A stretch of DNA of 39,484 nt, taken from assembly GCA_038061595.1 (NCBI GenBank), contig JBBTYZ010000006.1, positions 1 through 39,484 of the forward strand, read 5' to 3'. The position numbers were made by a program, and so were the translations under genes. Positions 1 to 39,484 of the stretch are shown here, one piece after another. Every line of letters begins with the position of its first letter. The first letter of the stretch is position 1. This stretch comes from Patescibacteria group bacterium (GTDB lineage: Bacteria > Patescibacteriota > Minisyncoccia > UBA6257 > GWB1-50-10). The notes under the pieces were generated by a model that did no database searches, was not told the origin of the DNA, and saw nothing but the letters and a program-made list of their open reading frames with translations.

Positions 1-1
1 G

Positions 2-73
2 GCAGCGGGCTTTAATGAGGGTCAGGCGACACGCATAGTTGCTGGTCAGGGGATGGGTATTAAAGGAAGCTAA
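2..73 (+). CDS. 3' end of an upstream CDS (partial, product unknown)
   Basis: Frame open from the window edge (..AAGFNEGQATRIVAGQGMGIKGS) ending at TAA 71-73, followed directly by a hairpin and T-tract. Confidence 0.3.
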   Translation, partial: AAGFNEGQATRIVAGQGMGIKGS

Positions 74-98
74 CCGCCTAGTACAGGCGGTCTTTTTG
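73..98 (+). terminator. Intrinsic terminator
   Basis: Stem accgcc/ggcggt (73-78 / 86-91), 7-nt loop, then ctttttgt. Confidence 0.6.
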
Positions 99-131
99 TA
101 AAAAACATAGAAGTGTTGTAAAAGTAAAAAG

Positions 132-1574
132 ATGTATTCTTATGATGTTTTTTTCTGGGGGGCTTTATTTTTCTTAGTAGGTATTTTGTTTAAAAGTTTG
201 GGGCTTAATTTTTCGATACTGGTTATAACTATCTTAGCCGCCGCCATTTTTTCGGCTTGGTGGTTTTTCGTGAGGCGTGCAAATTTGCTCTGGTTTGCGG
301 GGCTCACTATTTTTATTGTTTTTGGTGCCCTATATTTTTCCTGGAACGATTTTAATTTCAAAAACGAATCAAGGGTGTTATATGATGAAAAATTAAGCCT
401 TACTGGCGTAGTGGTTAACGACCCGTTAATAAAGACAAATTCTCAAGAATTCAAATTAAAACTTGTTCAGTCTTTAAAGGGTAACGTGCTCTTAAAAACC
501 GCGACTTATCCGCGGTTTCATTATGGCGACGAACTTAGAATTGAAGGCAAAATTATTAGGCCGGAGCCAGATGGTTACGCTAGTTACTTGGCCAAAGAGG
601 GAATTGTCGGCGTTATCTCTTTGCCCAAGATTGAATTAGTCTCAACTAAAAATGGTTCAAGTTTTAAGTCATCTCTTTATAATATAAAAAATAAAATAAT
701 CGATTCATTTAGGGATGTTTTACCTCAAGAGGAGGCAACATTTTTAGCGGGGCTTACATTAGGAAGCAGAAATGAGCAGTCAGATGATTTTAAGCAGGCC
801 CTAAGCTTAAGCGGAACAACGCATCTTGTGGCTCTTTCTGGTTATAACATTACCGTCATGATTTGGGTTCTTTTAAATACCCTCCTGTTTTTTCTTTCAA
901 GACGAGTTTCTTTTCCAATAATTATTTTATTTGTCATTGGGTTCGTATTAATGACCGGGGCAGAGGCTTCTGTGGTGCGAGCCGCAATTATGGCAATGCT
1001 AGTTATTTTGGCTCAAGAGTCAGGCCGCATTTTTTCTTTAAAGAATGCAATAATCTTTGCCGGATTGATTATGGTTATTATAAATCCAAAAATACTAGTT
1101 TTTGATGTCGGATTTCAACTTTCTTTTCTCGCCTTACTAGGAATAGTCTATCTGAAACCAGCATTACAAGGGTTCTTTAGAATGGGGAGTGGTTCCGGTT
1201 TTCTATCGTGGAAAGAAAACCTTATGACAACCGCGTCCGCTCAACTCATGGTTGCGCCGCTTCTGATTTCAAGTTTCTCAAGTTTTTCACTGACGTCTCT
1301 TTTGGCTAATGTAGTTATACTTGAGGCAATTCCCATAACGATGGGAATTGGATTCATGGTCGCCGTATCGTCTTTTATTTCCTATTATGTTTCTTTGATT
1401 TTCGGTTGGGTAGCGCTAATTCTATTGAGATTCGAAATTTTAGCCATCAAGTTTTTTGCAAGTATAAGCCTGCCTATAACGTCTAGCTTGAGCTATAGCG
1501 CGATAGTAATGTACTATTGCTTAATAATCGTCTTTATTTACTATGCCAGTCATGTCCGAAAATTTAAAGAATAA
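132..1574 (+). CDS. comEC: ComEC/Rec2 DNA-uptake channel, membrane (competence) part
   Basis: 480 aa polytopic membrane protein. N-terminal OB-like DUF4131-type region, then competence-domain motifs (LSGTTHLVALSGYNITV, GAEASVVRAAIMA). Confidence 0.8.
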   Translation: MYSYDVFFWGALFFLVGILFKSLGLNFSILVITILAAAIFSAWWFFVRRANLLWFAGLTIFIVFGALYFSWNDFNFKNESRVLYDEKLSLTGVVVNDPLIKTNSQEFKLKLVQSLKGNVLLKTATYPRFHYGDELRIEGKIIRPEPDGYASYLAKEGIVGVISLPKIELVSTKNGSSFKSSLYNIKNKIIDSFRDVLPQEEATFLAGLTLGSRNEQSDDFKQALSLSGTTHLVALSGYNITVMIWVLLNTLLFFLSRRVSFPIIILFVIGFVLMTGAEASVVRAAIMAMLVILAQESGRIFSLKNAIIFAGLIMVIINPKILVFDVGFQLSFLALLGIVYLKPALQGFFRMGSGSGFLSWKENLMTTASAQLMVAPLLISSFSSFSLTSLLANVVILEAIPITMGIGFMVAVSSFISYYVSLIFGWVALILLRFEILAIKFFASISLPITSSLSYSAIVMYYCLIIVFIYYASHVRKFKE

Positions 1575-2415
1575 AACACTAATAGTAATTGCAGTTTTAG
1601 TTATTTTAAATACCACTGTATTTGGCTCGATTTATTCTGACATTAAGGGGGAAAACGATTTAAAAATTTATTTTATTGATGTCGGTCAAGGAGATTCTGA
1701 ACTTGCAATTCTACCTGGTGGAGTAAAAATTTTGATTGACGGGGGACAACCGAACGGAAAGTTGCTTGAAGGTTTAGGTAAAATTCTTTCTCCAACCGAC
1801 CGGTATATTGATTTGGTAATGATGAGTCATCCGCAACTTGATCATTTTGGAGGTCTTATTGATGTTGTAAAGCGGTATAGAGTTGGGGCTTTTCTAACTA
1901 ATGGTCGCGAAGGGACAGCGCTCGCATTTGATGATTTGAAAAAGGCAATCGTCGAAAAGAATGTTCAGGTTTTAGTTTTGGCAAAAGGCGATAAGATTCG
2001 TTATCGACAGAGTCTGATAAACATAATTTCGCCGGATAGGGTCTCTTTACTAAGCAAGGAGTTAAATGACACTTCCTTAGTTGCCCTCTTGGCGAGCAAC
2101 AATTCAAAAACACTTTTCACTGGTGATATGGGGACAAATATTGAAGAAAGTATGCTTTATAGCAAATCGCTTTCGAAAATAGACATATTAAAAGTTGGTC
2201 ACCATGGTTCTAAGTATTCTTCGGCGGGCAGTTTTCTTGCCCAGCTGAATCCTAGAATATCTGTTATTGAAGTCGGTAAAAATTCATATGGTCATCCGAC
2301 AGAAGCCGCTTTAAGTCGTTTGAGTAGTTCGGGTTCTAAGGTTTTTAGGACCGACAAGGATGGCACTGTTGAAATAATCATAGATGGTAAAAACATTAGG
2401 GTGTTTAAAATCTAA
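1543..2415 (+). CDS. Metallo-beta-lactamase fold protein corresponding to the ComEC C-terminal domain, with its own N-terminal membrane anchor
   Basis: 290 aa. TM anchor LIVIAVLVILNTTVFGSI, then MBL motifs (FIDVGQGDS, MSHPQLDHFGG, TGD, KVGHHGS). Overlaps the comEC ORF by 32 nt in a different frame. An alternative start is ATG 1552. Confidence 0.8.
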   Translation: MPVMSENLKNKTLIVIAVLVILNTTVFGSIYSDIKGENDLKIYFIDVGQGDSELAILPGGVKILIDGGQPNGKLLEGLGKILSPTDRYIDLVMMSHPQLDHFGGLIDVVKRYRVGAFLTNGREGTALAFDDLKKAIVEKNVQVLVLAKGDKIRYRQSLINIISPDRVSLLSKELNDTSLVALLASNNSKTLFTGDMGTNIEESMLYSKSLSKIDILKVGHHGSKYSSAGSFLAQLNPRISVIEVGKNSYGHPTEAALSRLSSSGSKVFRTDKDGTVEIIIDGKNIRVFKI

Positions 2416-2495
2416 ATACTCGTTATTTTTTTTGACTTAAGATATTGAGGAGATATACTTAATTTTAGAATCTTAATATCTACAACGGAGGTTAC

Positions 2496-3041
2496 ATGAA
2501 GCGTTGTTTCTTTTTTCCCCTCGCGTTTTTCGCCGTATCTGCAAGCTCGTCGTTTGCCCAAGACACCGCAAGCAATGTGCCTATTTTTAGGGGATGGAAG
2601 CCTATCATAGATTCGATTTTGGTCTATGGACTTGTATCAAAAGAGGATTCTCTTATGCCGTCTGGCGTTCCGACTCATGAGGTAGATAATTGTTTCCCGC
2701 GTCTATCTGAAAACCCTTCAGGTGAACGAAGGTTGTTTGTGAACGAATGCCTATCACAAAAGTTCTATCGCATAAGCTTTGTATCCGTCGATCCAGGACG
2801 ACCGGTAAGAATAATTCTTGTTATCCTATTCACCGATGAGACTATCAATTTATCGAGAAGCGATATTAAATGCGAAGCTTGGTCAAACGAAGGCCTTTTA
2901 AGAGGAAGGCTGGATGATGTGTTTGTTATTGCTACAGAAAATAAATGCGGAACTAGTGGCGATTTTATGTATTCCCCATTCCTTTCTAAACATTTCAGTA
3001 ACACGATGAGCAGGTTTTTGAATTTTATTAATAAGCATTAG
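2496..3041 (+). CDS. Hypothetical secreted protein
   Basis: Signal-peptide-like N-terminus MKRCFFFPLAFFAVSASSSFA-QD. I recognise no family. Followed by a hairpin. Confidence 0.5.
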   Translation: MKRCFFFPLAFFAVSASSSFAQDTASNVPIFRGWKPIIDSILVYGLVSKEDSLMPSGVPTHEVDNCFPRLSENPSGERRLFVNECLSQKFYRISFVSVDPGRPVRIILVILFTDETINLSRSDIKCEAWSNEGLLRGRLDDVFVIATENKCGTSGDFMYSPFLSKHFSNTMSRFLNFINKH

Positions 3042-3050
3042 TTTCATTTT

Positions 3051-3069
3051 TGCCCGCCATTGGCGGGCA
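3051..3069 (+). terminator. Hairpin terminator (weak T-tract)
   Basis: Palindrome tgcccgcc att ggcgggca. Confidence 0.45.
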
Positions 3070-3088
3070 TTCCGATTTATAGTAGAAT
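3060..3088 (+). promoter_or_regulatory. Sigma70-like promoter of aspS (TTGGCG-17-TAGAAT)
   Basis: -35 TTGGCG 3060-3065, 17-nt spacer, -10 TAGAAT 3083-3088. Only 6 nt (tttttt) lie before the aspS ATG at 3095. Confidence 0.45.
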
Positions 3089-3094
3089 TTTTTT

Positions 3095-4483
3095 ATGCGA
3101 GTTTTAACGAGAGACATGGAAAAATATGAAGGGAAGGAAACGGTGCTGATGGGCTGGGTACAGGTCAGGCGTGACCATGGCAAGATTATCTTTATTGATT
3201 TAAGAGACAGGAGTGGTATTACGCAGGTTGTTTTTGTTCCAAAAGATGAGGTTTTATATAAAAAAGCTGAGACTCTTCGTCCTGAATGGGTCGTTCTTAT
3301 AAAAGGGAAAATAAGTAAGCGTCCTAAAGGAATGGAGAACCCTAAAGTTCCTGGTGGCAGTTATGAACTTGCCGCAACTGGTCTTGAGGTCTTGAATGAA
3401 GCCCAAACTCCGCCGATTGAAGTGACTGAAGACGGTAAGGACATAGGCGAGGAGGTAAGGATGAAATATCGTTATCTGGATTTGCGCAGGCCTCGATTGC
3501 AGGCAAATATGAGAAAGAGAGGGGAGGTCACTAAACTTATAAGAGATTTTTTGACCAACAATGAATTTATTGAAATAGAGACGCCGATTCTAACCAAATC
3601 AACTCCAGAAGGAGCAAGGGATTATCTCGTCCCGGCTCGTTTACACGCCGGTAAATTTTATGCATTGCCACAATCCCCACAACAATATAAACAGCTTTTG
3701 ATGGTCGCCGGAATGGAACGGTATTTCCAGATAGCGAGATGTTTTAGGGATGAAGATACAAGAGGCGACAGACAACCAGAATTTACTCAGCTGGATTTAG
3801 AAATGAGTTTTGTGGAGCGCGAAGATGTGATGGCTTTGAATGAAAAACTTTTAATTGAAATAGTAACAGAGCTTTATCCGGAAAAGAAAATTCAGGAAAT
3901 TCCGTTTCCTCGTTTGAGTTACGAAGAAGCGATGGAAAAATATAAGACAGAGAGACCAGATTTGAGAAAAGATAAAAATGATCCGAATCTTCTGGCGTTC
4001 GCTTGGGTTATTGATTTCCCATTTTTTGAGAAAAACGATAAGGGTGGCTGGACTTTCACGCACAATCCATTCTCTGCGCCAAAGCCGGAATTTATGGAAA
4101 ATCTCTTGGCAAAGAAAAATATTCCGGATATTTTAACGAGTCAGTATGATGTGGTTTTAAACGGTTGGGAAATCGGTGGTGGAAGCATAAGAAATCACAA
4201 ACCAGAAGCGCTCACCGCTGTTTTTGAGATAATCGGTTTTGAGAAAGATAGAATTAAAGAAAATTTTGGACACATGCTTGAAGCTCTAAGTTTCGGGGCC
4301 CCGCCACACGGAGGGATTGCTTGGGGGCTTGATAGATTGCTTATGATTCTGCAGAATGAACCAAACATCAGAGAAGTTATAGCCTTCCCTAAAACCGGCG
4401 ACGGAAAAGATTTGATGATGGATGCGCCGAGTGATGTTTCTAGGGAACAATTAAAGGAATTACACATGAAAACAGAAAAATGA
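3095..4483 (+). CDS. aspS: Aspartyl-tRNA synthetase, bacterial-type core without the GAD insertion domain
   Basis: 462 aa. N-terminal OB anticodon-binding domain and class II motifs incl. FRDEDTRGDRQPEFTQLDLEMSF and GGGSIR. PDLR runs almost directly into WVIDFPFFE. Confidence 0.92.
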   Translation: MRVLTRDMEKYEGKETVLMGWVQVRRDHGKIIFIDLRDRSGITQVVFVPKDEVLYKKAETLRPEWVVLIKGKISKRPKGMENPKVPGGSYELAATGLEVLNEAQTPPIEVTEDGKDIGEEVRMKYRYLDLRRPRLQANMRKRGEVTKLIRDFLTNNEFIEIETPILTKSTPEGARDYLVPARLHAGKFYALPQSPQQYKQLLMVAGMERYFQIARCFRDEDTRGDRQPEFTQLDLEMSFVEREDVMALNEKLLIEIVTELYPEKKIQEIPFPRLSYEEAMEKYKTERPDLRKDKNDPNLLAFAWVIDFPFFEKNDKGGWTFTHNPFSAPKPEFMENLLAKKNIPDILTSQYDVVLNGWEIGGGSIRNHKPEALTAVFEIIGFEKDRIKENFGHMLEALSFGAPPHGGIAWGLDRLLMILQNEPNIREVIAFPKTGDGKDLMMDAPSDVSREQLKELHMKTEK

Positions 4484-5067
4484 AACTAAAAGAAGAACAA
4501 ACATTAGTAATAGTTAAGCCCGATGGAGTAAAAAGAGGATTGGTGGGTGAAATATTGAAGCGCATTGAACAGCGTGGGCTTAAGGTTATCGCTCTTAAAA
4601 TGTTTTGGGCTACGAAAGAGGACTTAACGAAACACTATTCCGATTCGGATAGCAACTTGAGCACTATGGGAGAAAAAACCCTATCCACTTATCAGAAATA
4701 TGGCATGGATCCTAATAAAGAAATTGGTACAGCTGACGCTGTAAAGATCGGTAAGATGGTCCATGGTTGGATAGTAGATTTTATGGTCTCCGGACCGATG
4801 GTGAAAATGGTTGTTCAAGGACTTCATGCCGTTGAAATGGTTAGGAAGTTAGTCGGAAACACTATGCCGTCACAAGCAGAGATGGGAACGGTAAGGGGGG
4901 ACTATTCGGTTGATTCGGCTGTGCTTGCTAATGCTCAAAAAAGGGGCATCAGGAATATCGTCCATGCTTCGGGGAATATTGCCGAGGCGGAACATGAGAT
5001 TGCTCTGTGGTTCAAGCCAGATGAAATTCACGAATACAAGAGAGTTGAAGAGGATATAATGTTTTAG
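4480..5067 (+). CDS. ndk: Nucleoside diphosphate kinase (with internal insertion)
   Basis: 195 aa. Motifs LVIVKPDGVKRGLVGEI, GTVRGDY and NIVHASG (catalytic His). ATGA overlap with the aspS stop. Confidence 0.88.
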   Translation: MKLKEEQTLVIVKPDGVKRGLVGEILKRIEQRGLKVIALKMFWATKEDLTKHYSDSDSNLSTMGEKTLSTYQKYGMDPNKEIGTADAVKIGKMVHGWIVDFMVSGPMVKMVVQGLHAVEMVRKLVGNTMPSQAEMGTVRGDYSVDSAVLANAQKRGIRNIVHASGNIAEAEHEIALWFKPDEIHEYKRVEEDIMF

Positions 5068-5127
5068 CGAAATTTTATCCACACCGACTCTATTGCGTGT
5101 AAGATTCAGATGTATACTTATATTAGA

Positions 5128-5250
5128 CTCCGCTTATTAGATTCCGGATCAAATGATTCTTAAAGGGATTCCGTGGTTGTCTTGCCTCTTGGGGTAAGCA
5201 CAGGAAACCCACTTGTCTTCTTGCCGGGAATCATCTAGAGCGGGGTTTTT
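5128..5250 (+). ncRNA. Long imperfect hairpin ending in a U-tract: structured terminator of aspS-ndk, or a leader/sRNA upstream of the sigma gene
   Basis: 5128-5147 (ctccgct..tagattccgg) pairs with 5224-5245 (ccgggaatcatcta..agcgggg), enclosing ~75 nt, followed by ttttt. An internal second copy of gattccg(t)gg could pair alternatively. Confidence 0.3.
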
Positions 5251-5267
5251 GTTTGACTATTCTTTCA

Positions 5268-5299
5268 ATGGACTGCTACCCTAATGGCAGTCCATTTTT
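5268..5299 (+). terminator. Second hairpin plus T-tract just upstream of the sigma-factor RBS
   Basis: Stem atggactgc/gcagtccat (5268-5276 / 5287-5295), then ttttt. RBS gaggagg at 5306-5312. Confidence 0.45.
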
Positions 5300-5317
5300 A
5301 GTTAGAGGAGGAGAGAG

Positions 5318-5896
5318 ATGGAAAATAAGGCGTTGGAACTCCAACAGGTCAGGTTTGAAAGGATGTTTTCCGAAAGGAAACAGATGGTGGTAGCTTTAGC
5401 AAGGAATTTAGTTTTGCTGTCTGACATCAAGGATTTAATCGAACCTGAAGATTTGGTACAAGAAACTCTACTCAAGGCTTGGAATGCCTTTGATACCTAT
5501 GATCCAATCCGCAGTCAATTCTCCAGTTGGTTAATCGTGATAATGAAGAGTCTGTTCTGGAGCAAGCTTCGCGTCTATAAAAGACGAATTGGAGTTGTTC
5601 GTGTCCCTGTGAGTGAAAACGAAATCCGTTTATATGAAAACGCCTCCTCTCCGGCGCTATCAATGCCAGATACGCAACTCGTTGAAAATGAGTTGCAAGA
5701 GTCTATAGCATTTGCGTTGGGAAAGTTGTCTGTAGAACACAGAGATGCAGTTATCGCAATGGATATAATGGGACTGACATACGAAGAAGCGGGAGCACTT
5801 CTTAATATAGATTCAGGCACTGTTAAGAGTAGACTAAACCGAGCACATAAGATTCTTAAAAAAGATCCAAAACTTATTAGCCTTAACTCCGCATAA
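5318..5896 (+). CDS. RNA polymerase sigma factor, ECF (sigma-70 group 4) family
   Basis: 192 aa. Region 2-like DLVQETLLKAWNAFDTYD..FSSWL and region 4 HTH AMDIMGLTYEEAGALLNIDSGTVKSRLNRA. Strong RBS. Confidence 0.8.
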   Translation: MENKALELQQVRFERMFSERKQMVVALARNLVLLSDIKDLIEPEDLVQETLLKAWNAFDTYDPIRSQFSSWLIVIMKSLFWSKLRVYKRRIGVVRVPVSENEIRLYENASSPALSMPDTQLVENELQESIAFALGKLSVEHRDAVIAMDIMGLTYEEAGALLNIDSGTVKSRLNRAHKILKKDPKLISLNSA

Positions 5897-5916
5897 CCCC
5901 CAAAAGGGGTTTTGTT
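5896..5916 (+). terminator. Intrinsic terminator
   Basis: acccc caaaa ggggt followed by tttgttg. Confidence 0.6.
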
Positions 5917-5994
5917 GTATTATAATATAGCATAATAATATTATATTATTGTCAACTTTGACTAATTCGTCTATCTCCATAGGATGAGACGATA

Positions 5995-6987
5995 ATGGAA
6001 ACCTTGAAACCTAAAAAACTAAAAACAGGAGACATCGTGGGAGTTATATCGCCGTCTTTGCCTGTTTTCTGGAAAAAAAATCTTACTCGAGGAATGAAAA
6101 ATTTGGAATCCCTTGGGTTCAAACCAAAATTAGGAGCAAAGGCCTTAGAGGTTCATGGAGGTTATCAAGCCGGTACCAAGGACGACCGTTTGAGCGATTT
6201 TCATGCTATGTTTTTAGACGATGAAGTTGAAGCGATATTTTGTGCAGGAGGGGGATATTCTTGCATACAGATGCTTCAGGGAATAGATTGGGATCTTATA
6301 GAAAAACATCCCAAGATATTTATAGGCTATTCGGACATAAGCACGCTCTTGAACCCAATAAACAAAAAAACTGGATTAATAACTTTTCACGGGCCTACCG
6401 TTGAGGGTGGTCTTTCCTCGGATTTGGGAATGCCGCTTAGTAAGGGCAAGAAGTTCATGATAAAAAGCATGAAAAACGCCTTAATGAAGGGAGAGAAAGG
6501 TTCACTGCCAAGTTTCACTGAGTGGAAAGTTCTGCGTCAAGGAAGAGCTGAGGGCCAGCTTGTTGGCGGTAACCTAGACGTGCTTACAAGCCTTCTGGGA
6601 TCTCCATATGAGCCAGAGTGGGATGGGAAAATATTATTTTGGGAAGATACCGGTTTAACGATAGAAGATTTGGATAATTTCTTGTGGCGTTTAAGGATAT
6701 CCAAGGTTTTTAAGAAAATTGAAGGCATGATAGTGGGTAGGATAACGGAGTTAAATTCCATAGACGATGAAACCGAAGGTTGGGCCAATTTAGACAAAGC
6801 GCCTTTAATCGAAGATGTCATTCTGCAAGCCACTGAAGGCTATAACTTCCCAATATTGTATGGAGCCGATTTTGGACACAACGTACCTTTAATGACTCTA
6901 CCGATTGGCGCAAAAGCACTATTGGATTGTCCTAAATTAGGACGAGTAGGAAAAATATCTATATTGGAAAAATATCTTAGCGACTAA
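5995..6987 (+). CDS. ldcA: LD-carboxypeptidase (peptidase S66, LdcA/MccF-like)
   Basis: 330 aa. GDIVGVISPS, nucleophile motif FIGYSDISTLL, C-terminal GADFGH. Confidence 0.8.
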   Translation: METLKPKKLKTGDIVGVISPSLPVFWKKNLTRGMKNLESLGFKPKLGAKALEVHGGYQAGTKDDRLSDFHAMFLDDEVEAIFCAGGGYSCIQMLQGIDWDLIEKHPKIFIGYSDISTLLNPINKKTGLITFHGPTVEGGLSSDLGMPLSKGKKFMIKSMKNALMKGEKGSLPSFTEWKVLRQGRAEGQLVGGNLDVLTSLLGSPYEPEWDGKILFWEDTGLTIEDLDNFLWRLRISKVFKKIEGMIVGRITELNSIDDETEGWANLDKAPLIEDVILQATEGYNFPILYGADFGHNVPLMTLPIGAKALLDCPKLGRVGKISILEKYLSD

Positions 6988-6988
6988 A

Positions 6989-7016
6989 ACCCCGATTCGT
7001 TGAGTCGGGGTTTTTT
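6989..7016 (+). terminator. Intrinsic terminator
   Basis: aaccccga / tcggggtt stem followed by tttttt. Confidence 0.65.
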
Positions 7017-7035
7017 GTTTGCTATTCTTAAGGTT

Positions 7036-8709
7036 ATGGCTAAGAAGATTTTTATTGGTGTTGCATGGCCTTACGTAAGTGGCGATATCCATATTGGACA
7101 TTTAGCCGGCTATTTATTGCCAGCTGATATTTTTGCCCGGTTCCACAGATATATTGGGAATGACGTACTTATGGTTTCTGGCTCGGATTGTTTTGGCACG
7201 CCAATTACAGTTGAGGCTGATAAGCAAAATACGACACCAGAAGAAATAGTTAAAAAATATCATCCGAAAAATGTTGAACTTTTCAAAAAATTAGGTATTA
7301 GTTTTGATTTATACACTAAAACCGATACAGAAAATCATAAAAAGGTTGTTCAGGATTTTTTTATAAAAGCGTTAGAAAGGGAATATATATTTAAGAAAAA
7401 AACAGACCAATATTATTCTGGGAGTGAAAAGCGTTTCTTGCCTGATAGATATGTAGTAGGAACTTGTCCGCGTTGTGGGTACGAAGATGCGCGAGGTGAC
7501 CAATGTGATAATTGTGGGAGCGTTTTACATCCAGGAGAGTTAAAGGATGCGAAAGGCAATTTAACTGGTAAGCCCGTAACTCTGAAACAGACAGAGCACT
7601 ATTTTTTCAATTGGCCACAATTGCAGAAGTTTTTGGAAAAATATATTAGTAAGCAGAAAAAATGGAGACCTTGGGTTATGAATGAAACCAAGGGTTGGCT
7701 GGAAAAAGGATTGAATGCTCGGGCCATAACTCGAGATTTGGATTGGGGAGTGGAGATTCCTACAGACAGAATTCCGGAAGGAATGCGGATAGAGGGCGCA
7801 GAAAATAAGCGGATATATGTTTGGTTTGAGGCGGTTATCGGATATTTATCTGCCTCCATTGAATGGTCCGGAAAGAATAATAAAGACTGGAAAGATTTTT
7901 GGTATAACGAAAAGGTGGAACATGCCTATTTTATGGGAAAGGATAATTTAGTTTTCCATACTCTTTTCTGGCCTGGCGAATTACATGCGTATGACGAAAA
8001 GATTCATTTGCCTGATTCGCTAATCATTAACCAATTCCTTAATTTAGAGGGAAACAAGTTTTCTAGGAGTAGAGGAATTACAATAGATTCAAATTATATA
8101 GTTGATGCCTACGGGCTAGATCCGGTGAGGTTTTATTTGACCCTTATTAACCCAGAGAATGCCGATGCAAATTTCAGCTGGGCGGACTTTGTGGGTAAGA
8201 CAAACGATTTATTGATAAGCAATCTTGGTAATTTCATAAACAGAACACTCACCCTCGCCAAGGGGTTAAAATTCGATAAAGGCAAACCTGATTCCAAATT
8301 AGAGCAGGAAGTTTCGGAGATTATAGCAATGTCTAAAAAACACCTCGAATCCGCCGAATTTAGGAAATACGTGGAATCTATTTTGAGCCTTTCTCAGTTA
8401 GGCAATAAATATTTGAGCGAGAAAGAGCCGTGGTTTCTGAAAGAAAAAAACGCGATAAAATTTAAAGAAATAATGTCCAACTCTATCTTTATGGTTCTGG
8501 GTCTATTATTACTAGTGAAGCCACTCATGCCAGAATCGGCAGAAAAAATAGAGAAAATGATTGGAGTTGAAATTGGTTCATGGCCCAAAAAAGAAACAGA
8601 CTATTTAATAAAACTTATTTCTGAAGTCAGAGTTGGTGAAGTTAAGCATTTATTTAACAAACTAGAAGACGAAGTCATTGAAAAGGAGAGGTCTAAAATT
8701 AAAAAATAG
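7036..8709 (+). CDS. metG: Methionyl-tRNA synthetase
   Basis: Starts MAKKIFIGVAWPYVSGDIHIGHL (HIGH motif), zinc knuckle CPRCG..CDNCG, KFSRSRG (KMSKS-like). The ORF-track start at 7000 lies inside the upstream terminator, so ATG 7036 is preferred. Confidence 0.92.
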   Translation: MAKKIFIGVAWPYVSGDIHIGHLAGYLLPADIFARFHRYIGNDVLMVSGSDCFGTPITVEADKQNTTPEEIVKKYHPKNVELFKKLGISFDLYTKTDTENHKKVVQDFFIKALEREYIFKKKTDQYYSGSEKRFLPDRYVVGTCPRCGYEDARGDQCDNCGSVLHPGELKDAKGNLTGKPVTLKQTEHYFFNWPQLQKFLEKYISKQKKWRPWVMNETKGWLEKGLNARAITRDLDWGVEIPTDRIPEGMRIEGAENKRIYVWFEAVIGYLSASIEWSGKNNKDWKDFWYNEKVEHAYFMGKDNLVFHTLFWPGELHAYDEKIHLPDSLIINQFLNLEGNKFSRSRGITIDSNYIVDAYGLDPVRFYLTLINPENADANFSWADFVGKTNDLLISNLGNFINRTLTLAKGLKFDKGKPDSKLEQEVSEIIAMSKKHLESAEFRKYVESILSLSQLGNKYLSEKEPWFLKEKNAIKFKEIMSNSIFMVLGLLLLVKPLMPESAEKIEKMIGVEIGSWPKKETDYLIKLISEVRVGEVKHLFNKLEDEVIEKERSKIKK

Positions 8710-8713
8710 CCAT

Positions 8714-8741
8714 TTGACACGACATCGAGTGGGGTTATGCT
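8714..8741 (+). promoter_or_regulatory. Sigma70-like promoter (TTGACA-16-TATGCT)
   Basis: -35 at 8714-8719, -10 at 8736-8741, upstream of the S41 peptidase gene. Confidence 0.5.
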
Positions 8742-8792
8742 AAATAATAGCTTGAAGCTGTTGCTTCTTTGAAATTAAAGAAGGAGGCGGTT

Positions 8793-9995
8793 ATGAAAAA
8801 CTGGCGGGTTTCAGTCCATTTCTTATTTCTTTCTATCTCTCTCTTCGTCTTCCCGTTCAGAGCTCAATCCCAGGATCCGCGTCGGGTTTTATCGTCAGCG
8901 GAGAGATACAGGATGATTCAATCAATATCAGTTGATCTACAAGACGTTTTAAATGTCATCGACACCCTTTATTATAAGAAGTTAGATTATGTCGATTGCT
9001 ATATCAAGATTCAAAATGGAGGTTTAAGCAACTGTCTTGATCCTTATTCCACTTATGTTACGGCGAAAGAAAGGGCCGATATGGAGGTTGAGCGTTTAGA
9101 TCCCACATATTTCGGTGTAGGAATTAGAATGATATTTGGGGTCGGCGATAAGTTATGCCTGCTCATACCCATGAGCGATACAATCTCTATCGAAACTGGA
9201 GTGAAGGCGGGGGATATGTTGCTTTCTATTAATGACCAACCAATATTCGGATTAGAATCAGATAGTGTGCGAAAGATAATCATTGAGGGATTGGATACAT
9301 TTTCTATAACCGTCAATCGAGACGGCAAGAAGATAGGACCACTTCACCTTACAAGAAAACTAAGATACAAAACTGATGTTGTTTTTGAAAAGATAGATTC
9401 TACACTAGCGCGCATTTATTTATTTGGATTCAATGCGCAGAGTTATGTGGATTTGGAGAATACTCTCCGGCGTGTACGAAAAGAGATTAAATCCGGCAGC
9501 TTTATTCTGGATTTGCGGTATAATCCGGGTGGCAATACGGGGTCTACTATAAATATAATCCACTTATTTGCGAGGGATTCAAATAGGTTGGTTGTAACTT
9601 TGAAGAATACCAATACGGGTTGGGTGGCAATCGACTCTGTTAAGAAAGTCGGAGAATTTCATGACTTAAATTTCGTTATATTGAACGAAAGGAGGACAGC
9701 TTCTGCTGCAGAACTTTTTTCTGGGGTAATGAAATCTTGGAAAAGAGCCCCGATTGTTGGTGACACCACCTTCGGCAAGGGAGTCGGGCAGCGATATGTT
9801 CTACTCCCAAGCGGCAATTTCTTACACTTATCAGTATTTGAGATGTTCTTAGGTGATAGCGCCAATGTAAGGATACAAGGTGTCGGCATTCCACCCGACT
9901 ATTTCATTGTTAATAAGCCACCTTCGTCTAAGATGATTTTTCGTGATGATGAATTTCACACAGCCGTAAAAGTCATAAAAAGAACTATTCATTAA
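8793..9995 (+). CDS. S41 family C-terminal processing peptidase with PDZ domain
   Basis: RBS aaggagg then ATG 8793. Signal peptide, PDZ-like GVKAGDMLLSIND, LDLRYNPGG and TASAAELFSG motifs. Confidence 0.8.
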   Translation: MKNWRVSVHFLFLSISLFVFPFRAQSQDPRRVLSSAERYRMIQSISVDLQDVLNVIDTLYYKKLDYVDCYIKIQNGGLSNCLDPYSTYVTAKERADMEVERLDPTYFGVGIRMIFGVGDKLCLLIPMSDTISIETGVKAGDMLLSINDQPIFGLESDSVRKIIIEGLDTFSITVNRDGKKIGPLHLTRKLRYKTDVVFEKIDSTLARIYLFGFNAQSYVDLENTLRRVRKEIKSGSFILDLRYNPGGNTGSTINIIHLFARDSNRLVVTLKNTNTGWVAIDSVKKVGEFHDLNFVILNERRTASAAELFSGVMKSWKRAPIVGDTTFGKGVGQRYVLLPSGNFLHLSVFEMFLGDSANVRIQGVGIPPDYFIVNKPPSSKMIFRDDEFHTAVKVIKRTIH

Positions 9996-10004
9996 TTATT
10001 AAAG

Positions 10005-10029
10005 TGAGGCATACAAAAGCCTCATTTTT
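10005..10029 (+). terminator. Intrinsic terminator
   Basis: tgaggc / gcctca stem followed by ttttt. Confidence 0.6.
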
Positions 10030-10043
10030 GGTATAATTTTCAG

Positions 10044-10403
10044 ATGAAGTATTTAAATTTTTCTTCGTTCCTTTTGAGGATCGGTCTTGCCTTCACATTT
10101 ATATATGCAGCAGTGGGTTCCTTTTTAGAACCTAATTCTTGGATTGGTTTTTTTCCAGTATGGTTAAGAAATTTAGCGCCAGAAAATATCTTACTTACAG
10201 GATTTTCCGTTTATGAACTCGTTTTATCTGCGTGGTTGCTTTCGGGTTACAAAATATTAATAACGTCAGTTCTTTCCGCGATAACTATTTTTGGAGTAAT
10301 AATATTCAACTTAGGAGCGATGGATATTATTTTCAGAGACGTGGCTATCTTATTCGCGGCGTTAGCGCTTTTGTTTTTGAATTTAGAGAGCAAGCAATCA
10401 TAA
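10044..10403 (+). CDS. DoxX-like small integral membrane protein
   Basis: 119 aa, about four hydrophobic helices, DoxX-like composition. Stop overlaps the next start (TAATG). Confidence 0.5.
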   Translation: MKYLNFSSFLLRIGLAFTFIYAAVGSFLEPNSWIGFFPVWLRNLAPENILLTGFSVYELVLSAWLLSGYKILITSVLSAITIFGVIIFNLGAMDIIFRDVAILFAALALLFLNLESKQS

Positions 10404-10804
10404 TGTTAATTATTACCTTTATAATTCTTTCAATTTTAGGGGCTTTGAATGCTGGCTACCTCGTCTTGAAGCACTACCAAAGAAAACCTCTGATTTGCCC
10501 TTTTAATCACGATTGCAACAAGGTAACTGAAAGTAAGTGGGGAAATATTTTCGGTGTTCGCAATGATGCCCTGGGCTTATTTTTTTATATCGCGTCTCTT
10601 GCGGGAATCATGACTGCGATTTCTAATCCAACCCTGGCGGATAATTTTTATAAATACATCCCCATAGTGAGTGGGGGAGCGTTTTTATTTTCGATCGCCC
10701 TTATAGGAATACAAATATTCATAATCAGGAATTACTGTTTCTATTGTATCGTCTCAGCGTTTATAAATTTTCTGCTATTTTTAAATAGCTTTTTCTTGAG
10801 ATAA
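10403..10804 (+). CDS. Vitamin K epoxide reductase (VKOR) family protein
   Basis: 133 aa from ATG 10403. Loop cysteines (ICPFNHDC), SKWGNIFGV, and CFYC (CxxC) in the last TM. The ORF-track 10232 start is an out-of-context extension overlapping DoxX. Confidence 0.75.
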   Translation: MLIITFIILSILGALNAGYLVLKHYQRKPLICPFNHDCNKVTESKWGNIFGVRNDALGLFFYIASLAGIMTAISNPTLADNFYKYIPIVSGGAFLFSIALIGIQIFIIRNYCFYCIVSAFINFLLFLNSFFLR

Positions 10805-10811
10805 ATTTTTG

Positions 10812-10882
10812 TCGGGCTGCCGGGAATTGAACCCGGTCTACATGCACCCCATGCATGCGTACTGCCGGTATACTACAGCCCG
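10812..10882 (-). tRNA. tRNA-Pro (anticodon GGG), no encoded CCA
   Basis: Hand-folded cloverleaf. Acceptor CGGGCTG/CAGCCCG with C1-G72 and A73 (bacterial tRNA-Pro identity set), U8, D-stem GTAT/GTAC. Anticodon stem CATGC/GCATG with loop ATGGGGT. T-arm CCGGG TTCAATT CCCGG. Confidence 0.85.
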
Positions 10883-10932
10883 CCTTTGGCGGGTAAACCC
10901 GCTTAATTGATTTGATTATAAATCTTAATAAA

Positions 10933-10959
10933 AATAACCGCTATCATTTAGCGGTTATT
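10933..10959 (-). terminator. Intrinsic terminator of rpmB (overlaps its stop codon)
   Basis: 10-bp stem aataaccgct/agcggttatt, followed on the minus strand by a T-rich run. Confidence 0.6.
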
Positions 10960-11143
10960 TTTGTTTGGTCAATGTTCGGATGCAGCGAGTGCAGACGAGC
11001 GATCTTTTCCCCGTAACTAAAAGCCGGGTCCATTGAAGATTAGCCTTCTTTTTGCTGTAGGCGGTAGGATTATAGTGTCCTCTAAGGAGTTTTCTTGTTC
11101 CACCTCCCATATATGATTTTGCACATCTTTCACAAGCACGCAT
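10955..11143 (-). CDS. rpmB: 50S ribosomal protein L28
   Basis: 62 aa basic protein, L28-like (C..C..GGGTRKLLRGHYNPT..KKKANLQ, C-terminal CTRC). Confidence 0.85.
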   Translation of the reverse strand: MRACERCAKSYMGGGTRKLLRGHYNPTAYSKKKANLQWTRLLVTGKRSLVCTRCIRTLTKQK

Positions 11144-11150
11144 GGGGCTT

Positions 11151-11179
11151 ATTGTATGTTTTTTGCTGGTTTAGTGCAA
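11151..11179 (-). promoter_or_regulatory. Sigma70-like promoter of rpmB (TTGCAC-17-TACAAT)
   Basis: On the minus strand, -35 at 11179-11174 and -10 at 11156-11151. Only 7 nt lie before the ATG (11143) and there is no SD. Confidence 0.5.
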
Positions 11180-11207
11180 GTTCTGTGTGTTTTGCGGTGG
11201 GAAACTG

Positions 11208-11232
11208 ACAAAAAAACGAGGATTTTCCTCGT
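11208..11232 (-). terminator. Intrinsic terminator
   Basis: acgagg/cctcgt stem flanked by an A-run and T-run, immediately after the stop of the 11235-11474 gene. Confidence 0.65.
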
Positions 11233-11234
11233 TT

Positions 11235-11474
11235 TTATGGTCTTGCTTTGAGTTTCTGTTGGGTTTCAAATGTTTTCATTGTTATATAGTTTTTGTAATC
11301 GTTGGTTAGTAGAACCAACCCGAAGTAACCACTAATAACTAATAAGAAAAGACCGAGTAGTATGCTCAATAAAATGTTTTGAGGTCCTATCAAATTTCCT
11401 AATCTCAAGAAAAGATAAAGCGGGAACATTAAGAAAGTAATGAAATGTGCAAGCGCTATGAGCGTGGCTACCAT
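11235..11474 (-). CDS. Hypothetical small membrane protein
   Basis: 79 aa from ATG 11474, preceded by gaggga. Two to three hydrophobic helices. The ORF-track start 11498 is a TTG extension. Confidence 0.5.
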   Translation of the reverse strand: MVATLIALAHFITFLMFPLYLFLRLGNLIGPQNILLSILLGLFLLVISGYFGLVLLTNDYKNYITMKTFETQQKLKARP

Positions 11475-11543
11475 TCGTTCCCTCTGTTCGAAAATCAATC
11501 TACTAATCTAATTATAAGTTATTTGTTGTTCCAATCAAGTCTA

Positions 11544-12185
11544 TTAACCAATCACTGTCTCTTTGTAATTTTTCTTTAAGAAGTTGAACTCGTAATATTT
11601 TACGTTCTCTCCGGTCCCAGTCTGTAATATTATTATGTTTTGTGTTTGGGGTATTTTGAATATGATGCTCCCGGAAACGCTAGATTTCGGTGGCATTGAA
11701 TTGAATGGGCCTTCTTCTGAGACTGGTTTCAAATTTGTTCCTACAGTACTCACATCAATAATTTCGAAAAGATATCTCGGTTCCACGCCCGCATAAGAGG
11801 TTGCCTCGTTGGTAAAGATTTTTATATTAACTTTCACCGTTCCATCAGATGATCGAGACAAAGATTCTACTGTTACTGTTAGATTGCTTTGGGGTAAAAG
11901 AGCGACGCTCGATTGTTCCTTGAAGATGATGGAGGTTGGGATTGATGCTGTTTGTGCGTTGCTTTCAACAATCTTGGGGGTTTGTGTTATGGTCGGGGTT
12001 TGGGGGTTTGAGTTCGGAGGCAACTCTGTTGAAGGAGAAAGTTCGTCTATGTGCTCTGCAAGCTCAATGGATATTTCTAAACTTTCCACCCGTTCTTTTA
12101 GAGTAGTTAGATTCGTTAGGACAATATAAAACCCCCCAATAGAAAGTATTATGAAAACTATGAATATTGTTAAAAATGTCTTCAT
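11544..12185 (-). CDS. Hypothetical membrane-anchored extracytoplasmic protein (possibly DUF4352-like beta domain)
   Basis: 213 aa. N-terminal TM, coiled segment, Pro/Thr-rich linker, beta-rich C-terminal domain. Confidence 0.55.
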   Translation of the reverse strand: MKTFLTIFIVFIILSIGGFYIVLTNLTTLKERVESLEISIELAEHIDELSPSTELPPNSNPQTPTITQTPKIVESNAQTASIPTSIIFKEQSSVALLPQSNLTVTVESLSRSSDGTVKVNIKIFTNEATSYAGVEPRYLFEIIDVSTVGTNLKPVSEEGPFNSMPPKSSVSGSIIFKIPQTQNIIILQTGTGENVKYYEFNFLKKNYKETVIG

Positions 12186-12224
12186 AAACTTTTACTGCTC
12201 TTTTAACCACATTATATCATTCCG

Positions 12225-12233
12225 TGATATAAT
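12225..12233 (+). promoter_or_regulatory. Extended -10 promoter element (TGaTATAAT)
   Basis: TG 12225-12226 and TATAAT 12228-12233, 12 nt upstream of the M50 protease ATG. No obvious -35. Confidence 0.4.
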
Positions 12234-12245
12234 TTATAAAATATT

Positions 12246-12854
12246 ATGGAGATAAAAATATTTTTGTACATAATCATTATTCTGTCGGCCACTTTCCATG
12301 AGTATGGACACGCTTTTGTAGCCAATTTTTTGGGAGACGACACCGCTAAACGTGAAGGTCGTTTAACATTGAACCCCTTAAAACATATTGATCCGCTGGG
12401 TACGGTTATTATTCCATTAGTGCTTTTACTCACCTCTGGAGTTTTTATAGGTTGGGCGAAGCCTGTTCCGTACAATCCCTATAATTTAAAGGACAAAAAA
12501 TACGGCTCCTTGAAGGTTGGTCTGGCTGGCCCCGGAGCTAATTTTATTATCGCTATCTTACTAGGATTAATTATGAGGTTTTATCCGTCAGGGTTATTCG
12601 TAAATCCGCTATTTCCGCAGTTCCTTGGTCTCATAGTTTACATAAATATTTTTCTAGGCTTATTCAACCTACTTCCGATAGCGCCTTTCGACGGCTCTAA
12701 GATATTTGCCGATCTTTTCCCGAAACAAGCCAATATTATATTAAGTTCCGGTTTTGCTGGATTGTTTTTAGCTTTAATGGTCGGATTTTTCGTTATCCCA
12801 CCCATAGCAAGAATTCTATTTCTTTTAATAGTTGGTGAAGGCCCGAATTTCTAG
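12246..12854 (+). CDS. Site-2 protease family zinc metalloprotease (peptidase M50)
   Basis: 202 aa polytopic protein. HEYGHAFVA (HExxH) and NLLPIAPFDGSKI motifs. Confidence 0.8.
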   Translation: MEIKIFLYIIIILSATFHEYGHAFVANFLGDDTAKREGRLTLNPLKHIDPLGTVIIPLVLLLTSGVFIGWAKPVPYNPYNLKDKKYGSLKVGLAGPGANFIIAILLGLIMRFYPSGLFVNPLFPQFLGLIVYINIFLGLFNLLPIAPFDGSKIFADLFPKQANIILSSGFAGLFLALMVGFFVIPPIARILFLLIVGEGPNF

Positions 12855-12861
12855 GTTATAA

Positions 12862-12891
12862 TTGACAAAACGTCGGCTTTTTTGCTAATCT
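12862..12891 (+). promoter_or_regulatory. Candidate promoter of the str operon
   Basis: TTGACA 12862-12867, then 16-18 nt to gctaat/taatct. Confidence 0.4.
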
Positions 12892-12912
12892 GTATAAACA
12901 TTTTTATATACA

Positions 12913-13326
12913 ATGCCCACAATAGGACAGCTTATAAAGAGAGGTAGGAAGAGAATCTCAAGGAAGGAAAAAACTCCAGGCCTTTCTTTTTATTTCAATT
13001 ATTTGAAAAACAGACCGGTTGATTCTCCATCACCATTCAAACGGGGAGTTTGTGTAAAAGTTTTCACTACGACTCCTAAGAAACCGAACTCGGCTTTGAG
13101 AAAAGTGGCAAGAGTGCGTCTTACGAATGGGTCAGAGGTAACCGCTTATATTCCGGGTGAAGGGCATAATTTGCAGGAGCACTCTGTGGTTATGATCCGT
13201 GGCGGCAGGGTTAAAGATTTGCCGGGCGTAAGATATCATATTGTTAGAGGTGTATTGGATACTGGTGGAGTAGATAGGAATCAACAGAGATCAAAGTATG
13301 GGGCCAAACGTAAAAAGAAGGCATAA
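12913..13326 (+). CDS. rpsL: 30S ribosomal protein S12
   Basis: [12 protein letters not shown].., [19 protein letters not shown]. Carries a ~13 aa insertion near the N-terminus relative to E. coli S12. Confidence 0.95.
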
Positions 13327-13332
13327 ACCAAA

Positions 13333-13806
13333 ATGCGAAAGAGAAGTTATTACAAAAAAAGAGAACATACGGGAGATTATGTGCACAATCGGGTTGATAT
13401 GGGCCGGTTTATTAATTATTTAATGTCGGAGGGCAAAAAGACAACCGCCGAAAGAGTTTTCTACGCATCTTTGGAAGAAATCAAAAAGACAACTAAAGAC
13501 GACCCGGTAAAAGTTTTTGAAAAAGCGTTAGAAAATGCTGCCCCTCTCCTTGAGGTTCGTTCAAGGAGGGTTGGTGGTGCTAATTATCAGATACCACAAG
13601 AAGTTTCTCCGCAAAGAAAGTTTTTCTTGGCGACTCATTGGCTTATCGATGCCGCGAGGAAAAGAAAAGGAAAACCAATGGCTTCAAAGTTGGCAGAAGA
13701 ATTTATCGCCGCTTATAAAAACGAAGGCGCCGCGGTTAAGAAAAAACAAGATACTCATCGAATGGCGGAAGCGAACCGCGCGTTCGCAAGTTTCCTAAGG
13801 AGATAA
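13333..13806 (+). CDS. rpsG: 30S ribosomal protein S7
   Basis: 157 aa, S7 motifs ([15 protein letters not shown]). Confidence 0.95.
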
Positions 13807-13807
13807 T

Positions 13808-15910
13808 ATGCCCCGGCTTTATCCAATTGAAAGAGTCCGAGACATCGGAATCATTGCTCATATTGATGCTGGCAAGACTACTGTTTCAGAAAGAATTCTT
13901 TTTTATACCGGCGTATCTCATAAGATAGGAGAAGTGCATGAGGGCGATACTGTTATGGATTGGATGGAGCAAGAACGAGAAAGGGGAATTACAATTACCT
14001 CCGCTGCGACAACTTGTTTTTGGACTCCCACCTATAACAAAGGAGATAAGGCATTTGAGCACCGCATAAACTTGATTGATACTCCTGGGCATATTGATTT
14101 CACGGTTGAGGTCAAGCGCTCGCTTCGTGTTCTGGATGGGGCAGTAGTTATTTTTGATGGTGTTGCTGGCGTTGAGCCTCAATCGGAAACAAACTGGCAT
14201 TATGCTGATGAATATAAAGTTCCACGTATTTGTTTTATCAACAAACTTGATAGAACCGGAGCAAGTTTTGAAAACAGTTTTAGGTCAATATTGGAACGTT
14301 TAACCCCGAACGCGATAGCGGTTCAAATTCCAATTGGTTTGGAGGGTAATTTTGAAGGAGTGATTGATCTCTTGAAGATGAAGGCTTATTACTCTGAAGG
14401 AGATAAGGGGGAAATTATTATAGAAAAAGAAATTCCGGATAATTTTAAGGAAGAAGCGATAAAGAAAAGAAAGGAACTGATTGAAAAAATAGTTGAGCAT
14501 GATGACGCTCTTATGTCTCATTATCTTGAGGGCAAAGAACCAGATACGGATTCTTTGAAAAAGATTCTTCGTAAAGCGACTATTGCAAATACTATTGTCC
14601 CAGTATTTTGTGGCTCCGCTCTAAAGAATAAAGGAGTACAACTAGTGTTGGATGGTGTAGTAGATTACCTACCTTCCCCAATAGACATGCCTCCTGTAAA
14701 AGGTATTAATTCAAAACTTGAGGAAGAGGAATGTAAACCAGAAGACGATGCGTTCTTGGCTGCCCTCGCATTTAAAATAGCATCAGACCCTTTTGTGGGA
14801 TCACTTACTTTTTTTAGAGTTTATTCAGGTGTGATGAAACGCGGAAGTTATATTTTGAACTCCACAAAAAACAATCAGGAACGTATCGGCAGGATTTTGC
14901 GTATGCACGCAAACCATCGGGAAGAGGTAGATGAGATTTATGCTGGTGATTTGGGCGCGTTAGTCGGCCTTAAAAATACCACAACCGGGGACACGCTTAC
15001 TGATCCCGATCACCCACTTATATTAGAAAGAATTACATTTCCGGAGCCCGTTATCTCTGTTCGTATTGAACCGAAAACAAAAGCTGACCAGGAAAAAATG
15101 GGCATCGCGCTTCGTAGGCTTGGTGAAGAAGACCCAACATTTAGAATGGGGGGCGATCCAGAAACCGGAGAAACAATTATCTCTGGCATGGGCGAATTGC
15201 ATTTGGAAATTATTGTTGACCGGATGAAAAGAGAATTTGGAGTTGGAGCAAATGTCGGTCGTCCTCAGGTAGCTTATAAAGAAACCATTAAAGGAAAATC
15301 TGAAGCTGAAGGAAAATATATTCGGCAATCAGGCGGTAAGGGTCAATACGGACATGTTTGGCTTAAGGTTGAGCCATTGGAACGAGGCAAGGGTTTTGAA
15401 TTTATAAGTGCGATTAAAGGAGGAACCATTCCACAAGAATTTATACCCGCTGCCGAAAAAGGCATTGAAGAGGCGGTGCAAAAGGGCGTGCTCGCGGGCT
15501 ACCCCTTAGTTGATCTTGCCGTAACTTTATTTGACGGTTCTTTTCATGAGGTTGATTCATCCGAAATGGCTTTCAAAATTGCCGGATCAATGGCTCTACA
15601 GGAGGCTGTGCGCCGATCAAAACCCGTTATCTTGGAGCCGGTTATGAAGGTGCAAGTTCTTGTTCCACCAGACTTTTTGGGTGACGTGACCGGAGATTTG
15701 AGTTCTAAGCGTGGAAAGATTAAAGAAATGGGCGAAAGGGGTACGATACGCATAGTCGATTGTGATGTCCCGCTTTCAGAAATGTTCGGTTATTCAACGG
15801 GGCTTCGTTCAATGACTCAAGGACGCGGTTCGTTCACTATGGAATTCAGTCATTATGAGGAAGTGCCTGCGAGCGTTGCCCAACTTATCATAGAGGGTAG
15901 GAAAAAATAG
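13808..15910 (+). CDS. fusA: Elongation factor G
   Basis: 700 aa. [25 protein letters not shown], full domain set. Confidence 0.97.
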
Positions 15911-15914
15911 GGGG

Positions 15915-15942
15915 TTGACATATCTAGGGGGTTAAGTAGAAT
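15915..15942 (+). promoter_or_regulatory. Sigma70-like promoter upstream of tuf (TTGACA-16-TAGAAT)
   Basis: -35 at 15915-15920, -10 at 15937-15942. Confidence 0.55.
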
Positions 15943-15993
15943 TAGTGCTACATTGTTTAAAAATAGGTCGAACTATTAATAAATTAAAAAATC

Positions 15994-17193
15994 ATGGCAG
16001 AAAAAGCAAAATTTGAACGAAAGAAACCGCATGTAAACGTCGGAACCATCGGTCACGTTGACCATGGCAAAACGACTTTGACAGCGGCTATTACGCACGT
16101 CCTTTTTATGAAGGGACTCGCTGGTAAGGAAGAAAAAGTAGGAGAGATCGATAACGCTCCAGAAGAAAAAGCCCGAGGCATCACTATTGCCTTACACCAT
16201 TCCGAATATGAGTCGGAGAAAAGACACTATGCACACATCGACTGTCCAGGACACGCAGACTATATAAAGAATATGATTACTGGTGCCGCCCAGCTTGATG
16301 GCGCGATTCTAGTAGTGTCCGCCGCTGATGGTCCGATGCCTCAGACAAGAGAACATATTCTCCTTGCTCGCCAAGTGGGTGTGCCAGAAATTGTCGTTTT
16401 TTTGAACAAGGTTGATATGGTTGATGATCCGGAACTTGTTGATTTGGTTGAGAGCGAGATTCGCGAACTTTTAAAGAAATATAACTTCCCAGGTGACAAA
16501 ACCCCCGTTATTAGGGGTTCAGCCTTAAAAGCGTTGAATGCTAAGTCGGGTGATGATGCAGATGCCAAGCCGATTTTGGACTTGATTAAAGCTTTAGATG
16601 ATTTTATTCCTGAACCGGTTCGTGAAATCGAAAAACCATTTCTTATGCCAATTGAAGACATTTTCTCAATTGAAGGACGAGGTACGGTTGTAACCGGCCG
16701 TGTTGAGAGAGGTATGGTAAAAGTGAACGAGGAAATCGAAATAATCGGTTTAAGACCGGTTCAAAAAACGGTTGTAACCGGAATCGAAATGTTCCAGAAA
16801 CTACTTGATGAGGGAAGAGCCGGCGATAACGTTGGAATTCTTCTTCGTGGATTGAAGAAAGAAGACGTGGAGCGCGGACAAGTTCTCGCAAAGCCGGCAT
16901 CCGTTACTCCGCACACAGAATTTGAAGCCGAGGTTTATGTTCTCTCTAAAGAAGAAGGCGGCAGACACACGCCATTCTTTAAAGGATATAAACCGCAGTT
17001 CTATATCAGAACAACCGACGTTACTGGTGAAGTTATTTTGCCAGAAGGCATTGAAATGGTAATGCCCGGCGACACTACTAAGATTACGGTTAAACTCATT
17101 GCTCCTGTTGCGCTTGAAGAAAAACAAAGATTTGCTATCCGAGAAGGAGGCAAAACTGTAGGAGCAGGAGTCGTAACCAAAATTTTTAAGTAG
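15994..17193 (+). CDS. tuf: Elongation factor Tu
   Basis: 399 aa. [22 protein letters not shown]. Confidence 0.98.
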
Positions 17194-17222
17194 AATGCGA
17201 GCTTCGTTCTAAAATACTAACG

Positions 17223-17251
17223 CAATGCTCCGATCGCGGATCGGAGCATTG
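17223..17251 (+). terminator. Strong hairpin between tuf and rpsJ (terminator or attenuator)
   Basis: aatgctccgatc gcg gatcggagcatt, a 12-13 bp perfect stem followed by gttgtt (weak T-tract). Confidence 0.5.
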
Positions 17252-17278
17252 TTGTTATCTCGGAGTTCAGAAATTTCT

Positions 17279-17611
17279 ATGGCAAAAAAAGAGGAGCAAC
17301 TTTTAAAAGAAAAATTAAGATTAAGGATAAAAGCGTACGACGCTAAGCTTATTGATTCTTCGGTACGCCAGATTATTGACGCGATAAGGCGGCAAGGTGG
17401 TGAGGTTATTGGTCCGATTCCGCTTCCTACGGAGATTAGGCGTTACACCGTGAATCGTTCAACCTTCGTCCATAAGAAATCGGGCGAACATTTTGAGATG
17501 AGGGTTCACAAGCGTCTTATAGATATTTTGAATCCGAGCCAAAAGATTATTGAATCTCTTACGGACTTCAATCTTCCGAGTGGAGTGGATGTCGAGATAA
17601 AAACCGCTTAA
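17279..17611 (+). CDS. rpsJ: 30S ribosomal protein S10
   Basis: Starts MAKKEEQ..LRLRIKAYD. The ORF-track start 17225 lies inside the upstream hairpin. Confidence 0.93.
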   Translation: MAKKEEQLLKEKLRLRIKAYDAKLIDSSVRQIIDAIRRQGGEVIGPIPLPTEIRRYTVNRSTFVHKKSGEHFEMRVHKRLIDILNPSQKIIESLTDFNLPSGVDVEIKTA

Positions 17612-17614
17612 CCG

Positions 17615-17643
17615 TTGACTTCCCGAGTATTATCGAGTAATAT
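17615..17643 (+). promoter_or_regulatory. Internal sigma70-like promoter (TTGACT-17-TAATAT) between rpsJ and rplC
   Basis: -35 at 17615-17620, -10 at 17638-17643. Confidence 0.55.
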
Positions 17644-17684
17644 CCATCCTTAAGGAGACGAAAGCCCCACAATATCTACGGAAC

Positions 17685-17712
17685 ACCGAGGCTCGTCTTC
17701 GGTTGTTTTTTT
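17685..17712 (+). terminator. Intrinsic terminator/attenuator in the rplC leader
   Basis: accgagg ctcgt cttcggt followed by tgttttttt. The upstream segment gacgaaagcc (17657-17666) can pair with ggctcgtc as an alternative structure. Confidence 0.55.
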
Positions 17713-17725
17713 AAGCAGGAAAAAT

Positions 17726-18148
17726 ATGAATAAACTAATATTCAAAAAAGTCAGAATGACTCAAATTTGGAAAAACGACGTTGCCCTGCCGGTAACGATT
17801 TTAGAGTTATTTAAGGGAGATGGGATTGGTGAAATTAAGGAAGGAGACAGAGTCGCTGTAAGTGGCATCTCTAAAGGAAAAGGTTTTCAGGGCGTGGTAA
17901 AGCGCCATGGTTTTCATGGTGGTCCTAAAACTCACGGACAAAAAAATAGATATAGAGCACCGGGATCAATCGGTTCTACCGCTCCCCAAAGAGTTCTTAA
18001 GGGAAGAAAAATGGCAGGCCGTATGGGTATGGAAAGAGTAACCGTCAGAAATGTTGTTGTTGCTGAAGTAAAACCGGAGGAAAAAATCATCATGGTAAAA
18101 GGCGCGGTTCCCGGAGTGCGTGGTAGGGAGGTAGAAATAAGGAAATAA
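17726..18148 (+). CDS. rplC: 50S ribosomal protein L3 (unusually short, 140 aa)
   Basis: The N-terminus KKVRMTQIW and the C-terminal GKGFQGVVKRHGF..HGQKNRYRAPGSIG..KGRKMAGRMG..VKGAVPG align to L3. About 60-70 central residues are absent. Confidence 0.9.
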   Translation: MNKLIFKKVRMTQIWKNDVALPVTILELFKGDGIGEIKEGDRVAVSGISKGKGFQGVVKRHGFHGGPKTHGQKNRYRAPGSIGSTAPQRVLKGRKMAGRMGMERVTVRNVVVAEVKPEEKIIMVKGAVPGVRGREVEIRK

Positions 18149-18152
18149 TAAT

Positions 18153-18770
18153 ATGAAAGTGGAAGTTTTAGACAAAAAAAATAATAGAGTTGGGACAATG
18201 GAACTGTCCGAAAAAGTTTTCAAGAGAGCCTGGAATCCTAACTTGGTTCATCAGGTTTTGACTTCCATGTTATCAAATAAGAGGCAGCCTTTGGCAAATA
18301 CTAAGGGGCGTGGAGAGGTTCGGGGAGGTGGTAAAAAACCGTATGCCCAGAAACATACGGGTCAGGCAAGAGCTGGTTCGACTAGGTCACCGTTATGGAA
18401 AGGAGGCGGTGTTACCTTTGGTCCGTCAAATGAAAGAAATTTTTATAGAAAAATAAATAAGAAAGTCAGAACTGCTGCGCTTTATTCGGTTTTATCCAAA
18501 AAAGCGAGTGATAAAGAAATTTTGATAATTGACGATTTAAAAATGGAAGACAATAAAACCAAGAAATTCGTCGCAGTTTTAAAAAATTTCTTGAAGGCTA
18601 AAGAGAGTGCTCTTATTGTAGTCGGTAAAGACAATAAGAACCTTTTTCTGGCTGCGAGAAATATACCAAAAATTGACGCGGTGGACATTTCTTCATTGAA
18701 TCTAATGTCTTCCTTGAGTCACAAGTATATTTTATTTGATAAAGAAGCCGTCTCAACTTTAAATAAATAA
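18153..18770 (+). CDS. rplD: 50S ribosomal protein L4
   Basis: 205 aa. KGRGEVRGGGKKPYAQKHTGQARAGS motif. Confidence 0.95.
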   Translation: MKVEVLDKKNNRVGTMELSEKVFKRAWNPNLVHQVLTSMLSNKRQPLANTKGRGEVRGGGKKPYAQKHTGQARAGSTRSPLWKGGGVTFGPSNERNFYRKINKKVRTAALYSVLSKKASDKEILIIDDLKMEDNKTKKFVAVLKNFLKAKESALIVVGKDNKNLFLAARNIPKIDAVDISSLNLMSSLSHKYILFDKEAVSTLNK

Positions 18771-18774
18771 AAAA

Positions 18775-19149
18775 ATGAGTATTTTTTCAAAAAAAGATAA
18801 AAAAGTTGAGAAGGTTTTGAAGCCACAAATTAAAGTCGTGGCTAAAGAAAAAATAGTTCCGGCTAAACACCTATCTAGCATTGTAAGCGTCTTAAAAAAA
18901 CCTTGGGTGAGCGAGAAGGCTACTAATCTAGGTAAACATAACCAATATGTTTTTTTGGTTGATAAGCGGTCTAACAAGAATGAGGTCAAAGAAGAAATTC
19001 GTAGGCGTTATGGTGTGGAGGTCACTTCGGTGAACACTGTCCGGAAACAAGGCAAGGTTAAAAGATATAGGAATTTTTTATCAAGACAAGAACTTACAAA
19101 GAAAGCAATTGTGACTTTGAAGGCCGGACAAAAGTTGGAGATAGTATAA
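18775..19149 (+). CDS. rplW: 50S ribosomal protein L23 (N-terminal extension)
   Basis: 124 aa. L23 core (KPWVSEKAT..YVFLVDKRSNKNEVKEEI) and operon position. Confidence 0.9.
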   Translation: MSIFSKKDKKVEKVLKPQIKVVAKEKIVPAKHLSSIVSVLKKPWVSEKATNLGKHNQYVFLVDKRSNKNEVKEEIRRRYGVEVTSVNTVRKQGKVKRYRNFLSRQELTKKAIVTLKAGQKLEIV

Positions 19150-19155
19150 AAATTT

Positions 19156-19995
19156 ATGAAACAATATAAACCAACAACTCCAGGTAGACGCGGTGCGAGC
19201 GTCGTCGATTATAGCGTCCTTACTGTGGGTAAGCCATTCAAGAAACTTACAACCAGAATAAGAACTCATGCCGGTAGGAACAATCAGGGCAGGATTACAA
19301 TGCGCCATCAAGGCGGAGGGAATAAGATAACATATCGCTTGGTTGATTTTAAACAGAACAAATTCGGGGTCCCCGGCGTTGTAGAAACATTAGAGTACGA
19401 TCCTTATCGTACAGCTTTCATAGCATTGGTGGTTTATAGAGATGGAGACAGGAGATATATCTTGGCGCCTCAGGGAGTTAAGGTTGGAAGCAAAATAATT
19501 ACGTCTGAAGACGCTCCTTTTGAACCGGGGATGAGGACAATTTTAAAGAGAATTCCAGTTGGTACTTTTGTTCATAACATTGAGTTTACGCCAGGAAGAG
19601 GCGGTCAGTTAGTTCGTTCTGCCGGTTCTGGAGCTCAGATTTTAGCCAATGAAGATAACTATACCCACATTAAGATGCCGTCGGGGGAAATAAGGAAGAT
19701 TTTATGGAGCGGCTGGGCGTCAATTGGACAGGTTTCAAATCCAGAGCATAATTTAACGGTCATCGGTAAGGCTGGTAGAAATCGCGCTATGGGTATTCGT
19801 CCAACAGTGAGAGGTAAAGCAATGAATCCGGTTGACCACAAATATGGTGGTGGAGAGGGTAATACGCAAAGAGGAACAAAGCGTCCTAAAGATATTTGGG
19901 GCAATATTACTGGTGGTCACAAAACCCGCAATAAAAAGAAATGGTCAAGCAAATTGATCTTAAAAAGAAGGCCCAAAAAATTAAGAAAGAAATAA
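19156..19995 (+). CDS. rplB: 50S ribosomal protein L2
   Basis: 279 aa. [33 protein letters not shown]. Confidence 0.97.
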
Positions 19996-20005
19996 TTTAA
20001 ACATT

Positions 20006-20332
20006 ATGTCTAGATCAGCTAAAAAAGGTCCATATATAGATCCAAAACTTTTAAAGAAAGTCTTGAAGTCAAAACCAGACGGTAAGACGGTCATTAAAAC
20101 TTGGGCAAGGCATTCGGAAATTTCCCCGGAAATGGTGGGCTATATTTTTGGCGTTCATAATGGAAAGAACTTTATTGAAGTTAGGGTTACTGAAGATATG
20201 GTTGGTCATCGGCTTGGAGAATTTTCTCTAACAAGAAAATTCGTAAAGCATGGTGGTAAGATGCAGCGTGATTTGGAATCGGGCGCAACCGCTAAAGAGG
20301 GAGCACCTGCAACTCCGGCTGCGAAAAAATAA
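20006..20332 (+). CDS. rpsS: 30S ribosomal protein S19
   Basis: [12 protein letters not shown].., [16 protein letters not shown]. Confidence 0.95.
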
Positions 20333-20340
20333 AAACAAAC

Positions 20341-20853
20341 ATGACTAATATCATTACGGCAAAATTAAAATACCTCCGGCTTCCTCATAGAAAAACTCGC
20401 TTTGTCGCGAACCTCATTAAGGGTTTACCAGTTGATGAAGCGGAAGCTCAACTCATGCTAAATTCGAGGCGCGCTTCTCCTGTTCTATTAAAACTTCTAA
20501 AATCGGCTATTTCTAATGCAAAGAATAACAATAAACTAAGTTCGGACAGTCTCTATATTAAAGATATCCGCGTTAATCAGGGCAATATGTTTACGAGATA
20601 TACTCCGCGTGCCAAAGGTTCGGCGAGCCCTATTCAGAAGAAGACGAGCCATGTAATTCTGGTTTTGGGCGTAAGAGAAGCCAAGCCGCCAAAGTTTCTT
20701 ATTAAAGAAAGAGAGAAGAAAGTTAAAAAAACTGTTGAATCTAAAAAAGATACAGAAAATAAATTTAAGGATAAGGATAAAAAAGCGGTTGGAGTAAACC
20801 CCATCTCTAAGCCAGGGTTCTTTAAGCGAGTCTTTAGTAGAAAATCAATATAA
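20341..20853 (+). CDS. rplV: 50S ribosomal protein L22 (long Lys-rich C-terminal extension)
   Basis: 170 aa. L22 core in the first ~110 aa and operon position. Confidence 0.9.
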   Translation: MTNIITAKLKYLRLPHRKTRFVANLIKGLPVDEAEAQLMLNSRRASPVLLKLLKSAISNAKNNNKLSSDSLYIKDIRVNQGNMFTRYTPRAKGSASPIQKKTSHVILVLGVREAKPPKFLIKEREKKVKKTVESKKDTENKFKDKDKKAVGVNPISKPGFFKRVFSRKSI

Positions 20854-20857
20854 ACTT

Positions 20858-21529
20858 ATGGCACAAAAAATAAAACCGAATACATTCAGATTGGGAATTA
20901 CGCTTCCTTGGTCCAGCCAATGGTTTTTCAAACGTACTTTGAGATTTTTTCTTGAGGAAGACCATCTCGTTAGAGAAATAATAAGAGACAAAATTCTTGC
21001 TGCGGGCATTGCCGGCATCGATATACAAAGGACTAATGACACAATCAGAGTATCAATAAAAGCCGGACGCCCCGGACTTATAATTGGACGTGGCGGAAAG
21101 GGGATAGACGAACTGAAGACAGCCTTACATAAAGCGGTGAGTGCTCTGCGTAAGAAGAATAAAGTTTTGAAACCATTTAATTTGAACCTCAATGTTGAAG
21201 AATTAAAACGTTCCGACGTTTCTGCGGCAATTGTTGCCCAGCAAATGGCATTCGATATAGAAAAGAGACTGCCCTACAGGAGCGTGGTCAAAAGAAATTT
21301 GGAGAGTATGAAACAAAACAGAGGAGTTCAGGGCGCAAAGATCAAAATGTCCGGCAGGTTAAATGGCGGAGAAATTGCCCGAGTTGACCAATTGTCATTC
21401 GGAAAAATGCCATTACAGACATTAAGAGCTGATATAGATTACGGTGAAGCGACAGCTTTTAATAGTTATGGAACGGTTGGGATAAAAGTCTGGATTTATA
21501 AAGGAGAAGTATTTAACGAGAAAAAATAA
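20858..21529 (+). CDS. rpsC: 30S ribosomal protein S3
   Basis: [14 protein letters not shown].., KH domain [14 protein letters not shown]. Confidence 0.96.
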
Positions 21530-21531
21530 AC

Positions 21532-21942
21532 ATGTTGCAACCAAAGAAGCAAAAACATAGAAAAATGCAGAAAGGCAGATCTTTGAAGAGAATGAAGGAA
21601 ACTCGCGGAATAAAATTGAGTTTCGGCAGCTTTGGTTTGCAAGCTACGACTGCAAAGTGGATAACCGCCAACCAAATAGAAGCTGCTCGTAAAGCGATAA
21701 CCAATTCTTTGAAAAGAGAAGGTAAAATTTGGATAAGGATATTTCCAGACAAACCAATAACCAAACTTCCTCCGGAGGTTACGCTTGGAGGCGGAAAAGG
21801 AGAGGTTAGTCACTACGTCGTTCCTGTTAAGCCTGGCAGAATTTTATTCGAGATTGATGGGGTAAAAGAAGATGCGGCACGCGCGGCATTGAGGCTTGCA
21901 GGTCACAAATTGCCGGTCAGAACGAAAGTAGTTATTAAATAA
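21532..21942 (+). CDS. rplP: 50S ribosomal protein L16
   Basis: [11 protein letters not shown].., 136 aa. Confidence 0.96.
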
Positions 21943-21946
21943 AAAC

Positions 21947-22153
21947 ATGGATAAAAAAGAATTCGAACAATTTAAATCAAAATCAATTGCTGAACTAGAA
22001 GGGGCCCTGATGTCGTTTAGAGACAATTTACACGTTCTTAAATTCGATTTGTCTTTAGGAAAGGTTAAGAATATAAGAGAAATCAGGAAGGTAAAGAAAG
22101 TTATTGCAAAACTTTTGACTTTGAAAAATTCTGCAACAGCAATAAAAACATGA
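21947..22153 (+). CDS. rpmC: 50S ribosomal protein L29
   Basis: 68 aa helical protein in the L16-L29-S17 position. Confidence 0.88.
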   Translation: MDKKEFEQFKSKSIAELEGALMSFRDNLHVLKFDLSLGKVKNIREIRKVKKVIAKLLTLKNSATAIKT

Positions 22154-22377
22154 GAAAACTTCAAGGCACAGTAGTGTCCGACAAAATGAACAAAACAAGA
22201 GTAGTTGCCGTTCTACGCTTAAAGAAGCACGCGCGCTATCTTAAGTATTACAAGGTTACAGAAAGATTTAAGGCGCACGACGAGAACAACGAATATAAAA
22301 TCGGCGACAAGGTGGAAATACAAGAAGTTCGTCCGATGTCCAAAGAGAAGCGTTGGAAAATAATTGGAAAAATATGA
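22150..22377 (+). CDS. rpsQ: 30S ribosomal protein S17
   Basis: [16 protein letters not shown].., 75 aa, ATGA overlaps on both sides. Confidence 0.93.
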
Positions 22378-22745
22378 TTCAAGAAAGATCAATATTAAAA
22401 GTTGCCGATAATAGCGGTGCAAAAACTGTTCGCTGTTTTAGGATTTTGGGTGGAAGTGGTCGTCATTATGCCAGAATTGGAGATATTGTGGTTGCATCTG
22501 TTCAAAAGGCTGAACCTCGTAATAAACAGCAGGTTAAAAAGAAAGACATAGTTAAAGCACTGGTTGTTCGCCAAAGGGCACCAATGAGGCGGCCTGATGG
22601 TTCTTACATTCGTTTCGACGACAATGCAGTTGTTTTAATAGATAAAAAAGAGCCGAGGGCAACAAGAATATTCGGTCCAATTCCTAGAGAGATAAAGGAA
22701 AAAGGTTATGATACCATTGCTTCTTTGGCGCCGGAATTGGTGTAA
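22374..22745 (+). CDS. rplN: 50S ribosomal protein L14
   Basis: [17 protein letters not shown] from ATG 22374, overlapping the rpsQ stop. The ORF-track start 22353 is an extension. Confidence 0.95.
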
Positions 22746-22749
22746 ATTT

Positions 22750-23055
22750 ATGAATATCAAAAAAGGAGACAATGTAAAAATTTTAAAGGGCAAAGATGCC
22801 GGCAAGACTGGTAAGGTTATTAGGGTTTCTGAAAAAGACAATAAAATTACTATTGACGGTTTGAATGTTTTCAAAAAACATTCAAAACCCAAACGCCAAG
22901 GGCAAAAAGGAGAAATAGTAAATGTTGTGAGGCCGCTAGACGTATCTAATGCTCAGATTGTCTGTCCGAGCTGTAATAAGGCGACAAGAGTGGGGCATAG
23001 GATAAATGAAAAACAAAAGACCCGATATTGCAAAAAGTGCAATGCCGCAATATAA
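22750..23055 (+). CDS. rplX: 50S ribosomal protein L24 (with C-terminal CxxC..CxxC)
   Basis: MNIKKGDNVKILKGKDAGKTGKV from ATG 22750. KOW motif. Confidence 0.93.
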   Translation: MNIKKGDNVKILKGKDAGKTGKVIRVSEKDNKITIDGLNVFKKHSKPKRQGQKGEIVNVVRPLDVSNAQIVCPSCNKATRVGHRINEKQKTRYCKKCNAAI

Positions 23056-23059
23056 ATCT

Positions 23060-23557
23060 ATGGATAAGAATTACGAAATAATTAGAAAAAATTTTGATAA
23101 GATAGTTGTTAATGTTGGCGTTGGTAAAATGCGTTCCCAGGGTGGTTTTGATGAAAAAGTTTTACCGTTAATCATGAAAGAATTGTCCGAGATAACAGGA
23201 CAAAAACCTTCTCCACGCCCTGCTAAAAAATCCATCGCTGGTTTCAAGACGCGGGAAGGCGAAGTTTTGGGCCTCAAGGTTTCTTTGAGAGAAAAAAGAA
23301 TGGCTGATTTTTTCTTGCGCATCATTAATTTCGTTCTACCTCGGGTAAAGGATTTCAGGGGGCTGGAATTGAGCAATGTAGACCAAAACGGGAATTTGAA
23401 TATAGGCATAAGAGAACAGTTTGTTTTCCCTGAAATAAGCGCCGAGAAATCAAAAGTCAATTTTGGTATACAGATAACCGTTGTCCCTAATAATAAGGAT
23501 AGGGATAAAGCGATTGATTTGTATCGATCGATTGGGGTACCATTGAAAAAACTTTAA
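23060..23557 (+). CDS. rplE: 50S ribosomal protein L5
   Basis: Starts at ATG 23060 ([16 protein letters not shown]). [14 protein letters not shown] motif. Confidence 0.93.
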
Positions 23558-23559
23558 CT

Positions 23560-23745
23560 ATGGCAAAAACATCTGTAAGGGCGAGAGCCCGCAAAAAACC
23601 CAAATTCAGTTCACGTACGGTGCGACGTTGTTTTCGTTGCGGTCGTGGGAGGGGATATATGCGTGAATTTAACCTTTGCAGAATTTGTTTCAGAGAGCTC
23701 GCATCTAAGGGTGAAATTCCGGGTGTAAAAAAATCTTCTTGGTAA
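23560..23745 (+). CDS. rpsN: 30S ribosomal protein S14, zinc-binding type Z
   Basis: 61 aa with CFRCGR..LCRIC. Confidence 0.95.
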
Positions 23746-23746
23746 T

Positions 23747-24118
23747 ATGTATATAAATTTATTAGTGAAAATTAAAAATGCCCAAGCCGCTGATAAGAAA
23801 TCATTAAAATCGCCTTTTACTAAAATGGATCAGGCGGTTGTTGAGGTTCTTCAAAAATACGATTTCATAAAAAAATTAGAGGTTAAGGGTAGATCATTTA
23901 AAAAAGTTATGGAGTTGCAATTAAATCCAGAACGCCCGATACAAGGCGTAAAATTCCTAAGTCGTCCATCAGTGAGAAGATACGGAGGTTATAAAGATTT
24001 CAGGAGAGTTAAAGGCGGAGAGGGAATACTTGTGGTTTCAACACCGAGGGGAGTTTTGAGCGGTGTTGATGCTAGGAAACAGAAAGTCGGCGGAGAGCTT
24101 TTGTTTGAAATTTGGTAA
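23747..24118 (+). CDS. rpsH: 30S ribosomal protein S8
   Basis: 123 aa, C-terminal GGELLFEIW, operon position. Confidence 0.93.
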   Translation: MYINLLVKIKNAQAADKKSLKSPFTKMDQAVVEVLQKYDFIKKLEVKGRSFKKVMELQLNPERPIQGVKFLSRPSVRRYGGYKDFRRVKGGEGILVVSTPRGVLSGVDARKQKVGGELLFEIW

Positions 24119-24124
24119 AAAAAT

Positions 24125-24685
24125 ATGAGTAAGATTGGAAAACAAATAATTAAAATACCGGCAGAGTTGGAAGTTGTTCTCGGGGATACTATAAAGATTA
24201 AAAGTTCGAAAGCCGAGCTTAATTTTCCTATCTTAGAAAATATTGAAGCGAATTATGATTCGGAAAAAAGAGAATTGAGGTTTACTGCTAAAAGCGATGA
24301 TAAGCAGTCTCGTAGTAACTGGGGCACACAAACATCCATCGTCAAAAATGGCGTAGAAGGCTTGACTAAGGGTTTTGAGAAAACTCTTCTCTTGGAAGGG
24401 GTAGGCTACAAAGTGATTAAAGAAGGGGAAGACCTGGTTCTAAGCCTCGGTTTTTCTCATCCAGTCCGTTTCAAGGGTAGGGCGGGTATCTTATTTGAAG
24501 TGGAAAAAAACACTATTTTGAAAATAAAAGGTTTTAATAAAGAGGTAGTTGGACAGGTTGCCGCAGAAATCCGAGCATTGAAGAAACCAGAGCCTTATAA
24601 AGGAAAAGGTTTTCGCTACTCTGATGAGGTAATTATAAGGAAGGCCGGCAAGAAAGCTGCAACGACAGCTGGAGGGGCGGCATAA
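24125..24685 (+). CDS. rplF: 50S ribosomal protein L6
   Basis: MSKIGKQIIKIP.., EPYKGKGFRY. Confidence 0.95.
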   Translation: MSKIGKQIIKIPAELEVVLGDTIKIKSSKAELNFPILENIEANYDSEKRELRFTAKSDDKQSRSNWGTQTSIVKNGVEGLTKGFEKTLLLEGVGYKVIKEGEDLVLSLGFSHPVRFKGRAGILFEVEKNTILKIKGFNKEVVGQVAAEIRALKKPEPYKGKGFRYSDEVIIRKAGKKAATTAGGAA

Positions 24686-24696
24686 ATATAAACAAC

Positions 24697-25050
24697 ATGA
24701 AACAAGTCAAAAACTTAAATAAAATAAGGATTCGTAGGAAAGCTCGGGTTCGTGCCAGGATTATTGGTACCGCTATAAAACCACGACTCTCCGTTTTTAG
24801 GAGTAATAAAAATGTTTATGTTCAGCTTATTGATGATGTGGCTCAAAAAACTCTCGCATCCGCTTCTACCTACAATACAAAAACAAAAGGCACGAAGTCG
24901 GATCTGGCGAAAGAAGTAGGCGATGCGATAGCTAAGAAAGCCAAGGAATTAGGAATTGTTTCAGTAATTTTGGATAGAGGTTCTTCAAAGTTTCATGGTC
25001 GCATAAAAGCAATAGCAGAAGCTGCCCGTGAAGGCGGATTGAAATTATAA
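24697..25050 (+). CDS. rplR: 50S ribosomal protein L18
   Basis: RLSVFRSNKNVYVQLIDD.., HGRIKAIAEAAREGGL. Confidence 0.95.
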   Translation: MKQVKNLNKIRIRRKARVRARIIGTAIKPRLSVFRSNKNVYVQLIDDVAQKTLASASTYNTKTKGTKSDLAKEVGDAIAKKAKELGIVSVILDRGSSKFHGRIKAIAEAAREGGLKL

Positions 25051-25054
25051 TAAT

Positions 25055-25546
25055 ATGGCTATGTTTAGGAAAAATTTTAAAACACCGAGCGAATTCAGAG
25101 AAAAGACTCTTGAAGTGAGCAGGGTGACTCGTGTTATGGCGGGCGGCAAGCGTTTTAGTTTTCGCGCAACCGTTGTCTTGGGTGATATGAAAGGAAGGGT
25201 TGGTTTAGGTATTGCGAAAGGATTGGATGTCGCCTCCGCCGTAGAGAAAGCAAAGAAATATGCTAAAAAGAATATGATAACATTCGTTCTGAAAGACAAT
25301 CGTACAATTCCTTACGATGTGGAAGCAAAATATGGTGCTGCGAGAGTTAAATTGAAACCTGCTAAAATGAACCACGGTCTTATCGCTGGAGGATCATCTA
25401 GAGCCGTTTTGGAGGTTGGGGGAGTTAAAGACATATCAGCAAAAATATTGGGGAGGACAACCAACAAGATTGCGAATGCAATGGCAACAATTATGGCGCT
25501 TTCAAAATTTAAGAAAAAAGAAAAACATGCAACTACATCAGCTTAA
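25055..25546 (+). CDS. rpsE: 30S ribosomal protein S5
   Basis: VSRVTRVMAGGKRFSFRATVVLGD.. and GLIAGG. Confidence 0.95.
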   Translation: MAMFRKNFKTPSEFREKTLEVSRVTRVMAGGKRFSFRATVVLGDMKGRVGLGIAKGLDVASAVEKAKKYAKKNMITFVLKDNRTIPYDVEAKYGAARVKLKPAKMNHGLIAGGSSRAVLEVGGVKDISAKILGRTTNKIANAMATIMALSKFKKKEKHATTSA

Positions 25547-25946
25547 ACCGAGAACAAAAAGAAGGAATATAAAAAGAGTAGGGCGAGGCGGAAAACGCGG
25601 AACCTACTCCGGCCGGGGGACGAAAGGTCAAAAGGCTCGTTCGGGACACGTTATTAGGCCAGCCGAAAGAGATTTGTTTTCAAGAATTCCTAAGTTAAGG
25701 GGTGTTAAGAATAGACCCAGGAGAGAGAAGCCAATTGAGATAAATTTGGGTCTTTTGGACAGCAAAATTAAAGGTAGTATTGTAAACCGCAAAACATTAG
25801 TGGAGGCCGGTTTAATTGGGGGTCTTCGTGATGATGTTAAGATTCTAAGCATGGGAGAGGTTAATAAAAAATTGATGGTTGAGGGATTGAAGATGTCTAA
25901 AAAAGCTAAGGAGAAGATAGAGAAGGCTGGAGGAGAGGTTAAATAA
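25527..25946 (+). CDS. rplO: 50S ribosomal protein L15
   Basis: MQLHQLKPRTKRR..RVGRGGKRGTYSGRGTKGQKARSG from ATG 25527. Overlaps the rpsE 3' end by 20 nt. No L30 gene lies between. Confidence 0.93.
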   Translation: MQLHQLKPRTKRRNIKRVGRGGKRGTYSGRGTKGQKARSGHVIRPAERDLFSRIPKLRGVKNRPRREKPIEINLGLLDSKIKGSIVNRKTLVEAGLIGGLRDDVKILSMGEVNKKLMVEGLKMSKKAKEKIEKAGGEVK

Positions 25947-25949
25947 AAA

Positions 25950-27221
25950 ATGAATAAGTTCCTACAAGTTTTCAAAATACCAGATCTTAGGAAAAAAGTC
26001 CTGATGGTTTTGGGACTTCTTGTGTGTTTCAGACTACTTGCCGCAATCCCAATTCCAGGCATTGATCCATTAAAATTAAGTCAGTTTTTTTCTTCGAATC
26101 AAATATTCGGTTTCTTAAATGTTTTCTCGGGTGGCGGATTATCCAATTTATCACTTGTTATGTTGGGCGCAGGTCCGTTCATTACCGCATCTATTATAAT
26201 GCAGCTTCTCACAATCGTTTTCCCTAAATTAAAAAAAGCTTATTACGAAGAAGGTCCCGCCGGTAGGGCCAAGTTCAGTCGTTACTCGAGATATTTAACT
26301 GTGCCCTTAGCGTTTCTCCAGGCCTATGGATTCTTAAATCTTTTGGTTTCTCAGGGTGTCTTAAATCCTCTCCATGGCCTCGAGCTTTTGCGCACTGTTT
26401 TAGTTGTCACAAGTGGTAGCGTGCTTTTGATGTGGATAGGCGAACTTATAACTGAATATAAAATTGGAAACGGAATCTCCTTCATAATTTTTGCCGGCAT
26501 AGTGAGCAGTTTGCCACAGTATGTGTCTTCAAGTTTCTTGTCTTACAATCCCGGAGTTATACCAACCTATATAGCTTTTATTGTGTTAAGTATCGTAGTT
26601 ATAGCCGGAGTTGTTTTCGTGACCGAAGGAGAAAGAAAAATGCCTATTTCTTATGCTAAACAAGTACGTGGCAACAAAATGTACGGTGGGGTTGCAACAT
26701 ATCTACCATTAAAAGTTAACCAGGCCGGAGTTATACCAATTATATTTGCGATTTCTATACTTTTATTCCCGCAGTTTTTGGCGCAAATTGTAGCAATCGT
26801 TTCTCAGCCGCTATCACTAGCCTTAAACAGTTTGGTTGCAAAGGTTTTGAACAACATTGCGATTTATAGCTTGTTGTATTTCTTTTTGGTTGTTATTTTT
26901 ACTTATTTTTATACATCTATCACTTTTGATCCCAAAGAAATTGCTAAAAATTTACAGCGGGCTGGAGGATTCATTCCTGGTATCAGGCCGGGGGAGGCGA
27001 CCGCGGAAGCTATTGGACACACCGTTCGGCGCATAACTCTTTTTGGTGCGTTATTCTTGGGTATCATTGCTGTTTTGCCGAACATAACTCAAATCGTGAC
27101 GGGCATAAGCTCGCTTGCCGTGGGAGGCGCTGGCCTCCTCATCGTAGTGTCGGTTGCGCTTGAAGTAATGAAGCAAATCGAGTCTCAGTTAACTGTCCGA
27201 GAGTACGAAGGGATTTTTTAG
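25950..27221 (+). CDS. secY: Preprotein translocase subunit SecY
   Basis: 423 aa, ten-TM pattern, GIxPxITASIImQLL-like motif (GAGPFITASIIMQLL). Confidence 0.97.
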   Translation: MNKFLQVFKIPDLRKKVLMVLGLLVCFRLLAAIPIPGIDPLKLSQFFSSNQIFGFLNVFSGGGLSNLSLVMLGAGPFITASIIMQLLTIVFPKLKKAYYEEGPAGRAKFSRYSRYLTVPLAFLQAYGFLNLLVSQGVLNPLHGLELLRTVLVVTSGSVLLMWIGELITEYKIGNGISFIIFAGIVSSLPQYVSSSFLSYNPGVIPTYIAFIVLSIVVIAGVVFVTEGERKMPISYAKQVRGNKMYGGVATYLPLKVNQAGVIPIIFAISILLFPQFLAQIVAIVSQPLSLALNSLVAKVLNNIAIYSLLYFFLVVIFTYFYTSITFDPKEIAKNLQRAGGFIPGIRPGEATAEAIGHTVRRITLFGALFLGIIAVLPNITQIVTGISSLAVGGAGLLIVVSVALEVMKQIESQLTVREYEGIF

Positions 27222-27239
27222 GGGATTGTAACCTTGATA

Positions 27240-27268
27240 TTGACATAACATATATTATATGTTATCAT
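27240..27268 (+). promoter_or_regulatory. Cassette 1 promoter (TTGACA-17-TATCAT, TG-extended)
   Basis: -35 at 27240-27245, -10 at 27263-27268 preceded by TGt. Confidence 0.65.
27245..27265. repeat. Perfect 21-bp palindrome within the cassette 1 promoter spacer (candidate operator)
   Basis: ATAACATATA-T-TATATGTTAT spans from the last base of the -35 into the -10. Confidence 0.6.
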
Positions 27269-27274
27269 TAGAAA

Positions 27275-27370
27275 AGTAAGTTTCCATAAAGGTGAAAAGC
27301 ACCTTTTGCGGAGAGAAGATCTCTTCGAGGCATTGTGCCGGAAACGTTTTCAAAAATAGGCAAGGTTTTC
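27275..27370 (+). promoter_or_regulatory. Conserved 5' leader RNA, copy 1
   Basis: Hairpins aaaggtg/caccttt (27288-27306) and gagag/ctctt (27311-25). The block 27310-27360 matches 27965-28015 at 40 of 51 positions by hand alignment. Confidence 0.5.
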
Positions 27371-27817
27371 ATGGGTCCGTCTTTCGTGTGGTTGATGTAC
27401 GTAATGCCATGGCTCGTTTCAAACATCGTGCCGGTGGCGTTCGTCCTGCTTTTCATGGGCTGGATCTACACAAGCTCCATGCTTGCAATGCGTGTGCGGA
27501 AGGTGTCGGCGTATGTGCGGAAGTGGTCGGCGTTCTGGGACGTTTTTTCTCCCCAGGCAGCGGTGGACGCGAAGCTCGCCGAACTCGCGCGCAATCTGGA
27601 CATCACCTTTCAGGATCAGTTCATCCAGCGGTTCAGTAGTCAACTGAAACCAGCCGGCATGACGGATGAGGAATACCCCGCCTACGTGCATTCGCGGGTG
27701 GACAAGGCGAAGTCAGAGTTTTGGCACGCCGTAGAGGTCGCGAAGGGGATGGGTTGTAAAGTCCCGACGTCTTACAAAGACGTTCTGGGCAAACCCCTGA
27801 TGGTTCGCATGAAGTAA
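27371..27817 (+). CDS. Hypothetical N-terminally membrane-anchored protein, island paralog 1
   Basis: 148 aa from ATG 27371. ~37-residue hydrophobic N-terminus, then a helical soluble part. GC3-rich codons. Homologous to 28022-28405 (FSPQAAVDAKLAELARNLD vs FAPQLVVDRRIAELWCVLD; AKSEFWHAVEVAKGMGCKVP vs AKAAYMKACRIAEHEGYFVP). Confidence 0.7.
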   Translation: MGPSFVWLMYVMPWLVSNIVPVAFVLLFMGWIYTSSMLAMRVRKVSAYVRKWSAFWDVFSPQAAVDAKLAELARNLDITFQDQFIQRFSSQLKPAGMTDEEYPAYVHSRVDKAKSEFWHAVEVAKGMGCKVPTSYKDVLGKPLMVRMK

Positions 27818-27838
27818 CTCATCACGAAGAAACGGTAT

Positions 27839-27876
27839 CGCCGTCCCGATGTACATCGGGACGGCGTTTCTTTTTC
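27839..27876 (+). terminator. Strong intrinsic terminator, cassette 1
   Basis: cgccgtcccga tgtaca tcgggacggcg followed by tttcttttt. Confidence 0.85.
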
Positions 27877-27892
27877 TCCAATCATTCATTAC

Positions 27893-27921
27893 TTGACATA
27901 ATTATTTTATTGTGATAGTAT
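27893..27921 (+). promoter_or_regulatory. Cassette 2 promoter (TTGACA-17-TAGTAT, TG-extended)
   Basis: -35 at 27893-27898, -10 at 27916-27921 preceded by TGa. The -10 overlaps the ORF-track ATG at 27920. Confidence 0.65.
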
Positions 27922-27927
27922 GTATGC

Positions 27928-28021
27928 AGTAAAGTTTCTTGAAAGGCGCAGACCGTCTTTCGTAGGAGAGCAGACCTCTCTTAGGCATTTTGCCAGAAAC
28001 AGTTTCAAAACGAGGTGGGTT
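27928..28021 (+). promoter_or_regulatory. Conserved 5' leader RNA, copy 2
   Basis: Hairpins gaaaggcg/cgtctttc (27941-27961) and gagag/ctctc (27966-27980), both with CAGAC loops. SD gaggtgg at 28012-28018. Confidence 0.5.
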
Positions 28022-28405
28022 ATGTTCTGGATTACTAGCGTGTTTGTGGCGGTTCCCGTGATGATGTTGGGGTTTGTGATTCTGCGCTTGAGGTCGCGTT
28101 TAAACGCGTTCGCGCATGAATTCGCTCCCCAGTTGGTGGTGGATCGCCGCATCGCCGAACTCTGGTGCGTTCTGGACAACAGTTTCAGTGTCCAGATTTC
28201 ACTCCAGCAAGATGGAAGTTCCACGGCGTCGAGGGAAAGAGCTCTCGCGACTGCGAACGCAACCGTGGCAAGGGCCAAGGCCGCCTACATGAAGGCCTGT
28301 CGAATCGCGGAGCACGAGGGGTACTTCGTTCCTGTGAATCATCTGCAAGCCGAAAGCCTGGCTCGTAACTTCGATCTTCTCAAGCGTGGCACGGTCACGG
28401 CGTAG
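28022..28405 (+). CDS. Hypothetical N-terminally membrane-anchored protein, island paralog 2
   Basis: 127 aa from ATG 28022 (RBS gaggtgg). One TM (FWITSVFVAVPVMMLGFVIL), helical soluble part, GC3-rich codons. Confidence 0.7.
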   Translation: MFWITSVFVAVPVMMLGFVILRLRSRLNAFAHEFAPQLVVDRRIAELWCVLDNSFSVQISLQQDGSSTASRERALATANATVARAKAAYMKACRIAEHEGYFVPVNHLQAESLARNFDLLKRGTVTA

Positions 28406-28425
28406 CCCATCAAGAAGAAACGTAT

Positions 28426-28463
28426 CGCCGTCTCGATGTACATCGGGACGGCGTTTCTTTTTC
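28426..28463 (+). terminator. Strong intrinsic terminator, cassette 2
   Basis: Same hairpin as 27839-27876 with one stem mismatch (gtctcga vs gtcccga), followed by tttctttttc. Confidence 0.85.
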
Positions 28464-28488
28464 TAAAAAAGCTATTATTATAGTAAAT

Positions 28489-29169
28489 ATGCGAAAGGCA
28501 ATAATTATTTATGGACCTCCGGGTTCAGGAAAGGGGACGCAGGCTGAACTTTTGGCCAAGCGGTTTAGTTTTATTCATTTTGATACGGGAAGATACATAG
28601 AATCATTGGTTCATTCTCCAGAGATGAAAAAAAATGTGATTGTGCAAAGAGAAAGAAAGTTTTTTGATACAGGCAAGCTTTGCACGCCAAGTTGGGTTTT
28701 AAAAACTGTTAAAGAGGCAACCCGCAAGGTTGCAAAAAGCGGTTATGGAATAGTTTTCAGCGGTTCCCCGAGAACTCTTTTTGAAGCATTCGGAGATCAG
28801 AACCAAGAAGGGTTGCTTGCCGAACTTAAGGGTCTCTTTGGAAAAAATAATATTTTTGTGGTTCAGTTAGGCGTTAAAGATCAGAGCTCAATGATTAGAA
28901 ATAGCCACCGTTTGATTTGTTCGGTTTGTGGATTACCTGTAATGCGAGTGCATAAAAACGAACATTGTTCTTTTTGCGGAGGGGCTTTCAGAAGAAGAAC
29001 CCTAGACAAGCCCGAGATAATAAAAGTACGCTTAAAAGAATACCGCGAAAGGACTTATCCTATAATTCAAAACATGAGGAAGAGAGGAGTTAGGGTGTTT
29101 GAAGTTAATGGAGAGCCCGTTCCGTACAAAGTTAATCACGAACTCATTAAGAAGTTAAAATTAAAATGA
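28489..29169 (+). CDS. adk: Adenylate kinase (zinc-lid type)
   Basis: IYGPPGSGKGTQA P-loop and lid cysteines CSVCG..CSFCGG. Confidence 0.92.
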   Translation: MRKAIIIYGPPGSGKGTQAELLAKRFSFIHFDTGRYIESLVHSPEMKKNVIVQRERKFFDTGKLCTPSWVLKTVKEATRKVAKSGYGIVFSGSPRTLFEAFGDQNQEGLLAELKGLFGKNNIFVVQLGVKDQSSMIRNSHRLICSVCGLPVMRVHKNEHCSFCGGAFRRRTLDKPEIIKVRLKEYRERTYPIIQNMRKRGVRVFEVNGEPVPYKVNHELIKKLKLK

Positions 29170-29924
29170 TTCGTTTGAAGACGGAGAAAGATCTGGAGAA
29201 ATTGAGAGTGTCGGGTAAAATTTTGGCCTCTGTTTTGAAATCGTTATCCGTGGTAGCGAAGGAGGGGGTTGAGCTTAGGGAATTAGATGAGCTCGCGAGG
29301 AAGCTTATAAAAGAAGCGGGTGCTAGGCCAGCCTTTTTGGGTTATACCCCTGGAGGCGGACGTAAGCCGTATCCTGCGGCAATATGCACATCGGTTAACG
29401 ATACAATTGTTCATGGTATCCCGACAAAATATAAATTAAGAAAAAGAGACATTTTAAAAATAGATTTGGGTGTCCAATATGAAGGATATTTTACTGATTC
29501 GGCAGTAACGATTGGTATAGGTGAGGTTTCAAATATAGCGAAAAAGTTGATGTTGGTTACAAAGGAGGCTTTAGCTGCCGGCATTGAAAATTGCAGGCCT
29601 AATGGGCATTTGGGTGATATTGGTTGGGCCGTAGAGAAAGTCGTAAAGAAGGGGGGTTTTAAGGCAATAAACGGGCTTACCGGACACGGGGTGGGGTTTG
29701 AGGTACATGAGGATCCGACCATCTACAATTTTGGTGATAAGGGTACTGGGGTGAAATTAAAGCCAGGCATGGTCCTCGCAATTGAGCCGATGGTAAGCGC
29801 TGGCTCTTCCGATATAGTCCAAGATAATGACGACAGTTATAAAACCGCAGACGGAAGTTTATCCGCTCACTTTGAACATACGATTGCGATAACCGAAGAT
29901 GGAATTGAAGTGTTAACAAAATAG
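29166..29924 (+). CDS. map: Methionine aminopeptidase type I
   Basis: 252 aa. Metal ligands in the DILKIDLG, GHGVG, AIEP and HFEHT contexts. Confidence 0.95.
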   Translation: MIRLKTEKDLEKLRVSGKILASVLKSLSVVAKEGVELRELDELARKLIKEAGARPAFLGYTPGGGRKPYPAAICTSVNDTIVHGIPTKYKLRKRDILKIDLGVQYEGYFTDSAVTIGIGEVSNIAKKLMLVTKEALAAGIENCRPNGHLGDIGWAVEKVVKKGGFKAINGLTGHGVGFEVHEDPTIYNFGDKGTGVKLKPGMVLAIEPMVSAGSSDIVQDNDDSYKTADGSLSAHFEHTIAITEDGIEVLTK

Positions 29925-29946
29925 AAACCGCCTATTCGGCGGTTTC
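29924..29946. terminator. Bidirectional hairpin terminator shared by convergent map and topA
   Basis: gaaaccgcc tattc ggcggtttc, overlapping both stop codons. Confidence 0.65.
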
Positions 29947-32028
29947 TTCATTTTCTTCTTTAGTTTCTACTTCAGGCTCCTCTTCGCCCTCTTCTTTCTT
30001 TTCTCCGGTCGGTTTTGTCCAGCTTGCAAAATCACAATCAGGGTAGCGAGTACATCCGTAAAAGAATCTAGCGCGTTTAGTTCGTTTTCGAACAATTTCA
30101 CCTTCGCCGCACTTGGAGCATTTTATTCTTTCTCCTTTTTCATTTTCAATTCCCACATTTTTCTTTAATGATTTTGCATTTTTACAATTCGGGAAACCAC
30201 TGCAGGCCAAGAATTTTCCGAACCTCCCGGTTTTTATAACCATAGGTTTGCCGCATAGATCATCGTGTACGCATTTTGATTTGGGTGAACTATTTTTTCC
30301 CGTACAATCGCAGACTTCGTCGGTTGTCTCCGGTGGCGGTGCGATTTTATCCGGAACCTCTTCATATTTCTTTTTGAGGTTATCCGCAAACGGCCCATAG
30401 AAATCTCCGATTAGTCTTTGCCATTTTTCTTTACCCTCTGCTACGTTATCGAGTTGTTCCTCCATTTTAGCTGTGAATTGAATGTCCACTATTTGAGGAA
30501 AGTGTTCGGTTAAAACCTTGTTGACTAATGTTCCTATCTCGGTTGGTTCAAAGCGCCTTGCTTCGTTTTTCTGAACATAATTTCTCGTTTGGATAACAGA
30601 TAGGGTTGGGGCGTAAGTTGATGGGCGGCCTATATCAAAAGATTCTAGGGTTTTTATTAGGCTGGCCTCATTGTAACGCGGTGGCGGTTCCGTAAAATGT
30701 TGCTCAGGCTTTATTTCATCAAGTTTCAGAGTTTCATTTTCCTTGAGTTCGGGCAGCTCGTGTTCCTCGAATTTTTGTGGCCAAGCCTTAAGGAAGCCGT
30801 CAAATTTCAAAATATTGCCATTGGCTCTAAGTTCATAATTCTTATCTTTTGATTCAGCGGTGACCCCCACGCTCGTTGCATCGAAAATCGCCTGTGGCAT
30901 CTGCGTTGAAATGAACCTGCGCCAGATAAGTTCATATAATTTTTTCTCTTTTGGATCTTCCACAGTTATCTCATCCGGTGTTTTTGCGGGATCGGCCGGC
31001 CTTATTGCTTCGTGCGCCTCCTGCGCTAAACGTGATTTTGTTTTAAAAATTCTTGGCTCGTCTATTAAATATTTTTTACCAAATTCCTTTTCTATAGTAA
31101 CTCTCGCGGCGTCCAATGATCCCTGCGAAAGATTCACGGAATCTGTTCTCATGTAAGTTATGAGCCCGTTTTCATAAAGTCGTTGGGCGAACATCATTGT
31201 TTGTTTGGCGCTCCAATAAAGTTTTTTTGACCCTTCTTGTTGAAGAGTGCTCGTTATGAACGGAGGGAGGGGATTCTTTCTTACCTCTTTTTTGATAATC
31301 TCATTAATTTTAAACTCGGAGTTTTTTAAACTATCGCCAATTTTATCCGCCTCTTCTTTGTTTTTAATTCCGAGCTTGGTAATTGACTCACCGTTTATCT
31401 TATTAAGACTCGCGATAAACTTACCTTTTTTCGCTTCGAGATCCACATCAATCGTCCAATATTCATCGGCTTTAAATTTTTTTATTTCTTCTTCTCTTTC
31501 CACAATGAGGCGGAGCGCAACAGATTGAACTCGGCCGGCAGAAAGGCCTCTTATTATCTTTTTCCACAAAAATGGGGAGAGCTCATAACCAACTAGGCGG
31601 TCCAGTATCCTACGCGCCTGTTGGGCGTTTACCCTGTTTATGTCTATGTTTCTTGGAGACAAGAGTGCGTGTTGGAGGGCGCTTTCCGTTATTTCGTGAA
31701 ATACAATACGCTCTATATTATTTTTATTAGGATCAAGCCCTAATGCTTGAGTTAGATGCCAAGCGATTGCCTCACCTTCTCGGTCTTCGTCAGTTGCGAG
31801 AATAATTTTATCTGCTTTCGCCGCCAGCTTTTTAAGCGCATTCACGTTTTTCCTTGCCCTTACCGGGATGATATAGTGCGGCTCAAAATTATGTTCGATG
31901 TCTATGCCCAATTTGCTCTTAGGCAGATCTCTCACGTGTCCGTAAGAAGATTCGATTTTATATTTTTTCCCCAAAAACTTGCTTATTGTTTTTGCCTTGG
32001 TGGGCGATTCTACGATTACAAGATTCAT
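29932..32028 (-). CDS. topA: DNA topoisomerase I
   Basis: 698 aa. TOPRIM MNLVIVESPTKAKTI, catalytic-Tyr region (GLITYMRTDS), C-terminal zinc ribbons and an acidic tail. Confidence 0.97.
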   Translation of the reverse strand: MNLVIVESPTKAKTISKFLGKKYKIESSYGHVRDLPKSKLGIDIEHNFEPHYIIPVRARKNVNALKKLAAKADKIILATDEDREGEAIAWHLTQALGLDPNKNNIERIVFHEITESALQHALLSPRNIDINRVNAQQARRILDRLVGYELSPFLWKKIIRGLSAGRVQSVALRLIVEREEEIKKFKADEYWTIDVDLEAKKGKFIASLNKINGESITKLGIKNKEEADKIGDSLKNSEFKINEIIKKEVRKNPLPPFITSTLQQEGSKKLYWSAKQTMMFAQRLYENGLITYMRTDSVNLSQGSLDAARVTIEKEFGKKYLIDEPRIFKTKSRLAQEAHEAIRPADPAKTPDEITVEDPKEKKLYELIWRRFISTQMPQAIFDATSVGVTAESKDKNYELRANGNILKFDGFLKAWPQKFEEHELPELKENETLKLDEIKPEQHFTEPPPRYNEASLIKTLESFDIGRPSTYAPTLSVIQTRNYVQKNEARRFEPTEIGTLVNKVLTEHFPQIVDIQFTAKMEEQLDNVAEGKEKWQRLIGDFYGPFADNLKKKYEEVPDKIAPPPETTDEVCDCTGKNSSPKSKCVHDDLCGKPMVIKTGRFGKFLACSGFPNCKNAKSLKKNVGIENEKGERIKCSKCGEGEIVRKRTKRARFFYGCTRYPDCDFASWTKPTGEKKEEGEEEPEVETKEENEETAE

Positions 32029-32900
32029 GATTTAGATAAAAATTTTCCGTTTTTTTCTTCCAATAATCCTTCAATTGTAAGGAATGTTAGATTTCTATTC
32101 ACGATATAAGGTTCAAGTTTAGTTATTTCTGATATGCTGTCAACATCAAGTGGTTCTTTGGTGTTTTGCATGGCGCTTAAAATGAGCAATTGCTCTTTAT
32201 TACTTATCACCGAGTAATCGTTTTTCGCGACTGTTTTAAATTCGCCGAGGCCCAGATCTTCAATAACATCTTCCGCGCTTGTGATGAGTCGAGCGCCGTC
32301 TCTTAAAAGCATATGCGAACCTTTGTAATTAGGATGATTTGCGGGGCCTGGTACGACCAAGACTTCGCGTCCCTGGTTCAAGGCGTGCCTTGCTGTTGAA
32401 AGAGAGCCCGAGTCTATAGAAGCTTCGATGATTATAACCCCAAGAGATAGGCCGCTTATTATTCGGTTTCGTTCCAAAAATAGCGCGTCATAATAATTTC
32501 CTGTTTCTTGTCGTTCTGATAACAAACATCCGTTGGTTTTAAGCATCTGCTGAGCAAGACCGAAATGTCTGCGCGGATATACTTCTTTAACACCGTTTCC
32601 TAAAACTGCAATCGTTTTGCCATTTCCCAAAAGCGCTCCCTCGTGGGCGGCTGCATCAATGCCAAGTGCAAGCCCGCTTACTATTGTAATTCCTTTTTGA
32701 GCCAAATCACGCGCTAGTGATTTCGCTGTGTCTATGCCTTCGCGAGAGGCCTTCCTTGTGCCGACGATGGAAATCAACACCTCATCCTCTTTTGGTAATT
32801 TTCCTAAATAATAAATTTTAGAAGGGGCTCCGGAGACCTCTTTTAAAAGGCGAGGATATTCTTTGTCTTTAATTAATACACTTTTTATTGTTGGGGACAT
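32025..32900 (-). CDS. dprA: DNA processing protein DprA (Smf)
   Basis: 291 aa. Rossmann-like SGLALGIDAAAHEGAL motif. 4-nt overlap with the topA start. Confidence 0.9.
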   Translation of the reverse strand: MSPTIKSVLIKDKEYPRLLKEVSGAPSKIYYLGKLPKEDEVLISIVGTRKASREGIDTAKSLARDLAQKGITIVSGLALGIDAAAHEGALLGNGKTIAVLGNGVKEVYPRRHFGLAQQMLKTNGCLLSERQETGNYYDALFLERNRIISGLSLGVIIIEASIDSGSLSTARHALNQGREVLVVPGPANHPNYKGSHMLLRDGARLITSAEDVIEDLGLGEFKTVAKNDYSVISNKEQLLILSAMQNTKEPLDVDSISEITKLEPYIVNRNLTFLTIEGLLEEKNGKFLSKS

Positions 32901-32942
32901 TAGAACTATGATAAACTACTTAATGTAAGTATGTAAATTTAC

Positions 32943-33284
32943 ATGAAATATCCCATTTTTAAAATAAGAACAATGCTGGTTTTAAATATCCTAAGCTTAA
33001 TTGTCCTTTTTATAACTCTCATTTTGATAATTTTGAACAAAGAAAGTCTGAATCAGCCGATTATTCTGCATTACGATTCGTTTGGGGGCATTGATCTCTT
33101 TGGTACGCCCAATGATTTGTGGGGGATTTGGCTGGCCGGATTGGTAACTGGTGTGGTTAATGTGTTTTTGGGCGCGGCATTCTTTTACAGAGAAAGAATA
33201 CTTACTTATCTATTTCTCGGGGCGAACGTCGTAATTGCTATACTGGTTTTAGTTGCGGTCGCGAACATTATTTCAGTAAATTAA
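32943..33284 (+). CDS. Hypothetical membrane protein
   Basis: 113 aa, three hydrophobic helices. TAATG overlap with rmuC. Confidence 0.5.
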   Translation: MKYPIFKIRTMLVLNILSLIVLFITLILIILNKESLNQPIILHYDSFGGIDLFGTPNDLWGIWLAGLVTGVVNVFLGAAFFYRERILTYLFLGANVVIAILVLVAVANIISVN

Positions 33285-34327
33285 TGGATACCAACTCGGT
33301 AATAATTTTAACAGTTGTAATTCTTGGTTTCGGATTTATTTTTTGGTTTCTAAAAAGTAAGTTACAAGCACCGAAAGAAGATAGTCAAGCATTACTAATG
33401 CTTCAGAACCAATTAAATGAAGTCACAAGAACCCTTAATAGTCGTCTGGGCGAATCAACAGATCTTATGCAGCGGCACAGTCAATCTACTATTAAGATTA
33501 CCCAAACTCTGACAGAAAAATTAACTCGGCTTGAGGAGACTAATAAGCAGGTGGTTAATTTTGCGGATCAACTTCAGAGCCTTCAAGATATTTTGAAGAA
33601 TCCCAAACAAAGGGGTATTTTGGGCGAATATTATCTGGAGACGGTTTTGAAAAATGTGCTACCACCTGGTTCATACAAGATGCAATATGCTTTTAATGAC
33701 GGTGTGATTGTTGATGCCGTGGTATTGATTGATAAGCGTATTATTCCTATCGATTCTAAGTTTAGTTTGGAAAATTATAACCGTATTTTGGAAGCTAGGG
33801 ATCCCGCAGAGAAGAAGAAATATGAAGCAGCCCTTGTAGCGGATATCAAAAATCGGATTGATGAAACTTCCAAATATGTTAAACCAGCCGAAAACACTAT
33901 GGATTTCGCTTTCATGTTTATTCCTTCTGAAGCGGTTTATTATGACCTCCTTATAAACAAAGTTGGTTCAGTGGGAGACGATACGAGAAATTTAATACAT
34001 TACGCCGGACAGAAAAAAGTTATTGTGGTTTCACCCACATCGTTTCTGGCCTATCTTCAAACAGTTTTGCAGGGTCTCCGTAATCAAAAAATATCCGAAC
34101 AGGCTAAAGATATCGTGAAGCAGGTGGAAAATCTCAGTCGGCATCTTTTGAGCTATGAAGATTATGTACAAAAACTCGGCAAAAATTTAGGGACAACCGT
34201 GAGCATGTATAACAATGCTTATAAAGAATTCGGCAAGATAGATAAAGACGTTTTGAAAATTACTGGAGAGGCGATGGAGATTGAACCTCTTAGCGTGGAA
34301 GGACCCGTGAAAGATGATGAAAGTTGA
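33284..34327 (+). CDS. rmuC: DNA recombination protein RmuC
   Basis: 347 aa. N-terminal TM, coiled coil, C-terminal nuclease-like region (IPIDSKF.., FMFIPSEAVY). Confidence 0.8.
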   Translation: MDTNSVIILTVVILGFGFIFWFLKSKLQAPKEDSQALLMLQNQLNEVTRTLNSRLGESTDLMQRHSQSTIKITQTLTEKLTRLEETNKQVVNFADQLQSLQDILKNPKQRGILGEYYLETVLKNVLPPGSYKMQYAFNDGVIVDAVVLIDKRIIPIDSKFSLENYNRILEARDPAEKKKYEAALVADIKNRIDETSKYVKPAENTMDFAFMFIPSEAVYYDLLINKVGSVGDDTRNLIHYAGQKKVIVVSPTSFLAYLQTVLQGLRNQKISEQAKDIVKQVENLSRHLLSYEDYVQKLGKNLGTTVSMYNNAYKEFGKIDKDVLKITGEAMEIEPLSVEGPVKDDES

Positions 34328-35186
34328 GGAAAAAATACGGAAGCTTTTATCTTTTTATTCGGTATTAGGTCGGCCGCTTACTTTTTTGGAGATAGCGCGG
34401 CTTTTACCCGAGTTAAGAAAAACCGACATTTTGGAGGGACTTAATGGACTTGTCGCGACAGGTTATTCGAAAGAAGATGGCGGGTTCTGGGGCGTTAATA
34501 CTAATACAAACCTAAGGAAGCAAACCGACTTCCTTTTAGATCAGAAGTGGAACAAATTCCTAAAATATAAAAAGATTTTTGGATTCATACCTTTTATTGA
34601 TTTTGTTTTTGGGACGGGTTCTATGGCCTTGGGGAACGTCCACCCTGATTCCGATTTCGACGTTTTAATAGGAGCGAGGCAGGACAGAATTTTTACAACA
34701 AGAATTTTTACTATTCTTGCTCTAAATATTTTTGGAATTAGACGCAAAAGAATAGACCATAAGAAATCGGCTAAAAATAAGATATGTTTGAATCATTTTG
34801 TTACGCCAGCAAGTTATAAGTTAAAAGAACCATACAATATTTATTGGAAAGAACTTTATAAAAACATTGTTCCTGTTTTTGGCAATCGGGATAAAGTCCA
34901 GGAATTCTTGGATTCCAATAAGTGGGCAGGGGATTTGAATCTTATAAACGATGAACGTCTTAGTGGTACGAAATCGATCGTTGCTAAGTTATTTGAATTT
35001 GTATTGGGCGGTTTTATGGGTGGTATAATTGAATCGTTTTTGGGAAGATTGCAGATTAGTAAAATAAATAAACATCTTGAGGGAAGTTTGGGTTATAAGC
35101 CGAGGGTTATTTTTGACGAGAATGAGTTGGAATTTCATTTGGATACGAAAAGAATTGAAACTATGTTATCCAAATCCGGAGAATAA
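34314..35186 (+). CDS. Nucleotidyltransferase-fold protein with N-terminal winged-helix-like region
   Basis: 290 aa. GSMALGNVHPDSDFDV (G-S..D-x-D pol-beta-type NTase signature). Overlaps rmuC by 14 nt. Confidence 0.55.
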   Translation: MMKVEEKIRKLLSFYSVLGRPLTFLEIARLLPELRKTDILEGLNGLVATGYSKEDGGFWGVNTNTNLRKQTDFLLDQKWNKFLKYKKIFGFIPFIDFVFGTGSMALGNVHPDSDFDVLIGARQDRIFTTRIFTILALNIFGIRRKRIDHKKSAKNKICLNHFVTPASYKLKEPYNIYWKELYKNIVPVFGNRDKVQEFLDSNKWAGDLNLINDERLSGTKSIVAKLFEFVLGGFMGGIIESFLGRLQISKINKHLEGSLGYKPRVIFDENELEFHLDTKRIETMLSKSGE

Positions 35187-35243
35187 TAATTAGTATATAA
35201 TTATTTTAGTCAGCCTAAGACAATCTCGTCATGGGGAGCGTGA

Positions 35244-35588
35244 ATGAAACCTGACTTCGTTCCAGAGGATGTTGTTTTGAGGGCCTTGAAAATATTAGAA
35301 GATAAAAACATAATCGCGCATTTTTTTCAGGCGGAAAAGAATGGCCAGATTGATAGGGATGGGATTGATTTTTTAATTTTCCTCGAGAACGGTTTATGTT
35401 TGCCTCTTCAGGTAAAAAGAGGCAAAAAAGCGCTTGCGAGTCATTTCCGAAAACATCCCCATGTGAAATTTGTAATTATTGTTTCAAGGGATAGGCCTGA
35501 GCGAATAGCTAATAGTATTCGGCGAATGATATGCAAAATCCCTGAACTTAAGAAGCCGTTGGGTCGTATTTTAATGAGAAACACTTGA
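35244..35588 (+). CDS. Hypothetical protein, possible PD-(D/E)xK-like fold
   Basis: 114 aa. RBS ggggag. DGIDFLIF...LPLQVK resembles a D..(E/Q)xK nuclease core; this assignment is weak. Confidence 0.45.
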   Translation: MKPDFVPEDVVLRALKILEDKNIIAHFFQAEKNGQIDRDGIDFLIFLENGLCLPLQVKRGKKALASHFRKHPHVKFVIIVSRDRPERIANSIRRMICKIPELKKPLGRILMRNT

Positions 35589-35618
35589 CTTTAAGGCGTG
35601 ATCTGTTATACTACCGAT

Positions 35619-35704
35619 TGGTGAGTGTGAGTATTCCTTTACGATGATATCGGCAAAGGAATGCCTCTCTGGTCCACCCCGATTTCCGGGGTGGTTTTCG
35701 TTTT
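35619..35704 (+). ncRNA. Candidate small RNA A (promoter and terminator bounded)
   Basis: Promoter TTGACT 35585-90, 16 nt, TGt-TATACT 35607-12. Hairpin attccttt..aaaggaat 35633-62. Terminator ccacccc/ggggtgg 35674-94 plus ttttcgtttt. Confidence 0.4.
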
Positions 35705-35752
35705 ATAAGGATCAATCTTGCTATATAACAACTCGTATTTTATTCTATTATT

Positions 35753-35897
35753 GGGCGGATGGATCGAGCACTCACTAATTTAAAAAAATTGGAGGTCACC
35801 ACTATCCGCCCTCGCGTGAGACCGAGTGCTTAACTTTGTCTCGCGCGAGGAGACTTAATAAATAACGCCAATATTTGTGGCGTTATTTATTTTTTTT
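35753..35897 (+). ncRNA. Candidate small RNA B (structured, promoter and terminator bounded)
   Basis: Promoter TTGCTA 35718-23, 17 nt, TATTCT 35741-46. P1 gggcggat/atccgccc. P2 is a 12-bp ctcgcgtgagac/gtctcgcgcgag stem. The P2 loop gagtgct is complementary to agcactc in the P1 loop. 14-bp terminator stem plus T8. Confidence 0.4.
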
Positions 35898-36076
35898 GTA
35901 AACCGGGGGTTGGAATATTTTTACATTAAATAAATCCTGACGAGTTATCCACATATTTTTTAAAAACTAAATTATTTTTATGATATAATTAAAATTAATT
36001 AATGATCATTGAAAGTACTACTGAGATACTTTACGAGGGCGGTCGATAACCTCGTCCAGAGAGATATTTTTACTTA

Positions 36077-36154
36077 ATGAAGAAAAGAAAGAAAACAGGT
36101 AAAAAGGTAACTAGGAAGCCTAAAAGAAAGGCAGCCAAAAAACGAAAGAGATAA
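36077..36154 (+). CDS. Candidate 25-aa highly basic peptide (MKKRKKTGKKVTRKPKRKAAKKRKR)
   Basis: ATG..TAA ORF in its own unit. Extended -10 TGaTATAAT at 35981-89, ~80 nt leader with hairpin acgagg/cctcgt, strong terminator downstream. No clear SD. Confidence 0.35.
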   Translation: MKKRKKTGKKVTRKPKRKAAKKRKR

Positions 36155-36170
36155 CCCTCTTCTACCTTTT

Positions 36171-36200
36171 CCCCCGCCACTAGGGCGGGGGTCGTTTTTT
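36171..36200 (+). terminator. Intrinsic terminator
   Basis: cccccgcc acta ggcggggg followed by tcgtttttt. Confidence 0.8.
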
Positions 36201-36205
36201 ATCTA

Positions 36206-36234
36206 TTGAGAATTAACGCGAGCTAACCTATAAT
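36206..36234 (+). promoter_or_regulatory. secA promoter (TTGAGA-17-TATAAT)
   Basis: -35 at 36206-36211, -10 at 36229-36234. Confidence 0.6.
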
Positions 36235-36287
36235 ACTTGTGATTATTACCAATAATTTATCGGAAAGTTTAGCCGAATTTAAAAATT

Positions 36288-38777
36288 ATGTTTAACACCC
36301 TTAAGAAAATTTTCAAGGGAAATGCAACTTCATCCTTCCAATCTGTTGTCAATGAAATAAATAATCTTGAGTCAGATATACGTAATTTATCGGACGAGGA
36401 TTTGAAGAGAGAGAGCGCTGCTTTAAAAAATTCACTTGGCGAACAGGTTTCTCTGGACAATATTTTGCCCAGGGCATTCGCTTTGGTGCGAGAAGCCTCC
36501 AGGCGAACTTTGGGCCAGCGACACTTTGATTCACAGATTATAGGTGGTATCGTTTTGCATAAAGGAAGAATCGCTGAAATGATGACCGGGGAAGGAAAAA
36601 CTCTTTCAGCTACAACTGCGGCTTATTTGAACGCGCTTTCGGGGAAGGGGGTCCATGTCGTCACCGTAAACGATTATCTTGCCAGGCGTGATGCTTCCTG
36701 GATGGGTCAGATTTATAACGCTTTAGGACTCACGGTTTCGTGCATAGTCCATAATACGGCTTACAGGTACGACTCTTCGTTTGAGTCTGGGGGGCTTGAT
36801 AAGGAAAGAGATGAGTTGGGCAACTTTAAAGTTGTTGAAAATTTCTTGCGACCCATTTCAAGAAAAGATGCATATCTTGCGGATATCACTTATGGCACAA
36901 ATCATGAGTTTGGCTTTGATTTTCTGAGGGATAATTTAGCCCTGCGGCTTAATGATAAAGTTCAACGAGAGCACAACTACGTTATTATTGACGAAGTTGA
37001 TTCAATTTTAATTGATGAGGCGAGAACACCGCTTATTATTGCTTCTCCCGATCAAGAATCAAGTTCTTTTTATAAAGTGTTTGCAACCGTGTCTAAAAAC
37101 CTACAACCCGAAGAAGATTATTTAGTTGATGAGAAATTAAAATCTGTAAGTATCACTGATTCCGGGATTGAGAAAGTTGAGAAGATGCTTAAGATCACAA
37201 ATATATATTCTCCAGAATCTGCCCGTCTGGTTCATTTTTTACAAGAAAGCTTGAAGGCTAAAGCTCTTTTTAACCGCGACAAGGAGTATATAGTCAAAAA
37301 TGGCGAGATAATTATTGTTGATGAATTTACGGGTCGGTTGTTGCAGGGTAGGCGTTATTCAGGTGGGTTACACCAGGCAATTGAGGCAAAAGAAGGCGTA
37401 CAAGTTAAAGACGAGAACAGGACTTATGCTCAGATAACGATTCAAAACTATTTTCGTCTTTACAAGAAAATTTCTGGAATGACGGGCACTGCTCAAACCT
37501 CTGCTGAAGAATTTCACAAAGTTTATAATCTTGAGGTTGTGGTTGTTCCCACTAATCGTCCTATGGTAAGGCATGACGCGCCAGATGTCGTTTACAAGAA
37601 TAAAAAAGCAAAGTATCAAGCGATTGTAGAAGAGGTTAAAAAAAGGCATGAAAAAGGACAGCCGATTTTACTTGGAACCAGTTCTATAAGCAACAACGAA
37701 ATAATATCCGATTATTTGAAGCACGCAGGAATTGTGCATGAAGTTTTGAACGCGAAGAATAACGAGAAAGAAGGAGCGATTATAGCTCAAGCGGGCAGAT
37801 CTGGCGCAATAACCGTTGCTACAAATGTTGCAGGCCGGGGCGTGGACATTGTTTTGGGCGGGAATCCGGCGACAACAGAAGAGGCACGGAGAGTAGTTGA
37901 GTCTGGTGGTCTTCATGTTATTGGCACCGAGCGTCATGAAGCGCGGAGAATTGATAACCAATTAAGAGGCCGTTCGGGCAGGCAGGGCGATGCGGGTGGA
38001 ACTCAGTTTTTCTTATCGTTGGAAGATGATCTGTTGCGAATATTCGGAGGAGATAAGATAGGCAGGTTGATGGACTCATTTAATTTACCGGAAGATCTTC
38101 CGATTGAATCAAGGATGGTATCAAGCGCAGTAAACCAAGCTCAAGCGCGCGTTGAAGGCGCCAATTTGGATTTAAGAAAACACCTGCTTGAATTTGATGA
38201 TGTGCTGAATAAACAACGTACGGCTGTTTATAAAAGGAGGTTGAATTATCTTGAGTTGGGAGAGAAAAATGAAATCAGATCAATCTTGGAAGAAGCGCTC
38301 AAGCACTTTGTGGATGAGAATATAAAAAATATTGGATTAAATCCAGAAGTTGATCTCACGGACAGAGATAAGAAAGTAAGTGAACTGAACGACAAGTTGC
38401 AGGGAATACCGAAAGAATTTGAACGCGAAAGATCGGTCGCTGTTGCCGAACACATGGTGAGAATTTTAGATATGCTTTGGATAGGCAATTTGGAAAATTT
38501 GGAAGCTCTAAGAGAATCGGTAAACATCCGCGCTTATGGTCAGCACGAACCGCTCGTTGAATACAGAAAAGAAGCATTCAAGCTTTTTCAAGAACTTAGC
38601 TTTAACTTTGAATCAATGCTTTTTAATACGGTTTTTGAGGTCTTGGGAGCCGACATAGAAAAATTAAAAAATCCTGTTGTAGTTGTCCAAAAACCACGAG
38701 ATGTTAAGGAACCGGGCCGCAATGATCCCTGTTGGTGTGGGAGTGGGAAGAAGCACAAGAAGTGTCACGGTAAATAA
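36288..38777 (+). CDS. secA: Preprotein translocase ATPase SecA
   Basis: 829 aa. MMTGEGKTL Walker A, DEVDSILIDEARTPLII, C-terminal zinc motif CWCGSGKKHKKCH. Confidence 0.97.
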   Translation: MFNTLKKIFKGNATSSFQSVVNEINNLESDIRNLSDEDLKRESAALKNSLGEQVSLDNILPRAFALVREASRRTLGQRHFDSQIIGGIVLHKGRIAEMMTGEGKTLSATTAAYLNALSGKGVHVVTVNDYLARRDASWMGQIYNALGLTVSCIVHNTAYRYDSSFESGGLDKERDELGNFKVVENFLRPISRKDAYLADITYGTNHEFGFDFLRDNLALRLNDKVQREHNYVIIDEVDSILIDEARTPLIIASPDQESSSFYKVFATVSKNLQPEEDYLVDEKLKSVSITDSGIEKVEKMLKITNIYSPESARLVHFLQESLKAKALFNRDKEYIVKNGEIIIVDEFTGRLLQGRRYSGGLHQAIEAKEGVQVKDENRTYAQITIQNYFRLYKKISGMTGTAQTSAEEFHKVYNLEVVVVPTNRPMVRHDAPDVVYKNKKAKYQAIVEEVKKRHEKGQPILLGTSSISNNEIISDYLKHAGIVHEVLNAKNNEKEGAIIAQAGRSGAITVATNVAGRGVDIVLGGNPATTEEARRVVESGGLHVIGTERHEARRIDNQLRGRSGRQGDAGGTQFFLSLEDDLLRIFGGDKIGRLMDSFNLPEDLPIESRMVSSAVNQAQARVEGANLDLRKHLLEFDDVLNKQRTAVYKRRLNYLELGEKNEIRSILEEALKHFVDENIKNIGLNPEVDLTDRDKKVSELNDKLQGIPKEFERERSVAVAEHMVRILDMLWIGNLENLEALRESVNIRAYGQHEPLVEYRKEAFKLFQELSFNFESMLFNTVFEVLGADIEKLKNPVVVVQKPRDVKEPGRNDPCWCGSGKKHKKCHGK

Positions 38778-38778
38778 C

Positions 38779-38976
38779 ATGCGACCAATTTTCTGGGGAT
38801 TAATATTGTTCGCAATCGGGGCAGTGGGGTGGGTGATTTCCGTCGTCCTTGCTGTGGTTACTTTTGGTAAATTGAAAATTCTCGCCAATATTTTTGGCAT
38901 CGTTTTTGCCCTCAGTCTGCCTGCGTCATTGGTTTTGGAGCTCATAAGCTGGTTTAGGAAGAGGCGTAAAAAATAA
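38779..38976 (+). CDS. Hypothetical small membrane protein
   Basis: 65 aa from ATG 38779, two hydrophobic helices, basic tail. The ORF-track start 38683 overlaps the secA 3' end. Confidence 0.45.
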   Translation: MRPIFWGLILFAIGAVGWVISVVLAVVTFGKLKILANIFGIVFALSLPASLVLELISWFRKRRKK

Positions 38977-39006
38977 TCGGAGTTTTTATGCTAAAATTAG
39001 CTTAGG

Positions 39007-39484
39007 ATGACAACATCAGATTTTAAAAAGAGATTGTTCAAGGAGATTGGAACAGCTTTTGGGGTAATGTTAATTCTTGGTGGCATATTGTTGTTTTTTG
39101 GTTTTAGCATCAGTTCGTTATCGGTGAAAATCTCATCAATGCGGCAGGAGTTCGCTATGCGCTCCGCCTCCTTGGAGTCTATCGCAGCGCTTCGTTCCCA
39201 ATACAAATCTGCTCAAGGATATCTTGGCGTTTTACACAACGTTGTCCCTCAAAAAGACCAGCTGATAGATCTTTCTAAAGATATCCAAGAAGTTGCAAGA
39301 CGTGGAAAGCTTGAGTACGGATTTTCGTTCATCAACGAAACTCCCAGAACGGAAACTAATTTAGGATCCGTTAATTTCAGTCTCTCTTTGGTTGGAGATT
39401 TAACTAGTCTGATAAACTTTGTTAAAGACATGAGAAGTTTTAAATATATCAATAGTCTAGATTCTATTTCGGTGACCAAGGGTG
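39007..39484 (+). CDS. PilO-like type IV pilus assembly / bitopic membrane protein (partial, runs off the window)
   Basis: ATG 39007, open to the window end. Short N-terminus, one TM (GVMLILGGILLFFGF), coiled segment, then a beta-alpha region (VNFSLSLVGDLTSLINFVKDM). Not in the ORF track because no stop is reached. Confidence 0.45.
   Translation, partial: MTTSDFKKRLFKEIGTAFGVMLILGGILLFFGFSISSLSVKISSMRQEFAMRSASLESIAALRSQYKSAQGYLGVLHNVVPQKDQLIDLSKDIQEVARRGKLEYGFSFINETPRTETNLGSVNFSLSLVGDLTSLINFVKDMRSFKYINSLDSISVTKG

Follow-up and report, generated by a model that had tools for sequence, protein, structure and literature searches.

What occupies the 1267 nt (27222–28488) that separate secY from adk in this Patescibacteria group bacterium, an ultra-small inhabitant of groundwater, and how did it come to lie there? 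The window, as we call the whole 39,484-nt stretch of DNA that was analyzed, otherwise carries housekeeping genes only. Upstream of the gap lies secY (25950–27221, + strand), a 423-aa ORF assigned to PF00344 (SecY), and downstream lie adk (28489–29169, + strand; PF00406, ADK) and map (29166–29924), the Pfam assignments in this region being taken from an identical public contig. The original prediction described the insert as a GC-rich island of two paralogous, self-contained promoter–leader–CDS–terminator units, and signals, folds and ORFs bear this organization out, as does its position, with secY ending at 27221 and adk beginning at 28489. Both junctions (27222 and 28488), whose continuity was to be verified, are spanned by the NCBI contig and by an independent ENA assembly (L002) that is 99.85% identical and covers window positions 26365–34727. 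Assemblies L003 and L004 begin inside the island, at window positions 27837 and 27857, which places both breaks in a repeated terminator, where breakage is expected because of the repeat.

Two transcription units between secY and adk

Unit 1 opens with a promoter of the form TTGACA-17-TGTTATCAT (27240–27268, + strand), which has a TG-extended −10 element, TATCAT, and matches the consensus at 11 of 12 positions, and unit 2 with TTGACA-17-TGATAGTAT (27893–27921, + strand), in which the TG-extended −10 element reads TAGTAT. Sites conforming to TTGACN-(14–16 nt)-TGNTANNNT number five in the 39 kb, the unit 1 promoter among them, against a chance expectation of 0.35, and the host rpsL gene is preceded by the same extended −10 promoter type as both units; the two promoters are thus predicted to be of host type. 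Each promoter is followed by a leader of about 95 nt ahead of the CDS. Reading from the sequence, we place a Shine–Dalgarno-like GGCAAGG at 27359–27365 (+ strand) in unit 1, 5 nt ahead of the ATG, and a GAGGTG Shine–Dalgarno at 28012–28017 (+ strand) in unit 2. Both units close with an intrinsic terminator on the + strand: that of unit 1 (27828–27877) combines a 12-bp stem (27839–27866) with a U-tract and an upstream A-tract and has a predicted fold of −29.3 kcal/mol (z −6.2), and that of unit 2 (28418–28464; stem 28426–28453) one of −26.2 kcal/mol (z −5.6). The 43-nt terminator cores are identical at 42 of 43 positions, and over their 3′ ends units 1 and 2 share ~92–98% identity, against ~27–31% for the CDSs (at the protein level). 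The adk gene starts 24 nt past terminator 2, with no recognizable + strand promoter between this terminator and the adk ATG. Weak antisense promoter-like sites are found at 27933–27904 and 28501–28474.

The island shows neither an integrase nor a transposase gene, and direct repeats are not seen to flank it, as had been noted from the sequence. The proposed comparison of the junction with that of related genomes shows the insert to be missing from the nearest relatives: in L008, L010 and L012, secY and adk are spaced by 2–14 nt. The position between secY and adk is lineage-specific. The premise that the secY–adk adjacency is nearly invariant in bacteria fails in Patescibacteria, where other genes often occupy this junction.

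Protein family and codon composition

ORF1 (27371–27817, + strand; 148 aa) has an N-terminal membrane helix at about residues 5–40 and ORF2 (28022–28405, + strand; 127 aa) one at residues 2–21, in each case followed by a helical domain, with the membrane helices assigned by hydropathy. The two proteins are paralogs, with 27% identity at an E-value of 2e-8. AlphaFold2 models ORF1 as three long helices with a pLDDT of 89.9, in keeping with the membrane anchor and helical domain that had been proposed. A word-indexed protein search returned self matches alone at first and then four family members, and an exhaustive HMMER search of 1.84 billion representatives at E ≤ 1e-3 gave 17 matches beyond the two window proteins. 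One of these, the 1073-aa P0012, was excluded as a TPR protein whose C-terminal motif was matched through repetition, leaving about 16 remote homologs, all small and with the same architecture and motifs. Family proteins measure 117–178 aa and comprise one or more N-terminal membrane helices and then a ~90-aa helical domain that carries the motifs F-[VL]-T-Q-x-x-V-D-x-K-L-x-x-L-A and A-K-x-x-F-W-x-A-x-x-L-A-x-x-x-G-F-x-V-P. Their relationships are star-like at 25–33% identity. Judged by these sequence matches, ORF1 and ORF2 are members of a rare, unnamed family and not true orphans, and this family appears so far to be restricted to contigs attributable, by contig title and gene content, to Patescibacteria. 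The unit architecture recurs at L085, L088, L089, L091/L099, L092, L095, L096, L097, L098 and L101.

The absence of a recognizable protein family likewise withstood curated searches: neither the two proteins nor any of the 18 members had a meaningful match in Pfam, PHROGs, NCBIfam or PADLOC, a sequence-profile search of the PDB gave no match, and Foldseek against PDB and BFVD returned just generic helical bundles (E ≥ 0.5). The JGI name "YjiN (DUF445)" attached to P0006 is without Pfam support. In size (~130 aa), single N-terminal membrane helix, long helices and likely cytoplasmic disposition the proteins resemble YhcB (DUF1043) and YtxH-like (PF12732) proteins, from which they differ in lacking any significant sequence match (the best YtxH match, E 0.016, involves 1 of 18 members) and any Foldseek match below E 0.5. 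A K/R cluster follows the membrane helix, which under the positive-inside rule suggests that the soluble domain faces the cytoplasm and argues against the envelope-exposed role that had been considered. The arginine-rich segment adjoining the helix, for example TRRRRFI in P0005 and P0015, is equally explained by the positive-inside rule alone. Transporter- or enzyme-like features were not found with Pfam profiles, AlphaFold2 or Foldseek.

The GC content of 300-nt windows is 0.55–0.58 within the two CDSs against ~0.36–0.45 in the surroundings, and with 200-nt windows over the whole 39-kb stretch (mean 0.403, sd 0.05) the maximum, 0.595, falls in the island. The GC-rich island of the original prediction is accurate for the CDSs and terminator stems and inaccurate for the promoter/leader spacers, which have 36–43% GC. 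GC3 amounts to 0.73 in ORF1 and 0.68 in ORF2, against 0.35–0.42 in host genes. Both ORFs show clear three-base periodicity, and this codon periodicity, together with protein homologs and a confident fold, identifies them as real coding sequences. Selection on mRNA structure was dropped as a source of the high GC, CDS folding being ordinary (z +0.3, −1.4 and +0.1). GC3 of family members exceeds that of their neighbors at nine of ten loci, among them a trio of syntenic smc-linked orthologs with 70–88% identity between their flanking genes. High GC3 thus looks to be a family trait, kept through apparently vertical descent, and since it is kept in syntenic orthologs, composition can neither date nor prove recent transfer. 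Over the last ~60 codons of secY, GC3 climbs to 0.5–0.63; a recombination tract into this 3′ end was considered and rejected, as no relative compared has raised amino-acid or third-position identity there. In sister lineages (L005, L007, L008 and L009) secY itself has a GC3 of 0.68–0.84, like the island genes, L005 originating from the same aquifer system.

These data bear directly on the idea that the island represents a foreign module of recent acquisition, a phage moron or similar, which retains the composition of a GC-richer donor. Morons are autonomous promoter–gene–terminator units in prophages, such as lambda bor and lom, and the island shares with them a self-contained unit with its own promoter and terminator, atypical composition and a position between two genes of a conserved block. 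The insert is missing from all close relatives at secY–adk, its GC3 of 0.68–0.73 equals that of sister-lineage secY, the GC3 rise at the end of secY is what a recombination tract might give, and the differing genomic contexts across lineages indicate that the unit does move. Unlike a moron, however, the island is flanked by secY and adk and not by phage genes, has host-type promoters like that of rpsL and units with a conserved structured leader, and owes its composition to a family trait, the high GC3 of the syntenic orthologs being no sign of recency. No phage homolog was found in PHROGs, IMG/VR, INPHARED or BFVD, BLAST against phages and plasmids gave no match, and terminator and leader DNA patterns had 0 matches in viral and metagenome contig collections; a search for relatives by sub-alignment likewise returned nothing viral and one metagenome locus, L099, which equals L091. 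DNA, protein, profile and fold comparisons thus all count against the moron analogy. As expected of a horizontally acquired genomic island, the insert is missing from close relatives and has an atypical composition, the latter weakened as evidence by being family-wide; mobility machinery, a tRNA/att target and direct repeats, likewise expected, are absent. No donor signal emerged at the 3′ end of secY, where no relative compared shows raised third-position identity, and the nearest relatives, only 77% identical in SecY, are too distant to date the insertion. We consider a recently acquired foreign module unlikely. Nor do the units resemble integron gene cassettes, which are promoterless ORFs with an attC site beside an integrase: both carry promoters, their palindromes are terminators with U-tracts, and there is no integrase.

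A structured leader RNA tied to the family

The leaders had been noted as such in the original prediction, which overlooked that they form a conserved structured RNA; no other feature of the locus is as informative. Placed right at the mRNA's 5′ end, the leader is predicted to fold into a four-way junction of ~70 nt in which helix P0 encloses P1, P2 and P3. In unit 1 (27275–27351, + strand) these helices comprise 27280–27285/27340–27345 (P0), 27288–27294/27300–27306 (P1), 27310–27315/27321–27326 (P2) and 27329–27332/27336–27339 (P3), and in unit 2, with the same junction (27929–28006, + strand), 27934–27939/27995–28000, 27942–27948/27954–27960, 27965–27970/27976–27981 and 27984–27987/27991–27994, respectively. 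The junction is the single-sequence MFE fold for the unit 1 leader and most members. Between units 1 and 2, compensatory changes occur in P0 (C-G to U-A) and in P1 (U-A to C-G). In a 10-leader MAFFT alignment made without fitting to the structure (a nine-sequence version was also run), 94.8% of cells are paired and changes on both sides affect 16 of 23 pairs, against 42–50% and 2–5 pairs, respectively, in slid controls, and 0 of 500 shuffles match the observed pairing and covariation; the leader set as a whole is small, with 10 type-A and 4 type-B sequences from few lineages. Two hairpins carry G-C-closed N-A-R-A-N pentaloops, to which the conserved unpaired bases are confined, the junction linkers being variable.

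Covariance model R1 scores the leaders of units 1 and 2 at 84.1 and 78.7 bits, and recovers leaders on which it was not trained in L101 (54 bits), L089 (28.9) and L085 (26.4), each ahead of a family member. All family members examined have a leader ahead of them, and their genomic contexts number at least six; beyond such leaders, R1 matched nothing at E < 0.01 when run over 0.89 Mb of Patescibacteria loci, the whole window included. Within the sequence sampled, the leader is exclusive to the family. It is also far better conserved than the protein downstream, with 58–91% nucleotide identity against 25–46% amino-acid identity. In the syntenic smc-linked trio, leader identity is 88–91% and that of the X protein 40–46%, with SMC at 70–88% and RNase III at 79%. 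Scans of the island and four family loci against the 4227 families of Rfam 15, with gathering as well as permissive thresholds, gave no real match, and full-text literature searches found nothing on the motif. A leader that mimics rRNA was rejected on the basis of the E. coli rrn operon, where the best R1 score was 8 bits (E 0.3). The leader is a previously uncatalogued RNA supported by covariation.

Structured cis-regulators in 5′ UTRs include riboswitches, of which the NiCo class is a four-way junction, and the autoregulatory leaders of r-proteins. Our leader resembles these in being a compact multi-helix 5′ junction with strong covariation that is tightly tied to one downstream gene family, and differs in that it has no Rfam 15 match and no likeness to E. 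coli rRNA, its junction lacks a conserved core, and an expression platform is not apparent. One reading makes the leader a sensor, whether a riboswitch or an element responsive to ions or temperature, in control of a membrane protein that handles the signal; such a sensor would agree with the covarying structure and, given the Rfam result, would form a new class. The variable junction and linkers speak against it, however, the conserved unpaired positions lying in two similar hairpin loops: poor conservation of the junction nucleotides argues against a small-molecule pocket, without proving protein binding. Nor did the leaders reveal an attenuator terminator or a conserved alternative that sequesters the Shine–Dalgarno sequence, predicted accessibility of which ranges from 0.04 to 0.67 among members with no consistent pairing, so that no conserved expression platform was found across them, and the protein to be regulated is without transporter- or enzyme-like features. 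We hold such a sensor to be improbable. Type I toxin–antitoxin-like loci, in which structured 5′ UTRs restrain the translation of small membrane toxins, are very improbable: tandem intergenic copies with strong promoters and terminators, as in ldr, hok and ibs, a structured 5′ UTR, a hydrophobic N-terminus and the weak antisense promoter-like sites all recall them, but proteins of 117–178 aa are two to three times too long for toxin peptides, which stay below about 60 aa, and their soluble domain is conserved and folds confidently; a conserved antisense RNA did not emerge, and PADLOC and Pfam are blank. An artefactual island, produced by chimeric assembly or by taking a GC-rich non-coding RNA for two ORFs, has next to no credibility, since the assembly breaks fall in the 43-nt repeated terminator of an island that two assemblies cross, the ORFs are coding, and neither an ARAGORN tRNA scan nor Rfam matched anything in the island.

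A probable autonomous module with a putative autoregulatory leader

The best reading of the locus is that of an autonomous Patescibacteria gene module under post-transcriptional control by its leader. Identity and mechanism taken together form an explanation that we consider on balance likely, with its two parts standing on unequal footing. That the island consists of two diverged paralogs from a rare family, present as complete leader-bearing units, is highly probable; how the leader works, by post-transcriptional control, we put forward tentatively. The family travels and persists as a whole unit of promoter, leader RNA, Shine–Dalgarno sequence, 117–178-aa protein and terminator. In the proposed mechanism, the leader may act in cis after transcription, affecting the stability of the mRNA, its translation or both, and the two G[N-A-R-A-N]C pentaloop hairpins would probably, if this provisional scheme holds, be what a binding protein recognizes. 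As binder, the unit's own product might be the simplest candidate, via the arginine-rich stretch beside the membrane helix, in which case a strongly transcribed, membrane-anchored and cytoplasm-facing protein would regulate itself. Autoregulation is a guess from the constant co-occurrence of leader and family and from the arginine-rich segment only. In phage lambda, the arginine-rich N peptide recognizes boxB, a hairpin with a purine-rich pentaloop, and the two G-C-closed pentaloops and the arginine-rich segment of the product invite comparison by way of analogy only: in the register supported by covariation, the G-C-closed loop of the leader reads AAGAA where that of boxB reads GAAGA, the antitermination context is missing, and binding is a proposal here. 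As for its arrival, the pair probably goes back to one or two units that inserted here illegitimately, the source of which would probably be elsewhere in the genome or another Patescibacterium, and the 3′ ends of the two units were probably homogenized later by gene conversion.

Patescibacteria (the candidate phyla radiation, CPR) have tiny genomes with few known regulators, and to our knowledge their regulatory RNAs are almost undescribed. The locus yields a 5′ leader RNA absent from earlier catalogues, now described by a calibrated covariance model, and a matching uncharacterized protein family, both of which can be surveyed across CPR genomes. It also holds a caution for genome scans, in that a strong GC3 anomaly in an AT-rich genome, kept by syntenic orthologs in this family, is not by itself evidence of recent horizontal transfer, and its two strong terminators ahead of the essential adk–map genes bear on transcription of the end of the ribosomal superoperon. 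By way of speculation, and at rather long odds, the unit may be a recombinase-free, self-regulating module that is relocated and exchanged within Patescibacteria, in which the conserved non-coding ends would serve as recombination anchors, the leader would be bound by the fast-evolving, membrane-tethered product, and recurrent exchange or GC-biased gene conversion would sustain the high GC3 against the AT-biased background of the hosts. Reduced genomes would then, if this is true, harbor a new type of small mobile regulatory unit.

Two tandem units between secY and adk

In this Patescibacteria genome, assembled from the 0.1-μm fraction of Hainich groundwater, secY (25950–27221) and adk (28489–29169) are separated by 1267 nt holding two tandem units. 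Each opens with a TTGACA promoter with a 17-nt spacer and a TG-extended −10 box (27240–27268 and 27893–27921), continues with a leader some 95 nt long, a Shine-Dalgarno site and a small CDS (ORF1, 27371–27817, 148 aa; ORF2, 28022–28405, 127 aa), and closes with a terminator of a 12-bp GC-rich stem and a U-tract, folding at −29 and −26 kcal/mol, respectively (z about −6). The original prediction of two self-contained units was thus accurate, and the feature is real and reproducible. The two proteins share 27% identity (E 2e-8), and the noncoding parts are better conserved than the coding sequences: the leader cores are 72–78% identical, the terminator cores match at 42 of 43 positions, and identity is about 92% over the roughly 64 nt between the stop codon and the U-tract. 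Since the 3′ ends are nearly identical beside very divergent coding sequences, gene conversion is probably active between the units.

Chimeric assembly, the artefact that might have produced such an island, is ruled out. The window is identical to NCBI contig CAYHZZ010000003.1 (GCA_964361385.1), and an independent ENA assembly, L002 (99.85% identity, 9 mismatches), covers 26365–34727 and with it both island junctions. Two further assemblies, L003 and L004, start at 27837 and 27857, within the repeated terminator, as expected where short-read graphs break at a repeat. Elsewhere, L003 stops at 36144, and positions 36145–36428, present in the window, are missing from the public NCBI contig, which has a 100-N scaffold gap there.

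The adk start codon follows the strong second terminator by only 24 nt (28465–28488), a stretch with no Shine-Dalgarno site, no space for a normal promoter and only TATTAT/TATAGT at about 28473–28483. Expression of the adk–map pair thus seems to rely either on transcripts from the island promoters that read through the terminator or on a leaderless mRNA.

A conserved leader RNA and its protein family

As originally predicted, the proteins match no catalogued family. ORF1 and ORF2 have no match in Pfam, PHROGs, NCBIfam or PADLOC, and a word-indexed protein search returned only the proteins themselves. Exhaustive HMMER searching of 1.84 billion representatives gave 17 further proteins (E 1.6e-9 to 9e-4), from which P0012, a TPR protein matching through repetition, was discarded. 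The remaining 16 homologues (117–178 aa) carry one to three hydrophobic helices at the N terminus and have in common the motifs F-[VL]-T-Q-x-x-V-D-x-K-L-x-x-L-A and A-K-x-x-F-W-x-A-x-x-L-A-x-x-x-G-F-x-V-P-x-x-Y. This family, here called X, is rare and unnamed: its 90% clusters have one or two members each, looking up the clusters gave 'hypothetical protein [Candidatus Paceibacterota]' as the sole source name, and the YjiN/DUF445-family label given to homologue P0006 at JGI is not backed by Pfam. PDB and BFVD offer no informative structural neighbour for the confident AlphaFold2 model built with the family alignment (pLDDT 89.9; helices 3–58, 61–88 and 101–126), and YhcB- and YtxH-like proteins resemble X in architecture only. 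By the positive-inside rule, a K/R cluster directly behind the membrane helix suggests a cytoplasmic location for the soluble domain.

Every retrieved X locus follows one plan, with TTGAC[ATG], a 17-nt spacer, a usually TG-extended −10 box, leader, Shine-Dalgarno site, CDS and strong terminator. The leaders fold as a four-way junction whose first base lies some 5 nt inside the predicted 5′ end and in which helix P0 (UUUCC/GGAAA) encloses P1 (7 bp, with a G-C-closed pentaloop, typically AAGAA), P2 (6 bp, pentaloop A/C-A-G-A-A) and P3 (GGCA-nnn-UGCC); most members, folded singly, likewise adopt it as their MFE structure. With 10 leaders aligned by MAFFT alone, without fitting to the structure, standard pairs occupy 94.8% of cells and both sides have changed in 16 of 23 pairs (31 such cells), against 42–50% pairing and both-side changes in 2–5 pairs when the 3′ partners are slid by 1–3 columns; none of 500 column shuffles attained the observed values. 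Compensation is seen in P0 (UUUCC/GGAAA, UUUCU/AGAAA, GUUCC/GGGAAC, CUCC/GGGAG, CCCUU/AAGGG) and in P1 (GGUG/CACC, GGCG/CGUC, GGAUGA/UCAUCC, AUGCG/CGUGU). The leader is thus a conserved structured RNA supported by covariation, which is our main new result. R1, a covariance model trained on nine leaders, detects the untrained leader of locus L101 at 54 bits and a shorter 'type B' leader upstream of homologues P0014 and P0019 (21–29 bits, E 1e-5 to 3e-3); over 0.89 Mb of sequence from Patescibacteria, which takes in the remainder of the window, it gives no other match at E<0.01, and it has none to E. coli rRNA. Rfam 15 at gathering and permissive thresholds gave no match to the leader, ARAGORN detected nothing, and literature searching for the motif found nothing relevant. 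This new RNA, coupled in Patescibacteria to a new family of small membrane proteins, is the important element of the locus and was previously unrecognized.

Across the family, leader identity is 58–91% and protein identity 25–46%. The syntenic loci L092, L096 and the short L088, arranged rnc-smc-X-(PBP)-(RNase R), combine 70–88% identity in SMC, 79% in RNase III and 88–91% in the leader with 40–46% in X; the X protein thus evolves far faster than the neighbouring genes, and the leader is strongly constrained.

Composition, context and origin of the units

Among GTDB species representatives, the best 80 relatives by SecY are without exception Patescibacteria-type MAGs, the titles of some of their records naming another taxon; the nearest SecY is only 77% identical. 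None encodes an ORF1/ORF2 relative (tblastn) or a leader copy (R1) at this locus; either this lineage gained the pair, therefore, or every sampled relative has lost it. The supposed invariance of the secY–adk adjacency did not survive. In L008, L010 and L012 (SecY identity 66–76%) adk lies 2–14 nt behind secY, and other relatives carry unrelated ORFs in the gap, resembling, as read from translations only, histidine phosphatase, NUDIX, HIT, guanylate/cytidylate kinase and hypothetical proteins; the junction is generally permissive in Patescibacteria. A distant CPR genome, Magasanikbacteria GW2011_GWC2_37_14 (L081, LBSX01000014.1, 6300–8000), has a GC-rich insert of about 1.7 kb directly 3′ of secY (GC 0.48–0.60 vs 0.37 for the locus) with small membrane-type ORFs of GC3 0.74–0.82, unrelated in sequence to X and without Rfam match.

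The GC-rich character ascribed to the island holds for its coding sequences, the GC maximum of the window (200-nt windows reach 0.595, vs a mean of 0.403, sd 0.05), but not for the promoter/leader spacers (0.36–0.43). Third codon positions carry the excess (GC3 0.73 in ORF1 and 0.68 in ORF2 vs 0.35–0.42 in secY, adk, map, topA, fusA, tuf and rplB), and the three-base periodicity is clean; the ORFs are therefore real coding sequences, and GC-rich RNA genes are rejected. Composition is no proof of foreign origin. X exceeds its neighbours in GC3 at 9 of 10 loci (+0.33 and +0.28 for ORF1 and ORF2, +0.31 in L092, +0.22 in L096, +0.13 in L099, about +0.08 in L085 and in L088, +0.05 in L098, +0.04 in L101, and −0.07 in L095), and because X in the smc-linked trio stays at 0.63–0.69 beside genes of 0.35–0.55, the excess outlasts long, apparently vertical descent. 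High GC3 is a trait of the family and no clock for recent import. Selection for RNA structure within the CDS (folding z +0.3, −1.4 and +0.1) and a host high-expression codon pattern (GC3 0.35–0.38 in tuf, fusA and rplB) are rejected as causes; repeated exchange of alleles, or GC-biased gene conversion, among lineages including GC-rich sisters is a reasonable candidate, secY GC3 being 0.68–0.84 in sister lineages L005, L007, L008 and L009. The 3′ end of secY itself (26950–27221) rises to GC3 0.5–0.63 in its last 60–90 codons or so vs 0.2–0.47 upstream, a rise of the kind that a recombination tract could cause; raised amino-acid or third-position identity there was found in no available relative.

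Homology between units starts at the −35 box and continues into the 3′ UTR, where a CATCACGA motif behind the stop codon occurs in the window units as well as in the smc group. The entire unit therefore relocates as a block, in keeping with the predicted self-contained module: it occurs twice after secY here, after smc (L088, L092, L096), between rplB and rplJ (L099), after rplU (L101), after a comF-like gene and before tRNAs (L085), and after a histidine kinase-like ORF assigned from translation (L098). Three of about 7 distinct contexts (rplB–rplJ, secY, rplU) adjoin ribosomal-protein genes, of borderline significance (p about 0.05, a rough estimate). In L099 (1469–5569; names from ORF translations, with Pfam support for rplJ/rplL) an S10-type cluster ends at rplB and is followed by X and rplJ–rplL. 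The rplJ leader of this locus, which is also L091 (there 745–905), is very strongly structured (z −9), lacks an Rfam L10 leader match and opens with CCGTAAGGTCGAAGAC, almost as the X-family leader starts 600 nt upstream.

The phage-like, foreign reading is supported only in part. DNA, protein, profile and fold searches gave no phage or plasmid link, no mobility genes or repeats flank the island, as first noted, and its promoters share a class with those of two host genes, rpsL and one for a sigma factor. TTGACN-(14–16 nt)-TGNTANNNT occurs at only 5 sites in 39 kb (0.35 expected), among them 5253–5282, preceding an ECF-like sigma-factor gene (5318–5896), and 12862–12891, preceding rpsL (12913–13326), and is possibly a useful promoter consensus for the organism. 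It is economical to place the origin of the unit within Patescibacteria. Another host-type extended −10 promoter (35585–35612) opens an intergenic region of about 700 nt upstream of secA (35585–36280); the hairpin and terminator-like elements behind it, without Rfam gathering match, may be small RNAs. The region also contains, at 36079–36156, an extremely basic 25-codon ORF, MKKRKKTGKKVTRKPKRKAAKKRKR, with its own terminator.

Possible roles of the leader

With strong terminators and extended −10 promoters close to consensus, the units would yield abundant monocistronic mRNAs, whose leader may best be viewed as a protein-recognized or stabilizing 5′ domain. Its conserved unpaired nucleotides are confined to two look-alike G[N-A-R-A-N]C pentaloops, a pattern typical where a dimeric or repeated RNA-binding surface binds. 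The constant co-occurrence of leader and X, and the arginine-rich stretch adjoining the membrane helix, lead us to favour, tentatively, feedback control by the X product itself, with another trans-acting factor as one alternative. That the leader acts purely as a 5′ stabilizer is somewhat less likely, and an ion, metabolite or temperature sensor is unlikely. The junction's position at the extreme 5′ end, the variable linkers and the absence from X-family leaders of an attenuator or consistent Shine-Dalgarno sequestration argue against a classical metabolite riboswitch. The finding is of moderate-to-high relevance for CPR biology and RNA-motif discovery, and would represent a new kind of system only if the units are truly mobile, self-regulating modules.
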